A stretch of 53,826 nucleotides of DNA, taken from IMG/VR virus record IMGVR_UViG_2917855067_000007; one strand, written 5' to 3'. This DNA is from a virus (lineage: Duplodnaviria > Heunggongvirae > Uroviricota > Caudoviricetes). Made by a program: the position numbers and the translations under genes. The notes under the pieces were generated by a model. That model ran no database searches. It saw nothing but the letters and a program-made list of their open reading frames with translations, and was not told where the DNA came from. Numbering within the stretch: position 1 is the stretch's first letter; each line of letters begins with the position of its first letter. Positions 1-53,826 of this stretch are shown in pieces.

Positions 1-270
1 TTAAAGACTGACCTGACCGATCCGGGCTTCGCCTGTGAACTTATCGCAAAGGCCAAGTACTTTGGCTTCTTCCAGAACGGCGGATATGTCTTCGCTGATA
101 TAGCTGAAAATATCTGGAATCCATAAAAGTGGCAGGCCGTTTATCTCACACTGACGGATCTGTAAATGCATCTGGAATGAAACATTCCTTGCGCGGTTGA
201 GTTTATGGAAGCACTCAAGGCTAAGATATTTTTCAGCACTATTAACAGCAATGGTATTCAAATCAGACAT
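1..270 (-). CDS. hypothetical protein, C-terminus cut by window edge
   Basis: ORF running off the window start; low-GC DNA (~36%); no recognisable domain. Confidence 0.3.
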   Translation of the reverse strand: MSDLNTIAVNSAEKYLSLECFHKLNRARNVSFQMHLQIRQCEINGLPLLWIPDIFSYISEDISAVLEEAKVLGLCDKFTGEARIGQVSL

Positions 271-357
271 ATATTTTCCTTACAGGGGCGTAATTACTCC
301 CCGTTAAAATACGGTTATAATTAAATGTTTTTCAGTTCTTATAAATCGATTATTGTT

Positions 358-765
358 TTAGTCGTCCCACATTTCATAGGGATCATAATCAACCATCTGC
401 ATTCGCATTTCATTAAAAATAATACTAATAATATCCCTGATATATTCAGCCAGTTCTTTTTCAATCCCCTTACTGATATCCTGACTTATCAGCCCGGCAG
501 TCAGGGAAAGCGCATGATAAATATTATCGACATTAAGAAATATAACCTCATCAGCGATTTTTATTTTACTCGACTGAATTGGGGGAATATCCCGCGACCG
601 TTTTTCAAATAAAACAACCAGATTTAATTGCAATAATCGACAATAAAGCCGCTGCTGCTTGATATCATTCATTGCAGGTAATGCATCCGCAAAAAATGAA
701 GCACCGTAAACCAGATCGTAAAAATGGCGGTCAACGTGAAACGGTGTGAGCATAATTTCAGACAT
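358..765 (-). CDS. hypothetical protein, 135 aa
   Basis: ORF in low-GC DNA; start overlaps upstream gene by 8 nt (operon-like); no recognisable domain. Confidence 0.4.
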   Translation of the reverse strand: MSEIMLTPFHVDRHFYDLVYGASFFADALPAMNDIKQQRLYCRLLQLNLVVLFEKRSRDIPPIQSSKIKIADEVIFLNVDNIYHALSLTAGLISQDISKGIEKELAEYIRDIISIIFNEMRMQMVDYDPYEMWDD

Positions 766-1183
766 GATCTACTCCCGCCTTAATACAAGGCTGTTTCAGA
801 TATCTGACAAGTAAATTAATCATGTCATGCAAAAGCCAGCGTAATTGTGTTTCAACGTCCATACGAAGGGAGCGACTAAGCAGCGCATCATTTAAGGCGG
901 TGCAATAGCCCGTCATGATCGTCGCGTCGATCCACTCATCAGGTACGCAGGGAGCAGGAATAGCAGTCGCGGTTAATTGCGCCTGGATATGCGATGGATA
1001 GTCTGTATCACAAAGAGATGAAAGAGAACGCAGGGCAAAAGCCAGACGTCCGCAAAGTGCGACGCGTTCAGTCTCGTCAACACAACTTTCATCCGTTAAC
1101 CGCGCGACAAAATGCCCGCACATCTCGCCAGCCTGAAAGAGATCCATAGACACTGGCAACGGTGAATTAAGCAGATTATGCAT
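758..1183 (-). CDS. hypothetical protein, 141 aa
   Basis: ORF overlapping both neighbours by 8 nt; Cys-rich; no recognisable domain. Confidence 0.4.
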   Translation of the reverse strand: MHNLLNSPLPVSMDLFQAGEMCGHFVARLTDESCVDETERVALCGRLAFALRSLSSLCDTDYPSHIQAQLTATAIPAPCVPDEWIDATIMTGYCTALNDALLSRSLRMDVETQLRWLLHDMINLLVRYLKQPCIKAGVDHV

Positions 1184-1424
1184 ACCGCGCCTCCGTTATC
1201 TGGTCTTTCAGGTCAGCAATTAAGCGGTTAAGCTCTTCCCGGCCATCGTCGTTCAGCGCGTCCAGTCCGTAGTCATAAGCGGCTAGAATAGCGACTTCCA
1301 TTTCACGGGAATCAATTTCAACCACTACTTTTGAACCCGGTTTAATAAAGGCTGGCGGATCGTAACAGTCATCGTGGAACGGGTTAAGCGCCGCCGCTTT
1401 ACGGTTGTCCAGTGGGTTAAACAT
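1176..1424 (-). CDS. hypothetical protein, ~82 aa
   Basis: ATG at 1422-1424 inside the longer ORF-track frame; follows the small gene at 1417-1620. Confidence 0.35.
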   Translation of the reverse strand: MFNPLDNRKAAALNPFHDDCYDPPAFIKPGSKVVVEIDSREMEVAILAAYDYGLDALNDDGREELNRLIADLKDQITEARYA

Positions 1425-1620
1425 GGCGCGCCTCCTGAACCGGCAGACAGCCAGCAAAGCAGAGGATAAAGCGACCGGCCAGCATGGAACGGGCTTCCTG
1501 TTCGCTGTACGCGGTGATTTGTTCGCGGTGTGGTTTGTCCTGCATGTCAGCCCTTGATACCGCAAGAAAGAGAAATACGCGATTTTTAGGGTGAGTTTGG
1601 TTACACTTCGGCTTAGCCAT
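1417..1620 (-). CDS. small regulatory protein, possibly Icd-like cell-division inhibitor of P4-like elements
   Basis: 67 aa ORF with ATG at 1618-1620, first gene of a minus-strand operon next to a divergent RHH gene; family assignment from memory only. Confidence 0.3.
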   Translation of the reverse strand: MAKPKCNQTHPKNRVFLFLAVSRADMQDKPHREQITAYSEQEARSMLAGRFILCFAGCLPVQEARHV

Positions 1621-1807
1621 AGCGTTAGTCCTGTTAACGTGTTGGTCAGAAGCCCGGTTAGTGTCCCCACACTGCCGGGCTTTACTTTACAGGTGTATGT
1701 CACCTTGCAAATCAATCCTACACGTATGGTGAAATACACTTCAAGTCTTTTTTTCTGTTTTTTTAGTTGCGTATACTGAAATACACCTATTCGAGTGGAG
1801 AACAGTA

Positions 1808-1993
1808 ATGGCAACAGGTGCGAAGAATGCAAAATCGCAAATGACCACCGTCAGAATCCCCCATGAGGTTATGGAGGATATAGAACAGTTAAAGGAAACT
1901 GGAGAAAGTACAGCCGGTTTCTTAGTAACTGCGGCAAAGGGTGAGATAAAGCGCCGCCAACGCCGTAAGAAACTGGACACGATAAAGGAATAA
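1808..1993 (+). CDS. ribbon-helix-helix (CopG/Arc-like) DNA-binding protein
   Basis: 61 aa, ATG at 1808 preceded by GGAGAA; basic C-terminus; divergent from the 1417-1620 operon. Confidence 0.45.
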   Translation: MATGAKNAKSQMTTVRIPHEVMEDIEQLKETGESTAGFLVTAAKGEIKRRQRRKKLDTIKE

Positions 1994-2164
1994 CCCCTTT
2001 TACGTCGTGTGGTTATGCTGGTAAGCATCGGTTGTATCCCGGTATAATTCATCGCGTAGAATCATCTTCCTGATAAACCCTCTCATCGTTTCTTGTTCGT
2101 TCCGGTGAGGGGGTTTTCTTTTATCTGGTCAACACTGTCAAAGCTGGCTGTACTGCAGCAGGTT

Positions 2165-3172
2165 TTAAACCAGCGTCACGGCGTTCTCATCGCTGGCCGC
2201 GTAAAGATAGCCATCCCCCAGCGCGTAACCTTCTTCACGTAAATAGCCATGCTCATAAACACCTCGTTGCGGGATATCCTCCGCGCGGTAGTGTTGGCTG
2301 TGTTTCAGCGTCAGGATCTGCAAATTTTTCAGCGTCGTAACAGCCAGGCGCTTACCCGGCATAAACGGCGGGATAAAGGCAAAACGACCGGCGACACTGC
2401 TTGTCAACATATCCCCCGCCGTCAGCGTCAGTGGTTGATCGGCCATGTTGAACAGTTTCAGGCGTTCGCGGGCGGCAAGCTGCGCGCCAACCATCACCAC
2501 AAGGCCCGGATCTTCGCGCTGACCTTCGGGGATTTTTGACGTGATGAGGCAATCAGCCAGATCGTGAACATCGGCAAAATCACCCCCTTTCCCCAGTGCG
2601 AAAGCATCAGAAATAATTTGTGAACCGTTATTGAATGTTTTTGCCAGCGAGTGCCAGCCAATATTGATATCTTCGCCGTTTTTATATTGTTCCGGGTTGG
2701 TATTTTCGGCAATCATCTTGCCGTTAAATCCAATACGGAGCATATCCCGCACCACGGCCTTCTTGAAAAAAATGATCATTTCATTACTGAAATTTTTCGC
2801 GTTTGCCATTACCGCCATTTCTTCATAAGTCAATGAGGCGCAGGAATCCGTTTCTGATAATAAAAAAGGTGTTCCGTTGGTTTTTAGTTTCTTATGAAAG
2901 CGACCTTCCTTTGCACGGCCTGTATAAAGGGAACCATCACCGATGGTGATCGTCGTGCCATCCGCACCGGTAATGTCCAGTAATGAAATATTATCAATCA
3001 GCCAGGACGAGCCTTTAACATCAAGCGTGGAACATCCCCATGCATCCGGAGATGCTTTTTCCGGCTGTGATATGGTGAAATACCCCGTATCTTCGTTTTT
3101 ATATTTAATATTAAAAGACTTAATCAGGTTTTCGTGATACTGCGTTAAATAATCTGGTGTTACATAAGACAT
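2165..3172 (-). CDS. P2-family (GpN-like) major capsid protein homolog
   Basis: 335 aa; conserved blocks GFNGK, GKGGDFADVHDLADC and EDPGLVVMVGAQLAA align to remembered P2 GpN motifs. Confidence 0.6.
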   Translation of the reverse strand: MSYVTPDYLTQYHENLIKSFNIKYKNEDTGYFTISQPEKASPDAWGCSTLDVKGSSWLIDNISLLDITGADGTTITIGDGSLYTGRAKEGRFHKKLKTNGTPFLLSETDSCASLTYEEMAVMANAKNFSNEMIIFFKKAVVRDMLRIGFNGKMIAENTNPEQYKNGEDINIGWHSLAKTFNNGSQIISDAFALGKGGDFADVHDLADCLITSKIPEGQREDPGLVVMVGAQLAARERLKLFNMADQPLTLTAGDMLTSSVAGRFAFIPPFMPGKRLAVTTLKNLQILTLKHSQHYRAEDIPQRGVYEHGYLREEGYALGDGYLYAASDENAVTLV

Positions 3173-3181
3173 AATTCTTCC

Positions 3182-4054
3182 TTAGTTGATATTTCTTTCT
3201 AATGTGAGTCGTTGCGCGCGCTGCTGGTGACGGATCGGCAACATATAATTTAAATATTCATCTGCACTCATCACCGTATGAATAAAGGCCATTTCAGAGC
3301 TGTAATAATCGCGTGATATTTCGGCGCGTTCCCGCTTATCTTCATTAAGAGGGTTAACAAAACGGGGATTAATGCTTCCTTCCGGGCGATATGTGCAGTT
3401 GTTCACCACCTTGTTAAGGGCAATCTCCAGTTTATCCATTTTCTGCCAGGCAAGGTCAGCACACTCAATTTCAGAAATCGCCTTTTTGAATGCCTTAGCA
3501 TCGAGGGATGACTTAGGCAGGGAACGGCGCAGATCGAGCAGTTCCACATCTTCCACGGCCAACAACACATCAATAACCGGCGCGAGCAATGCCAGAATGT
3601 TTTGTCTGATGGATAACTCTTCCTGCTGTGCCTTGACTTGATTTTTAATTGCTGCGTGATGCAGTCTGAATCTTTCATCTTCTAGTGATTTACGGGCCTG
3701 CTGTGCTTCTTTAATCGTCTGCGGCGCAGGAATTACAGCCGGGCTTGGCAGACGCTGCAATTCTGCTTCAAGTGCCGCCAGCTTTTCCCGTTCAGACTGG
3801 CAAAGTTCATGCCCTTTATTAACCAGTGTAAACAGTTCCTCTTTAGTCGCCGGAATGTCTACGCTTTCCCCGGAAATAGATTTATATTCGTGGGTAAGGT
3901 GCATCATTTTATTCAGGCGATAAAGTTCAATAACGCGCATTTCATACAAACCACGGTGACAACCGTCATAAGGCTGAATAAATGCCGTGTTATTAATGAC
4001 AGCAAGATCCGCATCACGATATACGCGATGGCTGATAATATCAGTAATGTTCAT
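3182..4054 (-). CDS. coiled-coil protein, putative capsid scaffold
   Basis: 290 aa immediately upstream of the capsid homolog; central helical region; no protease motif recognised, so GpO homology is not claimed. Confidence 0.35.
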   Translation of the reverse strand: MNITDIISHRVYRDADLAVINNTAFIQPYDGCHRGLYEMRVIELYRLNKMMHLTHEYKSISGESVDIPATKEELFTLVNKGHELCQSEREKLAALEAELQRLPSPAVIPAPQTIKEAQQARKSLEDERFRLHHAAIKNQVKAQQEELSIRQNILALLAPVIDVLLAVEDVELLDLRRSLPKSSLDAKAFKKAISEIECADLAWQKMDKLEIALNKVVNNCTYRPEGSINPRFVNPLNEDKRERAEISRDYYSSEMAFIHTVMSADEYLNYMLPIRHQQRAQRLTLERNIN

Positions 4055-4253
4055 TTAATTTTCCGTAAATTTTCGCCAGCAACAAATATATTAAACACTG
4101 CATAAACCGGCATTGCCTGGTATTTTGTAACCACTTAACCTAATACTGAATAAATACTGCCAACTCCCCATGCTACGAGTATTTACAACAAAAAGAATAC
4201 ACAAAATCCTTAGCATTCAAATAAATCATATTCATCTCTGAATAAAATCAGAT

Positions 4254-4493
4254 TTACACTTTGCGCTCTTTGATTTTGTTGTCGATCCAGTCGCTGATCT
4301 CACCCTCAACCCATGCGACAGAACGCGGGCCGGTTTTAATCGGCTTTGGAAAGACATTTGCATTGATATCTTTATAAATACTGGCGCGACACCGCCCCGT
4401 AAGCATCATAACTTCAGGCAGGCGGATCAATCTTTTTCCTTGGTTTAAAAGCTGCATTGCATCATTTCTCATATTCACACCCGCTATTAACAT
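4254..4493 (-). CDS. alpA: AlpA-family transcriptional regulator
   Basis: 79 aa; core LIRLPEVMMLTGRCRASIYKD...FPKPIK...GPRSVAWVEGEI matches the AlpA HTH family. Confidence 0.7.
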   Translation of the reverse strand: MLIAGVNMRNDAMQLLNQGKRLIRLPEVMMLTGRCRASIYKDINANVFPKPIKTGPRSVAWVEGEISDWIDNKIKERKV

Positions 4494-5042
4494 TCAAACG
4501 TTATGTAATATCTTTCTATATACAGACATTGACTTTATAGGATGCCTGTAGATTGGATGAAGTCATTGTTATTCACGCCATAAGTGCATGTCAAAAAGAT
4601 GTATGTGGGATGTGGGGCTTGACTTTTAGTTAAGTCAATTTAAGCCTCAGGAAGACTCTAGAAGCCTCTGAAAGGATTTATGGTTTGAGTGAAATCAATT
4701 AGCCAGATATAAAGACACTAAAAATCAAACAAACAACAACAAAAATGAAATAAAAATAAAACACAATAAAAACAGATTTTAGCAAAAAGTGCCAACTATA
4801 TAATGTTAATTCCTATAAATAAGATTTTTATAAATTAACACCATAAAAACAACAATCAAGAGCACAATTAATAATCAAAAAAAGAAATATTTCATATTAA
4901 TCAATAGATTAGTAATCTTGGTGTTTTTTATAAAATTTCCAAAATCATAATTCATTGAAAATGATAATAAAAAGTTTAAGCGTGGATGCTGAGTGTCCAC
5001 GCCTAACATCTAATTTAGCGGTATTCCCGTCTTAGACCTTCT

Positions 5043-6233
5043 CTAATCTTTTACCCTGCCACTCGCCAGCGATTCCATATAGTCGGCATACCATTGAAGC
5101 ATTTCCCGGCGTCCATCCAGATAGCGGGCATGATTATATGTGCCACGGATGGTATTTTTATCAACATGTGCAAGCTGGGTTTCGATCCATTCGGTGTTAT
5201 ACCCTTTCTCATACAAAATTGTGCTCATGGTATGTCGGAAACCATGCCCGCAAGCTTTGCCCTTATACCCGAGTCGCTTTATTAGCTGATTAATTGCTCC
5301 TTCACTCATTGGCTTTCGCGGGTCGTTCCGGCCCGGAAAAATGAAAGGATTGCGGCCCGACAACTCTTTTAATTGCCCGAGAATAACCATAGCCTGGCGA
5401 GAAAGCGGGACAACGTGCGGACGTCTTTTCTTCATTCGCTCTTTGGGGATCTCCCACAAGGCATTATCAAAATCAATCTCTGACCACGGGGCCGCGCGTA
5501 ATTCAACCGGACGTAACCCCACAAGAATAAGCAGACGCAGCCCCAAAATAACCTGAACGTTACTTTTTGCCGTCGCCAGCGTCTGGAAAAATTCGGGTAA
5601 CTCTTCGGCTTCCAGATGGGGGAAGTGCTCCCCTTCGTGTCCTTCCATAGCCACAGATAGATCAGGGGCGGGGTTATATTCTGCGCGGGCGGTAACGATC
5701 GCATACTTCCAGACCTCCCCGCACCACTGGCGAACCTTACGGGCCTTTTCAGTCGCTCCCCTATTCTCGATGCGTTTAAGCGTATTCAGCAAATCAAGGG
5801 GCTTTATTTCCGTGATGGGGCGTTTTCCAATCCAAGGGAATATGTCTTTACTGAATGCTTCCAGAATGTCCGAGGCGTACCCCTCAGACCATTTCTTCTG
5901 CCGTTCTGTATGCCACTCTCTGGCGATTTCTTCGAAGGTGTTTTTGATTTGCGCTTCGCGGTTCAATTTTTCTTCCCGCTTCGCTTCGTTCGGGTCGATC
6001 CCCCCAGCCATACCCCTTTTGGCCTCATCTCGTTTCGCCCTGGCATCAGCCAGGGTTACATCGGGATATACCCCCAGCGCCAACAGCTTTTCTTTTCCGG
6101 CTACCCGGTACTTTAAACGCCAGTACCGGGAACCATTGGGATTAACAAGCAGATAAAGCCCACCACCATCGGCCAGTTTATAGGGTTTTTCTTTCGGTTT
6201 GGCCGTATCGACCTGACGGGCATTTAGTTTCAT
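5043..6233 (-). CDS. int: tyrosine integrase, P4-type
   Basis: ATG at 6231-6233 (MKLNARQVDTAKPKEKPYKLADGGGLYLLV); C-terminal R/H/Y catalytic region (HGFRHT); 140 bp from the att repeat. Confidence 0.85.
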   Translation of the reverse strand: MKLNARQVDTAKPKEKPYKLADGGGLYLLVNPNGSRYWRLKYRVAGKEKLLALGVYPDVTLADARAKRDEAKRGMAGGIDPNEAKREEKLNREAQIKNTFEEIAREWHTERQKKWSEGYASDILEAFSKDIFPWIGKRPITEIKPLDLLNTLKRIENRGATEKARKVRQWCGEVWKYAIVTARAEYNPAPDLSVAMEGHEGEHFPHLEAEELPEFFQTLATAKSNVQVILGLRLLILVGLRPVELRAAPWSEIDFDNALWEIPKERMKKRRPHVVPLSRQAMVILGQLKELSGRNPFIFPGRNDPRKPMSEGAINQLIKRLGYKGKACGHGFRHTMSTILYEKGYNTEWIETQLAHVDKNTIRGTYNHARYLDGRREMLQWYADYMESLASGRVKD

Positions 6234-6395
6234 TTGGGGGTATCTCCAGTAGCCCACACAGCATATACCCCCGAATATCCCCCCAAAAGACGTGGATTTT
6301 AGGAGATATTGATAGACGTTAAAACACTATCGGGGGCGCTCAAAGCTAGAGTATATGCGGGTTTGTTGGATTTTAATAGACGGGAAAAGACGTTG

Positions 6396-6444
6396 AAATG
6401 GTGCCGATAATAGGAGTCGAACCTACGACCTTCGCATTACGAAT
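6396..6444. repeat. attL core: 49 bp copy of the thrW 3' end
   Basis: identical to 52380-52428 by direct comparison. Confidence 0.85.
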
Positions 6445-6825
6445 TATAAGAATCCACTTCTAATTCAAAGCATTACCACATCAACACTGCGCTCACACGT
6501 CCCACCACGTCAAAACATGTAAAGCCTTGCAAGCCATTGCGAGGCCTTATGTGTCTCAGTTTTGTCCCACCTTGTATTATGACTTGCATAGCCAATGAAG
6601 ATAAACGTGACGACAAACGGCGCAGCAGTCTTCTTTTCTTTCACACTTTCCCACCCAGCATGCATACCTTTCTGTCATAACTGAAGTGAATGTCTGTTAT
6701 GAGTTATGAGCTGTAAGTTCAACGGGTCGATGCAACACTATCCTTAATCAAGGGGGGGAGACTGCCATGAAACGAAGAACACGAATTAAATCCAGTGTGT
6801 CTACCGACCCCGGTATGTTAAGGCA

Positions 6826-7155
6826 TTAGCGTTTTCTGATTTCAGTGATGTAGGTAATGGCAGCATGTTCAACAAAATTGGACACGTCGTCATAGGCTTC
6901 TTTACCGACGGGCGAATTGAATGCCGCAATAGCGTCTTCAAGCGAGTCGAACCACAGTTCGGAGAAACCGTCGACGGGGGAATCGGGATATTTTTCCCGA
7001 TCGATGGGGTTGAGTACATAACCTCTTAAGCCGGGGAGTCTGAGCGCTATCGCTGTATGTACCTCATCCCAGTATTTAACAAAATCGTCGAAGCTCTGTC
7101 CTTTTTTACGGGTAAGAAAGCCCACATGTTTGAAGCCGTTAGCAGGTGACATCAT
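6826..7155 (-). CDS. EthD-family protein
   Basis: 109 aa; EthD-like motifs; divergent from the LysR gene. Confidence 0.5.
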   Translation of the reverse strand: MMSPANGFKHVGFLTRKKGQSFDDFVKYWDEVHTAIALRLPGLRGYVLNPIDREKYPDSPVDGFSELWFDSLEDAIAAFNSPVGKEAYDDVSNFVEHAAITYITEIRKR

Positions 7156-7380
7156 ATTTTCCTCTGTATTAATTCATGTTTTTGTAAAACTGGCCGGCGC
7201 AATCCGGCATCGTCTTGCAACTTCGATGAAGCGTAATAGAGAAGGTGAATATGGCTGTTTTTCTTCGTGCGATAAAGACGCTTTCAATCGTCTCTGAGTA
7301 GACATAGATTCTACAAATGGTTTTCAATTTATTGTAAAATGAATCTATATATACAGAGCTAATAACTCTCACAGGCAATT

Positions 7381-8292
7381 ATGAGAAGAACAGATCATCT
7401 ACGTGGAATTACGGCTTTTATTGCCACAGCCCAGCAGGGGAGTTTTACGGCAGCAGCGGAAAAGCTGGGACTGACAAAGTCGGCCGTAGGAAAAAGCGTC
7501 AGTCGCCTGGAAGACCGCCTCGGGCTGAAGCTTTTTCAACGTTCCACCCGGCGGTTGAGCCTGACGCCGGATGGTGAGCGTTTTCTTACCAGCTGCCAGA
7601 GCGCAATAGATATCCTGGAGCAGGCAGAGGCGGAACTGACGTCACATACCTGCCAGCCATCCGGGCGCCTGCGGGTAGATTTACCCGCAGCCTTCGGACG
7701 ACAGCGCATCCTTCCTATCCTGCTTGATATCACCCGACGCTACCCCGAACTGGCATTGACCGTTACGTTCAGCGAGCGGTTCGTTGACCTGATTGATGAG
7801 GGGCTCGATCTTGTCGTTCGCATTGGTGAGCTGTCAGACAGCAGCGGACTGGTTGCCAGAAGGTTGACAACCCAGAAGCTGGTGATCTGCGCCTCTCCAG
7901 ATTATCTGTTCAACCACGGAGAGCCTGTCAGTATCGATGACCTGAATCACCATCAGTGCGTTGTCGGCTTTCGCCGTAACCAGCCTGTTTCGTGGTTGCT
8001 GAAAGAGGGGGGTGGTCAAATCAGCCGCTTTGTCCCTCCGCCGACCCATGAGTTTGCCGACGGCGACGCAATGCTCGCAGCTACCCTGGCTGGAGGGGGA
8101 TTGTCCCAACTCCCCCTCTGGTTGGTGGGCAGATATCTCGACGAGGGTAAATTGCGGGAAGTGCTGCCCGGACACTCCGGCGGGGAGATGCCTATCAGCG
8201 CGCTGTGGCCAAAAAGCCGCCAGCTACTCCCCAAAATCCGCTATGTAGTGGATACCCTGGTCAGAGCTGCGGAAGACGGCCTGCTTGATTAA
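7381..8292 (+). CDS. LysR-family transcriptional regulator
   Basis: 303 aa; N-terminal HTH (ITAFIATAQQGSFTAAAEKLGLTKSAVGKSVSRLE) and LysR substrate-binding domain. Confidence 0.85.
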   Translation: MRRTDHLRGITAFIATAQQGSFTAAAEKLGLTKSAVGKSVSRLEDRLGLKLFQRSTRRLSLTPDGERFLTSCQSAIDILEQAEAELTSHTCQPSGRLRVDLPAAFGRQRILPILLDITRRYPELALTVTFSERFVDLIDEGLDLVVRIGELSDSSGLVARRLTTQKLVICASPDYLFNHGEPVSIDDLNHHQCVVGFRRNQPVSWLLKEGGGQISRFVPPPTHEFADGDAMLAATLAGGGLSQLPLWLVGRYLDEGKLREVLPGHSGGEMPISALWPKSRQLLPKIRYVVDTLVRAAEDGLLD

Positions 8293-9402
8293 TTATTCCC
8301 TGCTATCGGACCAGAAGGGGTAATCCGTATAGCCTTTTTCATCTCCGCCATACATCGTTGCCCGGTTAACGTCATTCAACGGCCAGTCGTTAACCATACG
8401 TTCCACAAGATCCGGGTTCGCAATGTAAGGCCGACCAAAACCAATCAGGTCAGCCTTCCCCTCCTGGAGATACGCTTCGGCACGCTGCTTATCAAAGCCA
8501 CCGGCAATAATCAAAGGCCCGGAATAGGCTGCACGAAATTTTTCAATAAACCCGGCAGGGATGGCCTGTTCTCCCAGTGTTTGCTGGTCGCTCAGATGAA
8601 CATACGAGAGAGAACGGGCGCTGAGTTTATCTGCAAGCATCAGCCAGGTTTCTTCCTCGCCATCAAAAGGATGCATGTCAAACAGACGCCCGAAAGGAGC
8701 CAGACGTATACCTGTTTTACCTGAGCCGATGGCCGTAGAGATTGCGTCAGTCACTTCCAGAACAAAGCGCAGGCGATTGTCAGTATCCGCGCCACCGTAC
8801 TCATCCTGACGAGTATTCAGCCCACCATTAATAAACTGCTCAAGCAGATAGCCATTGGCGGCGTGGATCTCAACACCATCAAAGCCCGCACGGACAGCAT
8901 TTTTAGCGGCCTGAACGTAATCCTGCACCACGGTTTTAATCTCGGGGATCGACAGCGCACGGGGTTCCGATACCGGAACCGGACCGGGTTTGCCGTTTTC
9001 GTCGCGTGCGTAACAGGTGGAATTATTGGCTTTAACCGCTACCGAACTAACGGGGGCCTGCCCATTAGCCTGCAAACTTGTGTGAGAAATTCGGCCGACG
9101 TGCCAAAGCTGAATATAAATTTTTCCGCCAGCGTCGTGCACCGCTTTTGTAACTTTTCCCCATCCCTGCACCTGAGCATCGCTGTAGATTCCTGGAGTGA
9201 AAAGATAACCCTGTCCCTGGACGGAGATTTGCGATCCCTCCGTAATAATGAGCCCTGCGGATGCGCGCTGCTGATAATATTTTGCGGTCAGCCCATCTGG
9301 AGTATCGCCTGATATTGCCCGTGAACGGGTCATTGGTGCCATAACGACGCGATTTGCCAAATCGGTGTCACCGGCCTGAAATGGGGTAAATAATTTTTCC
9401 AT
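8293..9402 (-). CDS. NADH:flavin oxidoreductase, Old Yellow Enzyme family (NemA-like alkene reductase)
   Basis: ATG at 9400-9402 with AAGGAGA upstream; OYE TIM-barrel motifs. Confidence 0.85.
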   Translation of the reverse strand: MEKLFTPFQAGDTDLANRVVMAPMTRSRAISGDTPDGLTAKYYQQRASAGLIITEGSQISVQGQGYLFTPGIYSDAQVQGWGKVTKAVHDAGGKIYIQLWHVGRISHTSLQANGQAPVSSVAVKANNSTCYARDENGKPGPVPVSEPRALSIPEIKTVVQDYVQAAKNAVRAGFDGVEIHAANGYLLEQFINGGLNTRQDEYGGADTDNRLRFVLEVTDAISTAIGSGKTGIRLAPFGRLFDMHPFDGEEETWLMLADKLSARSLSYVHLSDQQTLGEQAIPAGFIEKFRAAYSGPLIIAGGFDKQRAEAYLQEGKADLIGFGRPYIANPDLVERMVNDWPLNDVNRATMYGGDEKGYTDYPFWSDSRE

Positions 9403-9782
9403 TTTTATCTCCTTTACTGAAGGAAATATGATGGTCCCAACGATGTAATAAAAAAACACTACTCTGGTCCGAACAGAGTAGACATAATTTCTACATTTAG
9501 TGTTCTCTCGGTATTAAGTCGTCATATTTTGGTTTTTAGGTGATGTCTCACGTAGAGATAAAGCCTGCCGTAAAATTGATGAAGACTCAGTATGTCCGCT
9601 TCTGGCACACAAGCGACATCCAAGCCTCTCCGGCCAGGGCATGAAGGGGCGCCAGTTCATAGACGGTGCAGTGATTCTGTCCAGTGCTGGCATTCCGCAA
9701 GCTGCAGCTGCGCGGCAAGCCTGAAACTTTACGCTCGATGCGCCGGTGAACACGGCCCGTAGCTGGCATCTTTACACATAAC

Positions 9783-9862
9783 CAGTACTGTAAAAGTCCC
9801 GTAATACCGTGTCGCCCGGACATTTTATGTACCGTTTGGCCGCTACCATTCAGTACTTTCAC
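9783..9862. repeat. ~80 bp direct repeat, copy 1
   Basis: near-identical to 10172-10251; begins with palindrome CAGTACTG and ends cagtact. Confidence 0.6.
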
Positions 9863-10171
9863 TGTTTTTATTCATTTTTTTCCCAGGAATCGCAGAAAAA
9901 ATCCCGCCACGCCTGTCTTATTTCGTCGATATCAGAGCAAAACACCCAAATATCGGCCATCTTCGCCAAACCTCGCACCCGGCATTCCAGAGTGCGAGAC
10001 ACGCAAAATAATCTATAATTATCAATGATTTACATGATTGCCACTCTAAGCATAAATCCATATAGCGGCGAAATAATTGCCCTGAAACAAAATTCGGTAT
10101 TCGGATGGATTTGGGGCCATCTGCCCGCCATATAGTTTTATAAGCTGATACATATACATTTCCTCATTATC

Positions 10172-10251
10172 AGTACTGTAAAAGTCCCGTAATACCGTGT
10201 CGCCCGGTCATTTTCAAACCACCGTTTGGCCGCTACCATTCAGTACTTTTC
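10172..10251. repeat. ~80 bp direct repeat, copy 2
   Basis: near-identical to 9783-9862. Confidence 0.6.
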
Positions 10252-10614
10252 GTCCTGCTGACAGATGTGCCATCGCAGCTGCGCGGCCAGTCGGAAATCT
10301 GCTGGCATACTATGCGCCCGGTGCGGTCGCAGAACTACTGGCAGGCCGTCCTTTCTTCATTTTCCCGCTACCTGGACACAAAGCGCTGTACGTCCAGTTT
10401 GGGGGCGAATTATGATTAGGCAGGCTCCGGCAGTGCTCCCGGCTCTGTCAAAACTTAGTGGCGTAAAGTCATGGAGGATCGGTGGGAGGAGATGCAAATC
10501 CTCTCATGCAAAAATGCGTAAAATCAGTAACGGCTGGAAATCATTCAATACTCGCACTATCGGAAGTTCGCCAGCCAGCCGCAGTATTCCGCCATGACAA
10601 GTTGCTGCGACTTT

Positions 10615-10908
10615 TTATGTTGAACGGATAAATACCCAGACCAGCAGACACGCCACCACCGGCACAGCAAAATCCATCAGGCTTGCTACATCCCACGCGC
10701 GTGGATCAAAACCGCCCCACCACGGCATGTTAATCCGCTTGCCATGCCCGAACATTTCAATCCAGCGATATTCTGCCTGGGTGTGTTCACGCGCAATGAA
10801 GAACGTACAGCCGGCTATCGCTCCGTAAACCCAGTTTCCGGTAAAAAGACCAACCAGTATCTGCGCAGCCACAGCACAAAGTGCATGAAGTAAGGGGCTT
10901 ATATCCAT
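10615..10908 (-). CDS. small integral membrane protein
   Basis: 97 aa, three hydrophobic segments; ATG at 10906-10908 with strong AGGAGG. Confidence 0.45.
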   Translation of the reverse strand: MDISPLLHALCAVAAQILVGLFTGNWVYGAIAGCTFFIAREHTQAEYRWIEMFGHGKRINMPWWGGFDPRAWDVASLMDFAVPVVACLLVWVFIRST

Positions 10909-10921
10909 TACTCCTCCTTTA

Positions 10922-11623
10922 TCAGATATCGCTTCGGGAAGTTGATAACAGCTTTAATTCTGACTCAAGTTCATCAACTCTTTCAGTCAGTTTCTGGATA
11001 TGGTGAATCAGTGGAACAACCAGACGTTCGTACATTACACCTTCGGCAACAAGGCCATTGCTGGAAATAGCTTCAGGAGCATCATCTTCGTTAGCTGGTC
11101 GCCAGTGTACAAACTGAGGGGCAATTTCTCCTACTTCCTCGGCAATCAATCCATAGAACCCCCAATCACGCCTGTCATTTTCGCATTGCGACCTGTACCA
11201 TACAGGGCGCATCTTGAGAATGAGATCGGCGTGCTCTGAATCTATCGTCTCTACTGAATGCTTATAGCGGATAGACGATGTTGACCGCAATACAGACGAA
11301 ATTGCGGGGTCAGGATTAAGATAAAGGTTTGCCGCAGCTGTAGTCGTAGCCAAATTCCATAAATAAAACGCTTCACGACCTGTCAGTGGATAAAAATCCC
11401 CGCCATAACGACCGCTTTCCAGATCATTCACTTCTACTTTATTTTTCAGCTTATTATCCACTTCAGTTTTTGTGTATCTGGTACTGATATCCTGCTTTGC
11501 ACTGTCCATATCAGTCTGAAGCGTTGATACTTTTCCGCTAATTGAGGAAATATCTTCCTTAGCTTTACTGACATCTCCCTTTAGCGTGGTGATATCTCCT
11601 GGAATTACTGTCGATGTAGCCAT
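10922..11623 (-). CDS. tail fibre protein with C-terminal intramolecular chaperone (S74-like) domain
   Basis: 233 aa; coiled-coil N-terminus; C-terminal GLIAEEVGEIAPQFV block. Confidence 0.6.
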   Translation of the reverse strand: MATSTVIPGDITTLKGDVSKAKEDISSISGKVSTLQTDMDSAKQDISTRYTKTEVDNKLKNKVEVNDLESGRYGGDFYPLTGREAFYLWNLATTTAAANLYLNPDPAISSVLRSTSSIRYKHSVETIDSEHADLILKMRPVWYRSQCENDRRDWGFYGLIAEEVGEIAPQFVHWRPANEDDAPEAISSNGLVAEGVMYERLVVPLIHHIQKLTERVDELESELKLLSTSRSDI

Positions 11624-11632
11624 TTGTCTCCC

Positions 11633-11914
11633 TCACATCCAGCCACGAAGTTGATGCTCAACAACAACCGCGTATTCATCGAATATTGACGGTGTTTTCA
11701 CATCATTAATGATGCGCACGTTTACAAAATATCCGTCTTCCTTAACACATACCGGCTCGCCATCGTCAGTCAGTTCTCCGGTTTCTTTATACACGTCACC
11801 TATCACGTCAATGAGAATATCATCCTGCATCGACTCGTCATCATAATAGCCAGTGCTATCCATAAAGGCCGAAAAGTCGGCCCTGTCGGAAAATTTGAGT
11901 GTTAAATCTTTCAT
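11633..11914 (-). CDS. hypothetical protein in tail fibre locus
   Basis: 93 aa, acidic; ATG overlaps stf stop (ATGA). Confidence 0.35.
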   Translation of the reverse strand: MKDLTLKFSDRADFSAFMDSTGYYDDESMQDDILIDVIGDVYKETGELTDDGEPVCVKEDGYFVNVRIINDVKTPSIFDEYAVVVEHQLRGWM

Positions 11915-13977
11915 TTAATACTCTCCCCCATTTGCGCATCAGTTAATTCTTTATGCCATATTCTGAAATTCCTGACATGACCAAATAAATGGCGTAAACC
12001 GGCTGTAGTCTGGCCTCCAATACGGATAATTGCGGAGTTCTGAATATATGACCATGTGGTTTTTGTTTCGCTGGATATACGCCCGTTACTTACTGCGCAT
12101 GTAGACTGATCAGACTTTACACGCATCCCCATAACCATTTTTTCAAGTGATGCATTTTCGTTTATCCGTCTGTTAGACCCACCAATATCGCAATAAGGAA
12201 ATCCGTCGTAATCTGCTGAAGAACCGAAGCCAAGAATAATAGCCGCTCCGGTTTGATGACCGCCGGTATCAAAAACACGCGGTGCTGCATTTGGCGTTTT
12301 ATACCAGTTCTTATGTACCTCACAAAGAACCGTAAAAGGAAGATTATAAAGATTATTCTTAATTGGGACTGTAACTATATCGCTTGCCCGCGTTACCGGT
12401 GCCGCCCCCGTAACAATAAAAGATGATGCGCCTGTACCAGCCTCAATCTGTGGAGTGGTTACATCGAGACAATCCCCTGATGCCACCATCTGCCCTGTAT
12501 CCGGAGAATACTGGACGAAACCACCAACCGTATTTTCTGTTGTATCTGCTTTTAATGTAGCCTCAAAAAATATCCAGCCAGTTGCATCTTCCTTAACAGA
12601 CCTTGCTGTAACACGGCTTGTCTGGCCTGTCTTGCTAATTATGCGGGTGGTAAGGTTCAGGCTTGCTGCTCCTATTGATGTCCTTACCTCCCCATCATAA
12701 TGTTCAAATAAAATACGAACGGCGATATTATCAACTTCACTTTTTACCCGACAGGATATAGTTACATACTTTTCGTCACCTGAAGTATCAACCCCTCCGG
12801 TACTTGAATACAGCCCTATAATGGTATGCGCTTTACTTGTGCCAACAATCGAATCCTGTACGACAAACCGGCCATAATTAAAACCGAAACTATCTGTGCC
12901 TGTTTCTGTAACGTCCAGTGAAGTTGACTTATTCCACTTCGAAGGGTCTGTACTGTTCGGGAAGAAGTTCGTTCTTTGCCCCTCAATAAGCAGGCCATCA
13001 CATTCAAATCGTGGCTCGTCAATGGCAGCCTCTGTCAGCACACCAGATTTATTAATGTAAGTTGCTTTTGATGCGCGTTTAAACTTTACAATCTTGTCGC
13101 CAGGCATTGTTATTTCATCATCGCCAATAACAATCCTTTTATATGACGGCGAAAAGCCCGTAATCATATCCAGTGAATCATTAAACGGAATCCAGACATC
13201 AGGCAGCGGCGGAACTATATTCACATATGGTTTTACAGTCACTTCCGCTGCAGCTTCTGCGCGGTCTGCCGCCGCTTCCGAACGTGTCGCCGCCGCGACG
13301 GCTTCATCCTTTTTCTGCCCGGCCTTTGTTGCGTCGGCTGCGGCCTCCTGCGCTTTTGTGGTGGCAGTTTCAGCTGCAGTTGTCGCTAATAATGCTTCAC
13401 GACGTGCTGCGTCAGCATTTTCTGCAGATTTCTCCTCTGACGCCCGGGCATTAGCCTCTGAAAGTGATGCTGCTGTTGCTGCTGTTTCTGATGCTGTTTT
13501 AGAAGATGCAGCAGCTTTCTCGCTGTTGGCTGAATTCGTCTCTGACGTTTTCGCCGCGTTCTTCGATGATGCCGCTGCAGTTTCGGATTTCTTTGCCGCC
13601 GCTGCGCTCTGAGAGGCAGCTTCAGCGTTTCGTGCCGTTTCTTCCAATATTTCCTCAAAACGGCGCAATGCCTCAGGCATGACATCATCTTCCGTCATGG
13701 CACCGAGAAAATCATTCAGCGTACCTGGCCTGGAACCTTCATAGACGGTAATGGTCCCGGCATGTGACGGCGGGAATCCCTCCACCAACAGAATGACGCT
13801 GTACTGACCGTACTCAACATCCATACTGTAACGCCCGGCTTCATCCGGATTTTCAGAGGCCACCGTGTTCACCAGTACCGTGGTGCTGTTACGCTTTGCC
13901 TTCAGTTGAATAGTGCAGTTCTGTATTGGTTTTCCCGCACCATCTTTCAGCACACCTGAGATTTTTACTGCTGCCAT
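11911..13977 (-). CDS. stf: side tail fibre protein
   Basis: N-terminus MAAVKISGVLKDGAGKPIQNCTIQLKAKRNSTTV matches lambda Stf; Ala/Ser-rich shaft; distinct C-terminal globular domain. Confidence 0.85.
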   Translation of the reverse strand: MAAVKISGVLKDGAGKPIQNCTIQLKAKRNSTTVLVNTVASENPDEAGRYSMDVEYGQYSVILLVEGFPPSHAGTITVYEGSRPGTLNDFLGAMTEDDVMPEALRRFEEILEETARNAEAASQSAAAAKKSETAAASSKNAAKTSETNSANSEKAAASSKTASETAATAASLSEANARASEEKSAENADAARREALLATTAAETATTKAQEAAADATKAGQKKDEAVAAATRSEAAADRAEAAAEVTVKPYVNIVPPLPDVWIPFNDSLDMITGFSPSYKRIVIGDDEITMPGDKIVKFKRASKATYINKSGVLTEAAIDEPRFECDGLLIEGQRTNFFPNSTDPSKWNKSTSLDVTETGTDSFGFNYGRFVVQDSIVGTSKAHTIIGLYSSTGGVDTSGDEKYVTISCRVKSEVDNIAVRILFEHYDGEVRTSIGAASLNLTTRIISKTGQTSRVTARSVKEDATGWIFFEATLKADTTENTVGGFVQYSPDTGQMVASGDCLDVTTPQIEAGTGASSFIVTGAAPVTRASDIVTVPIKNNLYNLPFTVLCEVHKNWYKTPNAAPRVFDTGGHQTGAAIILGFGSSADYDGFPYCDIGGSNRRINENASLEKMVMGMRVKSDQSTCAVSNGRISSETKTTWSYIQNSAIIRIGGQTTAGLRHLFGHVRNFRIWHKELTDAQMGESIK

Positions 13978-13988
13978 ATCCACTCCAC

Positions 13989-14016
13989 AAAAAAGCCCGC
14001 CTGAACCGGCGGGCTG
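13989..14016 (-). terminator. rho-independent terminator downstream of lom
   Basis: hairpin agcccgcc/ggcgggct followed by U-run on the minus strand. Confidence 0.6.
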
Positions 14017-14041
14017 TCATAACACTGTGTTACCTGGCTAA

Positions 14042-14641
14042 TCAGAATTTATAACCGACACCCACGATGAAACCATCAGTGCGCCAGTCGCCACTGCCGG
14101 AGCCTTCATAAGCAATATCAATGGCCACGGATTCGGTCGGGTTAAACTGCACGCCAGCTCCCCACGCCAGAGACGTGTTGCTGTGGCGACCGTCATCACT
14201 TTCGGTCAGCACATCGTGCGTTTTCCCCTTGTTATCAGTTACGCGAAGATAATCCCCGGAAAAAGTCGAAACACGGCTGTAAGCCACACCCACCATCGCA
14301 TAAGCACTGAACCATTCATTCACGCGCACAGTTGGCCCCGCCATCATGCTGAACCAGCGGTTACGCACTGAATCTTCATGCCAGCGGGTATCGCTGTAAC
14401 GGGTAAGCAAGCGATTCTTGTCTCCGGCATAACTGAATGACGTCACCAGCCCCAGCGTGTCCGTAAATTCATAACGGTATTTCACGTTAATGCCCTTCAG
14501 GTCACCGCTGCCGGGCATATCAGTATGGGTCTGAAGATACCCGGCGCTTAGTGTGGACTGATGCTCTGCTGCACTCGCTGGCGTACCAGCGGCGACCAGC
14601 CAGACTACTGCAGACAGAATAACAGCACATAATTTACGCAT
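14042..14641 (-). CDS. lom: Lom outer membrane protein (Ail/Lom family)
   Basis: 199 aa, signal peptide, beta-barrel ending ...GVGYKF. Confidence 0.9.
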
Positions 14642-14663
14642 AATTACCTCTCGCTTTTCTGCA

Positions 14664-14689
14664 ATAAAAAAGGCGCCATTTCTGGCGCC
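14664..14689 (-). terminator. rho-independent terminator downstream of J
   Basis: hairpin ggcgccatttctggcgcc with U-run. Confidence 0.65.
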
Positions 14690-14708
14690 CGTATTTGGGT
14701 TATAAAAT

Positions 14709-17700
14709 TCAACTGATACTGATACCAGCTGTTGATTTCTTCATCACGACAACAAGAAGGTCGCTGATACTGGTCGTTGGCGTCCAGTTATTAGCACCAT
14801 ATGAAGAAACATTGAAAGTCAGGGTGACATGACCGTGTCCGGCAGGCATATCAATGACGGATGAAAATACCCTGCTGACATCCGTCGCGGGTTGCTGAAA
14901 GATTTCCTGTCCGTTCTTCAGCACCTGCAGCTTACAGGTTGAATACCAGTATGATTGTTGGTTATTGCTGTTGAAGTTTTCATGCTTACCACCGCGAAAC
15001 AGAACGGGTGGGATTACTATCTGACGGTCAAAAGCCTGGTCATCGTACACCGTGACCGTTATTGTACCGCTGGCATAACTGCTATTTCTCGGAAAGGCTT
15101 TTCCCACCGTTTTGACAATATCACCTTCAATCTGGTTGGCAGACAGTTTTCCCAGAATCTGACAGTTCTGGTTAATCGTGACATTATTGAGCGTCCCGGA
15201 GTTCGCATTCACGTTACCGCTGATATCGGCATTTTTCGCCGTCAGCCGCCCGTCCGGTGTCAGGGAAAATACCGGCGGATTGCCGCCGCTGGTAATGGTG
15301 GGAGCCGTCAGATACTTCAGGAACACTTCGTTCATGAATATCTGGTTGCCCTGCGCCACAAACATCGGCGTTTCATTCCCGTTTGCCGGGTCAATAAACG
15401 CGATACGGTTAGCGGCAACCAGGAACTGGCTCAGTTTGCCTTCCTCCGTATCCTCCATGCTGAGGCCAAGCCCCGCGACATAATGCCTGCCGTCTTCGGT
15501 CTGCTCAATTTTGACGCCCCACATGGCATTCCATTTATCGTTGGCGTCCTTCCACTCTTTCGAAAACTCCTCCAGTTTGCTGGCGTTATCCTCCGTCAGC
15601 TCGACTTTTTCCAGCAGCTCCTTGCCGAGATGGGATTCGGTTATCTGGCCTTTGAAAAAATCCAGGTAACCTTCCGCATCATCGCTCGCCCGACCGACAG
15701 CCTCCACGAATGTCGATTTGCCGACGGTGTTCACACTGCGAACGTAAAAATAATAATCATGGCCCGGTTTGATATTGATACTGGCGGCTATCCAGTACAG
15801 CGCCGTGCCAAGATAGCGGGCTGTGGTTTCAACCTGCCTGATATCCGCAACCCGCTTTTCCGAGAACCAGAACTCAAACTGTACCGTCGGGTCATAAACG
15901 GCAAGATGCGGCGTGGCGGTTATCTGAAAATAGCCCGGCGTCAGCTCAATCCGAGACGGTGCTGCCGGTGCGGCAATCCGGAACGATACCGACGCCGGAT
16001 CGCCCTGCTGTCCCCAGGCATTTACCGCCCGGACCGTCAGCCTGTAGTTCCCCAGCGCCAGTTGCGTGAAGCGGTATGTGGTTTCCGTCGTCCTGGCCGT
16101 GCTGACCAGCCGCTCACTGCCGTCATCCGCTGCCACGGTCAGGCGAAGCATAAAGCTCACGCCCTTCACCACCTTCGGTGTGTCCCAGCGCGCCAGCACC
16201 TGATATTCCCCGCTGTCTGCGGTGACTTCTGCGGTCAGGTGCTGCACTGCTGGCGGCGTGACACCGTTCACCGTTCCGCTCTGGTCGCCGTCAAAGTGCG
16301 CCCCGTTATCCACGATGGCTTCCTTCTCCGGTACATGCTGCACGGCAGTGATGGCATACGTGCCGTCGTCGTTCTCACGGATACTCACACAGCGGAACAG
16401 GCGCTGGCGCAGCGTCGGCAGCTTCAGCCCCCACACGCTGTATTCAGCAACGCCGTCAGGAACCCGGCTCACTTTCACCTTCACGCCGTCGGTGACGGAC
16501 TGGACCTCCACGCTGACCGGATTGCCATTTCCGTCAACCAGGCTTATCAGCGTGGTTCCGGAGGATGGCAGCATGATTTCACGGTCGAGCGTCAGTGTCC
16601 GCGTCTGGCTGTTCACCGCCAGCACGCGCCCGCCGATGCTGATACCCGCATAGTCATCATCGCAGATTTCAATGACATCGCCCGGTACATGGCGAAGCCC
16701 TTCTGCGCCCACGCTGAAGTCCACGGTCTGCGTTTCCAGCAGCTCCGTTTTAATCAGCCACAGCCCGGCGCGGTGTGCCTGCCCCCGGCTGGTACAGCCA
16801 AAGGCATCCATCTTCGTGACGTTACGACCGTAACGGGCAATGGCCTGCGTGTCCTCCACAAGCTCTGTCGCCGTCTCCCAGCCGTTATTCGGGTCAATCC
16901 AGTTCACCTCAACGGCATTATGGCGGTCCTTCAGGGCGCTGAAGCTGTAGCGGAACGGCGCGCCATCATCCGGCATCACCACATTACTGCGGTTATAGGT
17001 CCACACCTTATCCGACGGTCTGTCCTGTACGAACGTCAGCGTCTGCCCGTTCCATACCGGCATACAGCGCATCGCCGAACAGAAATCACTGAGCACATCC
17101 CACGCCTTACGCTGTGTGGTCAGGTAAGCGTTACAGGTGATGCGCGGCTCCGTGCCACCAAAGCCATCCGGCACTGACTGATCGCAATACTGGCCGATGA
17201 CATACAGCGCCCATTTGTCCACATCCGCCGCACCAAGACGTTTCCCCATGCCGTAGCGCGGATGGGTCAGCATATCCCACAGACACCATGCCATGTTGTT
17301 GCTGTATGCCGGTTTAAACGTTCCGTCCCAGATACCGCTGTATTGCCGCGTCTGCGGGTTATAGTTCGACGGCACCTGCAGAATGCGCCCGCGAAGATGA
17401 TAGTTACGGCTCACCTGCTGGCTGCCGAACTGTTCCGAGTCCACCTGTACGCCAGCCAGTGCCGTGTTCGGGTAGCACTGTTTCACATCAATGATTTCGG
17501 TGTATGACGACCAGAGCGTTTTGTTCTGCAGCTGGTCTGTGGTGCTGTCCGGTGTCATCCTGCGCATCCGGATGTTGAACGGGCGCGGCGGCAGGTTACC
17601 CACCACCACCGAGGCCAGATACTGCGAGGTGGTTTTGCCCTTAATGGTGATGTCTTTTTCCGTCACCCAGCCACCGTTACGTTGTATCTGAACCAGCAGG

Positions 17701-18107
17701 CGGACTTCCGACGGATTCCGGTCCCCCTTTGAAGTGGTTTCCACCAGAGCCTGCACACCGAAGGTAAAGCGCAGACGGTCGATGTTTGCAGACGTGATGG
17801 TTCGGGTGATCGGCGTGTCATATTTCACTTCCGTACCCAGCACCGTCTCGGATCCGGAGGATTCAAAACCCTCCGGCGGTGTCTGCTCCTGCTCACCTGC
17901 CCGGAACACCACCGTGACACCGGCGATGTTGGTATTCCCTTCACTGTCCAGCACCGGCGTACTGTTCAGCAGCACGCTTTTTAATCCATCCACCGGACCT
18001 TCTATCGGCCCTTCGCTGATGGCATCGATCACACTCAGTAACTGCGTGGATTTCAGGTTGTCCTTCGCTTCGCGCGGGGTATGCCCCTTACTGCTGCCTT
18101 TACCCAT
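14709..18107 (-). CDS. J: tail tip / host specificity protein J
   Basis: 1132 aa, lambda J-like throughout; C-terminal ~150 aa appear to differ from my recollection of lambda J. Confidence 0.95.
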
Positions 18108-18167
18108 TCGTCATGCTCCATAAACGACAAAACCGCCCGCAGGCGGTTTCACATAAAACATTTTGCA

Positions 18168-18839
18168 TCAGCGACCAATCACCACAACCTGACCACCATC
18201 CCCTTCGTCTGCCGTGCTGATCTCCTGAGAAACCACCCGCGACCCCACACGCATTTCACCGTACAGAACAGGCAAAACATTGCCCTGAGCAACCATGTTA
18301 TCCAGTGAGGAGAAATAGGTGTTCTGCTTACCGTTATCCGTTGTCTGTGTGCGGGGAGTTCTGGCTTTCGGTGCCAGCATCTGAGCCACACCGCCGAGCA
18401 CCATACTGGCACCGAGAGAAAACAGAATGCCGGTCATACCACCGGCACCAATGGCAGCCCCCCATGCTGAAAGGGTGGCTCCGGCGGTAAAGAATGATCC
18501 GGCAATGGCGGCTGCCCCCAGGACAATCTGGAATACGCCACCTGACTTGGCCCCTGCGACTCTGGGAACAATATGAATCACAGCGCCGCCAGGCAGAGCC
18601 TCATGTAACTGCGCCGTTAATCCGGACGTGCTGACATCCCGCCCGGCAATCCGTACCTGATACCAGCCGTCGCTCAGTTTCTGACGAAACGCCGGGATCT
18701 GCGTGGCCAGCGCCCGAATGGCTTCGGCTCCCGTTTTCACACGAAGGTCGATGCGGCGGCCAAATCGTTGCAAATCCCCGTAAAGGCAGATGCGTGCCAT
18801 GCCCGGTGACGCCAGAGGGAGTGTGTGCGTCGCTGCCAT
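18168..18839 (-). CDS. I: tail assembly protein I
   Basis: 223 aa, lambda I-like. Confidence 0.9.
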   Translation of the reverse strand: MAATHTLPLASPGMARICLYGDLQRFGRRIDLRVKTGAEAIRALATQIPAFRQKLSDGWYQVRIAGRDVSTSGLTAQLHEALPGGAVIHIVPRVAGAKSGGVFQIVLGAAAIAGSFFTAGATLSAWGAAIGAGGMTGILFSLGASMVLGGVAQMLAPKARTPRTQTTDNGKQNTYFSSLDNMVAQGNVLPVLYGEMRVGSRVVSQEISTADEGDGGQVVVIGR

Positions 18840-19480
18840 TTGTCGGTATACCTCTCTCGTTTGCTCAGTTGTTCAGGAATATGGTGCAGCAGCTCGCCAT
18901 CACCACAGTAAATGGCGGCATGATTCGGCACCGATGAACCAAAACAGCACAGCAGCACATCGCCCGGTTGTGCTGATGACAACGGCACCTGATACAGACC
19001 TGTAGCCTCCAGATTATCCAGATAGAGATTCTGACCGTGACGCCACCAGTCATCCTCCCGCGTAAAATCCGGCATCTCAATTCCCGCCAGATGGTAAGCG
19101 TCCCGGAACAGCGTGTAACAGTCCGTCACCCCGTGCTCAAAGCGCCGCCCGGTGAGATGCGGCACACAGCGGAACTTGTGAATCGCCCCCCGGCAGACCA
19201 GCCACCACGGCAAATCACTCTGCACCTGCAGCCGCCTGTCGGCCTCACTCAGCCAGGGCAGACCACCGGGGTGACTGTGGACCAGCGCCACAATCTCACC
19301 CTGCATTTCTGCCTGCAGCCAGTCCTCCGGCGACATCCGGAAATAATCCTCCGGCTCACCGGAGATATTCACGCAGGGAAAATATCTTTCCCCCTCCGGC
19401 GTTCTCACCACGAAGCCGCACGACTCCGCTGGCGCACATCGCCGGGCGTGCGCCAGAATCGCTGATTCTGTCTCTGTCAT
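18737..19480 (-). CDS. K: tail assembly protein K (NlpC/P60, MPN)
   Basis: 247 aa, lambda K-like; overlaps I as in lambda. Confidence 0.9.
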   Translation of the reverse strand: MTETESAILAHARRCAPAESCGFVVRTPEGERYFPCVNISGEPEDYFRMSPEDWLQAEMQGEIVALVHSHPGGLPWLSEADRRLQVQSDLPWWLVCRGAIHKFRCVPHLTGRRFEHGVTDCYTLFRDAYHLAGIEMPDFTREDDWWRHGQNLYLDNLEATGLYQVPLSSAQPGDVLLCCFGSSVPNHAAIYCGDGELLHHIPEQLSKRERYTDKWQRRTHSLWRHRAWHASAFTGICNDLAAASTFV

Positions 19481-19485
19481 GGGAT

Positions 19486-20184
19486 TTACTGCGAAAGTTT
19501 GTTAATGGAAAGGAAGCCGCCAAAGTTGCCGACGTTATTGCGAAACTTGCAGCCACTCAGGCATTTGCTGCATTTATCCTTCGTGATATCGGACGTCGGC
19601 TGATCATATTCATCCGCGACCGCCGGACCGCTATAACCGCACTCATCGCCGCGATAGGTCCAGGTGCAGGTGTTGGCCAGCATGATACGTCCCGGAAAAA
19701 CAGCGCCGTCCGTTTCCGTCGGCGTGGACAGTACAAAGGAGGCACTCACCGCGCTCAGTTCGCTGCACTGCTCAATGCGCCAGCGGCTGATCACCTCCTG
19801 CTCCGGATCGGCGTCGCTGTTTCCGTTGACGAAGTTCACCGCATCCAGAAAACGGGCGTAAACCTTACGCCTGACCACCGTTCCGCCGACCAGACTCTGC
19901 AGATCTTCCGCCATCCCGGTGACCATACCGTACAGGTTAGAAACCGTCAGCGTGGGGCGCGTACTGGTGCCTTTGCCATTCAGTTCAAAACCGCTCCCCT
20001 GAATGGGATACGCCTGATACTGTCGCCCCTGCCAGGTGACCGGCTCACCTTTTTCGTTCTGCTCATTACAGAAAAAATAACGTTCTCCACCGACCTCTGT
20101 CAGATCGATCTCCCAGAGCACCACGCTGGCCGACTGCTCCGCACGGGTGCATTCATTCAGTGTTTCCTGCCGGATATCCTGCAT
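19486..20184 (-). CDS. L: minor tail protein L
   Basis: 232 aa, lambda L-like. Confidence 0.9.
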   Translation of the reverse strand: MQDIRQETLNECTRAEQSASVVLWEIDLTEVGGERYFFCNEQNEKGEPVTWQGRQYQAYPIQGSGFELNGKGTSTRPTLTVSNLYGMVTGMAEDLQSLVGGTVVRRKVYARFLDAVNFVNGNSDADPEQEVISRWRIEQCSELSAVSASFVLSTPTETDGAVFPGRIMLANTCTWTYRGDECGYSGPAVADEYDQPTSDITKDKCSKCLSGCKFRNNVGNFGGFLSINKLSQ

Positions 20185-20513
20185 CAGTTCACCACCTGTT
20201 TAAACTCTGCGCTGAACTCAGCGCGCAACATGCTGACACACACCGTCCACTTTGCGCAGGTCACCTTTATCTGCCGCCAGTCATAAGGCGGTGTCCACAG
20301 AAAGGCTTTCCAGCCCCCGTGCTCTGCCAGAAACGATTCCAGCGCCGTGGCTTCCTCACGGGAAACAGAAAGCGTCACGCTGTACGTTTTCAGGTCAGCA
20401 TTCAGCCCGGCAGGCGCGCGCTGGGAGTAACCATCACCAAAGCGCACCTCCCTGACGGAAGGAGCCGAAGCCACATCCATACCCGGTTTCACTTTCCAGT
20501 GGAAGGTTTTCAT
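20184..20513 (-). CDS. M: minor tail protein M
   Basis: 109 aa, lambda M-like. Confidence 0.9.
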   Translation of the reverse strand: MKTFHWKVKPGMDVASAPSVREVRFGDGYSQRAPAGLNADLKTYSVTLSVSREEATALESFLAEHGGWKAFLWTPPYDWRQIKVTCAKWTVCVSMLRAEFSAEFKQVVN

Positions 20514-23071
20514 CGTCCACCTCCGGAGAACAGACCACCATCACGCATCTGCCCGGTCACAACATCCATTGCCGCCTTACGGGCTACGTCATAAACCGCC
20601 TTCAGCGCCTGTGGCCCTATCTGACCGTTCGTGCCGTCGTTGTTAATCACCACATGGTTATTCTGCTCAAACTTCCCGGACGCCTGTGACCGGCTGTCCG
20701 CCATGCTGCCCGGTGTACCGACATAACCGCCGGTGGCATAGCCGCGCATCAGCCGGTAGAGATTCCCCACGCCAATCCGGCTGGTTGCCTCCTTCGTGAA
20801 GACAAATTCACCACGGTGAACAATCCCGGCAGGCTCATATTTGCCACCGGTTCCCGTAAATCCCCCGGTCGCAAAATGGAATTTTGCCGCAGCAGCCTGA
20901 ATGGCTGTACCGCCTGACACTGATGCGCCACCACCGGCAGCACCGCCAATGGCGCTGCCGATACTCCCGACAATCCCCACCATTGCCTGCTTAAGCAGAA
21001 TTTCTGTCATCATGGACAGCACGGAACGGGTGAAGCTGCGCCAGTTCTGTTCACTGCCGGTCAGCATCGCCGCCATATTCTGTGCAATACCATCAAAGGT
21101 CTGCGTGGCAGCACTTTTAACCTGCGACATACTGTCCGTGGCGCTCTCTTCCCACTCACTCCAGCCGGACTTGAGGCCTGCCATCCAGCTCCCGCGAAGC
21201 TGGTCTTCAGCCACCCAGGTCTTTTTCTGCTCTGACATGACGTTATTCAGCGCCAGAGGATTATCGCCATACTGTTCCTTCAGGCGCTGTTCCGTGGCTT
21301 CCCGTTCTGCCTGCCGGTCAGTCAGCCCCCGGTTTTTCGCCTCAATGGCTGCCCGTTTTGCCCGTTGCTGCTGTGCAAATTTATCCGCCTGCTGCGCCAG
21401 CGTGTTCAGGCGCTCCTGATACGTAACCTTGTCACCAAGTGCAGCCAGCTGGCGTTTGTACTCCAGCGTCTCGTCTTTATGCGCCAGCAGGGATTTCTCC
21501 TGTGCAGACAGCTGGCGACGTTGCGCCGCCTCCTCCAGTACCGCGAACTGACTCTCCGCCTTCCACAAATCCCGGCGCTGCTGGCTGATTTTCTCATTTG
21601 CTCCGGCATGCTTCTCCAGCGTCCGGAGTTCTGCCTGAAGCGTCAGCAGGGCAGCATGAGCACTGTCTTCCTGACGATCGCCCGCAGACACCCTCACGCC
21701 GGACTGTTTCGGCTTTTTCAGCGTCGATTCATAATCCTTTTTCGCCGCTGCCATCAGCGTGTTGTAATCTGCCTGCAGGATTTTTCCGTCTTTCAGTGCC
21801 TTGTTCAGTTCTTCCTGACGGGCGGTATATTTCTCCAGCGGCGTCTGCAGCCGTTCGTAAGCCTTCTGCGCCTCTTCGGTATATTTCAGCCGTGACGCTT
21901 CGGTATCGCTCTGCTGCTGCGCATTTTTGTCCTGTTGAGTCTGCTGCTCAGCCTTCTTTCGGGCGGCTTCAAGCGCAAGACGGGCCTTTTCACGATCATC
22001 CCAGTAACGCGCCCGCGCTTCATCGTTAACGAAATAATCATCCTTGCGCAGATTCCAGATGTCGTCTGCTTTCTTAAACGCAGCCTCTGCCTTAATCAGC
22101 ATCTCCTGAGCGGTATCAGGACGACCAATATCCAGCACCGCATCCCACATGGATTTGAATGCCAGTGCTGTCCTGTCTGCCCAGGTCACCAGCGTGCCCA
22201 TGTTCTCTTTCAGGCGGCGGGTCTGGTCATCAAACCCTTTCGTTGCGGCCTCGTTCGCCGCCTGCAATGCTCCGGCTTCATCGCCGGAACGCTGCAACTG
22301 AGCAACATACGCAATCTGCTCCGCCGTCACGTTATGGAACTGGCGCGCCATCGCCGTCAGCCCCGACGTCGGGTCTGTGGTCAGCTTCCCGAAGGCTTCA
22401 GCGACCTTGTCCACCTCCACGCCGGATGCAGAGGAGAAACGCGCCACACTCTGGCTGATGGATGCAATCTGAGCCTCACCGCTTACCCCCGCCTTAACCA
22501 GTGCGCTGAGTGACTCGCTGGTCTGGTTAAACGTCAGCCCTGCCGCCTGCCCGGCTCTGGACAGGACCAGCATACGATCTGCCGTCAGTCCCGCCTGATT
22601 ACCGGAAAGGACCAGCGTTTTGTTGAAATCGGACAGGGTTGAGTTACCCTGATACCAGGCATACGCCAGCGCACCGGTCGCCACCGCCAGCGAGGTGGCC
22701 CCGACCATCGGCAGGGTGATCGCACCGGCAAGCCCCCTGAACATGGGGATCATCCCGCCGAAGGAGTCCTTCACCTGACCACCCTGTTGCAGCAGGATCA
22801 GCCACGGACTTTGCCCGCCTGCAAGCTGCGTGGCCACGTCGGTGAACTGCGCAGGCAGCATACGCATGGCGGCTTTATACTGCCCGACGGAAATCCCCGC
22901 TTTCTGTGCAGCCAGCGCCTGTCGGCTCAGCGACTGTTCAACAACTGCCGCTGTTTTTTTCGCATCACTTTCCGTACCGGAAAAATGACGCCTGACTCTG
23001 GCCATCTGCTCGTCAAATCTGGCCGCATCCAGACTTAAATCAACGACCAGATCGCCTAGCGGTTCAGCCAT
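20510..23071 (-). CDS. H: tail tape measure protein H
   Basis: 853 aa, lambda H-like. Confidence 0.95.
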   Translation of the reverse strand: MAEPLGDLVVDLSLDAARFDEQMARVRRHFSGTESDAKKTAAVVEQSLSRQALAAQKAGISVGQYKAAMRMLPAQFTDVATQLAGGQSPWLILLQQGGQVKDSFGGMIPMFRGLAGAITLPMVGATSLAVATGALAYAWYQGNSTLSDFNKTLVLSGNQAGLTADRMLVLSRAGQAAGLTFNQTSESLSALVKAGVSGEAQIASISQSVARFSSASGVEVDKVAEAFGKLTTDPTSGLTAMARQFHNVTAEQIAYVAQLQRSGDEAGALQAANEAATKGFDDQTRRLKENMGTLVTWADRTALAFKSMWDAVLDIGRPDTAQEMLIKAEAAFKKADDIWNLRKDDYFVNDEARARYWDDREKARLALEAARKKAEQQTQQDKNAQQQSDTEASRLKYTEEAQKAYERLQTPLEKYTARQEELNKALKDGKILQADYNTLMAAAKKDYESTLKKPKQSGVRVSAGDRQEDSAHAALLTLQAELRTLEKHAGANEKISQQRRDLWKAESQFAVLEEAAQRRQLSAQEKSLLAHKDETLEYKRQLAALGDKVTYQERLNTLAQQADKFAQQQRAKRAAIEAKNRGLTDRQAEREATEQRLKEQYGDNPLALNNVMSEQKKTWVAEDQLRGSWMAGLKSGWSEWEESATDSMSQVKSAATQTFDGIAQNMAAMLTGSEQNWRSFTRSVLSMMTEILLKQAMVGIVGSIGSAIGGAAGGGASVSGGTAIQAAAAKFHFATGGFTGTGGKYEPAGIVHRGEFVFTKEATSRIGVGNLYRLMRGYATGGYVGTPGSMADSRSQASGKFEQNNHVVINNDGTNGQIGPQALKAVYDVARKAAMDVVTGQMRDGGLFSGGGR

Positions 23072-23902
23072 ACCGGACTCCTCCTGCGATCCCTTCTGAT
23101 ACTGTCATCAGCATTACGTCATCCTCCGTCATGTCCGCCACATCCGGGGAAGCGGGGATAACTTCATTCCCGTCCGGGCCAAAGCGGACGCCTCCGGCAA
23201 GCCCTGCCGCTTTCTGCATCAGCACATCATCTTCAGGCTCTTCGTCAGCCTCGCGCCGGTTCAGCAGACTGAAATCCAGCGGATGCATATCCGGATCGCT
23301 GAAAAACAGGCTGAGCACGGTATATGTCAGCCCGGAAAAGTGCATATCCAGCAGAACATCATGAAAATAATGGGTACTGTAAAAGCGGTGCCAGTCGGCA
23401 TACTCCGTGGATGACATCCCGGCAAGCATGGCACGCCAGTCGGGTCGCCCCATCTCGCGCGCCAGTTTCAGGGCAAAACTCAGCTCACCGTCGAACACTT
23501 TCCCGCAGAAACAGGCTCTGCAGGCCCGGCGTCATCTGCCTGTTCAGGAGCATCATTCACCACAAACTCATACATTCCGGACAGCCGGTACACCACGTTT
23601 TCAGCATGAGAAATTGCCTCCGTGGGCCAGGTGGTAAGCACTTCCTGCTCAATCTGTTTAACGGCTTCATTCATGGACGGCATCTGCGTCTTCTTCGGAT
23701 GGTTATGCCACAGGGACATCGCCACCACAAAAGCGCCGGTTCTGATGGCGTCTTCCACAGTAAACCTCCGGTTGCTGTCTGACTCCGCCTGTTCTGCCTG
23801 CCGTTTCATCAGGGCGAGATGCTCAATACGCTGCAGGGCTGACAGTTCAGAAAGCGTGACGGTCACGCCGTTATATTCAAATGATTCGGTTTTCAGGAAC
23901 AT
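23064..23902 (-). CDS. T: tail assembly chaperone GT, made by -1 programmed frameshift
   Basis: T frame (23064-23498) overlaps the G 3' end; heptamer GGGAAAG on the minus strand at 23498-23504. Confidence 0.8.
23480..23902 (-). CDS. G: tail assembly chaperone G
   Basis: 140 aa, lambda G-like; slippery site just before its stop. Confidence 0.9.
   Translation of the reverse strand: MFLKTESFEYNGVTVTLSELSALQRIEHLALMKRQAEQAESDSNRRFTVEDAIRTGAFVVAMSLWHNHPKKTQMPSMNEAVKQIEQEVLTTWPTEAISHAENVVYRLSGMYEFVVNDAPEQADDAGPAEPVSAGKCSTVS
23498..23504 (-). other. G/GT -1 frameshift slippery heptamer
   Basis: plus-strand ctttccc is the reverse complement of GGGAAAG, at the G/T frame overlap. Confidence 0.75.
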
Positions 23903-23917
23903 CGCTGACTCTCCGGA

Positions 23918-24658
23918 TTAACTGGCGGTGACGGTGATTTCTGCAACCGCAGCAAACTCACCATTACCGGATACAACCGGAATGTTGACCTTGCCTGCAG
24001 CAACGCCGTTCACGGTGATGGTCATACCGCTGACCGACACGGTGGCTTTTGTTTTATCCGCAGACACCGCACGGAAGCTCTTGTCGGTTGCGCCTTCCGG
24101 CTGGAATGCCACGGTCAGCGTGGTGCTCTGCCCTTTCACTACGGAAGCACTGGCTGGCGTTACCGTCATGCCGGTGGCCGCCGTCACCGTGCTGCGATCT
24201 TCTGCCATCGACGGGCGTCCCACATTGGTGACCTTCACCGTGCGGGTAATCACTTCCTTCGCCGTCACCGCCTTACCGATACTGCTGACCCAGCCACGGA
24301 ACACATCGACCGTGCCGTTCGGGAAGCGGATTTTATAGGCACGGGTATCACCTTCATTAAACCACGCCAGCAGCGCCTGCTGCCCCTGCTCTCCGGGCAT
24401 CCACGCCAGCGTGAAGCTGGTATCTCCGGCTGATTTCTGCCCCTGCCCGGTGGCAGTCCAGTCCGCATCTTCATCATCGAGATAGCTGTCGTCATAGGAC
24501 TCAGCGGTCAGTTCGCCGGGCGTCAAGTCTTTAACTTTTGCCAGACGCGACCAGTCAACGTCTGAAAGCGGGTTCGCATAAGGGTCACCGTTCCCCTTAT
24601 AAACCCACAGTGTGGTCCCGGCACCTTTCACCGGCATTACTGGATTTGGTACAGGCAT
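23918..24658 (-). CDS. V: major tail protein V
   Basis: starts [22 protein letters not shown]; C-terminal Ig-like domain. Confidence 0.95.
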
Positions 24659-24665
24659 ATCGTCC

Positions 24666-25061
24666 TCACATTTCATAGGTAATGACATAAGTCAGATCGG
24701 CTGAACTCCACAGGCCCGCATCATCGTCGCGTCGGTAGTCATAGCCACTGGCCACCATACTGGTGATCAAATCTGACAGTGCCGGGATATCGCTCATCAC
24801 CGGATAAATCCGGGACTCCATCCACGAATCCAGCTCTGAATCCGGCACCTGAGCAGGCAGGAAAACTTCAATATGCAGCTCCGCCTGCCAGGTATCGCTG
24901 TCCAGCTCTTCGCCCGTGTATTCAGCGCCGGTGAGATAAACGGCAATTGCCGGAAAATCTTCCTCATCAAAAACAGCGGGGCGACCATCAAAAAGCGTCG
25001 CCCCGGTGTCATGCTTCTCCAGTGCATCCAGTACGGCTGCACGGAGTTCAGTATGTTTCAT
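24666..25061 (-). CDS. U: tail terminator protein U
   Basis: 131 aa, lambda U-like. Confidence 0.95.
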
Positions 25062-25636
25062 CGCTTTATTACCATTCTCAGTTGATGCTGCAGCGCATAG
25101 CCCAGCTCTTTCGGAAGACGCTCACGCCGTATCCGTTCAATATTCTGTTTAAACGCCGTGGTCAGTGGCACCGCCATCGGGATTTTCACCACATCAATGG
25201 GGTAACGTTTTTTCCCGGCCACACGCTGCATGACATGCCACCGGCCATTTTTCAGTTGCTGAATAAACGCGCCGGGAATACGACGGTTTCCCACCACAAG
25301 CACGCTGCCGCCACCTTTCAGGGATGAACGCTGCCCCTTTTTACGACGCCTGCGTCGGGACAGGATAACCCGCGCGTTACCCAGCCTGATTACGGGCAAA
25401 TCCCCCCGGTTAACCTTGATTCTGGCCTGCGGATTTTTAACCGTGGCCCTTTTCAGCCTGGCCCTTTCCTTTACCAGTTTCCGGCGTACCTTTGTCTCAC
25501 GGGCAACCTGTGACGCAGACTGCGATATCGCGGATGAAGCAACGCGGTTAATGGCCATTGCGGCACCACCAGGCACCGCCGTTTTGCTGATACGGCTGAG
25601 GTTTTCAACGGCCTGCTCAAGACCTTTTATGGCCAT
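25058..25636 (-). CDS. Z: tail completion protein Z
   Basis: 192 aa, lambda Z-like. Confidence 0.9.
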   Translation of the reverse strand: MAIKGLEQAVENLSRISKTAVPGGAAMAINRVASSAISQSASQVARETKVRRKLVKERARLKRATVKNPQARIKVNRGDLPVIRLGNARVILSRRRRRKKGQRSSLKGGGSVLVVGNRRIPGAFIQQLKNGRWHVMQRVAGKKRYPIDVVKIPMAVPLTTAFKQNIERIRRERLPKELGYALQHQLRMVIKR

Positions 25637-25647
25637 ACATCCCCCTT

Positions 25648-26001
25648 TCAGCGGCGACGGTTAACGGCAGGCGGTACGCCCCGTCCAAGCCAGAGATGAC
25701 AGCTTCCGCCATCATCCGGCGAAACCCGGTCTACCCAGAAATTTTCCTCACCGATGGTCAGCGTGTCTCCACGCCGCAGCTGCCGCACATCATCAGTCCG
25801 GACAAACAGGGACGGGCTGGAGCCTTCAACGCGCACGCCCTGTCCGGCATAGCTGATATTTTCAGGGTCATCAAAAACACCACGTATTACTGCGCCGAAC
25901 TGCTCACCGGATGTAATGGTGGCTGACGTTCCCATGTACCCGCGTATCGTTTCATCGGCGCGGGCAATGGCAGCATCGAACAGGTTATCGAAATCAGCCA
26001 C
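25648..26001 (-). CDS. FII: head-tail connector FII
   Basis: 117 aa, lambda FII-like. Confidence 0.9.
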   Translation of the reverse strand: MADFDNLFDAAIARADETIRGYMGTSATITSGEQFGAVIRGVFDDPENISYAGQGVRVEGSSPSLFVRTDDVRQLRRGDTLTIGEENFWVDRVSPDDGGSCHLWLGRGVPPAVNRRR

Positions 26002-26012
26002 AGCGCCTCCCG

Positions 26013-26408
26013 TTATTGCATTCTGGCCAGGCCACGTTCTGTCATTTCGGCTGCCACACCGGCAGAGACACGAAACGCCGTTCCCGGCAGCACAAATGCC
26101 ACAGGTTCATCCCGCGTGGCGTGAAGTGCATCGGTATGCAGCGTCACCAGTGCCACGACCGTGACCAGTTCAGCCGTATCAATCACGGTGTCCGGCTGCG
26201 CTGATACCACCTCATTTTCATGCCCGGTCAGCACATTTTCCGGGCTGAGAGGGGTGTCCTGACCGGCAGTGTCATCCGTGTCATCAAGCTCCTCTTCCAG
26301 CTCTGCCACACGGAGCGCCAGTTCTTCTTTCGTCCCCGTCAGGCTGACATCACGATTCAGTTGTTCACCCAGCGAGCGGAGACGCGCAATCAGTTCATCT
26401 TTCGTCAT
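26013..26408 (-). CDS. FI: DNA packaging protein FI
   Basis: real start at MTKDELIARLRSLGEQ; lambda FI-like. Confidence 0.9.
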   Translation of the reverse strand: MTKDELIARLRSLGEQLNRDVSLTGTKEELALRVAELEEELDDTDDTAGQDTPLSPENVLTGHENEVVSAQPDTVIDTAELVTVVALVTLHTDALHATRDEPVAFVLPGTAFRVSAGVAAEMTERGLARMQ

Positions 26409-26449
26409 GGACTCCTCCACAGAGAAACAATGGCCCCGAAGGGCCATGA

Positions 26450-27475
26450 TTACGCCAGTTGTACGGACACGAACTCATCAGGGTCAGCCAGCAGCATCAG
26501 CGGTGCTGACTGAATCATGGTGAACTCACGCGCCGGGTCGCCGGTGGTCACCCAGTTTTTCGGGTAACGGGCAGAGGCGTTAATGCCTTCTCGCTGTGCG
26601 TCCGCATCCTGAATACAGCCATAGGTACGCAGACCGCGTGCCTGAGTGTTCCCCAGCACCATCGTGTTGTCCGGCAGGAAGTTCTTTTTGACACCGTTTT
26701 CCACGTACTGTCCGGAATACACGACGATGGCAACATCGCCATACATCCCCTTATAGGACACCGCTTTGCCCAGGTCTTTTACCGCTGTCTCCAGCTCGGA
26801 ATGAGAGCCACGACGGGTATCCAGCTTCTCCTTGACGGCTTTGAAGGAACGGAACAGCGCCCAGCCTTTCGGATCAAACACGATGATATTCACCACACCG
26901 CTGGCGTTCAGCGCGTAGGCTTCGATATCGTCGGTCGGGTCATACGTGGACTTGTCACGCTTGCTCCACTCCGTGCCGCCGGACTGCGTGATGTTATTCG
27001 CCGCACTGCGGCCCATATCCACCTCAACCGGATCGAAGGCTTCACCGGTCATGGTGTATTTGCCCTTAAGCACGGCAGAAACTGCCTGCATCTCTTCGAC
27101 CTGGGCAATGGCCAGCTCTTCGTCACGCATGTTCTGCATGATGATGCGACGGCGACGGTAAGCCGGGTCCGCCAGATTCTGCGGATCTTCATCCGGCAGG
27201 CGACGCAGGGTCATCTGCGGATTCACTTCATGCTTGGGTTTGACATATCCCGGCGTAAATTCAGAGGTGGAGCCGCCACGGGAACGGATAACCTCACCGG
27301 AAACAATCGGCGAAACGTACAGCGCCATGTTTACCAGTCCCGGAATTTGTGAGAGATAGACTTTCTCCGTGGTGAAGGGATAGCTCTCACGGAAAAAGAG
27401 ACGCAGAAACAGCGGATCAAACTTAAATTTCTGCTCATTTGCCGCCAGCAGCTGGGCGGTTGTGTACATCGACAT
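26450..27475 (-). CDS. E: major capsid protein E
   Basis: starts MSMYTTAQLLAANEQKFKFDPLF; lambda E-like. Confidence 0.95.
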   Translation of the reverse strand: MSMYTTAQLLAANEQKFKFDPLFLRLFFRESYPFTTEKVYLSQIPGLVNMALYVSPIVSGEVIRSRGGSTSEFTPGYVKPKHEVNPQMTLRRLPDEDPQNLADPAYRRRRIIMQNMRDEELAIAQVEEMQAVSAVLKGKYTMTGEAFDPVEVDMGRSAANNITQSGGTEWSKRDKSTYDPTDDIEAYALNASGVVNIIVFDPKGWALFRSFKAVKEKLDTRRGSHSELETAVKDLGKAVSYKGMYGDVAIVVYSGQYVENGVKKNFLPDNTMVLGNTQARGLRTYGCIQDADAQREGINASARYPKNWVTTGDPAREFTMIQSAPLMLLADPDEFVSVQLA

Positions 27476-27530
27476 AAAAAAATCCCGTAAAAAAAGCCGC
27501 ACAGGCGGCCTTTAGTGATGAAGGGTCAGG

Positions 27531-27863
27531 TTAAACGATGCTGATTGCCGTTCCGGCAAACGAGGTCCGTTTTTTCGTCTCGTCGCTGGTAGCCTCCGGC
27601 CATAGCACATCCTCATAACGGAACGTGCCGGACTTGTAGAACGTCAGCGTGGTGCTGGTCTGGTCAGCAGCAACCGCAAGAATGCCAACGGCAGCACCGT
27701 CGGTGGTGCCATCCCACGCAACCAGCTTACGGGTGGCGGTGTCCAGCATCAGCGGGGTCATTGCAGGCGCTTTCGCACTCAATCCGCCGGGCGCGGTTGC
27801 GGTATGAGCCGGGTCACTGTTGCCCAGAGGCTGGTAATGGGTAAAGGTTTCTTTGCTCGTCAT
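27531..27863 (-). CDS. D: head decoration protein D
   Basis: starts [27 protein letters not shown]; lambda D-like. Confidence 0.95.
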
Positions 27864-27872
27864 AAACATCCC

Positions 27873-29172
27873 TTACACTGGTGTGTTCAGCAAATCGTTA
27901 ACGGCATCAGATGCCGGGTTACCTGCAGCCAGCGGTGCCGGTGCCCCCTGCATCAGACGATCCAGCGCAGTGTCACTGCGCGCCTGTGCACTCTGTGGTG
28001 CTGCGGCCAGAATGCGGCGGGCCGTTTCCACGGTCATTCCGGAAGTTTCTGCCAGCACGCGAGCCTGTTCTTCGCGTCCGTGAGCCTCCTCACAGTTGAG
28101 GATCCCCATAATGCGGCTGTTTTCTGCCGCAACCGCTGCGGTGATCTGCGCATTCACGTCCGGCTGCGCCGCGCTGGCGTTTTCGCCCTCCGTCGCGGGC
28201 ATCACGTCAGTAACGTCAGCCTGCGAAGCAGTGGCTGAAACAGTTGTTGATTGAGTCTCTTTGGTCATTCGCCCTCCTGAGAGACGGGATTTACGTGCAT
28301 CCAGTGCATCACGCATGACGGTGATCGCATCGGTGCTGTTAACAAGTTCATCAGCCAGTCCGGCATCAATGGCCTCCTGACCGCTGTACACTGCAGCCTC
28401 GGTATCCAGCACAGCCTGCACAGACAGGCCGGTATATGCCGACACCTTCTGCGCAAACATCTGGCGGGTTGCGTCCATCCGGGACTGCAGTGTCTCCCGG
28501 ACGTCATCCGGAAGATGGCTGTAGGGGTTGCCATCCACCTTATGGCTGCCGCTGTAAATCAGCGTGATTTCCACACCCTGTTTCTCCAGCGCAGCACCGT
28601 AATTACTGTGAGCCATCATGACGCCGATGGAGCCTGTCCGGGCGGTCTGCGTGACCAGACGCCGGGAGGCGGCACTGGCAAGCAGCTGACCTGCACTGCA
28701 GTTCATATCGTTGGCCAGCGCCCATACCGGTTTTATGTCACGCACACGGGCAATGATGTCAGCGCAGTCAAATGCTCCCGCCACCATTCCGCCTGGCGTG
28801 TCCATATCGAGCAGAATGCCGTCCACCATCGGGTCGCTGGCAGCCTGTTGCAGACGGGCGATAATGCCGTTGTAACCGGTCATCCCCGAATACGGCTGCA
28901 GCGCCCGCGTCCGGCTGACCAGCGTGCCGGACACCGGCAGCACGGCGATGCCGTTCATGACCTGATAACTGCGGGCCTGTCGTGGTCCGTCATCATCACC
29001 GGATAATGCCAGCGTCGCGAGTGCCTCCTGGGCAGTCAGGCTGTCGCCGGACACCGCATCCGTCAGGCGGCTGATCCCAAGCTGGCCTGCAAGCGCACAA
29101 AAGAAAACCCGCGCATAGGCGGGTTCAAGCATCAGCGGCTCATTAAAGGCCATACTGGCAATATGCGGGAGA

Positions 29173-29192
<20 letters not shown>
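27873..29192 (-). CDS. C: capsid assembly protease C, with nested scaffold Nu3 in its 3' part
   Basis: GTG start at VTAELRNLPHIASMAF; S49/ClpP-like domain; 5' end overlaps B. Confidence 0.9.
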
Positions 29193-32873
<3,681 letters not shown>

Positions 32874-32899
<26 letters not shown>

Positions 32900-33419
32900 T
32901 CAGCAACCCCGGTATCAGATCATCCAGCGCGGCTGCTTTGTTCATGGCTTTGATGATATCCCGTTTCAGGAAATCAACATGTCGGTTTTCCAGTTCCGGA
33001 AAACGCCGCTGCACCGACAGGGGGATCCCGTCGAGAATACTGGCAATTTCACCTGCGATCCGCGACAGCACGAAAGTACAGAATGCGGTTTCCACCACTT
33101 CAGCGGAGTCTCTGGCATTCTTCAGCTCCTGTGCGTCGGCCTGCGCACGCGTAAGTCGATGGCGTTCGTACTCAATAGTCCCTGGCTGCAGATCTGTCTC
33201 GCTGGCCTGCCGCAGTTCTTCAACCTCCCGGCGCAGCTTTTCGTTCTCAATTTCAGCATCCCTTTCGGCATACCATTTTATGACGGTGGCAGAGTCATAA
33301 AGCACCTCATTACCCTTCCCACCGCCTCGCAGAACGGGCATTCCCTGCTCCTGCCAGTTCTGAATGGTACGGATACTCGCACCGAAAATTTCAGCCAGCT
33401 GCTTTTTGTTGACTTCCAT
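32874..33419 (-). CDS. Nu1: terminase small subunit Nu1
   Basis: 181 aa, starts MEVNKKQLAEIFGASIRTIQNWQEQGMP. Confidence 0.95.
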
Positions 33420-33429
33420 TGTTCATTCC

Positions 33430-33620
33430 ACGGACAAAAACAGAGAAAGGAAACGACAGAGGCCAAAAGGCCTGTTTTCAGCACCTGTCGTTTCCTTTCT
33501 TTTCAGGGGGTGTTTTAAATAAAAACATTAAGTTACGGAGAAGAAGAACGGAAACGCCTTAAACCGGAAAATTTTCATAAATAGCGAAAACCCGCGCGCC
33601 TTCCGCCCCGTAACGCTCAG
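33430..33620. other. cos region (cosB and cosN)
   Basis: reverse complement matches the remembered lambda left end (aaataaaaacattaagtta...cataaatagcgaaaacccgcg); the 12 nt at 33597-33608 (cgccttccgccc) differ from lambda cosN. Confidence 0.7.
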
Positions 33621-33657
33621 GATCACCGGAAAGGACCCGTAAGACAGAAGATCAGGT

Positions 33658-33867
33658 TTACCTACTGTGTAAATCTCCATCCTTCAGCCCTGTCATCAGC
33701 GCCTGATTAACTAACGGCATCAGTTCGTGAACGATGGCAAGAAACTCCAGGAAAAGTTCGTTCTGAGCCTTCTCATCTGCCTCAACCTGTCGCTGCTCGT
33801 ATTCCTTCACCTTACTTTCAAGTTGGTTAATACGTGCATTGAGTGCCTCGAAAACAGCTACTGACAT
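33658..33867 (-). CDS. hypothetical small coiled-coil protein
   Basis: 69 aa from ATG at 33865-33867 (MSVAVFEALNARINQLESKVKEYEQ...). Confidence 0.3.
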   Translation of the reverse strand: MSVAVFEALNARINQLESKVKEYEQRQVEADEKAQNELFLEFLAIVHELMPLVNQALMTGLKDGDLHSR

Positions 33868-34246
33868 ATCTACCTCAAAGCAATAAAAGAAATGCGTGCG
33901 GCCACGGTCGCACAGACCTGAATACACGTCCTGTTTCTTCCACCCCCGCACAAGACTGGCGAGCATGAGGGACAAACCCGCGAATCATAACCGCGCTGAT
34001 GACAGGACTGGCCCGGCTTGTATTGCTTCCAGCCTTCGCTTATGTGGCTTTTGCAATATCCTGACGGATCTGTGGTGGTATTGCGGCAGCCGCGAACACG
34101 GCAGGTTTTTGGGGTTCGTGGGGGCATATGTACTCCAATGAAGAAGCCACCAACATAGCCTCCTCCATTCATCGTGAAACTATTTTCATCTACCCAGTAA
34201 TGAACTCTTTGAAGAGTTGTAATCAATACAACTCGCTAATGGAGAG

Positions 34247-34270
34247 GCTTGTCTCACACGTGAGACAAGC
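34247..34270. repeat. perfect 10 bp inverted repeat with 4 nt spacer
   Basis: gcttgtctca-cacg-tgagacaagc followed by T-rich tract on plus strand. Confidence 0.6.
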
Positions 34271-34349
34271 TTCCTGTTTGATTTACTGGACACTATAGAA
34301 GGACAGAATGCCTTCCTCACTCGAATCACATCAATTAAGGAGGTTCAAC

Positions 34350-34472
34350 ATGTTTCATTCCACAAGTCATCAGGCTGTAATTATGGCAGCATCAGTTTGT
34401 GCCACAGACCTTTTCCGCTTCACTTTGAGCCTGATTCATTTTTATCTGACCGGCTCGCCTCTATCTTTCTAA
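34350..34472 (+). CDS. 40 aa small protein with hydrophobic C-terminus
   Basis: perfect AAGGAGG 6 nt upstream of ATG; opposite strand to the late genes; not in ORF track (under length cutoff). Confidence 0.3.
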   Translation: MFHSTSHQAVIMAASVCATDLFRFTLSLIHFYLTGSPLSF

Positions 34473-34749
34473 TCCCCGCTTTATCCAAATTGTACTGCCA
34501 TAATGCCGACATTCTCTGCAATTGTTGGCTCCGTTTATCCGTTAAAAGGGATATCAGTTAAGTTATCCCGTGTAGGGTATAAGCCATTGTCGAGACCACT
34601 CATTGAATGGTCTCTGCAATAACCGATGTCTTTCCATCAGTCCGCCACCACAAAGAATCTTTTTTGCCATAAGGCTGGAGGTTCATCTTTCAGTGGCTGC
34701 CAGTGTTATTTCCCCACTTTCTGGCTTGGGTTGTTTCGTGGTACTGCCG

Positions 34750-35292
34750 TTAATTAGTGAGTCCGGGGATTACGGTTTGCCCGTGCTGTTCAAGGCGTTC
34801 AATTCTCGCCATTAGCTGAGGCTTCTTAATTTTTCCCCAGCGATTGAGCAGACGGCCAGACATGCTGGCGACATCCTTTTCTTTCATGTACTCCAGCATT
34901 ACGGCGTTTCGCTCTTCTTCAAATTGACGATGACCAACCTGAAGCATGGCGTACATCCAGTTGAATGCGTTGATGTAAGCAATTTTGATACGCATTGCTT
35001 CTTTTTTGGTGTAGGACATAACCAAAAGCATCAACCCATCCTTGCGGAGACGGTAGAATTTTTGCGGCTTACCATTCTGTAACTCATTGTTTTTATAGCA
35101 AAGCTCAAAGTTGAGCTTTGTATCAAACTCAGGAGGGCAAGCTTCTATGGTTCGTTCAATGTCACGAACTACGTTCTTCGGCAGCTTTCCAAATGCTTTT
35201 GCCACCATAAAAGAATCTGTAACCGGATCGTTGTTTGCCACAAAAATCAGATCTCGGAAATCGATGCCGTTAACGATAGTTGGATAATTCAT
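34750..35292 (-). CDS. rha: Rha-family phage regulatory protein
   Basis: 180 aa; N-terminal VTDSFMVAKAFGKLPKNVVRDIERT matches the Rha motif. Confidence 0.65.
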   Translation of the reverse strand: MNYPTIVNGIDFRDLIFVANNDPVTDSFMVAKAFGKLPKNVVRDIERTIEACPPEFDTKLNFELCYKNNELQNGKPQKFYRLRKDGLMLLVMSYTKKEAMRIKIAYINAFNWMYAMLQVGHRQFEEERNAVMLEYMKEKDVASMSGRLLNRWGKIKKPQLMARIERLEQHGQTVIPGLTN

Positions 35293-35445
35293 CAGTGTTC
35301 ACCTTTTAGTGATGAACCTTGTCACACAGGATTCCGGCCCACAGAAAGGCACCGATCACCAAACCGGCATCCTCAAGGGTCATCCTGAAAGGTTCTGTGT
35401 TCATAAGTCGCGCGTGTGAAGCGCGTTTACTGCGGACATAAAAAA

Positions 35446-35464
35446 AGCCCCGCATCGCGAGGCT
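35446..35464 (-). terminator. terminator downstream of Rz/Rz1
   Basis: imperfect GC hairpin followed by a 7-U run on the minus strand. Confidence 0.5.
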
Positions 35465-35495
35465 CATTAAATTGACTTTGTGATTTGCAAAAAAA

Positions 35496-35933
35496 TTATT
35501 TCAGGCATTGCGTCCTGATGTACTCCTGCAGGTAGTTAACCTGCGCGGTTATCTTGTCGATTCCACTTCGGAGACGGTAATAATTGAGTTCAGCATCTGC
35601 TGTAAGTCTTGGGCTTTCTCCATCGCCCATGCCGCTGGCTCCGGTCGTTGACTTTGCACAGGTGGCGGCGACTTGCAGGCGCTTACGCCCAGCAGAAACA
35701 TCAGCACGAAGACTTTCGATAGTAGCGTTAGCATCAGCAAGCTCCTTTGTATATCTGGCGTCGAGTTCTGCTACATCACGTTGACGCTTCTGCATGTCAG
35801 CGATAATGGATGCGGCCTTATCACGCTGCTTTTTGTAGGTGATGGCGTTATCACGGTAATGATTAACAGCCCATGACAGACAGACGATGATGCAGATAAC
35901 CAGAGCGGAGATAATCGCGGTGACTCTGCTCAT
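35496..35933 (-). CDS. Rz: i-spanin Rz
   Basis: starts [34 protein letters not shown]; N-terminal TM plus coiled coil; overlaps R stop (ATGA). Confidence 0.9.
35549..35734 (-). CDS. Rz1: o-spanin Rz1 lipoprotein, embedded in Rz
   Basis: +1 frame inside Rz; lipobox LLGVSAC then Pro-rich mature region. Confidence 0.8.
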
Positions 35934-36427
35934 TGTTGCCCCCACAAACAGACCTCACGCTCAATCTCACGACGAGTCATCAGGCCTTTCCATTGCTTAC
36001 CGCCAGCGTATGTCCAGCGACGTAGCTGGTCACATGCGCCCTTGATATCGCCCTGGTTTATTTTGCGAAGAAGAGTAGATGTTCTGAAATTGCCTGCGCC
36101 CACGTTATAGACGAACGAGTAAAGAGCGCCGCGCGTTGTTTCCGGTATATCGACTTTGATGTACGGGTTAATTTGTCTGGCGACAGTGGCAAGGTCTTTA
36201 TTCAGGAGGGCTTTGCATTCTGCTTCGGTATACGTTTTACCGAGCATAATGTCTTTTCCGGTGTGCCCGTAACATACAGTCCATACGCCAACGATATCTT
36301 TATATGGTATGTAGCTGACACCTTCCAGACCATCGTCACCACTCGGACCAGTGATGAGCACAGACGCTATGGCAACAGCCCCACCACCAATAGCAGCTGC
36401 AACAGCCTTGCGTAATGATGGCGACAT
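35930..36427 (-). CDS. R: SAR endolysin, phage-21 type
   Basis: 165 aa; N-terminal signal-anchor-release segment then lysozyme domain. Confidence 0.9.
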
Positions 36428-36642
36428 TATTCACCTCTCGCAGCCTTACGCTTATCTTCTTTAATCTTGAAATAAAGGTTTGTCAGGTACGTCAGCAGGC
36501 CAAATACCAGACTACCCAGCACACCTATTGCCGCCCACTGTGATGGCGTGACTTTATCGAGCAACTGTAAAAACCAGTAGCCAGCACTGCCTGCAGAGGT
36601 GCCATAGGCGACACCTGTTGTTAACTTATCCATTGATTTCAT
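36427..36642 (-). CDS. S: pinholin S, phage-21 type
   Basis: 71 aa [26 protein letters not shown]...; two TM segments; dual-start motif. Confidence 0.9.
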
Positions 36643-36864
36643 ATCCTCACCCCGATGTACACGGATGGTGCAATATGTTTGAAAAGATCGGAGTCTACGG
36701 GTTAGTTTTTACAGCAAACGTTGTTCTCAACGACGCTCAAAAAACAGAAAATTAAAAATAATGTGGTTAAATATTTTAAAAGAAAAACCATCTATTAAAT
36801 AATAATGCGGGATATATTTTTCTATTTAGTGTAATGTATACGGCCATTTATACAGGAAAAGCCT

Positions 36865-37035
36865 ATGTCAGAACGTAAAGACTCAAAATCACGCCGTAAT
36901 TATCTCGTAAAATGTTCCTGCCCACACTGTACCCAAGAATCAGAACACAGTTTTTCTAGAGTACAAAAAGGTGCCCTTTTGATCTGCCCTCATTGCAACA
37001 AAGTATTCCAAACAAATCTTAAAGCTGTTGCCTGA
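36865..37035 (+). CDS. small zinc-ribbon protein, 56 aa
   Basis: ATG with AGGAAAAG upstream; CxC...HC and CPHC pairs; convergent with late genes; not in ORF track. Confidence 0.35.
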   Translation: MSERKDSKSRRNYLVKCSCPHCTQESEHSFSRVQKGALLICPHCNKVFQTNLKAVA

Positions 37036-37100
37036 GTGTTTTGATTACTTACAAAGAGTTTTTATATTTTAATAATATATTTAAATCAGATAATAAAAAA

Positions 37101-37114
37101 CCCGCCTGCGCGGG
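37101..37114. terminator. bidirectional terminator between csp and the zinc-ribbon ORF
   Basis: hairpin cccgc-ctgc-gcggg flanked by A-run upstream and T-run downstream. Confidence 0.6.
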
Positions 37115-37316
37115 TTTGAGATTGTGGTGCTTTTTGTGGTAGTTACCCACTTACGCACTTTGTATTGCTATGCCAGCAGTTAGCTTCTACTGTAAAACTA
37201 TTCATGCAGCAAACCTGCACTTCACCACAAAATGGGATTCAATACCCACAACTCTATCTGCATCTCTACTCAGGCATCAGCCTTCTTCGTTATCGTATAC
37301 AGACAAGCTATGAATT

Positions 37317-37532
37317 TTAATCAGTAATAATGACATTTGCTGCTGCAGGACCTTTAGCACCACTCTCTACAGAGAAGGTAACCTTTTGGCCTTCAAATAA
37401 GGTTCGATAATTATCATTCTGAATTGCAGAAAAATGCACAAACACATCTTTACTACCATCAACAGGAGAAATAAAGCCAAAACCTTTATCAGCGTTAAAC
37501 CATTTTACTAAACCAGTCATTTTATTTGACAT
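37317..37532 (-). CDS. cold shock protein (CspA family)
   Basis: 71 aa [38 protein letters not shown]...; RNP motifs. Confidence 0.9.
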
Positions 37533-37774
37533 TCTACATTCCTTAACTTGAGCCTTTCGGCATAAATGATTTGTATAACAGAAACGACTTCGTACTTAAT
37601 TGGAGAGACTCAAAGAAGGAATAAGTGAATAACACCTGAAATGAGAACTGCTTTAGTAAACTACTTCGTATATCGTCTGTTCTTCAAACCGACGCAGCCA
37701 TTAACGCATAGTTGTACACTTGGAAGCAATGTTTATTTTAGACATCCAGCCACCTCCCCATTTAAAACACAAAA

Positions 37775-37792
37775 ACCCGCTCATTAGCGGGT
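37775..37792 (-). terminator. tR'-like terminator downstream of the putative late promoter
   Basis: hairpin acccgct-catt-agcgggt followed by UUUUUGUGUUUU on the minus strand. Confidence 0.6.
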
Positions 37793-37900
37793 TTTCTACT
37801 TTTTCTCAACACCGGACATACAAAGCCCATCGTTGAGAAAATCCTATCCATATTTTTTGAAAAATGCAAGCATCATGTCGATATCTTCGGCGAAAATTAT
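37793..37900 (-). promoter_or_regulatory. putative late promoter pR' and qut region
   Basis: minus-strand TTGCAT, 17 nt, TAGGAT just downstream of the Q stop; 10 nt inverted repeat TTTCTCAAC/GTTGAGAAA before the terminator. Confidence 0.3.
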
Positions 37901-38653
37901 TTATCTTGTCACCTTTCTCAACTGTGCTTCTGCATATGCTTCTTCCTGCCAGCACTTTGTAACCAGTTTATCAATAACATCAGCATACCCCTTGTACCAC
38001 TGATAATCCGTCAGGTCCGGTACCAGTTTCTGGACATGATGCCGCGCCAGTGTGGTTGGTAAACGGCTAAACCGGTTTCCATTGCAACGCCCACAAATCT
38101 TATAAACAGGCGTGCCATGAAGCCGGGTCCTTTTTTCATCCAGGACAATACCTTTACCCTTACACCCTCTGCACGCTGTGCTGACTTCTCCCTTACCATG
38201 ACAATGCTGACATAGTTCCTTCACCCACTCTTCCTTGATAACGGATTCCCCGCTTCTGGAATGTTTCACCACTTCGCGCAATACATTATGAAATCCCGTA
38301 CCAGCACAATGCTCACAGCGAGCCTTACTTGCCGCAGACCTGGAATAATCAGCAAAGGCAAAATTCACGAGGTAAGGAATAATCTGTAACCGTGTTTCTG
38401 CACTCAATTTATTCAATGTCGGGTTATCCAGTGCCATCGCGTAATTGAGCAGACCTTCAATCGCAAACTGAGGGTCCTGAACACCAACTTTTGCCAGGAA
38501 TAAGGCAAACCCAAGCGGTGCTTTCGACTGCACCATCCCCTGCGCAGCCATCACATCCGTAATTGATAAACCACCTGAGTCTGTCGCCGGTGCGTCATCG
38601 CTCAATTTTGGAGATTTTGGGGAGTAATATTTTGGTAAGGCCTCAAGATTCAT
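37901..38653 (-). CDS. Q-like late antiterminator
   Basis: 250 aa from ATG at 38651-38653; CxxC...CxxC zinc-finger pairs; sits between the nin genes and the lysis cassette; assignment mainly by position. Confidence 0.55.
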   Translation of the reverse strand: MNLEALPKYYSPKSPKLSDDAPATDSGGLSITDVMAAQGMVQSKAPLGFALFLAKVGVQDPQFAIEGLLNYAMALDNPTLNKLSAETRLQIIPYLVNFAFADYSRSAASKARCEHCAGTGFHNVLREVVKHSRSGESVIKEEWVKELCQHCHGKGEVSTACRGCKGKGIVLDEKRTRLHGTPVYKICGRCNGNRFSRLPTTLARHHVQKLVPDLTDYQWYKGYADVIDKLVTKCWQEEAYAEAQLRKVTR

Positions 38654-38869
38654 TCTCGCTCTCCATTTACACCAGCACGCCAATTGGCAGCAAAAAACAA
38701 TAAAACGGCATCAACCGATCGTTATCTCTGGCTTCATACAATTGTCTCTGCCAGTGTTTTGGCGTAATTCTTCAGTATCCGGTAATCGGTCAAAACAGAA
38801 CCGGGAAACGATATAAGCGCAGGCGCACCCAGCGGTAGCGAAGGAGTTCTGCCATATATGACTCACACA

Positions 38870-39232
38870 TCATTCATCCCCCAGTTCGGTGATGATCAGT
38901 TCCAGCTTTCCACCCTTGGTAACGGGCATTTTCACAACGCGATAATCAACGACCTGAGCATCATCCAGCCAGAAACCTGCTTTGGTGAGTGCGTCAAAAG
39001 CTGCTTTTTGCAGATTATCCAGGTCACGGCGACGGCGATCCGGCATGTGGCACTCAATACGGATTTTCACTGGCATAGCCAGACCGATATCCAGCATGGA
39101 GCCTTTGATGATTCGGGCGACGTTATCGCGGTATACCTGCCCCTCTGCGCTGATGTGCGTGCGCCCGCGATTATGGCGGTAGTAGCGGTTATTGCTCGGC
39201 GGCCAGGGTAGTGTGATGTAGTAAGTATTCAC
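38870..39232 (-). CDS. rusA: Holliday junction resolvase RusA
   Basis: GTG start giving (M)[30 protein letters not shown]; RusA family. Confidence 0.85.
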
Positions 39233-39519
39233 GCCTTGATTACCCCTTCTTTCAGCCAGATAACCTGCGTTCTCGCCATACCTTCCAGCGCGCATTCTTT
39301 TGCATATCCAGCGTCAACAAAATTCGTGCGACGGTCGATCTCATCGTGACAGGCAGAACATGCAATGGTGGCAATCAGGTCTGGCGGTTTAATACCGGTG
39401 CCGCACAATCCAGCCAGCCGGATATGTGCCAGTACAGACGTTTCAGGGTTGCCATTACATACGCCAGGGATTCTTACCTGGCATTCCCGACCACGCGCTG
39501 CTTTTCTCAAATCAGCCAT
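39229..39519 (-). CDS. ybcO: YbcO-like protein (DUF1364)
   Basis: 96 aa [35 protein letters not shown]... matches DLP12 YbcO as recalled. Confidence 0.8.
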
Positions 39520-39682
39520 GATTCCTCCTTGCTGCCAGTCGCAACCATTTTTTATCAACCAGGCTGGCGGTATATCCGAGCAGTGTTGGTATTTCGGATG
39601 GCTTCAGCTCAGGCTTACGCTTACGACGATTTGGTACTCTGTAGATGTGTCCGTTCATGACACGAATAAGCGGTGTAGCCAT
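39513..39682 (-). CDS. ninE: NinE
   Basis: 56 aa [37 protein letters not shown]...; overlaps ybcN stop and ybcO start; not in ORF track. Confidence 0.7.
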
Positions 39683-40137
39683 TACGCCTCCTGCTTGTCG
39701 CGCAGTAGCTGGAACTCGCAGCTCTGCGGAATAGTCAGGTGGCAGCCAATATTCATCGCCCAGGCTTCAACCTTACACAGGAAGACATACATCTCTCCGG
39801 TATCAAGATCGGAGGTATGGCGTAACGACTGGATCGTAGTGATTTCACCGGTTACGACATCAACCAGGTCTTTGGTTTCATAACCGAGGTATGTGTGTTT
39901 GAGAGCATCTTTTACCCATGCTGCAGTAGCGAACGTTTTACCCCTGCTGATGAGGTATTCACTGATTTCGCTGTACCACATGTGGCTGAGTGCATTCTGG
40001 GAAAGACTGCGTTTCTCACGCCACGGTTTAAGCACCATGCGAAAGCATTTTCCGTCCTCCAGATAAGGCTGGATCTGCTGGCCGATAGCGGTGAAGTTGC
40101 CGCGATGTAATTTGATGCCGTCTTGTGGGAGGTTCAC
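39682..40137 (-). CDS. ybcN: YbcN-like protein, in the NinB position
   Basis: 151 aa [39 protein letters not shown]... matches DLP12 YbcN as recalled. Confidence 0.8.
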
Positions 40138-40327
40138 GCTTCACCTCCGCAGAGGTCAAACGTTGGATGCAAAGAACCACAGGTGCATTTCTGCATCTGT
40201 GACGGTAGAAGAGAGTTTGGATTGTATGCGCGCATAAACGTCCCCGTTTAGCGCAGAAGTCACCGGAGTTGTTCAAGCTCCGATGACTTTATTATTACGA
40301 ATTGATTTTACAAAATCAAAAGGTATG

Positions 40328-40780
40328 TTAGTGACGCGGGTCTGTTATTATGCGAGAAGGGTTTCCGTATAAAACAAGGACCTTACTTCCTTGAGTAAAT
40401 AACGGCTCTTTGCCTTGAACAATGGTCATTAAATTCCCATTCTCAGTTTCGACAACATATTCCATGCCTGTTTGTTTTGTTGCTGAAGATTCGATTGCTG
40501 CCCCGGCAATACCACCAATGACTGCACCACCAACGGCACCAACGATATTAGAACGAACTCCCCCACCAAGCGCAGAACCAGCGGTTGCCCCCACGGCAGC
40601 CCCAGCAGTCCCGCCTAACGCGGAAGTCCCACTGATATCAACCCCCCTGGCACTAATAACTGTACCAGCGATAGTTCGATTAACCATGCCCACAGAGCCA
40701 ACAGAATAACTATTTGGCGATATATTTTGTGCGCATCCAACCAACACTAAGAGTGGAGCAATTACGAATAATCGCTTCAT
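40328..40780 (-). CDS. SlyB/Pcp-like glycine-zipper outer membrane lipoprotein
   Basis: 150 aa; lipobox LLVLVGC; Gly/Ala zipper; C-terminal block resembling SlyB; low-GC DNA. Confidence 0.65.
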   Translation of the reverse strand: MKRLFVIAPLLVLVGCAQNISPNSYSVGSVGMVNRTIAGTVISARGVDISGTSALGGTAGAAVGATAGSALGGGVRSNIVGAVGGAVIGGIAGAAIESSATKQTGMEYVVETENGNLMTIVQGKEPLFTQGSKVLVLYGNPSRIITDPRH

Positions 40781-41337
40781 TTAGCTACCCTAACAGGAAA
40801 CATTGGACGAGAAAGATCAACACTTTCTAATGCTTGCAAGAACTGCGTTATGTTGTTTTGCACCGCGCGATTAACAGATTCGCGTGCTCGAACAATACCG
40901 TAGAATGCGTAACTGGCTGGAACAGTACCGGTAGACTCAATATCCTGCGTATATATAATATCACCATTCGCACGGTTGATTATTTCATACCTTGCAATTG
41001 CTTTAGTTGTCATTGAAACACCAAAAGCAGGAACGTCAAGAGCCAACACTTTAACATTTAAGCTAACCGTATTTGGTGAACTATCACGAAAAATAGTCAT
41101 TCGGTCGAGTGCTTCCTGCAAAGATTCACGCCAAATTGGAGTTATAGCCTCCATACCAGCAGTGATATCCCCTTTCTGCTCATCTGGACGAGCAAGTGAT
41201 ACCGTTAATGACTTAATTTCAGCATCTATTTTTTTCTGGCTAACTCCCACGTTAGGTGTTGAAAAATTCAATGGTGGCACACTAGCGCAACCTGTTAAAG
41301 AACCAATAATCATGGCTAATAATATTATCTTCTTCAT
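40777..41337 (-). CDS. lipoprotein of unknown function
   Basis: 186 aa; lipobox GSLTGC; stop overlaps the SlyB-like start; low-GC DNA. Confidence 0.5.
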   Translation of the reverse strand: MKKIILLAMIIGSLTGCASVPPLNFSTPNVGVSQKKIDAEIKSLTVSLARPDEQKGDITAGMEAITPIWRESLQEALDRMTIFRDSSPNTVSLNVKVLALDVPAFGVSMTTKAIARYEIINRANGDIIYTQDIESTGTVPASYAFYGIVRARESVNRAVQNNITQFLQALESVDLSRPMFPVRVAK

Positions 41338-41594
41338 AAATTTACCTTATTGTTATAACCAAAGGAATTATAAAGTAAAAAAAGTTCACTATCACTAGCC
41401 ATTAACGACATCAATTTCAGAGAAACATGGTACTCATTTCCACAAATTTGACACAAGTCATTTTCATCTACATATTCCATCATACTTGATGCATATGTTA
41501 TTGAAGCCTCTATCCTATCCGTTCATAATAGCAATAGTTACCCGGGTGATAGTACCTCTATGATTACTCGTCTTTCTGATTGATTGGATTAAAT

Positions 41595-41786
41595 ATGCGC
41601 GCCAAAATTTATCAACTTTCGTTATGGATATTTATTTCGTTTCTAGCGATCTATGCCTTTATTATCTATAAAGGTTCTTATATTGGAGTAGCATTGCATC
41701 AAATTGCTTGGATCATCATTATTGCCTCTGGCTTGATTGCTAGGCTAACTAAACCAAAGCAAAAACCAATTTCGTCCAATAATTAG
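41595..41786 (+). CDS. small 2-TM membrane protein
   Basis: 63 aa from ATG at 41595; two hydrophobic helices then a basic tail; divergent from the lipoprotein operon. Confidence 0.35.
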   Translation: MRAKIYQLSLWIFISFLAIYAFIIYKGSYIGVALHQIAWIIIIASGLIARLTKPKQKPISSNN

Positions 41787-41823
41787 ACATGTATTAAAAA
41801 AATGATATTTTTATGTACATAGT

Positions 41824-42117
41824 CTATTGAAAATTGCCGCGATAAAATGCCAACACCCGCTTCATCGCGGCACTCTGGCGACACTCCTTGAAAATCAGAT
41901 TCGTGCTCACCTTTCCTTCCCGTTCTTCCCTGGTAGCGAACCGGTAATACACCGTTCGCCAGACCTTACCATCAATGACTAAGATTCCTGTCCGCGCCAT
42001 TTTAGCCGCAGCCTGATTTATGCTGGTTACTGTTGCGCCTGTTACCGCAGCAACGTCCTGCGCACAGAAGCTCTTATGCGTCCCCAGGTAATGAATAATT
42101 GCTTCTTTTCCCGTCAT
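41824..42117 (-). CDS. ren: Ren
   Basis: 97 aa MTGKEAIIHYLGTHKSFCAQDVAAVTGATVTSINQAAAKMAR... matches lambda Ren. Confidence 0.85.
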   Translation of the reverse strand: MTGKEAIIHYLGTHKSFCAQDVAAVTGATVTSINQAAAKMARTGILVIDGKVWRTVYYRFATREEREGKVSTNLIFKECRQSAAMKRVLAFYRGNFQ

Positions 42118-42815
42118 ACACTGGCTCCTTTCAGTCCGAACTTAGCTTTGATTTCTGCGATCTTCGCCAGAGCCTGTGCACGATTTAGAGGTCTACCGCC
42201 CATGACAGGAAGTTGTTTTACTGGTTCAGGTATAGCCTCACCACGGTTAATTCGCGCGGTCATACAGGACAGTTCATCGGCAGCCTTGCGCCGTAATTCC
42301 GCGTCAGTCAACGCATTGGCCCGCATGTTCTGGTACAGATTGGTAACCAGCCAGTAGTGCGCGTTTGATTTCCACGGATAAGACTCTGCATCTGGATACA
42401 GTCCACGCTTCCGGCAATACTCGTAAACCATATCAACCAGCTCGCTGGCGTTTGGCAGTCCGGCAATAACGGATGCTTCTTCCCGGCACCAGGCGACAAA
42501 CTGCCCGGGTGATGGCAGGAATGGTCGATTCTGCCGACGGGCTACGCGCATTCCAGCGTTAACCTGTTCCATCGTGGTGATCCCATTTTCCCGGAAAGCC
42601 AGAACCCACTGGCGGCGGATTTCGTTCAGTTCATTCTGGTCCCGGTTAGCCAGGCTCGCCGGGAAAGTTGCCAGTAACTGGCTGAACACACCATTGATAA
42701 TCTGCGCTACCTGCTGTACCTGCGGCTTTTCGTCGTACTGTTCCGGCATGTTATTGGCGATCCGGCGCATCTGCTCACGGTCAAAATTAACCATCTGTGC
42801 GGCGATGTTTTTCAT
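42114..42815 (-). CDS. P: replication protein P (DnaB loader)
   Basis: 233 aa, lambda P-like. Confidence 0.95.
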   Translation of the reverse strand: MKNIAAQMVNFDREQMRRIANNMPEQYDEKPQVQQVAQIINGVFSQLLATFPASLANRDQNELNEIRRQWVLAFRENGITTMEQVNAGMRVARRQNRPFLPSPGQFVAWCREEASVIAGLPNASELVDMVYEYCRKRGLYPDAESYPWKSNAHYWLVTNLYQNMRANALTDAELRRKAADELSCMTARINRGEAIPEPVKQLPVMGGRPLNRAQALAKIAEIKAKFGLKGASV

Positions 42816-43741
42816 AGCTCCACCCCGTAAATCCAGTCAGTGTTCGTCAGGTCGAGTTTTGGCTTGCCGGCTGTCACGCCAGCCTGTTGCTTGTTTCGGT
42901 TGATTTCGAGCTGGGTCCACTTGTCGCGGAGTTTGGCCGGACTCAGCACGTTACCGGACCAGAAGTTGTCCTGGCATGCCCAGCGGAACAGCACGCACAT
43001 GTCGCGGTGGTTACGTCCGTCACGTTCACGCATCAGGCGGATATCGTTAGCCCACCCTGCAAAATTCGGTTTTCTGGCTGATGGCGCGATGGTCTTCACC
43101 ATGTCAAACATCCACTCTGCGGCGGTCAGGTCTTCTGCTGTCCCCCACTTGCTGCCGCTCTGAATTGCAGCATTCGGTTTCTCCACAGGAAGATCGTTTT
43201 CTGGCTGGTCAGAGGATTCGCCAGAATTCTCGGACGAAAAAGGTTTTATATTGTCTTTTGTTAGTTTGTCTTTTGTGTTTACCTGATTCGGGTAAACGCC
43301 TTTACCTGATTTAGGTAAACTTTTCTTACCTGATTCAGGTAAATTTACCTCTTTCAGGTAAACTTTATTTTTCTTACCTGATTCGGGTAATGTTGACCAT
43401 TCACTGACCACATTATTGATGCCGATATTCCGCCCGCTCTGAATAAAAATCCCACGCTTTACCAGAACACTTTTTGCAGCAGAACACTTGTGCGGCAATA
43501 TCCCGGTCAACTCGGAAAGTTGCTCGTTGCTCACCCAATCCAGTTTTTTATTAAAGCCATATGTTTTGCGCATGACAGCCAGGAAGACCAGAAGCTGGTG
43601 CTGTGTTAATCCGGCCAGCATCACAGCTTCCAGCAACTCATTTGCAATGCGCGTATAACCATCATCGAGATCTGCCACGCGCGGCTCCTTTTGTGCCACA
43701 TCCGGCACTGGAAAATTGAATATCTCAGCAGTGTTTGCCAT
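42812..43741 (-). CDS. O: replication initiator O
   Basis: ATG at 43739-43741 with GGGAGG; N-terminal DNA-binding domain, iterons inside the gene, C-terminal P-interaction domain. Confidence 0.9.
   Translation of the reverse strand: MANTAEIFNFPVPDVAQKEPRVADLDDGYTRIANELLEAVMLAGLTQHQLLVFLAVMRKTYGFNKKLDWVSNEQLSELTGILPHKCSAAKSVLVKRGIFIQSGRNIGINNVVSEWSTLPESGKKNKVYLKEVNLPESGKKSLPKSGKGVYPNQVNTKDKLTKDNIKPFSSENSGESSDQPENDLPVEKPNAAIQSGSKWGTAEDLTAAEWMFDMVKTIAPSARKPNFAGWANDIRLMRERDGRNHRDMCVLFRWACQDNFWSGNVLSPAKLRDKWTQLEINRNKQQAGVTAGKPKLDLTNTDWIYGVEL
43281..43390. repeat. replication origin iterons (five ~18 bp repeats) within O
   Basis: repeats of tacctgattcaggtaaa-type sequence with adjacent AT-rich tract at 43240-43280. 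Confidence 0.8.
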
Positions 43742-43827
43742 AATTCCTCCCGCAATGAGTGCGTTACGATTTGCACCTGAAAGTCGGTTCTGTTCCAGCA
43801 GACCGGCTTTCGCCATTTCTGAACCTG

Positions 43828-44373
43828 TCATATCGCCCCCAGCATGGTGGTGACCATCGCCATCAATGGACCAGCCAGATCCGGGTCCACACGAAACATC
43901 GACACAATGCCTTCACTCATCTCCTTCAGTTTCTGGTGGCGTGGCGCGTTGAGAATGACAGCCTGTTTTGCTTCACTGAGTTCCTTTTCCATTTCAGCCA
44001 GCCGAGCCATGAAGCTATCCTGCTTAACCAGGTAACCGCGATATTCCAGCGGTAGTACCGCCAGAATTGCCGGGGTCAGTTCACGCACGTTATTTCGGTA
44101 TTTTTCAGAATCGAATTTGTTATCGAGGAAGCGGAACAGCTTCTGGCGTGCACGGCTGACATCATCAGGGAAATCGATGGTGCCGCCGCCCTGCTCCCGA
44201 TACTCATTCACAATGAGTGCGGCAACAACATCCTGATTATCTGCAGCCGACCAGGCGCGAACGGCATCACGGATTTTTTCGTGGCCTGGCACCTGTTTTG
44301 TTTGAGAACGATTTATCACCGCAGTCGGGCTAAATCCGCTAGTCTGTTGGTATGTAAGTGGTTGCATAGTCAT
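43828..44373 (-). CDS. regulatory protein in the cII position
   Basis: 181 aa between cro-like gene and O; no lambda CII similarity; family not identified. Confidence 0.35.
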   Translation of the reverse strand: MTMQPLTYQQTSGFSPTAVINRSQTKQVPGHEKIRDAVRAWSAADNQDVVAALIVNEYREQGGGTIDFPDDVSRARQKLFRFLDNKFDSEKYRNNVRELTPAILAVLPLEYRGYLVKQDSFMARLAEMEKELSEAKQAVILNAPRHQKLKEMSEGIVSMFRVDPDLAGPLMAMVTTMLGAI

Positions 44374-44397
44374 TGCCTTATCAGTTAACGCCGCAGT

Positions 44398-44628
44398 TTA
44401 GGCGGCAGAATTACTCGCGTTAAACAATGGTGCGAGGTCGGGACGAATATCTGCTGGTTTAATCTTTCCACCAGTGGCTGAGACAATTTTCATTACATAG
44501 CGGGCATCAATTCCGCCACCGTGTAGCCAACGCCAAACAGTGGGTTGGGCTACACCGCATAGATCTGCCAGTCGTTTTTGACTACCTGTAATACTGATTG
44601 CGAGTTGAATGGTTTGATTTGTCATCAT
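44398..44628 (-). CDS. cro: Cro-like HTH repressor (YdaS-like)
   Basis: 76 aa; HTH SQKRLADLCGVAQPTVWRW; divergent from cI. Confidence 0.7.
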   Translation of the reverse strand: MMTNQTIQLAISITGSQKRLADLCGVAQPTVWRWLHGGGIDARYVMKIVSATGGKIKPADIRPDLAPLFNASNSAA

Positions 44629-44631
44629 CAA

Positions 44632-44735
44632 TTCCTATTGGTATTGCAATGAATGGATAATAGCAATGCGTATTAATCCAAGCAATAGCAAAACGTGTTT
44701 TGACCATCAATACGCAAGCGTATAAATTAAAACTT
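44632..44735. promoter_or_regulatory. OR region with divergent pR and pRM
   Basis: minus strand: TTGCTT, 17 nt, TATTAT (pR); plus strand: TTGACC...TATAAA ending a few nt before the cI ATG (leaderless-like); palindrome ATTGCAAT and AATAGCAAT-type motifs. Confidence 0.5.
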
Positions 44736-45428
44736 ATGAAAAAAGAAACTCTTGCTGATCGCTTAAACCTAGCGATGGAACAATCTGGAATGTCTCAAGG
44801 CGCTCTTGCAAAGGCGTCTGGCGTAGCTCAACCCACAATCTGGAGACTGACAAGCGGCAACGCGCGCGGCTCAACAAAAATTGTTGAAATAGCTAATGCA
44901 TTGGGTGTTCGAACAGAGTGGCTCTCATCAGGCATAGGCCCGATGAGAAATGACGGTCAACAATCAGGGAAGCCTGCTGTCAACCATTCCAAATACTTCA
45001 AGATTGACGTTCTTGATATAGAAGTCAGTGCCGGGCCGGGTGTCATCAACCGTGAGTTTGTAGAAGTCCTACGCTCGGTTGAGTACTCGTTTGACGATGC
45101 TCGTCACATGTTCGATGGCAGGAAGGCGGAAAATATCCGCATCATTAACGTGCGTGGTGACAGCATGTCAGGAACTATCGAACCAGGTGATCTGCTGTTC
45201 GTTGATATCACGGTTAAATCTTTCGACGGTGATGGTATCTATGCGTTTCTGTATGACGACACAGCCCATGTAAAGCGCCTGCAAATGATGAAGGATAAGC
45301 TACTGGTCATCTCTGATAACAAAAGCTACTCACCGTGGGACCCGATCGAGAAAGACGAGATGAACCGGGTATTCATCTTCGGTAAGGTTATTGGGAGCAT
45401 GCCGCAGACGTATAGGAAACATGGTTAA
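44736..45428 (+). CDS. cI: CI repressor (XRE HTH plus LexA-like S24 peptidase domain)
   Basis: 230 aa; HTH MSQGALAKASGVAQPTIWRL; C-terminal GDSMSGTIEPGDLLFVD and K residue of S24 self-cleavage domain. Confidence 0.85.
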   Translation: MKKETLADRLNLAMEQSGMSQGALAKASGVAQPTIWRLTSGNARGSTKIVEIANALGVRTEWLSSGIGPMRNDGQQSGKPAVNHSKYFKIDVLDIEVSAGPGVINREFVEVLRSVEYSFDDARHMFDGRKAENIRIINVRGDSMSGTIEPGDLLFVDITVKSFDGDGIYAFLYDDTAHVKRLQMMKDKLLVISDNKSYSPWDPIEKDEMNRVFIFGKVIGSMPQTYRKHG

Positions 45429-45717
45429 TCCCATGTCTACATAATAGACAATATTAATGATGGCGATAGCCAGAGCTCTCGCCATGACACTTTATGTTGT
45501 ATTGAATTATGCCACCCTACCACTATATATAGTAAACAACTTTCCAGCACCCCTTACCAGAATAATATGCTACCTAATAAGGATAAACAGCAATAAATCC
45601 TATCGTTTTGTAAGTGACGGATGTACATAAAGTTATTAATATGTACTAACAGTTACCTTTCAGGTAAAATGCAAGCATTATACAACTGGTTATTTATACA
45701 GTTAAGGAGGGCATAAC

Positions 45718-46188
45718 ATGGCTTACTCAGCTGCAGCGGTTGCTAATGCCTTCATTGAAAAGGCTTTAAAGGGTAAGTTAAAGAATCTGACTCCAATGAA
45801 GCTCCAGAAGCTTCTTTTTTATACTCAATCATGGCATTTAAAGTTACGCGACAACACACCGCTTTTTGATGATCTTTTCGCCAGATGGAAATTCGGGCCT
45901 GTTATTCCACCGCTTTATCATATGTTGAAGAAGTATGGAGCAAACGAAATCACTGAAAAGATTAGCGTCATCTTAGAGTGTGATGGCGAATTAAAAAGAA
46001 ATCACCCCTACAATTCAAAAAGATGATCAAGAAGCTCAAGCTCTTATCAATAAAATCATCGAAGTATATGGGAAATTTTCAGGTACCGAACTGTCTAACT
46101 TAACACATGCGCCTGGTACAGCATGGAGCAAGGGAAGTGCAGATGGTGGCCCCATTTCTCATGAGGATATGGCGAAGCATATTCACTA
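45718..46188 (+). CDS. Panacea-domain (DUF4065) protein, reading frame interrupted in the deposited sequence
   Basis: AAGGAGG then ATG; N-terminal 102 aa (AYSAAAVANAFIEKA...LTPMKLQKLLFYTQSWHL...FGPVIPPLYHMLKKYG) stop at 46024-46026; C-terminal part continues in +1 frame to the TAA at 46186-46188. Confidence 0.55.
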
Positions 46189-46572
46189 ATGAAGTCGTTT
46201 GATAGCATATCTATACCCAGTGGCACAAATGTAGGCTCATCGACAGTATCAAGTGCCGAAGATGAGCCGCCAATTACAGAAAGAATATCCAGAGGTGACG
46301 ACCTCAATGCTCAAAAAGCGGCAGACGCCAAGTCAAACAGGCAACTTCGTGAGATATTGGCGGAAAAAGCGTACCGTGTCGTAAAAAAATCACTTTACGG
46401 ATGGGCTTTGTTTCTTTTCTTTCAAGGCTGGTTTTCTATCATTGGGATAAAGGTTTTTTCCGATAAGGTAGTTTTGGCTGTAACAACAGCTGTTACTCTT
46501 AATGTATTCGCTGCTTTTCTTGGTGTTATCAGGGGATTATTCCCTGCTGCCAGTAGAAAAGATAAAAGTTAA
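46189..46572 (+). CDS. membrane protein with two C-terminal TM helices, candidate toxin/effector
   Basis: 127 aa; ATG overlaps upstream stop (TAATG); polar N-terminus, then two hydrophobic helices. Confidence 0.5.
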   Translation: MKSFDSISIPSGTNVGSSTVSSAEDEPPITERISRGDDLNAQKAADAKSNRQLREILAEKAYRVVKKSLYGWALFLFFQGWFSIIGIKVFSDKVVLAVTTAVTLNVFAAFLGVIRGLFPAASRKDKS

Positions 46573-46599
46573 CCCGGCCTCCGTGCCGGGTTTTCTTTT
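46573..46599 (+). terminator. rho-independent terminator ending the rex-slot operon
   Basis: hairpin cccggc-ctccgtg-ccggg followed by TTTTCTTTT. Confidence 0.75.
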
Positions 46600-46727
46600 G
46601 CCTCCCCTCATCACGCATATCGTCCTAAAAAACACCACAACCTCGCTTCAGTTATTGCTGTGCAATGCAAGTCACAAAATTAATTCTTTTTGCTATCAAA
46701 CATTTAATATCAAAACACATCAACCAA

Positions 46728-46780
46728 TAGCAATAAGTATTGATATCACCAATAGCAATAGCTATTATCACCATATCGCA
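46728..46780. promoter_or_regulatory. OL operator region
   Basis: ccaatagcaata twice plus perfect palindrome aatagctatt, same motif family as OR. Confidence 0.45.
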
Positions 46781-46966
46781 ACAACACAACGATACGGCAA
46801 CCACCTGATTCACCGTTGCGATGACCGCTTAGATCCGCAGCTTGAATTTCAGCAGGCTCCGGGGAGTGCGAGGGGTGAAGCGGACGCGTGAACGTCGGTG
46901 TGACCAGCTGAAATCAACTCAACTCAACACTTCATACCTCAGTCGCTTCAACGAGGCGGCTTAGTT

Positions 46967-47257
46967 ATGACAACCGGCGGCCATCCACCGCCTGAATACG
47001 CGCAGAAGTCTCTATATGTTCAGCAGCCCAGCTTACGGGCAGGAGTTTTTATGGTTCATCAACATTACGGAACGCAGACCGTTAATCGCGGTGCGGTCAT
47101 GCCAGGAATGCTGGTCAAACACAAAGATGGTACCTGGACTGCCTCAGCTAATTTACGCGGACGGCTTTATCTGCATCGCGGCATCGAGCGCACTTATACC
47201 CGTGATTTGCTCGTGGAAGTTTTTCTCGACGGACGCGGTAACGGCCTGAATCACTAA
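46967..47257 (+). CDS. hypothetical protein, first ORF of the leftward operon
   Basis: 96 aa, ATG with GAGG upstream; not Arg-rich, so not N-like. Confidence 0.3.
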
Positions 47258-47332
47258 TCCCCTTTCCTGTTTTCCTAATCAGCCTGGCATTTCGCGGGCG
47301 ATATTTTCACAGCCATTTTCAGGAGTTCAGCC

Positions 47333-47629
47333 ATGAACGCTTATTACATTCAGGATCGTCTTGAGGCTCAGAGCTGGGCGCGTCACTACCAGCAGATCGC
47401 CCGTGAAGAGAAAGAGGCAGAACTGGCAGACGACATGGAAAAAGGCCTGCCCCAGCACCTGTTTGAATCGCTATGCATCGATCATTTGCAACGCCACGGG
47501 GTCAGCAAAAAAGCCATTTCTCGTGCATTTGATGACGATGTTGAGTTTCAGGAGCGCATGGCAGAACACATCCGGTACTTGGTTGAAACCATTGCTCACC
47601 ACCAGGTTGATATTGATTCAGAGGTATAA
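47333..47629 (+). CDS. gam: Gam (RecBCD inhibitor), short form
   Basis: 98 aa [38 protein letters not shown]... matches lambda Gam. Confidence 0.9.
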
Positions 47630-47634
47630 AACGA

Positions 47635-48420
47635 ATGAGTACTGCACTCGCAACGCTGGCAGGGAAGCTGGCTGAACGTGTCGGCATGGATTCTGTCGAC
47701 CCACAGGAACTGATCACCACTCTTCGCCAGACGGCATTTAAAGGTGATGCCAGCGATGCGCAGTTCATCGCATTGCTGATCGTCGCCAACCAGTACGGTC
47801 TTAATCCGTGGACGAAAGAAATTTACGCCTTTCCTGATAAGCAGAACGGCATCGTTCCGGTGGTGGGCGTTGATGGCTGGTCCCGCATCATCAATGAAAA
47901 CCAGCAGTTTGATGGCATGGACTTTGAGCAGGACAACGAATTCTGTACATGCCGGATTTACCGCAAGGACCGTAATCATCCGATCTGCGTTACCGAGTGG
48001 ATGGATGAATGCCGCCGCGAACCATTCAAAACCCGCGAAGGCAGAGAAATCACGGGGCCGTGGCAGTCGCATCCCAAACGGATGTTACGGCATAAAGCCA
48101 TGATTCAGTGTGCCCGTCTGGCCTTCGGATTTGCGGGTATCTATGACAAGGATGAAGCCGAGCGCATTGTCGAAAATACCGCATACACTGCAGAACGTCA
48201 GCCGGAACGCGACATCACTCCGGTTAACGATGAAACCATGCAGGAGATTAACACTCTGCTGATCGCCCTGGATAAAACATGGGATGGCGACTTATTGCCG
48301 CTCTGTTCCCAGATATTTCGCCGCGACATTCGTGCATCGTCAGAATTGACACAGGCCGAAGCAGTGAAAGCTCTTGGATTCCTGAAACAAAAAGCCACTG
48401 AGCAGAAGGTGGCAGCATGA
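47635..48420 (+). CDS. bet: Bet (Red-beta recombinase)
   Basis: 261 aa, lambda Bet-like. Confidence 0.95.
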
Positions 48421-49097
48421 CACCAGACATTATCCTGCAGCGTACCGGGATCGACGTGAGAGCTGTCGAGCAGGGGGATGATGCGTGGCACAAATTACGC
48501 CTCGGCGTCATCACAGCTTCAGAAGTTCACAACGTGATAGCAAAACCCCGCTCCGGAAAGAAGTGGCCTGACATGAAAATGTCCTACTTCCACACCCTGC
48601 TTGCCGAGGTTTGCACCGGTGTGGCTCTGGAAGTTAACGCTAAAGCACTGGCCTGGGGAAAACAGTACGAGAAAGACGCCAGAACCCTGTTTGAGTTCAC
48701 TTCCGGCGTGAATGTTATTGAATCCCCGATCATCTATCGCGACGAAAGTATGCGCACCGCCTGCTCTCCCGATGGTTTATGCAGTGACGGCAATGGCCTT
48801 GAGCTGAAATGCCCGTTTACCTCCCGGGATTTCATGAAGTTCCGGCTCGGTGGTTTCGAGGCCATAAAGTCGGCTTACATGGCCCAGGTGCAGTACAGCA
48901 TGTGGGTGACGCGAAAAGATGCCTGGTACTTTGCCAACTATAACCCGCGTATGAAGCGTGAAGGCCTGCATTATGTCGTGGTTGAGCGGGATGAAAAGTA
49001 CATGGCGAGTTTTGACGAGATGGTGCCGGAATTCATCGAAAAAATGGACGAGGCACTGGCTGAAATTGGTTTTGTATTTGGGGAGCAATGGCGATGA
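48417..49097 (+). CDS. exo: Exo (lambda exonuclease)
   Basis: 226 aa, lambda Exo-like. Confidence 0.95.
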
Positions 49098-49252
49098 AGC
49101 ATCCTCACGATAATATCCGGGTAGGCGCGATCACTTTCGTCTACTCCGTTACAAAGCGAGGCTGGGTATTTCCCGGCCTTTCTGTTATCCGAAATCCACT
49201 GAAAGCACAGCGGCTGGCTGAGGCGATAAATAATAAACGGGGGGCTGTATGA
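49094..49252 (+). CDS. hypothetical small protein, 52 aa
   Basis: ATG overlaps exo stop; stop overlaps the methyltransferase start; not in ORF track. Confidence 0.35.
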
Positions 49253-49806
49253 CTGATTTCACCGGAAGCAATACTCCTGCCGAACATCGCGACAGCTGGC
49301 GCACACCACCAGAGATTTTTGCTGCGCTGAATGCAGAGTTCGTTTTTCAACTTGATGCTGCAGCCAACGAAAAAAACCGGCTATGTCGGCTTTTTATCTC
49401 ACAGGAGCAGAACACATTAACCACTTCATGGCCTGAAGCAATGGGATATGCCTCTGGTTATGTCTGGCTGAATCCACCATACAGCAATATTTCCCCTTTT
49501 GTGAAAAAGGCAGCCACTGAAAACAAATTCAGTAGTGTGGGATGTGTAATGTTATTACCTGCTGACACGTCTGTCGGATGGTTTCATGAAGCGATACAAA
49601 CCGCCAGTGAGGTCAGATTCATCACGGCAGGACGACTGGCATTTATTAACCCACTCACCGGGAAACCCGTGAGTGGAAATAATAAAGGCTCGATGCTCAT
49701 TATCTGGCACCCATACCCCCGTACACACTGCCACTTTACGACCGTTGATCGTGGCGAGTTGATGGCGTTCGGCTCAAGGATTCTTGCCCGTCGGGAGGCT
49801 GCATGA
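49249..49806 (+). CDS. phage Dam-like N6-adenine DNA methyltransferase
   Basis: 185 aa; catalytic motif NPPY (WLNPPYSNI). Confidence 0.75.
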   Translation: MTDFTGSNTPAEHRDSWRTPPEIFAALNAEFVFQLDAAANEKNRLCRLFISQEQNTLTTSWPEAMGYASGYVWLNPPYSNISPFVKKAATENKFSSVGCVMLLPADTSVGWFHEAIQTASEVRFITAGRLAFINPLTGKPVSGNNKGSMLIIWHPYPRTHCHFTTVDRGELMAFGSRILARREAA

Positions 49807-49886
49807 CAACCACGGAATGCATTTTTCTGGCAGCGGGCTTCATATTCTGTGTGCTTATGCTTGCCGACATGGGACTTGTTCAATGA
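49803..49886 (+). CDS. 27 aa hydrophobic peptide
   Basis: ATG overlaps the methyltransferase stop and its stop overlaps the next start; MTTTECIFLAAGFIFCVLMLADMGLVQ is a single TM-like segment; very short. Confidence 0.25.
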   Translation: MTTTECIFLAAGFIFCVLMLADMGLVQ

Positions 49887-50098
49887 CACATCAGCAAGAA
49901 AACGCCCTTCGCAGCATTGCCCGTCAGGCTAATTCTGAAATCAAAAAAGCCAGACAGCAGTTTCCGGATAAAAACGTCGATGACATTTGCCGTAGCGTTC
50001 TGAAAAAGCACCGCAAAACGGTAACGATGATGGGATTCACACCGACTCATTTAAGCCTGGCGATCGGCATGTTAAACGGCGTCTTTAAGGAACGGTGA
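49883..50098 (+). CDS. hypothetical protein, 71 aa
   Basis: ATG at 49883 coupled to the upstream peptide. Confidence 0.4.
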   Translation: MTHQQENALRSIARQANSEIKKARQQFPDKNVDDICRSVLKKHRKTVTMMGFTPTHLSLAIGMLNGVFKER

Positions 50099-50120
50099 AC
50101 ATGAAAAGCAAAATCATCAG

Positions 50121-50141
50121 GGAGCTACAGGCTCCTTTTTT
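50121..50141 (+). terminator. possible weak terminator inside the early-left operon
   Basis: 5 bp stem ggagc-tacag-gctcc then TTTTTT. Confidence 0.35.
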
Positions 50142-50196
50142 ATTATTCGCATTCACCCTCAAGCGTATTAACCAACAATTCAGGGATTAATGAAAG

Positions 50197-50418
50197 ATGG
50201 CGGACATAATTGATTCAGCATCAGAAATTGAAGAATTACAGCGCAACACAGCAATAAAAATGCGCCGCCTGAACCACCAGGCTATATCTGCCACTCATTG
50301 TTGTGAGTGTGGCGATCCCATAGATGAACGAAGACGACTGGCCGTTCAGGGTTGTCGGACTTGCGCCAGTTGCCAGCAAGATCTGGAGCTTATCCGCAAA
50401 CAAAGGGGGATTAAGTGA
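50197..50418 (+). CDS. TraR/DksA-family C4 zinc-finger protein
   Basis: 73 aa; CCECGDPIDERRRLAVQGCRTCASC. Confidence 0.6.
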   Translation: MADIIDSASEIEELQRNTAIKMRRLNHQAISATHCCECGDPIDERRRLAVQGCRTCASCQQDLELIRKQRGIK

Positions 50419-50750
50419 TGGCTAACCTGCAACTTGCTGTTAAAAGTGAATACTTCGATGCCATGATTCGCGGAGAGAAAACGGAAGAGTATCGCCTGTG
50501 TAATGACTACTGGAAAAAGCGCCTCGTTAACCGCGAGTATGGCAGTCTGATCATCACGAAAGGATATCCGAAGCGCGACGATTCCAGTCGCAGAATTGAT
50601 GTTCCGTATGACGGATATGAAGTGAAGACAATCACACATCCACACTTTGGCGATAAACCGGTAAAGGTGTTCGCTATAAAGGTGAATATCAGCACTGAAT
50701 ATCAATCCGCACAACACAAGGTCAAGAATGTTCAGAGTGATTTACCCTAA
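50415..50750 (+). CDS. hypothetical protein, possibly ASCH-domain
   Basis: 111 aa; GEKTEEYR resembles the ASCH GxKxxExR motif; start overlaps upstream stop. Confidence 0.35.
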   Translation: MMANLQLAVKSEYFDAMIRGEKTEEYRLCNDYWKKRLVNREYGSLIITKGYPKRDDSSRRIDVPYDGYEVKTITHPHFGDKPVKVFAIKVNISTEYQSAQHKVKNVQSDLP

Positions 50751-51006
50751 CACCTGGTACGTCGACCACCACGGCACTCCCTGCAAAATCCTGCGTTCCA
50801 CTCACAACAAAGTTCACTACATCCGAAAAGGCAGAACATGTATCGCCAGCATGTTCCGCTTTAATCATGACTTTGAACCTGTGAATAAAGCTGATGCAGA
50901 TCGGATAGCAGAAGAGATCGAAACGGCAGAACACATTAAGAAGTTACGTGACATGCGTTCAAAAAGCAGAGGTAACCATGGAATCATACAGTCTCACACT
51001 CGATGA
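50728..51006 (+). CDS. hypothetical protein, 92 aa
   Basis: ORF overlapping both neighbours; basic. Confidence 0.3.
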   Translation: MFRVIYPNTWYVDHHGTPCKILRSTHNKVHYIRKGRTCIASMFRFNHDFEPVNKADADRIAEEIETAEHIKKLRDMRSKSRGNHGIIQSHTR

Positions 51007-51328
51007 GGCCTGTCAGTTTCTCAAGATATCCAGACCTACCGCTACCAACTGGATACGAACAGGCCGCCTACAGGCAACACGCAAAGACCCCACTAAACCA
51101 AAATCTCCTTACCTCACAACGCGACAAGCCTGCATTGCGGCGCTTCAGTCTCCGCTGCATACTATCAAGGTGAGCGCGGGTGATGGCATAACAGAGGAAA
51201 GAAAATGTCACTCTTCCGCAGAAGTGAAATATGGTACGCCAGTTTCACATTGCCGAACGGTAAAAGATTTAAACAGTCTCTTGGAACAAAGGACAAAAGG
51301 CAGGCAACAGAGCTCCATGACAAGCTAA
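50978..51328 (+). CDS. xis: excisionase-like DNA-binding protein
   Basis: ATG at 50978 with AGAGG upstream; [29 protein letters not shown]; overlaps the int start, so the real 3' end is uncertain. Confidence 0.5.
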
Positions 51329-52368
51329 AGGCTGAAGCATGGCGGGTCAGCAAACTTGGTGAAATACCTGATATGACGTTCGAGGAAGCGTGTGTCAGGT
51401 GGCTTGAAGAGAAAGCACATAAAAAATCACTGGACGATGACAAAAGCCGGATCGGATTCTGGCTTCAACATTTCGCAGGGATGCAACTAAGAGACATTAC
51501 TGAATCAAAAATTTATTCAGCAATTCAGAAAATGACGAACCGGCGTCATGAGGAAAACTGGAAACTCAGGGCAGAAGCATGCAGAAAAAAAGGGAAACCT
51601 GTTCCAGAATACACGCCAAAACCAGCGTCCGTTGCAACGAAGGCAACGCATCTTTCATTTATAAAGGCCCTGCTAAGAGCCGCAGAGCGTGAATGGAAAA
51701 TGCTGGATAAGGCACCAATTATTAAAGTGCCTCAACCAAAGAATAAACGGATCCGCTGGCTGGAGCCTCATGAAGCACAAAGGCTGATTGATGAATGTCC
51801 GGAGCCATTAAAGTCTGTTGTTGAATTTGCACTGGCAACAGGTTTAAGACGCTCGAACATCATCAACCTTGAATGGCAACAAATAGACATGCAGCGCCGG
51901 GTGGCATGGATAAACCCGGAAGAGAGTAAATCAAACCGCGCAATTGGCGTTGCGCTGAATGATACTGCATGTCGCGTATTGAAAAAACAAATAGGGAATC
52001 ATCACCGTTGGGTATTTGTGTATAAGGAAAGCTGTACCAAACCAGACGGAACGAAAGCGCCAACAGTAAGGAAGATGCGGTATGACGCAAACACAGCCTG
52101 GAAAGCGGCGCTGAGACGAGCTGGTATTGATGATTTCAGATTTCACGACTTGAGACACACCTGGGCAAGTTGGCTGGTTCAAGCCGGAGTCCCGTTGTCA
52201 GTGTTACAGGAAATGGGTGGCTGGGAGTCTATCGAAATGGTTCGTCGATATGCTCACCTCGCGCCTAATCACCTTACCGAACACGCACGGCAAATAGACT
52301 CGATTCTGAACCCATCGGTCCCAAATTTGTCCCAGTCAAAAAATAAGGAAGGTACTAATGATGTGTAA
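51205..52368 (+). CDS. int: tyrosine integrase of the lambdoid prophage
   Basis: 387 aa; C-terminal catalytic R...[10 protein letters not shown]...Y; ends 15 bp from the tRNA 3' end. Confidence 0.9.
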
Positions 52369-52379
52369 CTTATTGATTT

Positions 52380-52428
52380 AAATGGTGCCGATAATAGGAG
52401 TCGAACCTACGACCTTCGCATTACGAAT
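52380..52428. repeat. attR core within thrW
   Basis: 49 bp identical to 6396-6444. Confidence 0.85.
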
Positions 52429-52458
52429 GCGCTGCTCTACCAACTGAGCTATATCGGC
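52383..52458 (-). tRNA. thrW: tRNA-Thr (anticodon CGU)
   Basis: reverse complement gccgatatagctcagttggtagagcagcgcattcgtaatgcgaaggtcgtaggttcgactcctattatcggcacca; cloverleaf with CGT anticodon and CCA end. Confidence 0.9.
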
Positions 52459-52572
52459 CCTGAAAGAACATGTTCACGAACGTGAATCACGGTGGACAAG
52501 GTTAAAACTAACCGGGCGATGCGTCAATGGCCTTGTGAATCAAATGGCTACTTTTGCATCACCCGATTTTAT

Positions 52573-53826
52573 TTACGCACGAATGGTGTAATCACCAATG
52601 CCGATCCACTTGTAGGTGGTCAGTGCTTCCAGCCCCATTGGGCCGCGCGCGTGCAGTTTTTGCGTGCTTACGGCGACTTCTGCACCCAGACCAAACTGGC
52701 CGCCGTCGGTAAAACGCGTAGAGGCGTTAACGTAAACAGCGGAGGAATCCACTTCGTTAACAAAACGCTGGGCGTTGCGCATATCGCGGGTCAGGATCGC
52801 ATCGGAGTGTTGCGTGCCATGCTCGCGAATATGGGCAATGGCGTCGTCCAGATCGCTGACGATTTTGACGTTCAAATCTAATGACAGAAACTCATCGTCA
52901 TACTCTTCGGCTTTAACAGCCACCACCTTCGCAGGGCCTGGCTGCAACTGTGCCATTGCGGCAGCATCTGCGTGTAATGTCACGCTGCTTTCCGCCATTT
53001 GTTTGCTTAATGCGGGCAGGAAGCTATCGGCGAAGTTTTTATTCACCAGCAACGTTTCTACCGTATTACATGTGCTCGGACGCTGAGTTTTCGCGTTGAC
53101 GATTACTTTCAGGGCTTCAGCGATCTCTGCACTTTCATCAACGTAAATATGGCATACGCCTATACCGCCTGTGATCACCGGGATTGTCGACTGTTCGCGG
53201 CATAGCTTATGCAGACCAGCGCCGCCGCGCGGGATCAGCATGTCGATGTATTTATCCATACGCAGCATTTCACTGACCAACGCACGGTCAGGATTATCAA
53301 TTGCCTGTACTGCACCTGCCGGTAAACCGCAGGATTTCAGGGCGTCCTGAATCACCGCCACCGTTGCAGCGTTAGTGCGACAGGTTTCTTTGCCGCCACG
53401 CAGGATCACCGCGTTACCCGTTTTCAGGCATAGCGAAGCAACATCGACCGTCACGTTCGGGCGCGCTTCATAAATCACGCCAATCACCCCCAGCGGCACG
53501 CGACGACGCTCCAGACGCAGGCCGCTGTCCAGCATGCCGCCATCGATTATCTGCCCCACCGGATCGGCGAGGTTACACACATGGCGCACATCATCGGCAA
53601 TGCCTTTCAGCCGTGCGGGCGTCAGTGCCAGACGGTCAAGCATCGCTTCGCTGAGGCCATTAGCACGCGCGTCAGCAACATCCTGGGCGTTAGCGTTGAG
53701 GATGCTTTCGCTTTGTGCTTCCAGTTCATCGGCGATTTTTTCCAGCACGCGATTTTTTTCGCGGCTGGAGAGTTGCGCTAATTTATACGAGGCTTGCTTC
53801 GCGGCAATGCCCATTTGTTCCAGCAT
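52573..53826 (-). CDS. proA: gamma-glutamyl phosphate reductase
   Basis: 417 aa [40 protein letters not shown]... matches E. coli ProA; start is at the window edge. Confidence 0.95.

Follow-up and report, generated by a model that had tools for sequence, protein, structure and literature searches.

What kind of element pairs a P4-type integrase and an AlpA gene with a capsid gene of its own? P4 is the classic example of capsid piracy, and the three genes lie together at one end of the 53,826-nucleotide stretch of phage DNA that we analyzed as a whole (the window). A first-pass annotation had left two answers standing: either a satellite of an undescribed, capsid-encoding type or what remains of a decayed P2-like prophage. 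We find that positions 1-6392 are the integrase-proximal half of a P4-lineage phage satellite of about 11.6 kb at the tRNA-Thr gene thrW, which was shifted away from thrW by a lambda-like prophage that arrived later.

Boundaries and gene content of the satellite

The integrase-proximal att site (6393-6444) duplicates 52 nt from the 3' part of thrW as a direct repeat 98% identical to positions 52377-52428 inside that gene (tRNA-Thr(CGT), 52383-52458), and it doubles as the distal att of the lambda-like prophage. In two other loci (L087 and L088), thrW is intact and directly adjoins the same satellite. The other half of the element lies outside the window and was taken from copies that are 99.7-100% identical (L001, L089 and L090), so that extension beyond the window, which the first-pass annotation had advised, yielded both the remaining genes and the far att. 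The latter is a degenerate ptwF-like site that sets the total length at about 11.6 kb, and its degeneracy may hinder excision of the window's copy. Read from the copies, the full gene set comprises Int, AlpA, a protein that we call X, the capsid protein, YlcI, Icd, three small genes and epsilon, followed by alpha, an integrase remnant, Ogr_Delta and YefM/YoeB.

Searches of the satellite by tblastn with P2 and ESSI-2 queries, and of its called genes with Pfam, found no portal, TerL, TerS or adaptor gene. Portal, terminase, gpO scaffold, tail and lysis modules and a gpA replicon are all absent within the att-bounded 11.6 kb, which thus lacks the Peduoviridae modules of a P2-like prophage. A P2-type ori-like motif and the 19-nt P2/P4 cos sequence are likewise absent from the satellite, and no cos site was found in it. 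The window was initially thought to be free of portal, terminase and tail genes; this holds for the island but not for the window, where the neighboring lambda-like prophage, outside the satellite, carries them.

The integrase gene (5043-6257, minus strand) encodes Arm-DNA-bind_3, Phage_int_M and Phage_integrase domains in a protein of 404 aa if read from GTG and 396 aa with the RefSeq start (6233). Over 407 aa it shares 44% identity with P4 Int; it has a dN/dS of 0.04 and starts 135-160 bp from the 52-nt repeat, close to the 140 bp first estimated. Next to it is an AT-rich non-coding region (4494-5042; 549 bp, 29% GC) that had been noted as some 540 bp of ORF-free DNA and contains only a lone 44-aa chance ORF. 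This region is presumed to be regulatory; a sigma-70-like site lies within it at 4594-4565 on the minus strand, and it has no Rfam match. The AlpA-family regulator/excisionase that follows (4254-4493, minus strand; 72-79 aa, according to the start codon chosen) was recognized correctly: it matches PF05930 (E 1.5e-18) and is 39% identical to P4 ORF88.

Beyond the capsid gene, the annotation had placed a divergent RHH gene and an operon of small unknown genes. There is indeed a divergently transcribed gene at 1808-1993 on the plus strand, but its 61-aa product belongs to the YlcI/YnfO family (NF041551, E 5.5e-18; phrog_949) and is probably a regulator; the surrounding region, 1684-2016, differs among copies. 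In the operon, three overlapping minus-strand genes (1176-1424, 82 aa; 758-1183, 141 aa; 358-765, 135 aa), each a CDS in RefSeq copies, do lack Pfam, PHROG and NCBIfam matches. Together (358-1424) they occupy the place of ORF151 and the cI region in P4, and in L087 they are swapped for divergent alleles. Two further genes of the operon could be identified: one for a 67-aa Icd-like host cell-division inhibitor (1417-1620, minus strand; NF033153 phage_ICD_like, E 5e-18) and, as the final early-operon gene inside the window, one for an 89-aa epsilon-like helper-derepression protein (1-270, minus strand; PF25738 Derepression, E 3e-22) that is 45% identical to P4 epsilon. Epsilon has no tblastn match in the other clades of the family described below.

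Outside the window, the alpha primase-helicase (910 aa in L001) has Zn_Ribbon_Prim, Toprim_3 and DUF927 domains and an N terminus 36% identical to that of P4 alpha. In the window's own assembly alpha is interrupted by two small indels which, if real, would leave this particular copy unable to replicate. Delta, an Ogr/Delta zinc-finger late activator (9995-10252 in L001; PF04606, 3.9e-15), shows mostly 49-65% protein identity, and locally 74-83% DNA identity, to the Ogr of ESSI-2-like phages, falling to 34-40% in the longest two Delta proteins (L016 and L017); P4 delta as a tblastn query did not match it. A slot near one end holds cargo, YefM/YoeB here and retron Ec48 in L003.

A gpN-family capsid protein and its partner X

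The 335-aa protein encoded at 2165-3172 on the minus strand had been called gpN-like on the basis of motifs, and failure to match capsid profiles was to count against that call. Its entire length is covered by PF05125 (E 1.3e-54), and it also hits phrog_70 'major head protein' (3e-72) and the solved P2 gpN structure (PDB 7JW1, 2.6e-12); its score against TIGR01551, 156 bits, is under the equivalog cutoff of 220 bits. Identity is 41% to the ESSI-2-like capsid protein and 23% to P2 gpN. An AF2 model (pLDDT 78.6) has an HK97-like layout with N-arm helix, long beta hairpin and spine helix. The gene is intact in all 26 satellite loci examined and under purifying selection (dN/dS 0.09-0.15). In a capsid tree, as had been recommended, 28 satellite proteins form a single clade apart from phage capsids, with the ESSI-2-like Peduoviridae capsids as its sister and P2 as outgroup. 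The contrast first drawn with the HK97-type capsids of capsid-forming PICIs (cfPICIs) survives at the level of sequence family (PF05065 versus PF05125) but not of fold, because gpN itself has the HK97 fold.

Protein X (3182-4054, minus strand; 290 aa) occupies the position that gpO has in P2-like phages. It has no match in Pfam, PHROG or NCBIfam and no detectable relative by sequence or fold; against Sid, hhalign gave a probability of 0.1% with no structural match, and against Psu 0.3%. Its AF2 model is confident and all-helical, with a long hairpin (71-101/124-155), so the earlier label of coiled-coil protein was roughly right. X evolves under purifying selection (dN/dS 0.14-0.27) and is shortened to 176 aa in L027. 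Wherever a satellite locus covers this region and gave an X match (25 loci), X is paired with the capsid gene. On the strength of its position, strict co-occurrence and shape, we propose that X is a capsid-assembly or size-determining factor.

A family of elements in enterobacterial genomes

A scan of genome contigs for the capsid gene recovered 80 loci. In 24 of these, all with a capsid identity of at least 46%, the capsid gene is accompanied by X, alpha and delta, and by an integrase where the locus reaches far enough; none of the 24 has a portal, TerL, TerS, adaptor, sheath, sid or psu gene. Complete ESSI-2-like prophages of the P2 family make up the remaining 56, whose full-length identity in the scan is 37-45%; none of them has X. 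Satellites with X, capsid, alpha and delta in this order turn up in 24 species-representative genomes from 15 named enterobacterial genera, and the order is shared by two metagenome bins and one doubtfully labeled assembly beyond them. Fifteen satellites delimited by att sites measure 11.0-12.4 kb, or about 37-41% of an ESSI-2-like genome (29-30.6 kb); the corresponding lengths are 11.6 kb for P4 and 33.6 kb for P2.

In about half of the family, the capsid gene is followed by a gene encoding only the gpO protease domain (GPO_N). Its product lines up with residues 2-148 of gpO at 39% identity (probability 100%) and retains the residues corresponding to D19, H48 and S107, which we take to be the catalytic triad of gpO. 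The Escherichia/Salmonella clade is without this gene.

An ESSI-2-like prophage is co-resident in six satellite-bearing genomes; megablast found one in none of four complete E. coli genomes that carry the satellite. P4 likewise needs no resident helper. Apart from the capsid and delta genes, no sequence common to the satellite and ESSI-2-like phages was detected. IMG/VR holds two copies only, both in contigs with genome-derived-looking identifiers, and we found neither a phage record nor virome evidence of packaged copies. The family is widespread and, as our literature search returned no published account of such a satellite, apparently undescribed.

Relation to known satellites

P4-like satellites have seven published core components, namely int, alpA, epsilon, alpha, delta, sid and psu (PMC8628076, PMC10085698). 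The present satellite has the first five and neither sid nor psu: Sid has no tblastn match in 27 satellite loci and no Pfam match in the window, and Psu has no tblastn or Pfam match. Among the profile searches that the annotation had called for, those for PF05125 and primase thus succeeded, and those for Sid, Psu and terminase found nothing in the satellite. The likeness to P4 extends to the length of about 11.6 kb, the P4-type Int at a tRNA gene, AlpA/ORF88, epsilon, alpha and Ogr/Delta, the cargo slot near one end and a presumed dependence on a P2-family myovirus. Where P4 has sid and psu, the satellite has the novel X and a gpN-family capsid gene of its own, and it lacks the P2/P4 cos; int, alpA, X and capsid are co-directional, delta lies beyond alpha, and Delta and capsid are related to those of ESSI-2-like phages rather than P2. 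Integrase plus AlpA, first read as a hallmark of P4-like and PICI-type satellites alike, therefore marks a P4-type backbone here (alpha, epsilon, delta and P4-type Int) and not a PICI-type one.

Several other systems combine a satellite with a capsid gene. The cfPICIs, such as EcCIEDL933, also have their own HK97-fold capsid protein, and as a result hijack only part of the helper virion; they encode portal, protease, head-tail adaptor and connector, TerS and TerL as well, and take tails only (PMC10085698). In contrast, the present family encodes only the capsid protein (PF05125), X and sometimes a protease domain on a P4 alpha/delta/epsilon backbone; of the capsid, portal, adaptor/connector and terminase genes by which cfPICIs are recognized, it has the capsid gene alone. 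SaPIbov5, with Ccm, and PmCI172 are similar in carrying a single homolog of the helper major capsid protein and in being about one third of the helper genome in size. They differ in their PICI backbone, the lack of an X homolog and their helpers, staphylococcal cos siphoviruses and a Mu-like myovirus, respectively; for them small heads have been seen (PMC6092414), whereas for the present family they are a prediction. Gram-negative PICIs of the EcCICFT073 type likewise have a unidirectional layout beginning int-alpA, encode a capsid homolog and probably use AlpA as master activator, but their homolog resembles lambda E, they depend on lambdoid helpers and are packaged into full-size heads, and they have no alpha, delta or epsilon. 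Because the EcCICFT073 homolog is dispensable for transfer (PMC6092414; PMC10111431), carrying a capsid gene is no proof of shell formation. Finally, the ESSI-2-like Peduoviridae (Quadragintavirus and relatives) have the nearest phage capsids (41%) and Ogr proteins, and their scaffold-then-capsid order (gpO, gpN) is mirrored by X-then-capsid in the satellite. These, however, are complete phages of 29-31 kb with portal, terminase, gpO scaffold, tail, lysis genes and gpA replicon, and without X, alpha or AlpA.

A model for small-head formation

We favor, with some reservation, a model in which this P4-lineage satellite assembles a small shell of its own with the help of X and relies on helper portal, terminase and tails. 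It builds on observed gene content, synteny, size range, capsid monophyly, purifying selection, missing virion genes and an X without relatives, and would have the capsid protein form the shell, X act as scaffold or size factor, an ESSI-2-like phage serve as helper and a cos site be used. An ESSI-2-like Peduoviridae helper would infect the cell, or epsilon would derepress a resident one; AlpA and Int would then excise the satellite, alpha would replicate it, and Delta together with helper Ogr would turn on late genes. On the helper portal, the satellite capsid protein, guided by X, may form a small shell, probably T=4-like, into which helper terminase would pack one genome of about 11-12 kb before helper head-completion proteins and a tail complete the particle. 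The maturation protease would be the satellite's own GPO_N in about half of the family and helper gpO for the Escherichia/Salmonella clade. We give even weight for and against the corresponding evolutionary account: a widespread P4-type lineage would have dropped the Sid/Psu cage in favor of its own capsid protein, a scaffold-like protein from a new family (X) and, in some members, a protease derived from gpO, to make a private shell on the ESSI-2-like portal, terminase and tail.

The capsid protein might instead redirect head size in the manner of Ccm, co-assembling with helper capsid protein (for instance as pentons) or poisoning its assembly, with X assisting or targeting it, to give small heads that exclude the helper genome. 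This is the less probable course. Small heads of this kind have been reported with Ccm of SaPIbov5, a capsid homolog that structural work reportedly links to small capsids, and PmCI172 is suspected of the same; capsid homologs in satellites with small capsids are an established precedent (PMC6092414). An identity of 41% to ESSI-2-like capsids allows mixed assembly, and since there is no portal or protease in this clade, the satellite needs helper head proteins anyway. On the other hand, the model of this full-length protein predicts every HK97-like element, satellite capsids have long evolved as a separate clade, and the maturation protease of half the family fits an autonomous shell better. 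It is improbable that capsid and X are dispensable for transfer, the satellite using helper-made heads, of full size or not, and keeping the pair for helper interference or another role. Deletion or replacement of the capsid homolog c1499 in EcCICFT073 gave no phenotype, and capsid genes of Gram-negative PICIs are stated to be unnecessary for transfer (PMC6092414; PMC10111431). However, the narrow size range of the 15 elements argues for a small-head packaging limit, no other size determinant is a candidate with sid and psu absent, and the X-capsid pair, with its intact capsid genes, is maintained by purifying selection on both members.

We consider it extremely unlikely that the island is a degraded P2-like prophage that kept a capsid gene beside an integrase by chance. 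The P2-family capsid gene, its place after a gene of about 290 codons as in gpO-gpN, the degenerate far att and the interrupted alpha in the window's assembly could suggest as much. Yet P2 replication, portal, terminase, lysis and tail genes are absent even as fragments, including the adjacent portal, terminase and tail genes looked for in particular, and the replicon is P4 alpha-type. Moreover, the satellite capsids are not interspersed with phage capsids and their dN/dS is well below 1. We rejected this explanation given the compact architecture, intact genes and narrow sizes in 24 species-representative genomes. Of the two answers offered at the outset, the capsid-encoding satellite is the one supported, by a P4-type gene set of about 11.6 kb that lacks portal, terminase and tail genes and recurs in those 24 genomes.

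Implications

Satellite catalogs use sid and psu among their criteria for P4-like elements, and the catalog authors left open whether other genes compensate for absent core genes (PMC10085698). Under published criteria, as we read them, an element of this kind would either be classed as an incomplete 'Type C' variant or be overlooked. If the model is true, it would add a third route to small heads for satellites of P2-family phages and an intermediate, both evolutionary and mechanistic, between P4, which steals everything, and cfPICIs, which take tails only. It would also provide a minimal system of two or three genes (X, capsid and an optional protease) for triangulation-number choice in the HK97 fold. 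Helper capsid mutations of the 'sir' type block Sid and defeat P4; a private shell would explain a possible escape from them. Because the cargo of these satellites includes retron Ec48 and YefM/YoeB, their mobility matters for the spread of defense and addiction systems.

The satellite island and the neighboring prophage

The window matches contig PDIE01000025.1 of an Escherichia assembly, GCA_004745295.1, at 100% identity and covers the proA-thrW locus, with the tRNA-Thr(CGT) gene thrW at 52383-52458 (-) and proA at 52573-53826. Direct repeats of 52 nt from the 3' part of thrW (6393-6444 and 52377-52428, 98% identical) flank a complete-looking lambda-like prophage of ~46 kb (6445-52376). This prophage lies in tandem at thrW between the satellite and the tRNA gene, and its genes include those for TerL, portal, tape measure and J as well as for an E-like capsid protein, an integrase (51205-52368) and a CI-like repressor (44700-45428). 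Because the satellite directly abuts intact thrW in two other E. coli genomes, the prophage inserted later in the window's genome, between the tRNA gene and the satellite. The analysis concerns the sequence beyond the inner repeat (1-6392).

The prophage carries some further features. EthD-like, LysR-family and Old-Yellow-Enzyme (Oxidored_FMN) genes at 6826-9459 lie within its att-bounded unit, at the end opposite its integrase, and may be prophage cargo or a trapped piece of chromosome. A pair of ~90-nt direct repeats (9771-9859 and 10159-10249, 91-100% identical, 388-390 bp apart) is found near the tail-fibre end, and three 22-nt repeats at 43274-43390, spaced by 47-48 nt within an ORF at 42812-43831 (-), look like the iterons of a lambdoid replication origin.

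On the satellite side, a P4-type integrase (5043-6257, -) starts 135-160 bp from the repeat and is followed by 549 bp of non-coding DNA of 29% GC (4494-5042), AlpA (4254-4493), a 290-aa protein without a family match that we call X (3182-4054), and a 335-aa capsid protein (2165-3172). Over its entire length the capsid protein fits the major capsid profile of the P2 family (PF05125, E = 1.3e-54; phrog_70, 3e-72; solved P2 gpN 7JW1, 2.6e-12). The first-pass annotation had read this series from the sequence alone, namely an integrase near a tRNA-derived repeat, an ORF-free AT-rich stretch, AlpA, a 290-aa protein and a 335-aa capsid homolog, and every member of it holds. The divergent gene and the operon of small genes that it placed beyond the capsid gene are likewise present, with more specific identities: the former belongs to the YlcI/YnfO family (1808-1993, +) and the latter, transcribed leftward, encodes an Icd-like protein (1417-1620), three small proteins without an assigned family and, at 1-270, a derepression protein resembling P4 epsilon (PF25738, 3e-22). 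An Rfam scan of 1-6500 for P4 CI-type RNA gave no match. The epsilon-like gene ends, with its stop codon, exactly where the window begins, and the island is thus cut by the window edge.

The complete element and its relation to P4

The rest of the element was read from identical or near-identical copies, namely those of E. coli JNEC-KY203 (L001, 99.7%), the window's own contig (L089) and two further assemblies (L090 and L091). Downstream of epsilon lies a 910-aa alpha-type primase-helicase (Zn_Ribbon_Prim, Toprim_3, DUF927), then what is left of a second tyrosine recombinase gene, an oppositely oriented gene for an 85-aa zinc-finger protein of the Ogr/Delta type and, beyond it, a YefM/YoeB toxin-antitoxin pair before the far att. 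Extension past the window, a check proposed in the first-pass annotation, located both the remaining genes and the far end, where the 3' end of thrW recurs in degenerate form as the ptwF-type site known from CP4-6-type attachment sites. The element measures ~11.6 kb from att to att; P4 is 11,624 bp. It is carried by 4 of 5,426 complete E. coli genomes, and X homologs at least 79% identical occur in many Salmonella assemblies.

Individual copies differ in their state. The second tyrosine recombinase, between delta and alpha, is intact in L087 (3733-4698, 321 aa, Int_N and Phage_integrase) and is cut to its N-terminal domain in the other copies (in L001 at 10272-10913), that of the window's genome included. 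Just beyond the window start, alpha is split into three ORFs (L089 13206-15967) because, compared with L090, which is otherwise identical over 3 kb, it lacks 2 bp of an A6 run and has 1 bp inserted. This reflects either real inactivation or an assembly error. The broken alpha and the degenerate far att are caveats on the window's copy, not on the family. A 10.4-kb Logan contig (L002) ended without terminal overlap in a circularity test.

Identities to P4 are 44% for Int, 45% for epsilon, 39% for AlpA against ORF88 and 36% for the primase part of alpha, by which measure the satellite backbone is a distant relative of P4. Unlike in P4, int, alpA, X and the capsid gene are co-directional, a PICI-like arrangement, and delta lies beyond alpha. 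P4 Sid and Psu had no tblastn match in any satellite locus and no Pfam match in the window, and the P2/P4 cos 19-mer with its flanks gave nothing above chance in the window, in L001-L003 or in ESSI-2-like phages, a branch of the Peduoviridae. The element is best described as a P4-lineage phage satellite that probably obtains its capsid in another way than P4 does.

A family of capsid-encoding satellites

Relatives of the capsid protein number ~200 at cluster level (329-342 aa, 46-57% identity) and occur in Pectobacterium, Serratia, Yersinia, Dickeya, Rahnella, Salmonella, Cronobacter, Enterobacter and Kosakonia. The contexts of two of them share the order AlpA, ~285-aa protein, capsid, small genes, DUF5375, alpha, Ogr/Delta, cargo and integrase, the cargo in one being retron Ec48. 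We then scanned one genome per species (GTDB), and tblastn searches with proteins of P2, ESSI-2, P4 and the satellites sorted the resulting 80 loci into two cleanly separated groups. In 24 loci the capsid is at least 46% identical to that of the window and is accompanied by X, alpha, delta and, where the locus is long enough, an integrase; portal, TerL, TerS, head-tail adaptor, sheath, sid and psu were all without a tblastn match in these 24. These satellites occur in Brenneria, Pectobacterium, Yersinia, Rahnella, Xenorhabdus, Proteus, Erwinia, Intestinirhabdus, Enterobacter, Franconibacter, Phytobacter, Kosakonia, Siccibacter and Citrobacter, as well as in Buttiauxella and unclassified Enterobacterales bins and in one assembly whose label, 'Vagococcus', is doubtful. 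The remaining 56 loci are complete P2-family prophages of the ESSI-2-like type, whose capsid showed 37-45% full-length identity in the scan; their ogr, portal and TerL genes lie on one strand, followed on the opposite strand by the genes for scaffold, capsid, TerS, adaptor and sheath, and none of these prophages has X. The 'Vagococcus'-labelled assembly with its enterobacterial-type satellite (L085) and two Bacillota/Bacillales-labelled MAG contigs with ESSI-2-like phage genes (L051, L071) are probably contaminated or mislabelled.

Direct repeats bound 15 satellites of 11.0-12.4 kb. All 28 satellite capsids form one clade, separate from and sister to the ESSI-2-like phage capsids, in a neighbor-joining tree (no bootstrap values) in which P2 gpN is a distant outgroup at 23% identity; the first-pass annotation had called for such a phylogeny. 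Although it passes PF05125, the window capsid reaches only 156 bits with the NCBIfam equivalog TIGR01551 (cutoff 220), which offers an easy way to tell the satellite clade from bona fide phage gpN. Comparison of the window with two diverged E. coli copies gave dN/dS values of 0.09-0.15 for capsid, 0.14-0.27 for X and 0.04 for int. The recurrent layout, the narrow sizes, the capsid clade and the dN/dS values together exclude a decaying P2 prophage. An encapsulin-type reading of the capsid homolog was also rejected: the gene sits in a mobile element with integrase, primase and delta, and the one paper found to connect PF05125 with encapsulins treats it as no more than an outgroup.

Protein X occupies the scaffold position

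In every satellite locus that reaches upstream of the capsid gene and gave an X match (25 of 25; L012, which begins at the capsid gene, and L024 were left out of the count), X is the gene directly upstream of the capsid gene. It thus has the position of gpO, the scaffold/protease of P2-like phages, and is of similar length (279-290 aa in most members). Window and Pectobacterium X share 25% identity (E = 5e-17), and hhalign probabilities of X against the Sid and Psu profiles are 0.1% and 0.3%. A profile search run exhaustively over 1.84 billion cluster representatives recovered only 50 members, almost all of 275-300 aa, so that X is a small, dedicated family and, on these searches, a new one. 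We infer that X is a capsid assembly or size factor, since it is strictly linked to the capsid gene, lies in the scaffold position and has a shape like that of scaffolding proteins. In a mirror-tree comparison, the X-capsid distance correlation was no higher than that of X and alpha.

Half of the satellites surveyed (13 of 26, comprising the 24 scan loci and L001-L003 minus L024) have a gene for a 173-177-aa protein directly after the capsid gene (L003 3563-4072; L007-L013, L015, L018, L025, L027 and L061). This protein aligns with the protease domain of gpO (residues 2-148; 39% identity, hhalign probability 100%) and is without the C-terminal scaffolding domain. It retains the residues at positions D19, H48 and S107, which we take from the P2 literature to be the gpO catalytic triad. 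A capsid gene accompanied by a protease that lacks the scaffolding domain, with X in the scaffold position, fits with X taking over scaffolding. The Escherichia/Salmonella clade, including the window, has no protease gene.

A candidate helper

Two satellite genes, capsid and delta, have phage homologs, and both indicate ESSI-2-like Peduoviridae (Quadragintavirus and relatives, 29-31 kb). The capsid protein is 41% identical to ESSI-2-like capsids, and satellite Delta proteins are mostly 49-65% identical to ESSI-2-like Ogr (34-40% for the two longest). At the DNA level delta and ogr are locally 74-83% identical, and P4 delta gave no match. ESSI-2-like prophages are co-resident in six satellite-bearing scan genomes (Brenneria populi, Xenorhabdus vietnamensis, Siccibacter colletis, Ca. 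Erwinia dacicola and two MAGs), and at 11-12.4 kb the satellites have 37-41% of the length of an ESSI-2-like genome, the proportion of P4 to P2. We infer from these comparisons that the helper is an ESSI-2-like member of the Peduoviridae. Counting against this assignment, none of the four E. coli carriers has such a prophage, nor does any of them belong to the set of 48 genomes in which ESSI-2-like head genes occur; ESSI-2-like prophages are rare in E. coli (29-48 of 5,426 genomes).

The search for a shared cos, too, gave no support to this helper. Satellites and co-resident ESSI-2-like prophages have DNA in common only in the capsid and delta/ogr coding regions, and k-mer comparison detected none downstream of delta/ogr or over the whole elements. 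The 24-nt motif GGAGTTCTGTCAATAACTGTACGG, the single strongly conserved motif of the phages, is nearly invariant in gpA at L006 9653 and in 39 ESSI-2-like prophage loci across genera, and is absent from the satellites; it is probably a P2-type replication origin or nick site, not cos. In none of the satellites does the region upstream of X contain the late-promoter dyad of Ogr/Delta, TGT-N12-ACA, which is nearly absent also from the pO/pP regions of ESSI-2-like phages.

A proposed life cycle

We consider it reasonably likely that the element follows a P4-type life cycle in which the satellite builds its own small head. Epsilon would derepress the helper, AlpA and Int would excise the element, alpha would replicate it and Delta/Ogr would activate late genes. 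Satellite capsid protein and X would then form a small head on the helper portal, which the helper terminase would fill and the helper adaptor and tail would complete.

The main rival to this scheme is that the capsid homolog co-assembles with, or perturbs, the helper capsid protein, for which SaPIbov5 Ccm and PmCI172, satellite capsid homologs linked to small capsids, are precedents (PMC6092414); we regard this as a serious but distinctly less probable course. That the X-capsid pair is dispensable for transfer has a parallel in c1499, the capsid homolog of the PICI EcCICFT073, which is not needed for transfer of that element (PMC6092414; PMC10111431), yet the narrow size range of the satellites and the lack of any other size determinant make this improbable. 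Of the two alternatives in the first-pass annotation, a capsid-encoding satellite type stands, and a degraded P2-like prophage remnant, to which we give almost no credence, is rejected.

In full-text literature to 2026, spanning two P4-like censuses, the SatelliteFinder paper, defence-hotspot papers, and PICI and cfPICI papers, we found no description of a P4-like satellite or element with a gpN-family capsid gene, although coverage was partial and an earlier description elsewhere is possible. The SatelliteFinder authors reported that Salmonella and Escherichia have distinctive P4-like subfamilies of Type C, in which two core genes are missing, and left open whether other components compensate (PMC10085698). 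The capsid-encoding satellites may plausibly be the identity of these Type C subfamilies, in which case the capsid-X pair would be the compensation.

Follow-up and report, generated by a model that had tools for sequence, protein, structure and literature searches.

The left operon of satellite P4 begins with a cI/Icd-like ORF and continues with epsilon, orf151, cnr and alpha. P4 epsilon neutralises the helper-phage repressor, while Cnr is a copy-number regulator that binds alpha. We know of no protein other than epsilon that acts on the helper's repressor in P4-like satellites. Roughly half of E. coli genomes carry these elements (PMC8628076), and the core set defined for them by Moura de Sousa and Rocha is made up of int, psu, delta, sid and alpA as well as epsilon and alpha. 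Their defence hotspot has been placed close to cos, in the int-psu interval (PMC8628076, PMC9122126), where a variable gene set occupies a fixed position in an otherwise conserved backbone (PMC9122126; PMC13586616). A survey of thousands of P4-like satellites turned up no known anti-defence system (PMC13586616); novel systems would have escaped it. P1 and N15 carry operons of similar layout. The P1 immI operon consists of c4-icd-ant1/2, and Ant binds the C1 repressor (PMC8198154); in N15 (cA-icd-antA/B-antC) the Icd-like gene 32 is followed by gp31 and then by the anti-repressor gp30. Both operons are repressor-controlled, start with an Icd-type small ORF and contain overlapping genes, and their characterised downstream members are antirepressors (PMC8198154).

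Control region and layout of the operon

Positions 1-1993 of the window, that is, of the whole 53,826-nt stretch of DNA that was analysed, make up the early (left) operon of a P4-type satellite together with its control region. The features discussed below are the following; family A is our name for a previously undescribed protein family.

1808..1993, plus strand: divergent gene for a YlcI/YnfO-family small regulator, 61 aa (NF041551, 64.7 bits, cut-off 30; phrog_949)
1723-1739 and 1770-1786, minus strand: two operator-like 17-nt direct repeats, GTGTATTTCAnnATACG, in the divergent intergenic region 1621-1807
1417..1620, minus strand: Icd-like leader ORF, 67 aa, first of the putatively coupled chain (NF033153)
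1176..1424, minus strand: acidic protein of 82 aa, pI 4.4, starting at an internal ATG of a longer TTG ORF
758..1183, minus strand: family A copy 1, 141 aa, pI 5.0, 7 Cys, predicted four-helix (family profile and motifs)
358..765, minus strand: family A copy 2, 135 aa, pI 4.8, the low-GC, fast-evolving paralogue (linked through the 149-aa protein of L003)
271..357, minus strand: AT-rich, conserved spacer containing a small G+C hairpin (~283-303) and the epsilon Shine-Dalgarno sequence
1..270, minus strand: homologue of epsilon, the helper derepression protein, 89 aa (PF25738)
4254-4493: AlpA (PF05930)
5043-6257: int

The satellite-like island proposed in a sequence-only reading of this DNA is borne out by the co-location of int, AlpA, epsilon, alpha and delta homologues, as in the P4-like core; alpha (DUF927) and Ogr/Delta lie just off the window in L001, a 99.7%-identical element. 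The genes do not belong to an accessory part of the island, as had been assumed, but to the P4 early operon, in the interval bounded by the Icd-like leader ORF on one side and epsilon-alpha on the other. Contrary to P4, no Psu or Sid match was found among the proteins encoded between int and alpha (Pfam, PHROGs), which include a 290-aa protein without known identity and a P2-family major-capsid-like protein. Since Psu and Sid are missing, the element is an incomplete, atypical P4-like variant by the core-set criteria. Its recognisable cargo, YefM/YoeB, lies beyond delta, outside the window. Strain JNEC-KY203 could not serve to interpret the remainder of the window, from which it differs beyond ~nt 6300.

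The operon shares its end genes (Icd-like, epsilon, alpha) and its orientation relative to AlpA and int with that of P4. The sequence-only reading had recognised no domain in any of the proteins, a statement that holds for the 141- and 135-aa proteins but fails for the two end genes of the window. The gene at 1417-1620 matches NF033153 (64.9 bits, cut-off 25, E 5e-18); its product shares 38% identity with the C-terminal portion of the P4 'cI' ORF and also matches N15 gene 32 and PY54 icd. The gene at 1-270 matches PF25738 (epsilon/Derepression; 78.6 bits, threshold 27, E 3e-22) and its product is 44.7% identical to P4 epsilon (E 4e-12), so that it can be assigned to the epsilon family, with predicted binding to the helper repressor. 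A scan of the genome collection with epsilon returned a single locus. In near-identical elements, the alpha primase-helicase comes after epsilon.

The minus-strand chain consists of four ORFs (67, 82, 141 and 135 aa) linked by three 8-nt ATGnnTRA overlaps (1417-1424, 1176-1183 and 758-765), each with GGAGG or GGGAG 6-7 nt upstream. These overlaps confirm the earlier view of one tightly linked operon, in which translation would pass from gene to gene across the stop/start overlaps. The junction sequence also sets the C-termini of the proteins (..E-A-x-H-x-stop). The same type of junction was seen at 22 junctions in nine elements, including P4 (at cI-ORF/epsilon and epsilon/orf151), and is therefore a family property of these elements rather than a chance occurrence. 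An overlap had been claimed for every junction and the fifth gene had been considered partial. In fact, that gene is complete (89 aa, stop codon at nt 1-3), does not overlap the 135-aa gene and is preceded by an 87-nt spacer with its own Shine-Dalgarno sequence. Thus, whereas P4 couples epsilon directly to the Icd-like ORF through the same 8-nt overlap, here three genes stand between them and epsilon is uncoupled behind the spacer. The spacer is kept in the alignment of L018, L004 and L003, although the gene upstream of it in L003 is unrelated; no T-run follows its hairpin.

The compositional shift noted at ~760 is real (51% GC in 766-1620 vs 36% in 271-765, with the break at the 141/135 junction), but it does not extend to all the DNA downstream. 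GC is 38% in the 135-aa gene (GC3 37%) and 29% in the spacer, and goes back up to 43% in epsilon, so the low-GC tract corresponds to the 135-aa gene and the spacer.

No Rfam family, including C4-type RNA (RF01695) and isrK (RF01394), had a match at E<=1 in window positions 1-6500, so that no C4-type RNA gene precedes the Icd-like ORF, while the same library detects C4 in P4, L022, L005, L016 and L013. The divergent YlcI/YnfO gene stands where P4 and these four related elements have the C4/CI antisense RNA, and its product is probably the repressor of the leftward operon. The two 17-nt repeats look like operators: they are the only matches to this motif within the 53.8-kb window (0.06 expected), and L006, which has the same YlcI module, carries the motif in the equivalent intergenic region. 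The folding of the leader (1400-1760) is unremarkable (z -0.55). In contrast with P1 and N15, the control element is apparently a protein instead of an antisense RNA, and the operon runs on into the primase.

Small genes between the Icd-like ORF and epsilon

The middle of the operon is occupied by three interchangeable cassettes. What stands between Icd and epsilon in related elements is a different gene set or a different gene order, in every case with the junction GGAGG, 6-7 nt and ATGnnTAA: the order is Icd-82-141-135 in the window, Icd-140-82-135 in L018, Icd-69-149-159 in L003 and Icd-84-63-64-77 in L022, while three other small ORFs occur in L005. The array seen in the window is rare, occurring in 3 of 5426 complete E. 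coli genomes. Like the P4-like hotspot, this interval is a fixed place in an otherwise conserved backbone where the gene content varies. Nevertheless, it lies within the early operon and not in the cos-proximal region between int and psu, and its genes are much smaller, chained and devoid of known defence domains.

The 82-aa gene is a cassette common to another P4-like satellite and a P2-like prophage, as its product is 82% identical to that of the gene after Icd in the satellite L022 and 61% identical (E 5e-34) to that of a 78-aa early-operon gene of the P2-like prophage L023. Its dN/dS relative to L018 is 0.08. The 139-aa gene upstream of the L023 homologue was considered as a candidate for family A and turned out not to be a member.

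The 141- and 135-aa genes are diverged tandem paralogues of family A. The 141-aa protein is 37% identical (E 7e-26) to the product of a 149-aa gene in the same position in L003, and the 135-aa protein is 29% identical (E 3e-10) to this same L003 protein. A profile built without any 135-type sequence scores the 135-aa protein at E 1.5e-8 (controls 0.008 or worse) and the two structure models have an identical helix order. The paralogy is evident only through the bridging L003 protein and the independent profiles; the first direct comparison of 141-type and 135-type alignments with hhalign was not significant (E 0.29). Family A, defined by a length of ~135-190 aa, four predicted helices and the motifs DLFxxAD-C, ALCGRL, DLPPxL, YCxALT and LxGLLxDLV..LKxPRF, comprises 37 clusters of acidic proteins among 1.84 billion representatives, all from Enterobacterales. 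The motifs are present in the 141-aa protein and have diverged forms in the 135-aa protein (LYCRLL, SLTAGL). The second copy evolves fast (dN 0.40 vs 0.12-0.18 in the neighbouring genes), and its L018 orthologue has a similar GC content (36%). The 135-type proteins show pN 0.31, below pS 0.76.

The remote homology check suggested by the sequence-only reading revealed no known domain: the 141- and 135-aa proteins and their relatives have no match in Pfam, PHROGs, NCBIfam, PADLOC or a PDB profile search. Confidence in their structure models is low (pLDDT 55-59), and all the matches of these models are to generic helical bundles. Profile comparison found no similarity to P4 orf151 or epsilon, and the operon contains no homologue of orf151 or cnr, contrary to that of P4. 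The Pfam Phage_ASH hits among family members trace back to gene calls that were fused or extended across the C4/CI RNA gene and do not concern family A itself.

Family A is tied to this operon type. Its genes follow the Icd-like ORF, or directly the C4/CI RNA, in L016, L013, L015, L018 and L003 and, in intact elements, a DUF927/Toprim primase always lies downstream of them within the operon. Solitary copies away from the satellite backbone adjoin other genes: DarT-DarG, directly downstream with a 13-nt gap, in L017; an OLD-like DUF2813/AAA_15 gene in L011; and HicB in L025.

Possible roles of the cassette proteins

Several scenarios may explain this arrangement. The one that we tentatively prefer, while granting it somewhat less than an even chance, is an early operon of interchangeable coupled cassettes whose proteins antagonise helper or host regulators. 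A YlcI/YnfO regulator and its two operator-like repeats would control, from upstream, a leftward operon in which the Icd-like leader ORF comes first, followed by three small acidic proteins chained by stop/start overlaps and, after the conserved 87-nt spacer, by epsilon and the off-window alpha primase. On derepression of the satellite, the cassette proteins would bind helper-phage or host regulators and neutralise them, and the fast-evolving second copy may widen or alter the range of targets. The 82-, 141- and 135-aa proteins could be protein-binding antagonists of this kind, because Ant in P1, AntC in N15 and epsilon in P4 hold the same position after icd; the suggestion draws on this position and on general properties, the proteins being small, acidic and helical. 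Yet, contrary to what is seen in the P1 and N15 operons, none of the three resembles Ant or AntC in sequence, and comparison of the 141- and 135-aa proteins with epsilon, Ant and other antirepressors revealed no similarity. Further antirepressors may also be redundant, since L015 and L016 encode an AntA-domain protein and the window has epsilon. Moreover, the solitary copies beside DarT-DarG, the OLD-like ATPase and HicB are at least equally compatible with a role in defence or one that benefits the host.

A wider version of the preferred reading, which we regard as unlikely, is that the interval from Icd to epsilon/primase is an unrecognised third variable locus of P4-type and related AlpA-primase satellites, a translationally chained array of small cassettes that recombination exchanges and reorders at a ~20-nt universal junction. 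Family A would then consist of new helper-specific antirepressors or anti-defence proteins, whose fast-diverging tandem copies would set which helpers are awakened or survived.

It also seems improbable that the 141- and 135-aa proteins, and perhaps the 82-aa protein, are defence or anti-defence cargo, as proposed in the sequence-only reading, protecting the host or the satellite or blocking host defence early. The interval is variable and its array rare, one of its genes has an atypical GC content, small acidic proteins are frequent among anti-defence proteins and the neighbours of the solitary copies are suggestive. Nevertheless, the profile scan with the defence models of PADLOC-DB 2.0 found nothing in ten window proteins and a single chance-level hit (E 0.0023) in a set of 22 family A members. 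The early operon, to which the genes belong, is not one of the hotspots described for P4-like elements (PMC8628076, PMC9122126), and the fixed position of family A beside Icd and the primase in intact elements is backbone-like. The proposal finds no support, and nothing identifies family A as a defence system. Homology to ordinary genes, which the sequence-only reading held would speak against defence cargo, is found for the Icd-like ORF, epsilon and, through its P2-like prophage homologue, the 82-aa gene; the 141- and 135-aa genes have none.

A role in replication control has a slightly smaller chance. Like P4 Cnr, family A would modulate the alpha primase-helicase and set the copy number after induction. 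Cnr (ORF106, DUF5375), too, is small and helical, and its gene precedes alpha within one operon; family A always precedes the primase in intact elements, and cnr, which 90% of canonical P4-like elements have (PMC8628076), is absent between epsilon and alpha in these elements. Yet, cnr lies on the other side of epsilon and its homology to family A, suspected from the C-terminal LxGL...LKxP, was unsupported by deeper profiles (hhalign E 0.09-0.34); DUF5375 was not found in 39 family A members at E<=1. The absence of cnr is uncorrelated with family A, because L005 and L022, which lack family A, also lack cnr, and solitary family A copies persist without a primase nearby.

Finally, it is very improbable that the ORFs are non-functional, whether as decayed remains of a cryptic element or as artefacts of its annotation, despite their few homologues, lack of domains and low structure confidence, given the purifying selection on the 82-aa and 141-aa genes (dN/dS 0.15 for the latter), the 135-aa length unchanged in all five clusters of the second copy down to 51% identity, the intact Shine-Dalgarno/start/stop junctions in the E. 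coli and L018 elements, and the conserved motifs throughout the 37 family A clusters.

Implications for P4-type satellites

If the cassettes are dispensable early genes, these results are a routine refinement of the annotation: the locus is not a defence island and two of the five genes read as unknown are ordinary P4 genes. The conserved junction suggests a simple route for swapping small genes while keeping their translational linkage. If the cassettes encode additional antagonists directed at the helper or the host, they would help to explain the helper range of these satellites and the arms race between satellites and phages, and a new family of small proteins would be gained.

A P4-type early operon

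Over its first 6300 nt the window shares 99.7% identity with an island in the chromosome of E. coli JNEC-KY203. This stretch contains the following genes, two of which belong to what we call family A, a label coined here for the 141/135/149-aa type:

1-270, minus: epsilon homologue, 89 aa (Derepression family; 45% identity to P4 epsilon)
358-765, minus: 135-aa ORF, family A
758-1183, minus: 141-aa ORF, family A
1176-1424, minus: 82-aa ORF
1417-1620, minus: Icd-like ORF, 67 aa (Icd-like profile match)
1808-1993, plus: divergent YlcI/YnfO-family gene
2165-3172, minus: P2-family major-capsid-like protein (PF05125, E 1e-54)
3182-4054, minus: 290-aa protein with no known domain, preceding the capsid-like gene
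4254-4493: AlpA
5043-6257: integrase

Beyond the five-gene chain, outside the window, the JNEC-KY203 island annotation and scans indicate alpha (DUF927 primase-helicase), a second short integrase-like gene, Ogr/Delta and YefM/YoeB. Besides icd of N15 and of PY54, the gene at 1417-1620 matches the C-terminal portion of the old P4 'cI' ORF. Together with the epsilon homologue, this identity argues strongly, as far as anatomy is concerned, for a P4-type left (early) operon and not the accessory cargo region in which the sequence-only reading had placed these genes. That reading had also described 8-nt overlaps at every junction and a partial last gene. The overlaps are present at the first three junctions (ATGTTTAA, ATGCATAA, ATGTCTGA), each with GGAGG or GGGAG 6-7 nt upstream. 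Both statements fail at the end of the chain, because gene 1-270 is complete (its stop codon is nt 1-3) and lies 87 nt downstream of the 135-aa gene with its own ribosome-binding site. The intervening spacer (271-357) is AT-rich and carries a small G+C hairpin (~283-303) with no T-run after it. Spacer and hairpin are kept in L018, L004 and L003, also where an unrelated gene stands in front of them, and may serve as an internal promoter or as a site for processing or binding. Close by, at 377-349, is a weak match to a promoter.

The compositional break reported earlier is real and falls at the 141/135 junction: GC content is 51% in 766-1620 vs 36% in 271-765 (38% in the 135-aa gene), and 43% in 1-270. 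Family A genes at the loci examined have 49-60% GC, save the 135-type (38% in the window, 36% in the related element L018) and a Cronobacter copy (38%). Since both 135-type genes share this trait, low GC is a lasting property of their lineage rather than the mark of a recent insertion in the window strain.

On its right-hand side, the satellite integrase is followed by EthD, LysR-family and flavin-oxidoreductase genes (~6800-9460) and then by a lambdoid prophage (~10500-34000; gpJ, tape measure, terminase, portal). The examined part of the window showed no P2-like helper. The sole tRNA in the window is a tRNA-Thr (52383-52458); the same satellite type directly adjoins tRNA-Thr and proA in L003.

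Chained cassettes and family A

The interval from the Icd-like gene to epsilon or the primase was compared across elements.

Table. Gene order in the interval (numbers are protein lengths in aa)
Window: Icd - 82 - 141 - 135
L018: Icd - 140 - 82 - 135; two cassettes in swapped order
L003 (related E. coli element): Icd - 69 - 149 - 159
L022 (P4-like): Icd - 84 - 63 - 64 - 77; the 84-aa protein is 82% identical to the window 82-aa protein
L005 (related satellite): three other small ORFs
L015, L016 (Salmonella; AlpA-AntA-primase, without epsilon): 65-68-aa unannotated ORF at the Icd position, family A, other small ORFs
L006 (capsid-encoding island): Icd-like, then four unrelated small ORFs

Judging from these gene orders, the interval is a shuffled cassette array, presumably chained by translation. 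L018 7149-8408 holds the same three cassettes as window 358-1620, reordered, with every 8-nt junction kept. The array is rare (3 of 5426 complete E. coli genomes). Its junction form (GGAGG, 6-7 nt, ATGnnTRA) was counted 22 times in nine elements, and overlaps of 8 nt also occur in P4 itself, at cI-ORF/epsilon and epsilon/orf151. In the upstream frame the junction encodes ..E-A-x-H-x-stop, and therefore unrelated proteins have their last residues in common. We infer that the junction serves translational coupling; it is likely also the site of cassette exchange.

Searching 50,697 phage records gave no match to the 82-aa protein. A P2-like prophage of E. coli 40EC (L023, 5979-6215) encodes a 78-aa homologue (61% identity, E 5e-34) in its early operon, between the first early gene and fil and upstream of the replication endonuclease. 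With homologues in both L022 and L023, this type is thus common to satellites and helper-type phage. Against L018, an element of the same kind inserted directly beside proA, dN/dS is 0.08 for the 82-aa gene, 0.15 for the 141-aa gene and 0.26 for epsilon. The 135-aa gene (52% amino-acid identity; pN 0.31, pS 0.76, saturated) has a non-synonymous rate about three times that of its neighbours, and its product is exactly 135 aa long in 5/5 clusters found.

The 141- and 135-aa proteins have no match in Pfam, PHROGs, NCBIfam or PADLOC, and word-indexed searches of 5.8 billion proteins returned only 3-4 clusters for each, from E. coli and Salmonella. Their low-confidence AlphaFold2 models (pLDDT 55 and 59) both display four long helices in the same order and a disordered middle linker. 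The 149-aa protein of L003, encoded at the same position, bridges the two (37% identity to the 141-aa protein, E 7e-26; 29% to the 135-aa protein, E 3e-10). With a profile from which all 135-type sequences were left out, the 135-aa protein scores E 1.5e-8 (unrelated controls, 0.008 or worse), and the reverse profile recovers the 149-aa type at about E 1e-14. This bridge and the two-way profiles identify the two genes as tandem paralogues that have diverged.

Searching 1.84 billion representatives exhaustively with HMMER raised family A to 37 clusters. Those with a named source come from Salmonella, Leclercia, Buttiauxella and Cronobacter and are all labelled hypothetical; counting E. coli and one Pantoea plasmid copy, all named sources are Enterobacterales. 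The family is characterized by the motifs DLFxxAD-C, ALCGRL, DLPPxL, YCxALT and LxGLLxDLV..LKxPRF. Profile comparisons show no similarity of the family to Cnr, orf151 or epsilon of P4, no PDB relative was found, and its models match only generic helical bundles. Family A is a previously undescribed protein family.

Some members (Salmonella clusters P0030, P0033, P0035 and P0038; L016 5948-6529) bear a C-terminal fused module (LPxVRR..LDPFxLALYRERREML..AGVxYVEAxHA). In L003 this module forms a 69-aa gene of its own upstream of family A, and it is seen again at the N-terminus of the 159-aa protein. Solitary family A genes occur directly upstream of DarT-DarG (L017 8001-10175; 13-nt gap, same strand), divergent from an OLD-like DUF2813/AAA_15 gene (L011 4622-7567) and next to HicB, beside ogr, on the Pantoea plasmid, which has P2-like tail genes (L025 4596-5453).

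The control region

The C4/CI antisense RNA lies upstream of the Icd-like or family A gene in P4 and four relatives (L022, L005, L016, L013), alongside an isrK leader in three (P4, L005, L022). Neither was detected in window 1-6500 up to E=1, and C4 RNA has no match in L018, L006 or L015. In its place, the window, L018 and L006 have a divergent YlcI/YnfO gene. Two operator-like 17-nt direct repeats (1723-1739 and 1770-1786), with no other copies in the window (0.06 expected), are also found in L006. A protein repressor would have replaced RNA-based immunity in the window element, and it looks as if the immunity module has been exchanged.

The Pfam family Phage_ASH (PF10554) matches residues 22-85 of the old P4 'cI' ORF (L002 8330-8521). 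The matched part overlaps the C4/CI RNA gene (L002 8420-8507), and Phage_ASH also matches extended gene calls reading through this RNA in other elements; what the family models may for the most part be a translated non-coding RNA gene.

Possible functions and significance

Position gives the strongest clue to function. Every studied operon that opens with an icd-type ORF continues with overlapping antirepressor genes. In P1 the order is c4-icd-ant1/2 (PMC8198154); in N15 the Icd-like gene is followed by gp31 and the Ant anti-repressor, and in P4 by epsilon. Family A occupies the same post-Icd position (in L013, immediately after C4 RNA), is small, acidic and predicted to be helical, and in the window is duplicated with one fast-evolving copy. 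By analogy, we therefore propose that the cassette products may bind and antagonise regulators of the helper or the host, a function to which we give rather low credence. Against it, they have no homology to any antirepressor, and elements already carrying AntA or epsilon would be redundantly equipped. Moreover, solitary family A genes adjoin DarT-DarG, an OLD-like ATPase, HicB or a large unknown protein, which leaves room for a defence-related role. No defence system was recognised at the locus. The P4-like defence hotspot lies near cos, between int and psu, and no known anti-defence genes are reported in P4-like elements (PMC8628076, PMC9122126, PMC13586616). The sequence-only reading was largely right in its observations, but its defence or anti-defence cargo is unsupported, although for the two family A genes it may still hold. 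The absence of a cnr gene hints weakly at a Cnr-like role, yet cnr is also lacking from related satellites without family A.

The capsid-like protein is diverged (TIGR01551, 156 bits, under the 220 cut-off). Its gene and that of the 290-aa protein occupy the position of sid-delta-psu in canonical P4-like elements, and no Sid or Psu homologue was found in the window satellite. The novelty of the locus is a P4-type early operon with shuffled chained cassettes that include an undescribed protein family, and a satellite of P4 type that encodes a capsid-protein homologue of its own may redirect capsid size differently.

What the first reader, a model, noticed from the sequence alone, without database searches (positions are those of the whole stretch)
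6826..9402. Metabolic cargo at the prophage b-region end
Inside the prophage boundary, beyond the tail fibre genes, are a LysR regulator divergently arranged with an EthD-family gene and convergent with an Old Yellow Enzyme-family NADH:flavin oxidoreductase. This is a regulator-plus-reductase cassette typical of electrophile or xenobiotic detoxification, not of phage biology, suggesting lysogenic conversion affecting redox or electrophile stress.
Basis: partly seen in the sequence, partly recalled or inferred. Interest (0 to 1): 0.45.

Follow-up and report, generated by a model that had tools for sequence, protein, structure and literature searches.

The report
Reductase cassette carried as prophage cargo
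A three-gene unit (a LysR regulator, a small EthD protein and an Old Yellow Enzyme flavin reductase) really does sit inside a complete lambda-like prophage, in the slot next to the attachment site where related phages carry other host-altering genes. The same unit travels on several different Escherichia prophages, but its effect on the host is untested.

Summary

**Genes.** EthD (6826-7155, -), LysR (7381-8292, +) and a 369-aa OYE (8293-9402, -) are intact.

**Location.** They lie inside a 45.9-kb lambda-like prophage bounded by an exact 46-bp tRNA-Thr repeat (6399-6444 and 52383-52428). Both flanks match the attP of Shigella phages SfII and SfV, and the integrase is 99.7% identical to SfII Int. 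The cassette fills the slot where SfII and SfV carry gtrABC. A sister strain has the same prophage and cassette without the neighbouring P4-like satellite.

**Spread.**
- The 3.1-kb unit (97.7% identical) sits at the tail-fibre end of prophages at other chromosomal sites in E. coli and E. albertii.
- It lies on an E. albertii F-like plasmid with phage flanks.
- It sits beside cryptic-prophage genes in E. marmotae.
- Chromosomal, non-phage versions exist in other Enterobacterales.

**State of the genes.** All copies examined are intact, and dN/dS is about 0.05-0.14 in the divergent comparisons. A GTAGA-N7-TCTAC box precedes both ethD and the OYE gene.

**Function.** A LysR-controlled ene/nitro/quinone reductase giving electrophile tolerance is inferred, not shown. 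The closest solved OYEs are about 50% identical.

**Verdict.** An ordinary kind of thing (a prophage moron) with an unreported cargo.

The parts
6399..6444 (+). attR core: a 46-bp copy of the 3' end of tRNA-Thr (thrW). It also serves as the int-proximal att of the P4-like satellite to its left.
   Evidence: Exact repeat of 52383-52428. There are only two copies in the window, against 0 expected by chance.
6445..6721 (.). Phage attR arm and b-region end, including a 51-aa ORF at 6510-6665 (-).
   Evidence: 6393-6569 is 94-95% identical to the gtrA side of SfII/SfV attP. 6397-6719 is 88% identical to phage phi458, and 6510-6703 is 89% identical to phage 21 and lambda hybrids. The arm is present in 3754 of 5426 E. 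coli genomes.
6782..9612 (.). The cassette unit proper: the segment shared with non-phage chromosomal copies.
   Evidence: 95.3% identical to the E. marmotae chromosome and 90.5% to the chromosomal locus L073, with the same end points in both.
6826..7155 (-). EthD-family protein, 109 aa.
   Evidence: PF07110 E=3.8e-16; TIGR02118 104 bits. Intact in all copies; dN/dS 0.03-0.11.
7296..7315 (+). Putative LysR box 1 (GAGTAGACATAGATTCTACA; dyad GTAGA-N7-TCTAC) in the ethD-lysR divergent intergenic region.
   Evidence: Two copies in the window, 0 expected by chance. The core GTnGAATCTATGTC is conserved in six homologous cassettes at 72-80% nt identity.
7381..8292 (+). LysR-type transcriptional regulator, 303 aa.
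   Evidence: HTH_1 plus LysR_substrate. Best NCBIfam model is YafC at 204 bits against a cut-off of 470, so it is not YafC. Closest solved structure is CrgA 3hhg, E=2.6e-42.
8293..9402 (-). Old Yellow Enzyme family NAD(P)H:flavin oxidoreductase (alkene reductase), 369 aa.
   Evidence: PF00724 at 280 bits. HAANGY active-site motif. 51% identical to GTN reductase 5epd and 49% to morphinone reductase. NemA subfamily model scores 400.2 against a cut-off of 403.
9459..9495 (-). OYE upstream control region: LysR box 2 (9476-9495), overlapping an 8-bp-stem hairpin followed by a T-run (9459-9481).
   Evidence: family D3. GTAGAAtTTATGG...CTGTTCGGAA is conserved upstream of the OYE gene in six homologues.
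9613..10456 (.). An 850-bp phage-derived spacer holding two 90-bp direct repeats (9771-9859 and 10159-10249). It is absent from the other cassette-bearing prophages.
   Evidence: Part of a block (9616-10909) that is contiguous at the tail end of an ssrA prophage in E. coli 19AR1321. Repeats. In L001, L069 and L075-L082 the cassette joins the 128-bp block directly.
10457..10584 (.). Conserved 128-bp block forming the tail-side flank of the cargo slot.
   Evidence: 81-90% identical in phi458, in the E. coli D2 and ECONIH4 prophages, and in all cassette-bearing prophages and the plasmid.
10615..13983 (-). Distal tail-fibre module: a 97-aa membrane ORF, a 233-aa protein with a Peptidase_S74 domain, a 93-aa ORF and a 690-aa tail fibre with phage_tail_N.
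51205..52368 (+). Prophage integrase, 387 aa, of the SfII/SfV/P22 thrW type.
   Evidence: 99.7% identical to SfII and phi458 Int, 98.2% to SfV, 90% to P22-like phages.
52383..52458 (-). Intact tRNA-Thr(CGU) thrW, containing the attL core (52383-52428). proA follows at 52573-53826 (-).
   Evidence: ARAGORN.

Best explanation
The cassette is a moron, meaning self-contained non-phage cargo. It is carried in the attP-proximal slot (the b-region end) of a complete lambda-like prophage integrated at thrW in Escherichia sp. E3356.

**Shown.**
- The 2.8-kb unit lies between phage attR-arm sequence and phage tail-distal sequence, inside the 46-bp att repeats.
- The slot is the one in which SfII and SfV carry gtrABC, and in which phi458 and other E. 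coli prophages carry unrelated ORFs.
- The same unit, with its phage flanks, sits on prophages at other chromosomal sites in E. coli and E. albertii and on an F-like plasmid.
- All three genes are intact and under purifying selection.

**Inferred.**
- The unit was captured from an enterobacterial chromosome, where the same three-gene arrangement occurs among ordinary genes. It then spread between phages by recombination in the conserved flanks.
- It brought its own control regions. The LysR protein binds the GTAGA-N7-TCTAC box found upstream of both ethD and the OYE gene. On sensing an electrophilic or quinone-like inducer, it activates both genes.
- The OYE, an FMN enzyme with a His/Asn/Tyr active site, then uses NAD(P)H to reduce activated C=C bonds, quinones or nitro compounds. 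The EthD protein acts as an accessory.
- The lysogen therefore gains a second, separately regulated ene-reductase in addition to the chromosomal nemA.
For: **Boundary.**
- Exact 46-bp repeats occur at 6399-6444 and 52383-52428 only.
- Both att arms match SfII/SfV attP, and Int is 99.7% identical to SfII Int.
- Sister strain L060 lacks the satellite but keeps the prophage, cassette and att, followed by chromosomal genes.

**Complete prophage.** CI, CII, O, P, Q, RusA, endolysin, Bet and Exo are present. The structural module from terminase to tail fibres matches annotated E. coli prophages at 96%.

**Slot.**
- gtrABC lies between attP and the tail-fibre assembly gene in SfII and SfV.
- The same flanks hold Orf54 in phi458 and two hypothetical genes in E. 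coli D2 and ECONIH4.

**Spread.**
- Prophage contexts at torT, at a yfc-region site and at a ycgJ-region site, plus one prophage with a Mu-type baseplate tail. Identity is 97.7% over 6510-9609 plus the 128-bp block.
- F-like plasmid and E. marmotae chromosome.

**Chromosomal homologues among non-phage genes.** L006-L011 and L073.

**Function.**
- Intact ORFs and dN/dS 0.05-0.14.
- HAANGY motif and full-length alignments to GTN reductase, morphinone reductase, PETN reductase and NemA.
- Shared box at both promoters, conserved in the homologues.
- The closest solved LTTR is CrgA. CrgA activates a divergent quinone reductase gene, mdaB, and that activation is induced by alpha-methylene-gamma-butyrolactone (PMC2724274).
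Against: - None of the 50,697 phage records carries the cassette, so packaging into virions has not been demonstrated.
- No expression or phenotype data exist.
- The OYE is only about 50% identical to any solved enzyme and falls just below the NemA subfamily cut-off, so its substrate is unknown.
- The box is T-N13-A rather than the classical LTTR T-N11-A, and only one half-site is well conserved in the distant homologues.
- The role of EthD is unknown, and no solved relative was found by sequence.
- In E. albertii, two different prophage types adjoin the same cassette and chromosomal flank. This could mean the cassette end sometimes stays behind as a relic.
- The promoter scan found no strong sigma-70 consensus for either cassette promoter.
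Confidence: 0.7

Rival explanations
1. The cassette is not phage DNA. It is chromosomal DNA, or the remnant of an older island, trapped between the prophage and the P4-like satellite in a tandem array at thrW.
For: thrW holds a tandem array here, a prophage plus a satellite. Chromosomal versions of the cassette exist in other genera. In E. albertii the same cassette and flank adjoin two different prophage types.
Against: There is no third att core between the cassette and the tail genes. SfII-type attP arm sequence lies on the outer side of the cassette and phage tail-block sequence on the inner side. The sister strain without the satellite keeps the same arrangement. The unit with its phage flanks recurs at unrelated integration sites and on a plasmid.
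Confidence: 0.05
2. The cassette is a neutral hitch-hiker. It was captured by illegitimate recombination, is not expressed usefully, and is decaying or destined to be lost.
For: It is rare in E. coli, present in 1 of 5426 complete genomes. No phenotype is known. Very close pairs give an OYE dN/dS of 0.36-0.43, though this rests on few substitutions. One distant chromosomal homologue (Salmonella s1, L008) has a split OYE ORF.
Against: All three ORFs are intact in every Escherichia copy examined. dN/dS is 0.04-0.14 at dS 0.07-0.35. The regulatory motifs are conserved. The unit persists across four Escherichia lineages, several phages and a plasmid.
Confidence: 0.12
3. The module is a specific metabolic step rather than general detoxification. 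An example would be reduction of one particular plant- or host-derived enone, quinone or phenolic metabolite, with EthD as a dedicated partner enzyme.
For: OYE, LysR and EthD are kept together, in the same order, in every close homologue across Enterobacterales. The chromosomal copy L073 sits among phenolic-acid decarboxylase, MarR, SDR, ADH and glyoxalase genes. The His/Asn active site resembles morphinone reductase and NerA rather than NemA.
Against: The flanking genes differ in every genus, so no conserved pathway context exists. No transporter or further pathway enzyme travels with the unit.
Confidence: 0.2
4. The module serves the phage rather than the host. It might link redox or electrophile stress to prophage induction, or exclude other phages.
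For: The position next to attP is a slot where other phages carry superinfection-related genes such as gtrABC, which alter the phage receptor.
Against: The alternative cargos in this slot and the two small window ORFs beside the cassette gave no PADLOC hit; the three cassette proteins themselves were not scanned against PADLOC. Identical gene sets function in non-phage chromosomal settings. The LysR box occurs only at the two cassette promoters in the whole window.
Confidence: 0.03

Closest known systems
gtrABC serotype-conversion cassettes of Shigella phages SfII, SfV, SfI and SfIV, and of Salmonella P22
   Same: The integration module is the same: Int is 98-99.7% identical to the Sf phages, with the same thrW att core and the same 125-bp arm. 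The physical slot is the same, between attP and the tail-fibre genes. Like gtrABC, the cargo is not needed for phage growth.
   Different: The cargo is a cytoplasmic regulator plus reductase set, not O-antigen glucosylation genes. The phage body is lambda-like with a J-type tail, not the Mu-like tail of SfV or the podovirus P22. The phenotype is unknown.
Lambdoid prophage morons in the b region or tail-distal region, such as lom and bor of lambda and sodC, sopE and nleG in Salmonella and EHEC prophages
   Same: It is a unit added between conserved phage modules, absent from close relatives and exchanged between mosaic phages. A Lom/Ail gene lies in the same prophage at 14042-14641. The concept is reviewed in PMC3594210.
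   Different: Most described morons are single genes for surface or secreted proteins. This one is a three-gene unit that carries its own transcription factor and two promoters.
NemR-NemA (E. coli N-ethylmaleimide reductase) and related class I bacterial OYEs: PETN reductase, NerA/GTN reductase and morphinone reductase
   Same: Same fold and catalytic apparatus, with full-length alignment at E about 1e-97 to 1e-107. The likely chemistry is NAD(P)H/FMN-dependent reduction of activated alkenes, quinones and nitro compounds.
   Different: Only about 50% identical to the closest solved enzymes. It has a His/Asn pair (HAANGY) where NemA and PETNR have His/His (the latter from my own knowledge). It scores below the NemA NCBIfam cut-off. 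It is regulated by an LTTR rather than the TetR-family NemR, and it is partnered with EthD rather than GloA.
CrgA-mdaB of Neisseria meningitidis (an LTTR that activates a divergent NADPH quinone reductase gene)
   Same: CrgA is the closest solved LTTR by sequence (E=2.6e-42). It is an autorepressor that activates a divergently transcribed redox-detoxification gene, induced by an alpha,beta-unsaturated lactone (PMC2724274).
   Different: The target enzymes differ: MdaB is a flavodoxin-like reductase, not an OYE plus EthD. A second, unlinked promoter (the OYE gene) appears to carry the box here. Effector and oligomeric state are unknown.

Membership tests
Prophage moron / lysogenic-conversion cargo | Lies inside the att-bounded prophage. 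| tested here: met
   The 46-bp core repeats occur at 6399-6444 and 52383-52428 only. Both arms match SfII/SfV attP. The sister strain confirms the boundary.
Prophage moron / lysogenic-conversion cargo | Dispensable insert: related phages with the same flanks lack it or carry something else. | tested here: met
   SfII and SfV carry gtrABC, phi458 carries Orf54, and the E. coli D2 and ECONIH4 prophages carry two hypothetical genes between the same flanks.
Prophage moron / lysogenic-conversion cargo | Independent transcription unit with its own promoter or regulator. | tested here: inconclusive
   It carries its own LTTR, the native upstream regions and conserved boxes. No consensus sigma-70 promoter was found by the scan, and there are no expression data.
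Prophage moron / lysogenic-conversion cargo | Confers a phenotype on the lysogen. | not testable with these tools
   Needs lysogen versus deletion-strain assays.
Old Yellow Enzyme family (PF00724), classical bacterial group | Full-length Oxidored_FMN TIM-barrel domain. | tested here: met
   280 bits, profile positions 1-340 of 342. End-to-end alignments to solved OYEs.
Old Yellow Enzyme family (PF00724), classical bacterial group | Catalytic His-x-x-His/Asn pair and the Tyr proton donor. | tested here: met
   VEIHAANGYLLEQF aligns with the same motif in GTN reductase. In morphinone reductase the Tyr position is Cys. Sequence.
NemA (N-ethylmaleimide reductase) subfamily, NCBIfam NF007899 | Score at or above the curated cut-off of 403 bits. 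| tested here: not met
   400.2 bits. It is therefore filed as an OYE or alkene reductase, not as NemA.
LysR-type transcriptional regulator | N-terminal HTH_1 plus a C-terminal LysR substrate-binding domain. | tested here: met
   77.6 and 141.2 bits.
LysR-type transcriptional regulator | Divergent target gene, with an LTTR box (T-N11-A dyad) in the intergenic region. | tested here: inconclusive
   The divergent ethD arrangement is met. The dyad GTAGA-N7-TCTAC is present at both promoters, but its spacing is T-N13-A and only one half-site is conserved in the distant homologues. Binding was not tested.
YafC (E. coli LTTR) equivalog NF040888 | Score at or above the cut-off of 470 bits. | tested here: not met
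   204 bits.
EthD family (PF07110 / TIGR02118) | Domain match above the curated cut-offs. | tested here: met
   60.5 bits against 22, and 104.2 bits against 30.5. The biochemical function of the family is not established. No solved relative was found by sequence.
gtrABC O-antigen conversion cassette | Encodes GtrA, GtrB and a Gtr(type) glucosyltransferase. | tested here: not met
   The Pfam content is EthD, LysR and OYE only. Only the slot and the integration module are shared.

The most novel reading that the evidence does not exclude
The cassette may be a phage-disseminated, self-regulated module for tolerating electrophiles, quinones or nitro compounds, acting as a true lysogenic-conversion factor in Escherichia (E. 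coli, E. albertii, E. marmotae and cryptic clades). That would make it the first Old Yellow Enzyme conversion cassette described. It would also define the attP-proximal slot of SfII-int and related lambdoid phages as an exchangeable cargo hotspot that can hold metabolic regulons as well as surface-modification genes.
Probability: 0.3. Interest if true: 0.5.

Novelty: new member of a known kind. Interest (0 to 1): 0.35.

Why it matters
Prophage cargo is a major source of strain-level differences in enteric bacteria. Most described cargo is surface, toxin or defence genes. This case shows a complete small regulon, with a sensor regulator and two enzymes, being moved between phages with different integration sites and tail types, onto a conjugative plasmid, and across at least four Escherichia lineages while staying under purifying selection. 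If it changes tolerance to reactive electrophiles, quinones or nitro compounds, it would be a simple and testable example of metabolic lysogenic conversion. Such compounds include host inflammation products, plant dietary compounds, disinfectant by-products and nitro-drugs. It would also give a natural marker for gene flow through the attP-proximal slot. If it has no phenotype, it remains a well-documented ordinary moron.

Tried and rejected
**Rejected explanations.**
- **Third or degenerate att core.** I looked for one between the cassette and the tail genes, which would have made the cassette a separate island. None was found with up to 3 mismatches.
- **Aberrant-excision capture from a thrW-adjacent gene.** Kluyvera ascorbata has an OYE 5' relic 6.4 kb from thrW. 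I rejected this as a direct mechanism. Phage arm sequence lies between the core and the cassette, betT and DUF2254 intervene in Kluyvera, and the full K. cryocrescens OYE (89%) sits in a different gene set.
- **Transposon signature.** The junctions show no inverted repeats, target duplications or IS elements.

**Searches that found nothing.**
- **Known RNAs.** Rfam found nothing in 6200-11000 at E up to 0.1.
- **Alternative cargos in the slot.** The D2 and ECONIH4 genes and phi458 Orf54 gave no Pfam or PADLOC hits.
- **Literature.** No paper in the held library links OYE, alkene reductase or NemA to prophage cargo, or describes an EthD-LysR-OYE unit.

**Uninformative or uncertain material.**
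- **Structural-module relatives.** A dusA prophage at 96% identity has a different integration end, so it says nothing about the slot.
- **phi458.** Its record holds two copies of the att core, at record positions 1-52 and 44268-44315. It may therefore be a prophage-derived sequence rather than a packaged genome. The attP argument rests on SfII and SfV instead.
Full report
**What is in the sequence**

- EthD is at 6826-7155 (-).
- LysR is at 7381-8292 (+).
- The OYE gene is at 8293-9402 (-). Its ATG at 9402 is preceded by AAGGAG, and the longest ORF extends to a GTG at 9459.

Pfam and NCBIfam confirm the families.
- EthD: PF07110 E=3.8e-16; TIGR02118 104 bits against a cut-off of 30.5.
- LysR: HTH_1 plus LysR_substrate.
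- OYE: Oxidored_FMN at 280 bits over the whole profile.

LysR is divergent from ethD across 225 bp. It is convergent with the OYE gene, and the two stop codons abut at 8292/8293. This arrangement is kept in every close homologue.

**Layout of the window**

The window is 100% identical to GCA_004745295.1 contig PDIE01000025.1. The sources name that organism Escherichia sp. E3356, an unclassified Escherichia. Its proA-thrW segment is at most 96% identical to E. coli.

From right to left the window contains:
- proA (52573-53826, -) and an intact tRNA-Thr(CGU) thrW (52383-52458, -);
- a lambda-like prophage;
- the cassette;
- a 46-bp copy of the tRNA 3' end (6399-6444);
- a P4-like satellite (1-6398), with its integrase at 5043-6257 and an AlpA gene.

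The 46-bp core occurs exactly twice, and no third copy appears even with 3 mismatches allowed.

The prophage looks complete. It has Int, Bet, Exo, CI, CII, O, P, RusA, Q and endolysin. The block from terminase to tail fibres matches annotated E. coli prophages at about 96%. The distance between the cores is 45.9 kb.

**Is the cassette inside the prophage?**

Yes, on four lines of evidence.

1. *The integrase and both att arms are of the SfII type.*
 - The integrase (51205-52368) is 99.7% identical to SfII and phi458 Int, 98.2% to SfV and 90% to P22-like Int.
 - In the SfII and SfV genomes, attP is internal. Window 50968-52428 matches the int-xis side plus the core, and window 6393-6569 matches the core plus 125 bp on the other side at 94-95%.
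 - The sequence directly outside the cassette is therefore the phage's own att arm.

2. *Phage sequence lies on both sides.*
 - On the outer side, 6570-6721 continues as sequence shared with phi458, phage 21, lambda hybrids and 3754 of 5426 E. coli genomes.
 - On the inner side, 9616-10909 is a block found at the tail end of other lambdoid prophages, for example one at ssrA.

3. *The sister strain.* GCA_004745285.1 has the same tail end, cassette, arm and core (99.7% identity). It then runs directly into chromosomal genes, without the satellite.

4. *The slot is a recognised cargo position.*
 - SfII and SfV carry gtrA-gtrB-gtrII/V there.
 - phi458 carries Orf54, and the E. coli D2 and ECONIH4 prophages carry two unannotated genes, all between the same flanks: the arm and a 128-bp block equal to window 10457-10584.

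**Distribution**

Only one of 5426 complete E. coli genomes carries the cassette. That strain is Z1323HEC0477, at 97.7% identity, also at thrW and also next to a lambdoid tail end. The wider protein collection shows near-identical OYEs in E. albertii, E. coli, E. marmotae and unclassified Escherichia.

| Context | Loci | What adjoins the cassette |
|---|---|---|
| E. coli, torT-torR side | L079-L081 | Tail-fibre end of a lambdoid prophage |
| E. coli, yfc-region side | L082 | Tail-fibre end of a lambdoid prophage |
| E. albertii, ycgJ-region side | L075, L076, L078 | Lambdoid prophages |
| E. albertii, same flank | L077 | Prophage with a Mu/SfV-type baseplate tail |
| E. albertii F-like plasmid | L069, L070 | Same unit with its phage flanks, between the tra region and the hok/psiB leading region |
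| E. marmotae chromosome | L063-L068 | Core unit only (6782-9612, 95.3%), beside cryptic-prophage genes near ycgG-minCDE |

In the E. coli and E. albertii prophage contexts the shared segment is window 6510-9609 plus the 128-bp block, at 97.7% identity. The window is unusual in having 850 bp (9613-10456) between the cassette and the 128-bp block.

Non-phage versions also exist.
- A 90.5%-identical copy with the same end points sits in an unnamed enterobacterial chromosome, among MarR, SDR, ADH, glyoxalase and phenolic-acid decarboxylase genes (L073).
- Copies at 72-80% nt identity occur among ordinary genes in Silvania, Serratia, Salmonella and Klebsiella, and on megaplasmids of Enterobacter and Yersinia.

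The junctions show no transposon features. Capture from a chromosome, followed by exchange through the conserved flanks, is therefore the simplest account. This step is inferred.

**Are the genes functional?**

All three ORFs are intact in the window and in the ten other Escherichia-type copies examined. dN/dS against the window is 0.04-0.14 wherever dS is at least 0.07.

The OYE aligns end to end with solved enzymes and keeps the HAANGY motif, a His/Asn pair plus the Tyr proton donor. Its best matches are:
- GTN reductase 5epd, 51% identity;
- NerA (GTN reductase 4jic);
- morphinone reductase, 49% identity;
- then PETN reductase and NemA.

It scores 400.2 bits against the NemA subfamily cut-off of 403, so it is not filed as NemA.

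The LysR protein is not YafC, at 204 bits against a cut-off of 470. Its closest solved relative is CrgA. CrgA autorepresses and activates the divergent quinone reductase gene mdaB, and it responds to alpha-methylene-gamma-butyrolactone (PMC2724274).

A 20-bp box containing the dyad GTAGA-N7-TCTAC occurs only twice in the window: at 7296-7315 in the ethD-lysR intergenic region, and at 9476-9495, which is 74 bp upstream of the OYE start. Its core is conserved at both positions in six homologous cassettes whose surrounding non-coding DNA is otherwise unalignable.

**Most likely mechanism**

LysR probably binds both boxes and, on sensing an electrophilic or quinone-like signal, activates ethD and the OYE gene. 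The OYE would then reduce activated alkenes, quinones or nitro compounds with NAD(P)H. The role of EthD is unknown.

The location and cargo status are shown. Regulation and chemistry are inferred from family membership, conserved motifs and the CrgA analogy. The host phenotype is untested.

**Novelty**

OYE homologues are very rare in the 50,697 phage records: 44 have any match, none above 60% identity and none from an enterobacterial phage. No paper in the held library describes this cargo.

The kind of thing, a moron in the b region or attP-proximal slot of a temperate phage, is well known (PMC3594210; the gtr cassettes). This is a new member of a known kind, of modest interest. What is notable is that the cargo is a self-regulated three-gene unit seen on several phages, at several sites, on a plasmid and in several species.

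Noticed in passing
window 1-6398: A P4-like satellite is integrated in tandem with the prophage at thrW. It carries an integrase (5043-6257), an AlpA gene (4254-4493) and a gene matching the P2-family major capsid protein (2165-3172, PF05125). It is 99% identical to elements lying directly next to thrW in some E. coli genomes. The sister strain lacks it.
   Followed up: partly
window 9613-10456: An 850-bp segment holds two direct repeats of about 90 bp (9771-9859 and 10159-10249, 89-100% identical). It lies between the cassette and the 128-bp block. It is present at other lambdoid tail ends but absent from every other cassette-bearing prophage. It has no Rfam or Pfam match.
   Followed up: partly
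window 9258-9603; L052 9802-10145; plasmid hits H73-H80: A 346-bp relic, made of the first 49 OYE codons plus 200 bp upstream, is 85% identical to a stretch of the Kluyvera ascorbata chromosome. There it lies next to DUF2254 and betT, 6.4 kb from proA-thrW. The same fragment lies next to DUF2254-betT on an IncN plasmid of Klebsiella pneumoniae, and it occurs on plasmids of about 106-127 kb in Citrobacter and Enterobacter whose flanks were not examined. It looks like a mobilised piece of Kluyvera chromosome.
   Followed up: partly
L069/L070 9672-12870: An E. albertii F-like plasmid carries the cassette together with its phage-derived flanks, the 128-bp block and part of the att arm. They lie between the SLT (orf169)/traM end of the tra region and the hok/psiB leading region. 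This indicates transfer of the unit from phage to plasmid.
   Followed up: partly
window 14042-14641 (-): An Ail/Lom-family outer-membrane protein gene lies between gpJ and the tail fibre. It is a second, classical moron in the same prophage.
   Followed up: no
window 9459-9481 (-): An 8-bp-stem hairpin followed by TGTTTTTTTA lies between the putative LysR box and the OYE start codon. Homologues keep a palindrome (CTGTTCGGAACAG-like) with changes in both arms, but they lack the T-run. It could be an operator or an attenuator.
   Followed up: partly
L010 12019-15110: In the Enterobacter ludwigii megaplasmid version, a 3-kb insert between lysR and ethD carries a second OYE-family gene.
   Followed up: no
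L075-L078: In E. albertii the same cassette and the same chromosomal flank (DLH hydrolase, LysR, ycgJ) adjoin either a lambdoid J-type tail module or a Mu/SfV-type baseplate module. Either the phage body was replaced by recombination, or the cassette end persists as a relic beside which new phages integrate.
   Followed up: no
L005/L054 (phage phi458, OP434518.1): The record, labelled circular, contains two copies of the thrW att core, at record positions 1-52 and 44268-44315. This suggests it was derived from an integrated prophage rather than from a packaged genome.
   Followed up: partly

Follow-up and report, generated by a model that had tools for sequence, protein, structure and literature searches.

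The locus and its setting

The window, by which we mean the whole stretch of DNA that was analysed (53,826 nt), contains a lambdoid prophage bounded by two 49-bp repeats. The left one (Table 1) is identical to 52380-52428 and corresponds to the 3′ part of tRNA-Thr(CGU), whose gene (52383-52458) adjoins the integrase gene (51205-52368); given this identity, the cassette described here lies inside the prophage. Its position, between an EthD-LysR-OYE cargo and the tail-fibre genes, matches the slot of the lambda b region, and 10457-10620 is homologous to lambda 24190-24318. The segment that precedes this left repeat (1-6395) is a second mobile element, a P4-like satellite.

An initial annotation had drawn attention to two near-identical direct repeats some 390 bp apart in this part of the prophage. 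The pair is real. A repeat search of the window returned two blocks, 9771-9826/10159-10214 (56 nt, 91% identity) and 9831-9859/10221-10249 (29 nt, 100% identity), whose copies are spaced by 388 and 390 bp, respectively, and which we treat as one unit because they are split only by a central length difference of 2 nt. When run against the 53.8-kb window, a profile derived from the full set of collected units finds exactly two copies (E = 1.8e-23 and 7.7e-22) followed by a next-best match at E = 3.8, which excludes chance as the source of the pair. Direct reading bears out that each copy opens with the palindrome CAGTACTG (starting at 9783 in copy A and at 10171 in copy B) and closes with CAGTACT (9852-9858 and 10242-10248). 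Similarity reaches about 12 nt further left, however (9771-9782 versus 10159-10170).

On the sense strand, the upstream unit reads AAGTACTGAATGGTAGCGGCCAAACGGT, linker GGTTTGAAAATGA, CCGGGCGACACGGTATTACGGGACTTTTACAGTACT, and the linker of the downstream unit, which is of the downstream type discussed below, is ACATAAAATGT. Every difference between the two window copies is confined to this 13-nt central linker; the arms that flank it, of 28 and 36 nt, are identical. Across loci, the unit measures 75-79 bp, has inverted AGTACT(G) at its ends (a 7-bp terminal inverted AGTACTG in its full form) and varies in its centre between lineages. The plus-strand ORFs that start with GTG inside the copies had been judged non-coding and indeed are, since the variation of the linker length by 2-3 nt means that their frames are not conserved. 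It is likewise true that the annotated genes leave the repeats unexplained, but the segment, described as gene-poor, is not free of genes: a conserved ORF of 35 codons, here called ORF35, occupies the minus strand between the two copies.

Table 1. Positions of the repeat units, the small gene and the surrounding features in the window.
Feature	Position	Strand	Remarks
attL-type 49-bp repeat	6396..6444	.	3′ part of tRNA-Thr
EthD	6829-7155	-	inside prophage
LysR	7381-8289		inside prophage
OYE gene	8296-9405	-	inside prophage
Boundary element	9660..9684	-	degenerate TGGACAGAA..GTC(T)A; Pantoea-plasmid homology block begins just inside, at 9685
Degenerate leader copy past downstream unit	9763..9783	-	GGTTATGTGTAAAGATG versus GATAATGAGGAAATGTATATG; repeat block 1 reaches 9771
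Downstream unit (copy A)	9784..9858	-	75 bp; arms identical to upstream unit
A-rich tract (sense)	9859..9883	-	immediately 5′ of downstream unit; found in all lineages
Hairpin 2 in spacer	9884..9915	-	12-bp stem; three G-U pairs on sense strand only
Hairpin 1 in spacer	9972..9998	-	directly 3′ of ORF35; CTCGCAC...GTGCGAG, then GUUUGG (sense strand)
ORF35	10046..10153	-	35 codons, MYQLIKLYGGQMAPNPSEYRILFQGNYFAAIWIYA + stop; third-position variation, dN/dS
Leader with RBS	10154..10171	-	18 nt; GAGGA at 10165-10161
Upstream unit (copy B)	10172..10248	-	77 bp; sequence reading, repeat search, profile
Boundary element	10373..10397	+	TGGACACAAAGCGCTGTACGTCCAG; Pantoea-plasmid homology block ends at 10381
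97-aa ORF	10615-10908	-	inside prophage

A small gene between the units

In an alignment of nine related loci or modules, the best-conserved stretch between the repeats is 10046-10160, and the variation that it does show is concentrated at third codon positions of the minus strand. The fetched loci supplied 17 instances of ORF35, and their pairwise dN/dS values of 0.12-0.34 (Nei-Gojobori) indicate that it is protein-coding; by this measure, ORF35 is a predicted small protein gene that is conserved and under purifying selection. The distance between the end of the unit and the ATG is constant at 17-18 nt across all lineages. An in-frame ATG at 10159, two codons before the start of ORF35, is not conserved. 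Another in-frame ATG, located inside the unit and giving rise to putative 63-aa products in Klebsiella plasmids and in contig L027, was treated as non-coding, the frame being lost in other loci.

The predicted peptide has 34-40 aa across lineages and is rich in hydrophobic and aromatic residues, near-neutral and not basic. Its hydrophobic runs extend over only 7-9 residues and it thus lacks a stretch of transmembrane length. Searches of Pfam, NCBIfam, PHROGs, PADLOC and PDB sequences gave no match, and none of the type I toxin models of NCBIfam or the toxin models of Pfam was hit; among 1.84 billion representative proteins, two relatives were found, both stand-alone proteins of 35-40 aa. An AlphaFold2 model yielded no confident fold (pLDDT 49), and in none of the records inspected is ORF35 annotated by RefSeq/PGAP or PLSDB. 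The sequence of the peptide and the centre of the unit vary together between lineages.

Read along the sense strand, the module consists of a unit, 17/18 nt with an RBS, the ORF, a structured spacer and a second unit. This order is kept in four diverged lineages, namely the window type (together with L009, L013, L017 and L028), the more distant L026, the 3.6-kb ColRNAI plasmids of Klebsiella and, as a fourth, L024. Two hairpins and an A-rich tract lie in the spacer, which spans ~190 nt between ORF35 and the downstream unit. The stem of hairpin 1 is preserved by different sequences in other loci. In hairpin 2, the G-U pairs present on the sense strand only suggest a sense transcript running through the spacer. 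An alternative role of hairpin 2 as an antisense terminator following the downstream unit was dropped because the G-U pairs would turn into C-A on the antisense strand, i.e. the hairpin pairs better in the sense direction. An iterated GACG[AG]/CGACG motif is enriched in the spacers of L013, L017 and the Klebsiella plasmids and is not seen in the window.

Beyond the downstream unit, 12-20 nt still resemble the leader, and we read this degenerate leader as what is probably left of the beginning of a second monomer. The two 25-bp boundary elements lie further out on either side of the module. In the lineage of the ORF that occurs on IncX1/IncF plasmids, no flanking direct repeats were found besides such boundary elements.

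Constraint on the units and differences between the copies

Comparison of diverged modules makes it possible to rank their parts. Identity amounts to 88-94% in the units, 76-77% in the ORF at the nucleotide level, 44-67% in the leader, 58-62% in the spacer and 55-77% in the outer flanks, which makes the units the most constrained part of the module. When substitutions in the arms that are specific to a locus are considered, 14 of 28 are common to both copies of that locus, which indicates concerted evolution of the arms.

The linkers follow another rule. In all eight complete modules (8/8), the linker type is set by position and not by locus, with (G/T)NAAT-AAAAAT(G/A)A in the upstream and TA(C/T)AT-AAAAAT(G/T)(T/A) in the downstream unit. 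Since simple concerted evolution does not predict position-specific linkers, the two copies may have distinct roles. The 15 differences between copies include 2 transitions and carry no signal of the wobble-type bias that would hint at an RNA duplex, and the spacing of the copies ranges from 304 to 403 bp across loci without a constant helical phase.

Occurrence on plasmids, in metagenomes and in E. coli

Homologues of the repeat, the search for which the initial annotation had itself proposed as a test, are present on plasmids, in metagenomes and in E. coli genomes. The repeat can hence be regarded as a genuine conserved element that recurs elsewhere. Among complete E. coli genomes, 2 of 5,426 carry the element, at the equivalent end of a prophage, and metagenome contigs with the module include L009, L012, L013, L015, L016, L017 and L028. 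Three plasmids of Pantoea agglomerans share 88% identity with the window across 9685-10381, rising to 100% in the first repeat; the units of the 3.6-kb Klebsiella plasmids are ~60% identical to those of the window. Using tblastn, ORF35 was detected in 31 plasmid records, while none of 50,697 phage genomes contained the ORF or the cassette. Carriers include E. coli 19AR1321, P. agglomerans CB1 (pCB1C) and K. pneumoniae INF231 (plasmid 3). Exact matches are scarce: the unit core was recovered from one IMG/VR contig and a 21-mer of the element from 1 of 185,579 GTDB species representatives.

The wider plasmid contexts feature ParA/RHH, umuDC, psiA, ParB-like or StbA genes and extend to small ColE1-type plasmids. 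Altogether, the hosts of the ORF family are plasmids of Escherichia, Klebsiella, Pantoea, Kosakonia, Citrobacter and Salmonella, plus a prophage. A related lineage of the ORF, found on IncX1/IncF plasmids, differs in its 5′ region and does not possess the units. Judged by this distribution, the cassette is a module of plasmid type whose presence in a prophage is an exception, and the identity with the Pantoea plasmids, the 31 plasmid records and the lack of phage counterparts together argue that the copy in the window is probably plasmid-derived. The searchable literature yielded no account of the unit, of the boundary element or of the peptide.

Neither a free-standing site nor a multi-copy non-autonomous element agrees with these observations, as the paired units enclose, in every locus fetched, a small coding gene that is read from the other strand. 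A MITE in particular was rejected: the unit has only two copies in the window, the element is rare among the E. coli genomes and GTDB representatives mentioned above, its flanks show no target-site duplication and it has no cargo besides ORF35.

Natural recombination between units

The possibility of recombination between the copies had also been raised, and here the sequence record provides natural examples in the form of solo-unit alleles (L003, L014, L002, L006 and L008) and circularly permuted contigs (L027 and L029). L003, an IMG/VR sequence of the same prophage region, lacks exactly one unit, the ORF and the spacer, and has kept one unit, whose left flank comes from the upstream copy and whose right flank comes from the downstream copy. 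L014 relates to L013 in the same way as L003 relates to the window. The remaining solo units, L002, L006 and L008, reside in plasmids, and L002 and L008 represent the same locus type with different linker types. Solo units can thus carry either linker type, meaning that some crossovers occurred to one side of the linker and some to the other, which is the pattern expected of homologous recombination.

The opposite outcome is represented by two short contigs. L027 consists of a 388-bp monomer with an exact terminal overlap of 119 bp, L029 of a 389-bp monomer with an exact terminal overlap of 141 bp, and the two come from independent assemblies and differ by substitutions. As both overlaps are longer than the 77-bp unit, a junction of spacer, unit, leader and ORF must exist in real reads. 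Either contig would accordingly stem from a 388-bp circle or from a tandem array in which the gene is present two or more times. Their period matches the distance between the copies in the window and, in such tandem or circular forms, a unit of the downstream type directly precedes the ORF. No complete PLSDB plasmid has more than two units. In nature, the 388 bp made up of unit, gene and spacer thus behave as a discrete segment that is lost as a whole and that is duplicated or circularised as a whole.

What kind of sequence is the unit?

Several readings of the unit were considered and set aside. Rfam scans with gathering and E-value thresholds, covering the window region and four related loci, returned nothing in the region. 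Although single-sequence folds of the unit have z-scores of -0.9 to -2.2, RNAalifold on 11 units gave only -4.3 kcal/mol with an unfavourable covariation term, and a structured RNA was rejected. A consensus scan detected no sigma-70 promoter in the unit region, and readings by hand of sigma-70, extended -10, sigma-54 and sigma-E promoters produced none that is valid in all lineages. The unit also bears what we take to be partial resemblances to a LexA box, a KorB operator, a Xer/dif arm, a shufflon sfx site and an ArgR box, which serve as leads only.

The single-strand promoters of plasmid leading regions known as Frpo/ssi elements deserve mention since they, too, are repeated non-coding elements between small genes (Masai and Arai 1997, Samuel et al. 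2024, PMC11541004) and likewise occur in plasmid regions carrying psiA, ParB-like and umuDC genes. In contrast to these, the unit has neither sequence similarity nor a long hairpin, and its folding energy is that of shuffled sequence. None of eight Frpo/ssi sequences (Supplementary Table 2 of PMC11541004) matched 9460-10900 in BLAST searches, whereas the same sequences did match elsewhere in L004 and L017, and folds of 9600-9870 and 10160-10430 as single-stranded DNA contained no long stable hairpin (z = -0.14, -0.12 and +0.74, i.e. shuffle-like).

A single-copy cassette with a duplicated control region?

The explanation that we prefer, tentatively and at slightly less than an even chance, is that the window holds the single-copy state of a 388-bp cassette that can be amplified and deleted, with the unit acting as the 5′ control region of the gene. 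In this model, the window would carry the n = 1 state of a tandem array that recombination between units expands, contracts or deletes. Contraction would always leave the last gene copy flanked by a unit at either end, and the downstream unit would accordingly be the head of a next, absent monomer. The leader-like 12-20 nt that follow it are what one would expect of the head of a truncated second monomer. Exchange driven by homology would suffice, as crossovers are not confined to one side of the linker, and recombination unit by unit would keep the arms of both copies identical. As for the role of the unit itself, its fixed distance to the RBS and a conservation that exceeds that of the coding sequence make it most probably a 5′ control region of ORF35, in the form of a promoter and/or an untranslated leader.

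A number of observations sit less easily with this model. No reading of a sigma-70 promoter holds in all lineages, and conservation over the whole 77 bp is more than a promoter and a leader usually need, both of which are counterpoints to a control region. The position-specific linkers and the IncX1/IncF lineage, whose ORF is found without units, run counter to the cassette. With regard to amplification, candidates for arrays of n ≥ 2 are limited to the two short metagenome-type contigs, which may be circles instead.

The cassette model has precedents in genes that are bounded by repeats and amplified through unequal crossing-over or as translocatable units of the IS26 type. In these cases as well, one repeat is lost, duplicated or circularised along with its cargo, and solo repeats persist as scars. 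Unlike in those systems, the repeat here is a 77-bp non-coding unit instead of an insertion sequence, no transposase is present and the cargo is always the 35-codon gene. Morons and the mosaics of the lambda b region are comparable in that the cassette is sited between the tail-fibre genes and att, beside cargo genes; in contrast to them, it is shared with plasmids and absent from the phage genomes searched. We rate it as a repeat-bounded small-gene cassette.

Competing explanations

Of the other ways to account for a pair of units around a small gene, control similar to that of a type I toxin–antitoxin (TA) system is unlikely, though the least unlikely of them. Here, the upstream unit would be the leader of the mRNA, and the downstream repeat would be transcribed in the opposite direction into an RNA complementary to that leader. 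The par locus of the Enterococcus plasmid pAD1 (Fst/RNA II) and dinQ-agrAB of E. coli are type I TA loci built on direct repeats. They resemble the present module in combining a peptide gene of ~30-35 codons with direct repeats of tens of nucleotides, one of them in the mRNA leader, and in being small autonomous modules on mobile elements. Our module is found both in a prophage and on plasmids as small as 3.6 kb, its peptide has 34-40 aa and is hydrophobic/aromatic-rich, and its start codon follows the upstream copy after 17-18 nt. The matched arms within a module, together with conservation over the whole length in the absence of an internal fold, are expected of a surface for intermolecular pairing, and the repeats, if putatively transcribed in opposite directions, would offer 28 + 36 nt of perfect complementarity. 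Yet, consensus scans of the region revealed neither a conserved antisense promoter nor a conserved terminator, and the DNA outside the downstream unit is not conserved. The peptide has no stretch of transmembrane length, in contrast to the helix of the known toxins, and matches no NCBIfam type I toxin, just as the region matches no Rfam antitoxin; sequence similarity to the two known loci is lacking as well. Furthermore, the copies do not differ in a wobble-tolerant manner, the tandem or circular forms place a downstream-type unit directly in front of the ORF, and the 77-bp repeats bracket the gene, which sets the module apart from par and dinQ-agrAB.

Rather improbable, in our estimation, is a site-specific cassette in which the unit represents an att- or attC-like site and a 388-bp circle integrates and excises at solo units by means of a putative recombinase. 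The existence of both empty sites, i.e. the solo units, and circularly permuted contigs of 388/389 bp is what such a system would produce, and in all eight two-unit loci (8/8) each linker type, upstream or downstream, occupies the position after which it is named. The architecture of the unit, with 75-79 bp, palindromic or inverted AGTACT(G) ends, a variable centre and conservation over its whole length, would also suit a recombination site, and several plasmid loci harbour tyrosine or serine recombinase genes within a few kb. Still, no recombinase is consistently linked, and there is none beside the module in the accessory region of the window or on the 3.6-kb Klebsiella plasmids. In addition, crossovers are not fixed, given that solo units bear either linker type (L002 versus L008). 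The analogy to integron cassettes goes some way: these, too, are small single-ORF units with a site in the 57-141-bp class that has inverted-repeat ends and a variable centre, they exist in circular and integrated forms and their ORF is close to the preceding site. It fails in that there are no IntI, no arrays of different cassettes and no fixed crossover points here, the cargo being ORF35 in every case. No integron integrase was annotated or called near any module, and attC was rejected for the unit, whose ends (AAGTACTGAAT and ACAGTACT) do not fit the RYYYAAC/GTTRRRY core sites.

With still lower probability, the two units could be paired operators to which a protein binds in trans, bridging the copies so that the gene is looped out and silenced or insulated. 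The AGTACT palindromes or the sub-repeats GCGGCCAAACGGT and GCGACACGGT would be its candidate targets. Whole-length conservation without an RNA fold, palindromic hexamers at both ends of the unit plus an internal sub-repeat, and the joint divergence of unit centre and peptide between lineages can all be accommodated by protein binding. What speaks against it is that no candidate binding protein is consistently linked, that the peptide itself is near-neutral instead of basic and that the spacing of 304-403 bp keeps no constant helical phase.

Finally, a functionless relic is very improbable, whether it is thought of as a MITE-like element, as a Frpo/ssi promoter or as a local duplication that arose by chance in the junk-rich b region: although the accessory region of a lambdoid prophage is prone to recombination and the related plasmid loci are leading-region-like with Frpo-like sequences elsewhere in them, the architecture is kept in four lineages with units whose conservation exceeds that of the gene, and the mere two copies in the window, the rarity of the element in genomes, its missing target duplication, the negative BLAST searches and single-stranded DNA folds with z ~0 argue against the specific variants.

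A bolder interpretation of the same facts, which we regard as doubtful, is that the 388-bp segment is a micro-mobile element that circularises and re-integrates, forming a cassette system distinct from integrons. The 77-bp unit would then be a dedicated site of both recombination and expression for a host or plasmid factor, and the aromatic 35-aa peptide a novel type of plasmid effector, acting in toxicity, exclusion or anti-defence.

Implications

Annotation routinely misses small proteins and their non-coding partners, and ORF35 constitutes a selected and conserved example of what is lost in this way. Its family moves between enterobacterial plasmids and into a prophage as part of a cassette that changes copy number or circularises. 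If the cassette is only an amplifiable small gene, it would be a clean natural case of gain, loss and amplification driven by repeats. If the peptide turns out to be toxic or to serve in exclusion or anti-defence, the module would be a very compact one for plasmid maintenance or establishment and would, at the same time, mark gene flow from plasmids to phages. Should the segment be a micro-mobile element, the window would document the first recorded jump of such a cassette system from a plasmid into a prophage.

Motifs within the repeat unit and the spacer

The AGTACT-ended repeat unit shows a possible resemblance to an operator: in four of the related loci (L013, L014, L011 and L007), the units read TTTAGCGGCCAAA, and the window's own units read GGTAGCGGCCAAA. 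When compared with the IncP KorB operator, TTTAGCSGCTAAA, the former matches 12 of 13 positions and the latter 10 of 13. The unit in the Klebsiella small plasmids (L018, 2926-3117) and in the circularly permuted monomer contig L027 (128-319) contains an ATG (CTGAATGG/CTGAATGT) that lies in frame with the small ORF, giving 63-aa products that are called by gene callers (P0001). This reading frame from the unit-internal ATG to the small ORF is not conserved in the other loci.

In the Klebsiella cassette the spacer contains four tandem copies of CGAACGTCGG (L018, 3127-3166), and GACG[AG] is enriched in the spacers of two further loci, L013 (10210-10290) and L017, on the sense strand only; no GACG[AG] enrichment is seen in the window spacer.

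Mobile DNA and short repeats associated with the cassette

Other mobile elements target the cassette. In L010/L011 its spacer is interrupted by the end of a Tn3-family transposon; on a Klebsiella IncF plasmid (L007, 5670-5894) the two partial units are separated by a fragment of IS1.

Two further short repeats accompany the cassette. The first, a 25-bp element of the form TGGACAGAA(A/T)NACCTGAANGTCCA(G/A), is present in the window at 10373-10397 and 9660-9684, where it delimits the block of homology to the Pantoea plasmids, and is often followed by GGAATTA about 8 nt further on. It recurs in related loci (six copies in L002, nine in L017 and five in L023), and in the plasmid loci it is interspersed among co-oriented small genes; no sequence match to the element was found in the literature. 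The second module, CTGGCCGCGCAGCTGCAG..ATGCCAGCA (window 9704-9726 and 10275-10297), stands 5′ of the upstream unit in double-unit and solo-unit loci alike and occurs four times in L017 (2742-5469).

A related gene without repeat units

A related 34-codon gene, MLLVIELNGAELVYDRLAYRLLFSSKYIA.VWAY, is found in L020-L023 (e.g. L023, 3001-3105) and in nine E. coli plasmids from RefSeq, 38-52 kb in size. It has a conserved 5′ region of its own (~130 bp), and its 3′ end resembles a terminator. The AGTACT units are absent, and the gene goes unannotated in IncX1/IncF plasmids.

Neighbouring elements and prophage cargo

To the left of the prophage, a second mobile element (window 1-6395) occupies the same tRNA-Thr att site, arranged in tandem with it. 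This element is a P4-like phage satellite; a region of E. coli JNEC-KY203 that is 99.7% identical to it is annotated with a P2-family capsid protein, a derepression protein and an HTH regulator.

Features near the cassette and elsewhere in the window
Feature	Coordinates	Strand	Remarks
Satellite integrase	5043-6257	minus	
EthD	6829-7155	minus	within 6445-9459
LysR regulator	7381-8289	plus	within 6445-9459
OYE/alkene reductase	8296-9405	minus	within 6445-9459
97-aa ORF with hydrophobic stretches	10615-10908	minus	between cassette and tail-fibre chaperone-like gene; no Pfam match
Tail-fibre chaperone-like gene	10925-11623		Peptidase_S74 domain
cspA thermoregulator, full-length	37301-37693	minus	Rfam RF01766, 155.9 bits; inside prophage

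Beside the cassette lies a stretch (window 10457-10620) with homology (86%) to the b region of lambda (24190-24318); its equivalent in E. coli 19AR1321 carries the annotation of a partial ‘capsid protein’ pseudogene. The EthD, LysR and OYE genes all lie within the att boundaries of the prophage and are phage-borne cargo rather than host genes. The cspA thermoregulator inside the prophage implies a phage-borne cold-shock protein gene.

Follow-up and report, generated by a model that had tools for sequence, protein, structure and literature searches.

The DNA analysed here, a 53.8-kb stretch that we refer to as the window, is an ordinary lambda-like prophage of the Caudoviricetes. Its late genes are encoded on the minus strand, with S/R/Rz at 36642-35496 and Nu1 and A at 33419-30974. 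Between Rz and cos, the slot in which lambda carries bor, lies a short unit on the plus strand (34244-34472) that comprises a hairpin, a promoter, a predicted leader and an open reading frame of 40 codons, ORF40. A preliminary description of this region had placed a small ORF opposite the late genes at the position of lambda bor, and both statements hold; in some relatives, bor/iss is found directly 3' of the cassette on the same strand.

The cassette is borne by a mosaic block (~33981 to 34511, delimited by homology to SfIV and vB_EcoS-640R1) that is common to HK97-like prophages (~84% identity to SfIV and 93.6% to vB_EcoS-640R1). On both sides of the block the window has unrelated lambda/P22-type sequence, and from 34513 on it matches the Rha region of P22-like phages. 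The cassette is whole, although both genes that flank it within the block are truncated. One is the 5' end of an HK97-type HNH endonuclease gene (33981-34127, minus strand; ~50 codons, MPPRTPKTC...), the remainder of which has been replaced. It aligns with the HNH genes of SfIV and 640R1, its phrog_144 match covers residues 31-82 only, and its RefSeq equivalent is labelled 'HNH endonuclease, incomplete'. The other is what remains of a LysC/Rz1-type o-spanin gene, its 3' end (34420-34511, minus strand; minus-strand ORF 34420-34521), ending in ALWQYNLDKAGIRKIEASRSDKNESGSK and a stop, identified from the annotated lysC/Rz1 translations of FWSEC0010, SfIV and RCIP0114. This relic is antisense to the final 17 codons and the stop of ORF40. 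The o-spanin gene is intact in the native HK97-like context. The sequence 3' of the ORF varies with context (spanin, bor/iss or Rha), and the ORF itself is constant.

At the upstream end of the cassette is the perfect 10-bp inverted repeat noted in the preliminary description (gcttgtctca, 34247-34256, and tgagacaagc, 34261-34270, separated by cacg). It extends to a predicted RNA hairpin at 34244-34273 on the plus strand, with the loop CACG and a stem of 13 pairs, of which six are G-C and one is G.U. The plus-strand RNA folds with -22.9 kcal/mol (z = -4.75) and the minus-strand RNA with -18.4 kcal/mol (z = -4.17). A U-rich but interrupted tail, CUGUUUGAUUU, follows the hairpin on the plus strand and was flagged by a terminator consensus scan. 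Taken alone, the inverted repeat is just mildly unusual, with three perfect repeats of at least 10 bp and a loop of at most 10 nt in the window versus 0.57 expected by chance. We judge the palindrome to be real because it is conserved and covaries, not because such repeats are rare. Conservation in relatives is borne out by 33 distinct copies of the hairpin, in which 82.3% of cells pair, as against 71.2% in shuffles (reached in none of 500) and 27-43% with slid partner columns; the covariation score is 0.36 versus 0.19 in shuffles (again 0/500).

An operator or terminator had been suggested for this palindrome, and it is the terminator that fares better. The hairpin appears to act as RNA on the strand of the ORF, where it looks like a terminator. 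An operator in the sense of a DNA palindrome bound by a dimer was rejected in view of the G.U pairs and of compensatory changes in the outer stem, which argue for pairing in RNA. We also rejected a terminator serving the late (minus) strand, which lacks a U-tract and folds less stably.

Between the palindrome and the ORF is the decisive feature, missed by the preliminary description: a promoter for the single-subunit RNA polymerase of K1E/SP6-group phages. The sequence GATTTACTGGACACTATAGAAGG (34280-34302, plus strand; -18 to +5, with the +1 G at 34298) is identical at 23 of 23 positions to the promoter that precedes gene 15 in K1E (~13923-13945), a match for which zero occurrences are expected by chance. 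Its position weight matrix score of 36.9 bits lies at the top of the range of genuine K1E promoters (21-36.8 bits, leave-one-out), and it is the sole such site in the window, where the next best scores 9.4 bits. SP6-group promoters are recognised by a ~23-bp consensus (-17 to +6) with the core CACTATAG and an initiating G, all of which are found here. The specificity region from -12 to -8 is of the Vectrevirus type (CTGGA) and not that of SP6 (GGTGA), and ACTGGACAC in the window equals the K1E consensus. An SP6-related polymerase has been found to transcribe in vitro from TATTTACTGGACACTATAGGAGGA (PMC13029058). Within IMG/VR, the exact 23-mer occurs only in 11 Vectrevirus contigs and in 65 temperate-phage contigs that carry the cassette. 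By sequence the element is a Vectrevirus-type promoter, yet it does not belong to a phage of that kind, and its presence changes which polymerase is expected to express the gene.

The resemblance to lytic phages extends beyond the promoter. A 28-nt stretch around it matches at 27 of 28 positions in 8-10 places per Vectrevirus genome. The hairpin core (34251-34266, GTCTCACACGTGAGAC) is identical over 16/16 positions to the K1E copy at 10750, and its flanks, ggctt and aagc, resemble those of the K1E copies at 9573 and 32586. The lineage-specific motif GTC[CT][CA]AC-NN-G[TG][GT][AG]GAC occurs eight times in K1E, nine times in SP6 and eight times in K1-ULIP33. Three of the eight K1E copies lie 14-20 nt upstream of promoters, as in the window, where the spacing matches that of K1E 15901/15948. 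No described role for this repeated SP6-group hairpin (8-9 copies per genome) was found in the literature searched, a search that did not extend to the SP6 genome paper (PMC374404). The window hairpin lies upstream of +1 and hence outside the predicted phage-polymerase transcript; copying from a phage genome accounts better for the close mimicry than a requirement for the exact sequence.

Does the prophage itself use this promoter? None of the 15 ORFs of at least 300 aa in the window is a candidate for a single-subunit RNA polymerase gene. Scans assigned the ten largest to host genes or to lambda-type proteins (structural, replication, integrase); the other five (303-740 aa) were judged by size, the K1E and SP6 polymerases being longer at 874-875 aa. 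We thus rejected use by the prophage. On the plus strand from 33400 to 35471, a consensus scan returned no sigma-70 promoter. The best relaxed match there (TTTACT, 16 nt, CAGAAT), which overlaps the phage promoter, fits at 8/12 positions and was rejected as the driver of the ORF, although some host expression may arise from this weak sigma-70-like pair.

By alignment score, the predicted 52-nt leader (34298-34349, plus strand) resembles the leader of the major-capsid gene of K1E (g31, z = 4.8) and of SP6 (g32, z = 2.7), whereas leaders of other promoters score ~0. It may begin with a 5' stem formed by GAAGG (34298-34302) and CCTTC (34311-34315). The perfect AAGGAGG and ideal spacing reported earlier for the ORF are as described: the Shine-Dalgarno (SD) sequence is at 34337-34343, followed after a 6-nt spacer by the ATG at 34350. 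This SD is nearly invariant across the E. coli variants and is AAGGAAG in one.

ORF40 (MFHSTSHQAVIMAASVCATDLFRFTLSLIHFYLTGSPLSF; 34350-34472, plus strand, 40 codons and a stop) could alternatively start at an in-frame ATG at 34308, giving 54 aa. It is intact in all 21 unique variants, drawn from 151 loci. Codons 21-40 have a pN/pS of 0.06; for codons 1-20 the value is 1.45, and the N-terminal half is thus without purifying selection. The end of the ORF (PLSF-stop) is antisense to the conserved o-spanin motif IRKIE (CNLDKAGIRKIE), and conservation of the last codons is due in part to this motif. An explanation by the o-spanin overlap only was rejected, as the overlapping frame has a pN/pS of 2.85 against 0.06 for ORF40. 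The C-terminus is not specifically hydrophobic, contrary to the preliminary description; hydrophobicity is moderate throughout (GRAVY 0.80), and the best 17-residue window, at residues 10-26, reaches 1.51 as against 1.9-2.6 for most of the Klebsiella-type peptides introduced below. A transmembrane helix is therefore not obvious. ORF40 is under selection and bears the marks of a genuine gene for a small hydrophobic protein. The earlier proposal of a small protein expressed in the lysogen stands in its first part, given the intact frame, the low pN/pS, the strong SD and ORFs at the same position in distant relatives, and is unsupported in its second, for want of a credible sigma-70 promoter.

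Database searches return little beyond the family itself. ORF40 has no match among Pfam, NCBIfam and PHROG families, six Klebsiella-type peptides have none in NCBIfam, and PADLOC-DB 2.0 models match ORF40 and six relatives with 0 families. Rfam has nothing at the element, either at the gathering threshold over the whole window or at an E-value threshold over 33400-35600. A profile search of 1.84 billion proteins recovered only the same narrow family plus one 38-aa relative, and in databases ORF40 is labelled just 'hypothetical' or 'uncharacterised'. By tblastn against phages, the peptide has a homologue in no lytic phage, and a peptide-profile scan of genome contigs gave a single spurious match, in a Thermoguttaceae MAG.

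Of 5426 complete E. coli genomes, 687 (12.7%, ~1 in 8) carry the cassette, which comes in variants. In the SfIV type, both hairpin and promoter are of the SP6 type; the promoter scores 32.1 bits with the SP6 matrix, and its specificity region, AGGTGACAC, equals the SP6 consensus. Some variants have non-consensus promoter bases (-3T in the SfIV type; CAGTATAG; CACTACAG) that may weaken them. Decayed or duplicated copies of the cassette occur in some relatives (LH85-a, L007 copy A).

Among 51 distinct loci of Klebsiella-type prophages, 46 have a hydrophobic ORF of 32-41 aa at the same site, nearly always preceded by a strong SD. Although the peptides of different lineages are unrelated in sequence, almost every lineage retains the SD and an open frame of 32-41 aa. 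T7-, K11- or T3-like promoters, from one to three in number, precede these ORFs. The core promoter motif occurs at 4.38/kb upstream of them, always on the sense strand, versus 0.03/kb elsewhere, and the promoters match those of 333 T7-like phage records and of 145 records, mostly of Klebsiella phages. The hairpins of the Klebsiella H1 type are without a U-tail.

What is established here, then, is the identity of promoter and hairpin with those of lytic phages, the lack of a cognate polymerase gene, a conserved ORF, and, among relatives, promoter variants and arrays that match the host. We lean slightly towards reading 34244-34472 as a self-contained cassette, assembled from SP6-group (K1E-type) regulatory parts in a prophage without such a polymerase, which would be fired by an invading phage to yield a membrane-active peptide. 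In the lysogen, the hairpin and its U-rich tail would most likely halt transcription arriving from upstream, and the cassette, thus insulated and without a usable sigma-70 promoter, would be essentially silent. Upon infection by a K1E/SP6-like phage, the newly made phage polymerase would recognise the resident promoter, transcribe ORF40 from 34298 and give strong expression of the peptide. The peptide would then act at the membrane, either killing or arresting the infected cell or blocking the invader (abortive infection or exclusion), so that the lysogen's kin and the prophage are protected. Transcription by the invader's polymerase is probable; for a defensive or toxic role of the peptide we see an even chance.

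Extended to the relatives, this would amount to a 'promoter trap', an idea that we regard as just as apt to be wrong as right. Temperate phages of the Enterobacteriaceae would carry exchangeable promoter arrays, with hairpins, copied from T7/SP6-type lytic phages of the same host and wired to a tiny membrane-active peptide, such that the invader's polymerase is the sensor and the DNA in cis provides the specificity. Module swaps would update that specificity: K1E or SP6 type in E. coli, and T7, K11 or T3, up to three in tandem, in Klebsiella. The trap would probably be an undescribed anti-phage device, and a literature search that included the exact promoter and hairpin strings found no published description of the cassette. 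Against a trap, a lone chromosomal promoter has to hold its own among the numerous promoters of phage DNA that is being replicated, and host DNA is degraded by T7-like phages.

Could the cassette instead be a recombination scar, that is, a captured SP6-like fragment of hairpin and promoter that has no function and lies beside an incidental ORF? The likeness to lytic phages is limited to ~110 nt, the block in the window lies between two truncated genes, relatives include decayed or duplicated copies (LH85-a, L007 copy A), and promoter bases are mutated in some variants, all as a scar would predict. However, the promoter 23-mer is unchanged in most loci examined, whereas the adjoining N-terminal codons diverge by ~28%. 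Lineages differ in their host-matched promoter types and arrays, which always face a small ORF, with an SD in nearly all loci. An ORF that is intact in 151/151 loci, with strong constraint on its C-terminal half, and a cassette found in more than a tenth of complete E. coli genomes (12.7%) also argue against capture without function, and we consider a scar unlikely.

If the host polymerase transcribed the unit in the lysogen as a bor-like moron, or as a type I toxin, with the palindrome as terminator or operator, the phage-promoter likeness would be irrelevant. This fits the position and orientation of lambda bor, the bor/iss genes directly downstream in relatives, the strong SD before a small hydrophobic peptide of type I toxin size, and the weak sigma-70-like pair. 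It is at odds with the failure to find a sigma-70 promoter by consensus on the plus strand at 33400-35471 (8/12 for the best relaxed match) and with a 23/23 K1E promoter match beyond chance. Further, no Pfam, NCBIfam, PHROG, PADLOC or Rfam match points to such a gene, an antisense sRNA gene is not evident, and the G.U pairs oppose an operator. Host expression of this kind seems to us quite improbable.

We assign a similarly low probability to a promoter that is fired by the invader but whose product is an RNA, or transcription itself, through a long antisense transcript over spanin and lysis genes or head-on interference, with the ORF secondary. The promoter does aim antisense into the o-spanin 3' end in native contexts and into Rha/Rz/R/S in the window, and no terminator-like hairpin was found on the plus strand from the ORF stop at 34472 to 35527. 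Most host terminators are read through by T7-type phage polymerases, which also favours an RNA product. Against it, a strong SD with constant spacing, a leader like that of the capsid gene and an open frame of 32-41 aa persist in nearly all lineages despite unrelated peptides, though an RNA-only function would not need them, and the ORF is constant while the downstream content (spanin, bor/iss, Rha) varies. That the palindrome is a processing or stabilising hairpin of the late (minus-strand) operon between spanin and HNH/terminase, unrelated to the ORF, is very improbable: native contexts do place it in the late transcript between o-spanin and HNH, and it also folds on the minus strand (-18.4 kcal/mol, z = -4.17), but its frequent plus-strand G.U pairs become A.C mismatches there, the plus-strand fold is more stable, SP6-group phages carry the motif on the transcribed strand, paired with promoters at the same spacing, and no U-tract follows it on the minus strand.

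If an invader-fired cassette is indeed what these prophages carry, infection would be recognised without a sensor protein: with a 23-bp copy of an enemy promoter, the enemy's polymerase itself would become the trigger. This would constitute a new class of abortive-infection or exclusion system and would explain an unannotated locus of ~1 in 8 complete E. coli genomes and of many Klebsiella prophages. For phage therapy, it would predict prophage-dependent resistance to therapeutic phages of the K1E/K1-5/SP6-like and T7/K11-like types, and host range would be partly readable from promoter sequences. The locus would also give access to a family of very small effector peptides, and the implied arms race, prophage promoter swaps versus changes in the specificity of lytic-phage polymerases, would be directly testable.

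How does the cassette compare with known systems? It is like the SP6-group lytic phages (Autographiviridae, Molineuxvirinae; K1E/K1-5, Vectrevirus, and SP6, Zindervirus) in its promoter (23/23), hairpin core (16/16), spacing and capsid-type leader. Unlike theirs, it resides in a lambda-like temperate prophage without a single-subunit polymerase, drives a gene that has no homologue in those phages, and is a single unit, compared with ~10 per genome. Lambdoid morons (lambda bor and lom, HK97 gp15), which are autonomous, prophage-expressed units inserted in the late region, share with the cassette the Rz-cos slot, the opposite orientation, and a compact build in which a gene is joined to a regulatory element and a flanking hairpin. 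The promoters of morons are host sigma-70 promoters, active in the lysogen, whereas the only good promoter of the cassette suits a foreign phage polymerase. Bor/Iss has no sequence relation to ORF40 (no Pfam or PHROG match), and only position and orientation are common to both.

Type I toxins (Hok, TisB, ZorO, DinQ, Ldr) resemble the cassette peptides in size (32-41 aa), in their hydrophobic, helix-like make-up and in strong translation signals, a comparison that serves for scale only. Unlike type I systems, the cassette has no homology to curated families, and we identified neither a gene for an antisense RNA antitoxin nor a long folded 5' UTR. Rfam has no match in 33400-35600, and the only antisense transcript expected is the late mRNA over the spanin relic. 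Control of the cassette appears instead to be transcriptional, via a foreign polymerase.

The logic of resident promoters answering another phage's factor is shared with the late promoters of P2 Ogr/P4 delta and with helper-induced satellites and PICIs. In P2/P4, promoters in resident DNA are active only when another phage supplies the factor they need. The factors of P2/P4 and PICIs are activator proteins that work on the host polymerase and serve satellite propagation; in contrast, we propose that the cassette promoter is read directly by the invader's polymerase. Its cargo is one tiny peptide, and the element that responds is not the invader's satellite. The closest parallels in layout are man-made. 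In pET-type vectors, a terminator is followed by a T7 promoter, the g10 leader and the gene. A phage-triggered suicide cassette, in which a phage-specific promoter drives a lethal gene, was reportedly engineered in Lactococcus by Djordjevic and colleagues in 1997. These constructs have the same order as the cassette (upstream terminator, phage-polymerase promoter, capsid leader with strong SD, cargo), and the suicide cassettes share the proposed logic of invader-triggered expression. Unlike the engineered systems, the cassette is natural, widespread and diversifying.

The feature at window positions 34244-34472 (+ strand) is real, and it forms a natural series: a terminator-like hairpin, a lytic-phage promoter, a capsid-like leader and a small hydrophobic ORF (ORF40, 40 aa, 34350-34472). 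The locus is widespread and diversifying in E. coli and Klebsiella prophages. Comparison of the E. coli and Klebsiella versions revealed a conserved TATAG ~50 nt upstream of the ORF. The promoter, GATTTACTGGACACTATAGAAGG (34280-34302, + strand), is of the type read by the single-subunit RNA polymerases of SP6-group phages and has 23/23 identity to the promoter upstream of gene 15 in the lytic phage K1E (Vectrevirus). A matrix of the 11 K1E promoters gives it 36.9 bits, compared with 9.4 for the next best site in the window and 21-36.8 for genuine K1E promoters scored leave-one-out; 0 chance matches to the relaxed promoter consensus pattern are expected. A 31-nt promoter query matches Vectrevirus genomes with 27/28 identity at 8-10 places per genome, and in IMG/VR the exact 23-mer is confined to 11 Vectrevirus contigs and to 65 temperate-phage contigs with this cassette. 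In vitro transcription by an SP6-related polymerase from TATTTACTGGACACTATAGGAGGA has been published (PMC13029058). The predicted transcription start is G34298, 52 nt upstream of the ATG.

The palindrome at 34247-34270 is, as first described, a perfect inverted repeat with 10 bp arms and a 4-nt spacer, and its stem extends to 13 pairs (34244-34273). The window has 3 perfect inverted repeats of such size where 0.57 are expected, a mild enrichment, so the significance of this one rests on comparison with other sequences. SP6-group lytic phages contain a 16-bp palindromic hairpin in lineage-specific versions: K1E carries 8 copies of GTCTCAC-NN-GTGAGAC (at 632, 6805, 6987, 8005, 9573, 10750, 15901 and 32586), SP6 carries 9 of GTC[CT]AAC-NN-GTTGGAC, and in K1-ULIP33, an SP6-like phage of Klebsiella, there are 8 of GTCCAAC-NN-GTTGGAC, with many copies at equivalent positions across the three genomes. 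They are mostly intergenic, although one lies within the primase/helicase gene, and some are near both genome ends; three K1E copies (6805, 6987, 15901) precede promoters by 14-20 nt. In the window the core reads GTCTCACACGTGAGAC, exactly as in K1E copy 10750, and the flanks and hairpin-to-promoter distance match K1E 15901/15948.

Conservation of the palindrome in related phages, which the preliminary description had proposed as a check, was borne out over 33 distinct phage and prophage copies of the 13-pair stem. Pairing occurs in 82.3% of cells vs 71.2% when shuffled and 27-43% in slid controls; 0/500 shuffles reached the covariation score (0.36 vs 0.19 in shuffles), and the sense strand often has G.U pairs. 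These properties make the palindrome an RNA-level hairpin on the strand of ORF40 rather than the operator once suggested. It is followed by CUGUUUGAUUU and was flagged by a consensus scan, which makes it a putative terminator-like element. Rho-independent terminators have been predicted at such positions in SP6-like phages (PMC4837284). A literature search with the SP6-group hairpin sequences found no paper containing them; in those phages the hairpin may serve as a terminator, as a processing site or in some other way.

From +6 to the ATG, the leader aligns best with that of the K1E major-capsid gene (z = 4.8; SP6 capsid z = 2.7, other promoters ~0), and the two share terminal TAAGGAGGTT. The AAGGAGG Shine-Dalgarno sequence (34337-34343), the ATG at 34350 and a stop codon ending at 34472 are all where they had been placed. 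ORF40 is open and 40 codons long in 21/21 distinct sequences (151 loci). Codons 21-40 have a pN/pS of 0.06 in the ORF40 frame vs 2.85 in the antisense o-spanin frame, and codons 1-20 are hypervariable (1.45). The conserved spanin motif IRKIE is encoded antisense to the terminal PLSF-stop, and conservation of that part is therefore common to ORF40 and the spanin. ORF40 encodes a moderately hydrophobic peptide; a transmembrane-grade segment is present in most of the Klebsiella-type peptides. Database labels are only ‘hypothetical’ or ‘uncharacterised’, and family libraries and a profile search connected ORF40 to nothing known.

The cassette is placed between Rha/Rz and cos of a lambda-like prophage, on the strand opposite to the late genes. 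These are encoded on the - strand: holin (36642-36427), endolysin (36427-35930), Rz (35945-35496), a Rha-family gene (35292-34750), Nu1 (33419-32874) and terminase A (32899-30974). Lambda-family portal, tape measure and J, replication protein O and an integrase beside tRNA-Thr lie farther along the prophage. Window 33981-34511 is a mosaic block common to HK97-like prophages, with ~84% identity to Shigella phage SfIV and 93.6% to vB_EcoS-640R1, and is present in 687/5426 complete E. coli genomes. In HK97-like relatives the late-strand order is holin, endolysin, i-/o-spanin, intergenic region, HNH endonuclease, terminase. Comparison with these phages identified two - strand relics, the first ~50 codons of the HNH gene (34127 down to ~33981) and the last ~30 codons of a LysC-type o-spanin (34511 down to 34420).

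Most E. coli loci combine the exact K1E-type promoter with a K1E-type or SP6-type hairpin. The SfIV type pairs an SP6-type hairpin with ATTTAGGTGACACTTTAGAAG, which departs from the SP6 consensus only at -3 (SP6 matrix score, 32.1 bits). Duplicated or decayed copies occur in some E. coli prophages (compared sequences L007, 2560-3190, also L010 and L020; L001, 3510-3850). Some have a tandem duplication of the unit comprising HNH 5' end, hairpin, promoter and leader, in which the hairpin, promoter and Shine-Dalgarno sequence of the upstream copy have decayed. LH85-a has one cassette with degenerate hairpin and promoter (CAGTATAGGGGG).

Scanning with the conserved o-spanin 3' end reached more distant relatives. 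A 32-41-aa hydrophobic ORF with the same end point occurs in 46/51 distinct loci (mostly Klebsiella-type), nearly always after a strong Shine-Dalgarno sequence, and the peptides are very diverse. Upstream, in IMG/VR temperate-phage contigs L167-L227 (mostly Klebsiella-type), arrays lie ~100-450 nt upstream of the motif ATCCCCGCCTTATCCAGATTGCACTG and run hairpin H1 (TTGTCTC-N6-GAGACAA), promoter slot P1, hairpin H2 (TGTCCAAC-NN-GTTGGACA) and two more promoter-like slots, P2 (TTAATAGTGGCGAGTATAGA) and P3 (GGGATAAGTTACACAATAGAACG), with up to three T7-group promoter-like sites of differing specificity per array. In 17.8 kb of upstream regions there are 78 instances of the core motif [CG]A[CG][TA]ATAG, always on the ORF strand (4.38/kb vs 0.03/kb elsewhere in the same loci). 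P1 may be T7-like, K11-like, T3-like or another sequence. Promoters matching the T7-like form are present in 333 records of T7-like phages, and most of those listed have 7-11 such places; the K11-like form has matches in 145 records, and 135 of these are named as Klebsiella phages. SP6-like and related lytic phages that infect Klebsiella, Proteus, Pectobacterium or Salmonella contain matches to H2, many of them at 3-7 places; P3 gave only weak matches.

So, what transcribes the cassette? No single-subunit polymerase was found in the prophage, and the prophage carrying the cassette cannot itself read its promoter. The simplest reading is that the cassette would remain silent until a K1E/SP6-like phage supplies the polymerase. 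The invader's enzyme would then fire it, and the peptide may act defensively, probably at the membrane and abortively. Beside the observed parts of the cassette, their identity with lytic-phage parts, its orientation, its distribution and its host-matched diversification, defence is a well-motivated hypothesis, to which we give about an even chance. Against this model, the transmembrane character of ORF40 is weak, the promoters of some variants depart from the consensus, and a lone chromosomal promoter faces competition from the many promoters of the phage.

Alternatively, the locus may be a recombination scar, as the flanking HNH and o-spanin relics could suggest; the intergenic cassette between them is complete. 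As for a host-expressed moron or type I toxin, the cassette has the position of bor-type morons and a peptide of type I toxin size, but lacks the defining features of both. The lysogen expression envisaged in the preliminary description found no support, as a consensus scan found no credible sigma-70 promoter upstream of ORF40; the best relaxed match (8/12) overlaps the phage promoter. An RNA-only function would leave unexplained why a strong Shine-Dalgarno sequence and a short open frame persist in nearly all loci. A late-operon hairpin would agree with the neighborhood but not with the strand.

Among known systems, the promoter and hairpin are by sequence members of the SP6-group regulatory families, although the cassette does not belong to such a phage. 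P2/P4 trans-activation and engineered phage-triggered suicide cassettes follow a similar logic, but the cassette has the defining features of neither. Literature searches, exact sequence strings included, found no description of the cassette.

Other features surround the locus. A 105-aa ORF (33658-33975, - strand) adjoins cos and overlaps the HNH relic; its PHROG matches are weak (phrog_2571), and its true start is likely at internal MSVAVFEALNARINQLESK... On the other side, a ~240-bp gene-poor stretch (34513-34750) is shared with the P22-like phages Sf101 and CUS-3; an imperfect inverted repeat of 17 nt lies within it (34586-34620). A perfect 10-bp inverted repeat, CAAAGCTCAA..TTGAGCTTTG, lies within the Rha gene (35099-35120), and a terminator-like hairpin with a T-run (35445-35465, - strand) occurs directly downstream of Rz, within a 53-aa ORF. 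Upstream of the lysis genes, an Rfam cspA thermoregulator match (155.9 bits; 37301-37693, - strand) is the leader of a prophage-borne cold-shock gene, and a perfect bidirectional terminator-like hairpin is found at 37772-37795 (AAAACCCGC...GCGGGTTTT). The + strand integrase (51205-52458 region) directly adjoins tRNA-Thr(CGT) (52383-52458, - strand), with an aldehyde dehydrogenase gene next, and this junction is probably the prophage attachment end. Outside the lambda-like prophage there is a second integrase, of P4 type (5043-6257, - strand; domains Arm-DNA-bind_3, Phage_int_M and Phage_integrase), which hints at a further integrated element in the left part of the window.

Follow-up and report, generated by a model that had tools for sequence, protein, structure and literature searches.

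SlyB is a PhoPQ-regulated glycine-zipper lipoprotein of the outer membrane. Bor/Iss, Cor and Llp are small lipoproteins of temperate or T5-like phages that alter the host surface and are encoded as single genes; Cor and Llp target one receptor, FhuA. In lambda, the position behind cI houses exclusion genes that are expressed in the lysogen. For YajG, a lipoprotein of E. coli (b0434; PF03923, COG3056), we know of no function. It is a recent insight that SlyB-type glycine-zipper lipoproteins organise the outer membrane and are induced by stress: preprints describe SlyB as ring-forming, with an oligomeric ring that encloses nanodomains of lipid or outer-membrane proteins. SlyB also has three phospholipid-binding residues. 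In the literature that we found, proteins of this type are handled as single chromosomal genes. Here we describe a SlyB-like subfamily with an obligatory partner, carried as a two-gene cassette by a lambda-like prophage. A literature search for the pair, its accessions and PhiR30_1, an isolated phage that carries it, found nothing relevant.

The window, meaning the whole stretch of DNA that was analysed (53,826 nucleotides, IMG/VR record IMGVR_UViG_2917855067_000007), contains the following features in and around the cassette, whose two genes are called A and B.

39682-40137, minus strand: ybcN/ninB, the boundary gene downstream of the slot (NF007281, E 9.5e-84; NinB Pfam match).
40325..41823, minus strand: the whole insert (moron), which runs from the ybcN-proximal lambdoid backbone to the stop codon of ren.
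40328..40780, minus strand: gene B, a 150-aa glycine-zipper lipoprotein of the SlyB family by homology, whose start overlaps the stop of gene A (ATGA).
40777..41337, minus strand: gene A, a 186-aa predicted outer-membrane lipoprotein with a predicted LptE/PqiC/YajG-type alpha/beta fold.
41338..41823, no strand assigned: AT-rich spacer (32% GC) from ren to gene A, which accompanies the pair in E. coli only.
41367..41395, minus strand: sigma-70 promoter-like site, GTGATA-17-TATAAT, matching the consensus at 10/12 positions, about 30 nt upstream of gene A.
41595..41786, plus strand: divergent hydrophobic ORF of 63 aa with an ATG start, or of 68 aa with the TTG at 41580, a doubtful gene.
41824-42117, minus strand: ren, the boundary gene upstream of the slot (Ren or DUF977 in matching records; weak DUF977 match).

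The slot between ren and ybcN/ninB holds 1.5 kb of DNA whose GC content is 0.402 (40328-41800), or 0.398 when the entire insert (40325-41823) is taken; the flanks have 0.497 and 0.511. The two lipoprotein genes have GC3 values of 0.30 and 0.35, while in ren, ybcN, O and P the range is 0.53-0.60. An earlier note on this DNA had proposed a low-GC block (~40% versus ~52%) inserted between ren and ybcN, and both the composition (flanks at 50-51%) and the position agree with our data: the boundary genes could be identified, and in lambdoid phages other than the carriers the backbone match ends at about 40324 and the insert is absent. As is expected of a moron, the block is extra DNA amid conserved backbone genes, missing from related phages and deviant in composition. 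The same slot is filled by a different cargo, ybcL-ybcM, in PhiR34_1. We found the insert at an identity of at least 99% in 280 of 5426 complete E. coli genomes, with 274 of the 280 copies full length and one interrupted by IS5, and also in one of 50,697 isolated phages, PhiR30_1, whose record gives E. coli C as the host. Since the E. coli copies are all at least 99% identical, they fit a single recent acquisition. In Klebsiella oxytoca the DNA similarity ends exactly at the two coding sequences (41337-40347). These observations support the interpretation of the insert as a horizontally acquired, foreign two-gene cassette in a cargo slot of a DLP12/lambda-like prophage.

On sequence comparison, protein B is a full-length homologue of SlyB. 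A phmmer search against PDB entry 7ojf (SlyB) aligned residues 2-149 of B with 3-155 (E 1.6e-14), and BLASTP gave 33% identity to SlyB of E. coli K-12, so that the earlier description of a 150-aa "SlyB/Pcp-like glycine zipper" holds with respect to SlyB. The N-terminus of B, MKRLFVIAPLLVLVG/CAQ, has the lipobox LVG/C (LLVLVG/C) with Cys16, a residue that is invariant in 30 homologues. Its AF2 model combines a beta-hairpin and C-terminal beta strands with a helical hairpin at 55-101, made up of helices 55-71 and 75-101, and small residues recur every four positions (G/A/S-xxx-G/A/S) from 46 to 90. The scores of B against Pfam families PF05433 and PF13488 (21.1 bits, cut-off 24.2, and 16.9, cut-off 25) are below the curated cut-offs, but several of its homologues do carry PF13488 or PF05433.

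Protein A begins MKKIILLAMIIGSLTG/CAS, with the lipobox LTG/C, Cys17 and Ala at +2, and has a conserved tether at residues 17-40. Its structure model is confident and has a two-layer alpha/beta sandwich behind the lipoprotein anchor; the best structural matches are DUF330/PqiC, LptE, PelC, CsgG and TraT, all of them outer-membrane lipoproteins that partner envelope machines. From the model, A is predicted to have an LptE/PqiC-type fold. It had been described as a lipoprotein of unknown kind; the canonical lipobox agrees with the first part of that description, and the structure matches now replace the second. An old database name, LpxA-type acyltransferase, has no Pfam or NCBIfam support, and the protein is a lipoprotein.

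That the two genes form an operon of two lipoproteins with overlapping stop and start, as first read from the letters, is confirmed by their ATGA overlap and by a canonical lipobox in both products, neither of which has Asp at +2. Chance is far from explaining either gene: the homologues of each number in the hundreds, and nearly all of these retain the lipobox. In a pattern-limited search among 185,579 species representatives, which yielded 71 species loci from Proteobacteria and beyond, A and B are adjacent in about 64, and about 57 of these 64 paired loci retain the lipoboxes. The Cys codon of B lies 39-59 nt after the stop of A in nearly all paired loci (78 nt in one), meaning that the signal peptide of B begins at or over that stop. 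A and B have correlated identity matrices, with r = 0.86, a value reached by none of 2000 Mantel permutations. Copies of the pair from Gamma-, Beta- and Alphaproteobacteria, and even from Verrucomicrobia and Acidobacteria, share 46-85% identity, and a mean column identity of 65-68% across phyla points to strong purifying selection on the pair.

Clustering of all neighbours revealed no third conserved gene, and a Pfam search of 147 flanking ORFs returned 128 different families. Some loci carry A without B, and at these no divergent glycine-zipper gene was found downstream of A. Among the best 150 representatives there are no Rosetta-stone fusions joining A to a SlyB-like domain, and the longer A-related proteins in this set have unrelated extensions. 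We read the pair, from these comparisons, as a self-contained, co-evolving module. Most copies occur in ordinary chromosomal contexts of very diverse bacteria, so that a phage-specific benefit is not required.

Different temperate phages have picked up the pair at different genome positions. Relatives of gene A are present in 38 IMG/VR contigs, of which 21 are E. coli-type copies (99-100%, counted by gene A); in 13 of the 17 divergent contigs, gene B adjoins A. At least three phage positions are occupied, namely the nin slot, the interval between the tape-measure gene and gpM, and the site directly downstream of CI-type repressors; a further one follows a large terminase gene. Five contigs and one genome have the pair behind HTH+S24 CI-type repressors, in the same orientation and at a distance of 42-190 nt, and this adjacency to cI in other phages hints, by analogy, at lysogenic expression of the pair. 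At one such locus (L120) a short hairpin separates cI from gene A, and co-transcription with the repressor is therefore not certain. Plasmid carriage was considered and set aside, as 72,556 plasmids yielded a single weak, partial match with 25.8% identity. A spanin-like pair (Rz/Rz1) was rejected because A and B are both lipoproteins encoded away from the lysis cassette, and because their homologues are mostly in non-phage DNA; a virion or tail component, a role raised by the position between tape-measure gene and gpM, was dismissed in view of the lipoprotein signal peptides that both proteins have.

Within the window itself, candidate expression signals are the promoter-like site listed above and an AAGG ribosome-binding site for gene A at about 41346. 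Six promoter-like sites occur in the region, against 5.7 expected from shuffles, and the insert lacks a clear terminator. A search of the spacer for known RNA elements in Rfam gave one spurious lncRNA match, inside ren.

The best explanation of the locus as a whole, in which we place somewhat better than even confidence, is a prophage cargo of two outer-membrane lipoproteins that stabilise or alter the outer membrane of the lysogen. It draws on gene structure, lipoboxes, homology, fold, pairing, co-evolution, foreign composition and recurrent phage carriage; from these we infer the outer-membrane location, the formation of rings, the contact between A and B, the expression in the lysogen and the resulting phenotype, with gene linkage as the one basis for the contact. 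Points that weigh against it are the modest identity of B to SlyB (33%) with Pfam scores under the cut-offs, promoter-like sites about as frequent as in shuffles, the loci that have A alone, and the ordinary chromosomal setting of most copies. Both proteins would be exported by Sec, lipid-modified on their conserved cysteines and sorted to the outer membrane by Lol. By homology with SlyB, the glycine-zipper helical hairpin of B would insert in the outer membrane, and oligomeric rings of B would enclose nanodomains of lipid or outer-membrane proteins. A would be the dedicated, translationally coupled partner of B, most likely either docking on or under the B ring or connecting the ring with some universal component of the envelope. 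Acting jointly, the two would modify or stabilise the outer membrane of the lysogen, with tolerance of envelope stress (antimicrobial peptides, chelators, serum) as the expected benefit and a generic, receptor-independent drop in access to outer-membrane proteins as a possible second effect. The earlier note had suggested lysogenic-conversion or exclusion cargo; the cargo part of this suggestion stands, given the foreign moron, the reuse of the slot and the recurrence of the pair in unrelated temperate phages, and exclusion is weighed below.

A bolder form of this explanation, which we regard as unlikely but not implausible, is that the pair represents an unrecognised two-component system of the outer membrane that gives the lysogen generic, receptor-independent protection, in effect an 'armoured' outer membrane. 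Temperate phages with widely differing hosts would have captured it again and again, behind cI, in tail modules and in the nin region. The LptE/PqiC-fold partner would then make the assembly of the SlyB-like ring constitutive, or would target it, and the system would exclude superinfecting phages, tailocins or colicins and resist host antimicrobials.

If the pair does change the outer-membrane barrier or the access to receptors, it would represent a new class of lysogenic conversion, carried by roughly 5% of the complete E. coli genomes, with many clinical isolates among the carriers. The module moves horizontally and phages took it several times, in some cases at the position of lysogen-expressed genes. 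An effect on the outer membrane would also provide a genetic handle on the control of SlyB-type ring assembly, and would correct the widespread misannotation "UDP-N-acetylglucosamine acyltransferase".

Among the other explanations, a neutral or selfish passenger, that is, an envelope module hitch-hiking in lambdoid recombination hot spots without any benefit, is improbable. The pair is indeed a rare accessory, with its few per cent of complete E. coli genomes, its 71 species loci, its single isolated phage and its one weak plasmid match, and both the near-identity of the E. coli copies, which fits one recent acquisition, and the IS5-interrupted copy are as a passenger would have them. Against this stand the strong purifying selection suggested by the conservation across phyla, the retention of lipoboxes and translational coupling, the 274 full-length copies out of 280, and the presence of the pair in unrelated phages at different positions, the immunity region included.

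Superinfection exclusion of the Cor/Llp type, in which one or both lipoproteins would bind one particular receptor of the outer membrane (FhuA, LamB or OmpC, for instance) on its periplasmic face and stop the adsorption or DNA entry of related phages, is quite improbable. It would be in keeping with a phage-borne pair of predicted outer-membrane lipoproteins that adjoins repressor genes in several prophages and sits inside tail modules in others. The pair is nevertheless 46-85% identical across phyla whose phage receptors differ, and the location of most copies outside prophages, in ordinary chromosomal contexts, argues against a receptor-specific role. No resemblance to the phage lipoproteins that the earlier note names as precedents (Cor, Llp, Bor) was found either: neither protein matches the Pfam or NCBIfam families of Bor/Iss, Cor and Llp, and a search of viral structures (BFVD) returned weak matches (best TM-score 0.36), the top-ranked being a phage-encoded CsgG and none of those listed being named Cor, Llp or Bor. 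PADLOC reported no match to known anti-phage defence. The search for a known phage function ended with PHROGs families 12521 and 13877, the latter matched by B, both of unknown function. An iss gene is present in a related prophage, that of locus L002.

Protection against the envelope weapons of competitors (type VI effectors, colicins, tailocins) by an immunity-like or shielding module is very doubtful. The module is patchy, mobile and highly conserved, as defence or immunity cargo typically is, one locus is close to PAAR/Tle1 genes, and SlyB-type encapsulation of outer-membrane proteins could, by analogy, hinder the receptors of colicins or tailocins; the 147 flanking ORFs nevertheless show no recurrent linkage to effectors or toxins, and neither A nor B matches a known immunity family. 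It is likewise very unlikely that the cassette is a three-gene unit in which the divergent 63-aa, two-segment membrane protein of the earlier note is a real regulator, toxin or lipoprotein partner, since this ORF, although hydrophobic with basic ends, intact in the E. coli copies among those listed and preceded by promoter-like sites on the plus strand, has near-identical E. coli copies as its sole homologues, is missing wherever the pair was found outside E. coli, is unannotated in RefSeq among the records listed of the 280 carrier genomes, and has a length within chance for an AT-rich, T-skewed spacer (ORFs of at least 63 aa in 15.5% of dinucleotide-preserving shuffles).

As putative envelope-modifying prophage cargo, the pair can be compared with known systems. 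The current RefSeq name of protein A is 'YajG family lipoprotein'. A and YajG are lipoproteins of similar length, and hhalign aligned them with a probability of 84% (E 7.6e-6, 121 columns, signal peptide included). No PF03923 or NCBIfam match to A was found at E up to 0.1, YajG-like similarity among the best 150 profile matches of A is marginal at most, with none standing out, and A has no ampG neighbour. Identity of A to the DUF330/PqiC-type ABC-transport auxiliary lipoproteins (XCC0632, PDB 2iqi; PqiC, 8q2c) and to LptE is 6-15%. The partners of the named systems (lptD, pqiAB/mce, pelB, csgEF) are absent beside A, whose sole conserved neighbour, and partner, is the SlyB-like gene.

The alignment of B with SlyB (E. 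coli b1641; PDB 7ojf/7ojg) spans the full length, and both have the same order of parts, with a lipobox, an N-terminal beta segment, a glycine-rich helical hairpin and a C-terminal beta domain. B belongs, however, to a distinct and tightly conserved subfamily (60-80% among members, ~33% to SlyB) that is carried by prophages and has a conserved N-terminal tether (residues 16-35) different from that of SlyB. In the Enterobacterales SlyB is monocistronic and a neighbour of slyA, whereas B is always downstream of, and coupled to, its partner gene, here as the second gene of a prophage two-gene operon with no slyA beside it. The pair found behind CI-type repressors in five viral contigs and one genome is a positional analogue of lambda cI-rexA-rexB; the proteins are unrelated, and the pair of this window lies in the nin region rather than the immunity region. 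TraT, the surface-exclusion and serum-resistance lipoprotein of the F plasmid (PDB 9e2v), resembles A in structure, sequence homology being no part of the match. TraT is a single, plasmid-borne polypeptide, whereas the pair divides the helical membrane part (B) and the alpha/beta part (A) between two proteins and has prophages as its vehicles; under the bolder form of our explanation, the pair would be a split-gene functional analogue of TraT.

The prophage in the window is lambda/DLP12-like and lies on the minus strand, its genes running in the order cI-like, cro, cII-like, O, P, ren, insert, ybcN/ninB, ninE, ybcO, rusA, Q-like, then lysis and structural genes. An integrase-sized ORF, tRNA-Thr(cgt) and proA stand side by side (51205-53826), which places the prophage at the thrW/proA site. 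The features concerned, in window positions, are:

36427-36642, holin gene
37901-38683, Q-like antiterminator gene
39682-40137, minus strand, ybcN/ninB, on the other side of the insert from ren
40325-41823, the 1.5-kb insert, bounded by the ren stop codon and by the backbone that precedes ybcN
40328-40780, minus strand, ORF B, SlyB-like lipoprotein of 150 aa, N-terminus MKRLFVIAPLLVLVG followed by CAQ
about 40676-40735, minus strand, tether of B, residues 16-35
40777-41337, minus strand, ORF A, lipoprotein of 186 aa, N-terminus MKKIILLAMIIGSLTG followed by CAS
about 41218-41289, minus strand, tether of A, residues 17-40
41595-41786, plus strand, divergent ORF, 63 aa from ATG or 68 aa from TTG
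41824-42117, minus strand, ren, beyond whose stop codon the insert starts
42114-42815, minus strand, P
42812-43831, minus strand, O
51205-52368, plus strand, integrase-sized ORF at the end of the prophage
52383-52458, minus strand, tRNA-Thr(cgt)
52573-53826, minus strand, proA

Recomputing ORFs and GC content, we found the coordinates, lipoboxes, A/B overlap and low-GC composition in the earlier note to be correct. Other lambdoid phages match the backbone to about 40324 and do not carry the insert. The insert has a GC content of 0.398, its flanks 0.497 and 0.511; third-position GC is 0.30 and 0.35 in the genes of the pair against 0.53-0.60 in ren, ybcN, O and P. The same prophage holds, between the Q-like gene and the holin gene, another block of 35-39% GC (about 36700-37900) with a gene for a CspA-like cold-shock protein of 71 aa (37317-37532, minus strand); this block looks like a second moron.

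An ATGA overlap joins the stop codon of A to the start codon of B, and residue +2 is Ala, not Asp, in both proteins. The pair faces the same way as the pR early operon and would therefore be transcribed by read-through in lytic growth. Just upstream of A are an AAGG ribosome-binding site and a sigma-70-like site matching at 10 of 12 positions, such sites being no more frequent in the region than in shuffles. The promoter-like site falls inside a 49-aa ORF (41334-41483, minus strand, beginning MMEYVDENDLCQICGNEYH) that has its own ATGA overlap with the A start codon; family searches gave no match to this ORF, which is probably not a gene.

The earlier note also counted a divergent small membrane protein in the block. 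The ORF and its two hydrophobic stretches are present, but homologues, annotation, other loci and shuffles lend it no support as a gene. Against 5.8 billion proteins it matched only five clusters, four 91-98% identical and one an 86%-identical fragment, and the two with a source name are both E. coli. No RefSeq annotation lies under it among the records listed of the 280 genomes with the AT-rich spacer upstream of A (41338-41823), and it is missing from every other locus with the lipoprotein pair. In 15.5% of dinucleotide-preserving shuffles of this 32%-GC spacer, an ORF reached 63 aa or more; the plus strand of the spacer is T-rich, favouring hydrophobic codons. On these four grounds we leave the ORF, unproven as a gene, outside the lipoprotein unit.

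The earlier reading of the 150-aa protein as SlyB-like holds over its full length: judged by sequence, B is a SlyB homologue throughout, matching SlyB (7ojf) at E 1.6e-14 over residues 2-149 against 3-155 (phmmer, solved structures) with 33% identity to E. coli K-12 SlyB. In its AF2 model (pLDDT 71), a helical hairpin at 55-101, containing many small-residue repeats with a spacing of four (G/A/S-xxx-G/A/S), lies between a beta-hairpin and C-terminal strands; scores against the Pfam glycine-zipper models are under the curated cut-offs. Protein A, called unknown in the earlier note, indeed matches no Pfam or NCBIfam family, but structure search takes the description further. Its model, a confident one (pLDDT 83, pTM 0.77), is a beta-alpha-beta-beta-beta-alpha sandwich whose structural matches (DUF330/PqiC, LptE, PelC, CsgG, TraT) are outer-membrane lipoproteins partnering envelope machines, many of them ring-forming. 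As modelled, A has an LptE/PqiC/YajG-type fold but belongs to no defined family. The recent RefSeq name is "YajG family lipoprotein", which could be put to weak tests: A did not match PF03923 (the YajG family), no clear YajG relative was found among its best 150 profile matches, and hhalign against YajG gave a probability of 84% with the signal peptide included in the alignment. The older name, "UDP-N-acetylglucosamine acyltransferase", is baseless, with no supporting domain in Pfam or NCBIfam; it is spread over NCBI and UniRef entries for the 186-aa family (P0001, P0003, P0021, P0041 and others).

Scanning one genome per species with a pattern for A yielded 71 loci, in Alphaproteobacteria, Xanthomonadales, Enterobacterales (Klebsiella oxytoca, Serratia, Edaphovirga) and many Burkholderiales, and a few in Verrucomicrobia, Acidobacteria and Desulfobulbaceae. 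In about 64 of the 71, the very next gene, on the strand of A, is a B homologue, and about 57 of these 64 loci retain both lipoboxes. The distance from the A stop to the B Cys codon is 39-59 nt in nearly all paired loci (78 nt in one), meaning that the B signal peptide begins at or over the A stop. Comparing the pairwise identity matrices of the two proteins gave a correlation of r = 0.86, a value reached by none of 2000 Mantel permutations, which indicates that the two genes are inherited and transferred together. Clustering of all neighbours revealed no third conserved family near the pair: 147 flanking ORFs matched 128 different Pfam families, each at most four times, and in gene tables of individual contigs the neighbours vary from genome to genome, being housekeeping genes, toxin-antitoxin pairs, recombinases or integrases.

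Mean column identities of 68% (A) and 65% (B) are unusually high for lipoproteins of such patchy distribution. The most conserved segment in each family is the tether after the lipidated Cys, unstructured in AF2, with at least 90% conservation in 14 of 24 columns in A and 13 of 20 in B. Such tethers are usually variable in lipoproteins, and their conservation in A and B suggests that they may be docking peptides.

Some loci depart from the common arrangement. Gene A occurs without a detectable SlyB-like gene B in L053, L057 (Photorhabdus), L059 (Budvicia), L068, L072 and L127-L130, where no glycine-rich ORF was found after A; the DNA downstream in Photorhabdus is repetitive (VHCRTGSLE repeats in translation). 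In one lineage, three loci (L083-L085) have a third, convergent glycine-zipper lipoprotein gene (Rick_17kDa_Anti, 150 aa; 8078-8530, minus strand, in L083) right after the pair. A Stenotrophomonas-like copy of the pair in L034 (JBJNRH010000001.1), labelled as the Gram-positive actinomycete Nocardiopsis yanglingensis, is probably assembly contamination.

Of 5426 complete E. coli genomes, 280 carry the block at 99% identity or more, always in the chromosome and in 274 cases at full length. The prophages that hold it are lambdoid, with different integration sites, such as next to ybhC (L002) and next to proA/thrW (the window), and with differences in other modules. The prophage next to ybhC is degraded: its ren is truncated, O and P are absent, and iss and a porin gene are present as well. 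PhiR30_1 is the only carrier among 50,697 isolated phage genomes; in phage PhiR34_1 (L089) the ren-ybcN slot holds ybcL-ybcM. A search of 72,556 plasmids gave a single weak partial match (25.8% identity). The nearest chromosomal relative, in K. oxytoca, has 71% DNA identity confined to the two coding sequences, and the spacer accompanies the pair in E. coli only.

The closest protein relatives of the pair are also phage-borne, at other genome positions: in lambda-like tail modules, the tape-measure gene and gpM flank pairs that are 87%, 77% and 73% identical. In IMG/VR, a relative of A is found on 38 viral contigs, 17 of them divergent, and B adjoins A in 13 of the 17. In five contigs (L118, L120-122, L126; 61-66% GC) and genome L027 the pair starts 42-190 nt past the end of a CI-type repressor gene (HTH_3 and Peptidase_S24 domains) that has the same orientation; since the L120 and L121 repressors are identical, these represent about four distinct phages. 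The position resembles that of lambda cI-rexAB, where lysogen-expressed genes lie. A short GC hairpin (GGCGCC-GACA-GGCGCT, then TTGTCT) between the repressor gene and A in L120 (7956-7985) may attenuate read-through from cI. Elsewhere the pair follows a large terminase gene (L119) or an HTH regulator (L124). The pair has thus entered temperate phages on several occasions.

From their sequences and the +2 rule, A and B would be exported by Sec, lipidated at the conserved Cys and sorted by Lol to the outer membrane. By homology, the glycine-zipper hairpin of B would insert in the membrane and form SlyB-type rings; preprints report that E. coli SlyB rings enclose nanodomains of lipid and outer-membrane proteins when LPS packing is disturbed, protecting the barrier. 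Translational coupling and co-evolution suggest, most simply, that A is the partner of B, perhaps as a cap or adaptor of the ring or a link to a universal component (LPS, the Lpt machine or BAM). We favour a general outer-membrane effect (stress, antimicrobial-peptide or serum tolerance) over a single-receptor block, because the pair shows strong conservation between hosts whose phage receptors differ and because prophages hold a minority of the copies; broad, receptor-independent shielding is possible.

The likening to Cor, Llp and Bor found no backing, as neither family (Pfam, NCBIfam, PHROGs) nor viral-structure searches gave any resemblance or match so named. PADLOC returned no match to the pair, and a full-text literature search no paper on it, its accessions or phage-borne SlyB paralogues. 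In sequence and architecture B is a member of the SlyB family, within which it forms a subfamily of its own that differs in genomic setting. The recently described Yersinia SlyB paralogues resemble SlyB closely and have no partner. We read B as a SlyB subfamily that has a partner, is mobile and has been captured by phages.
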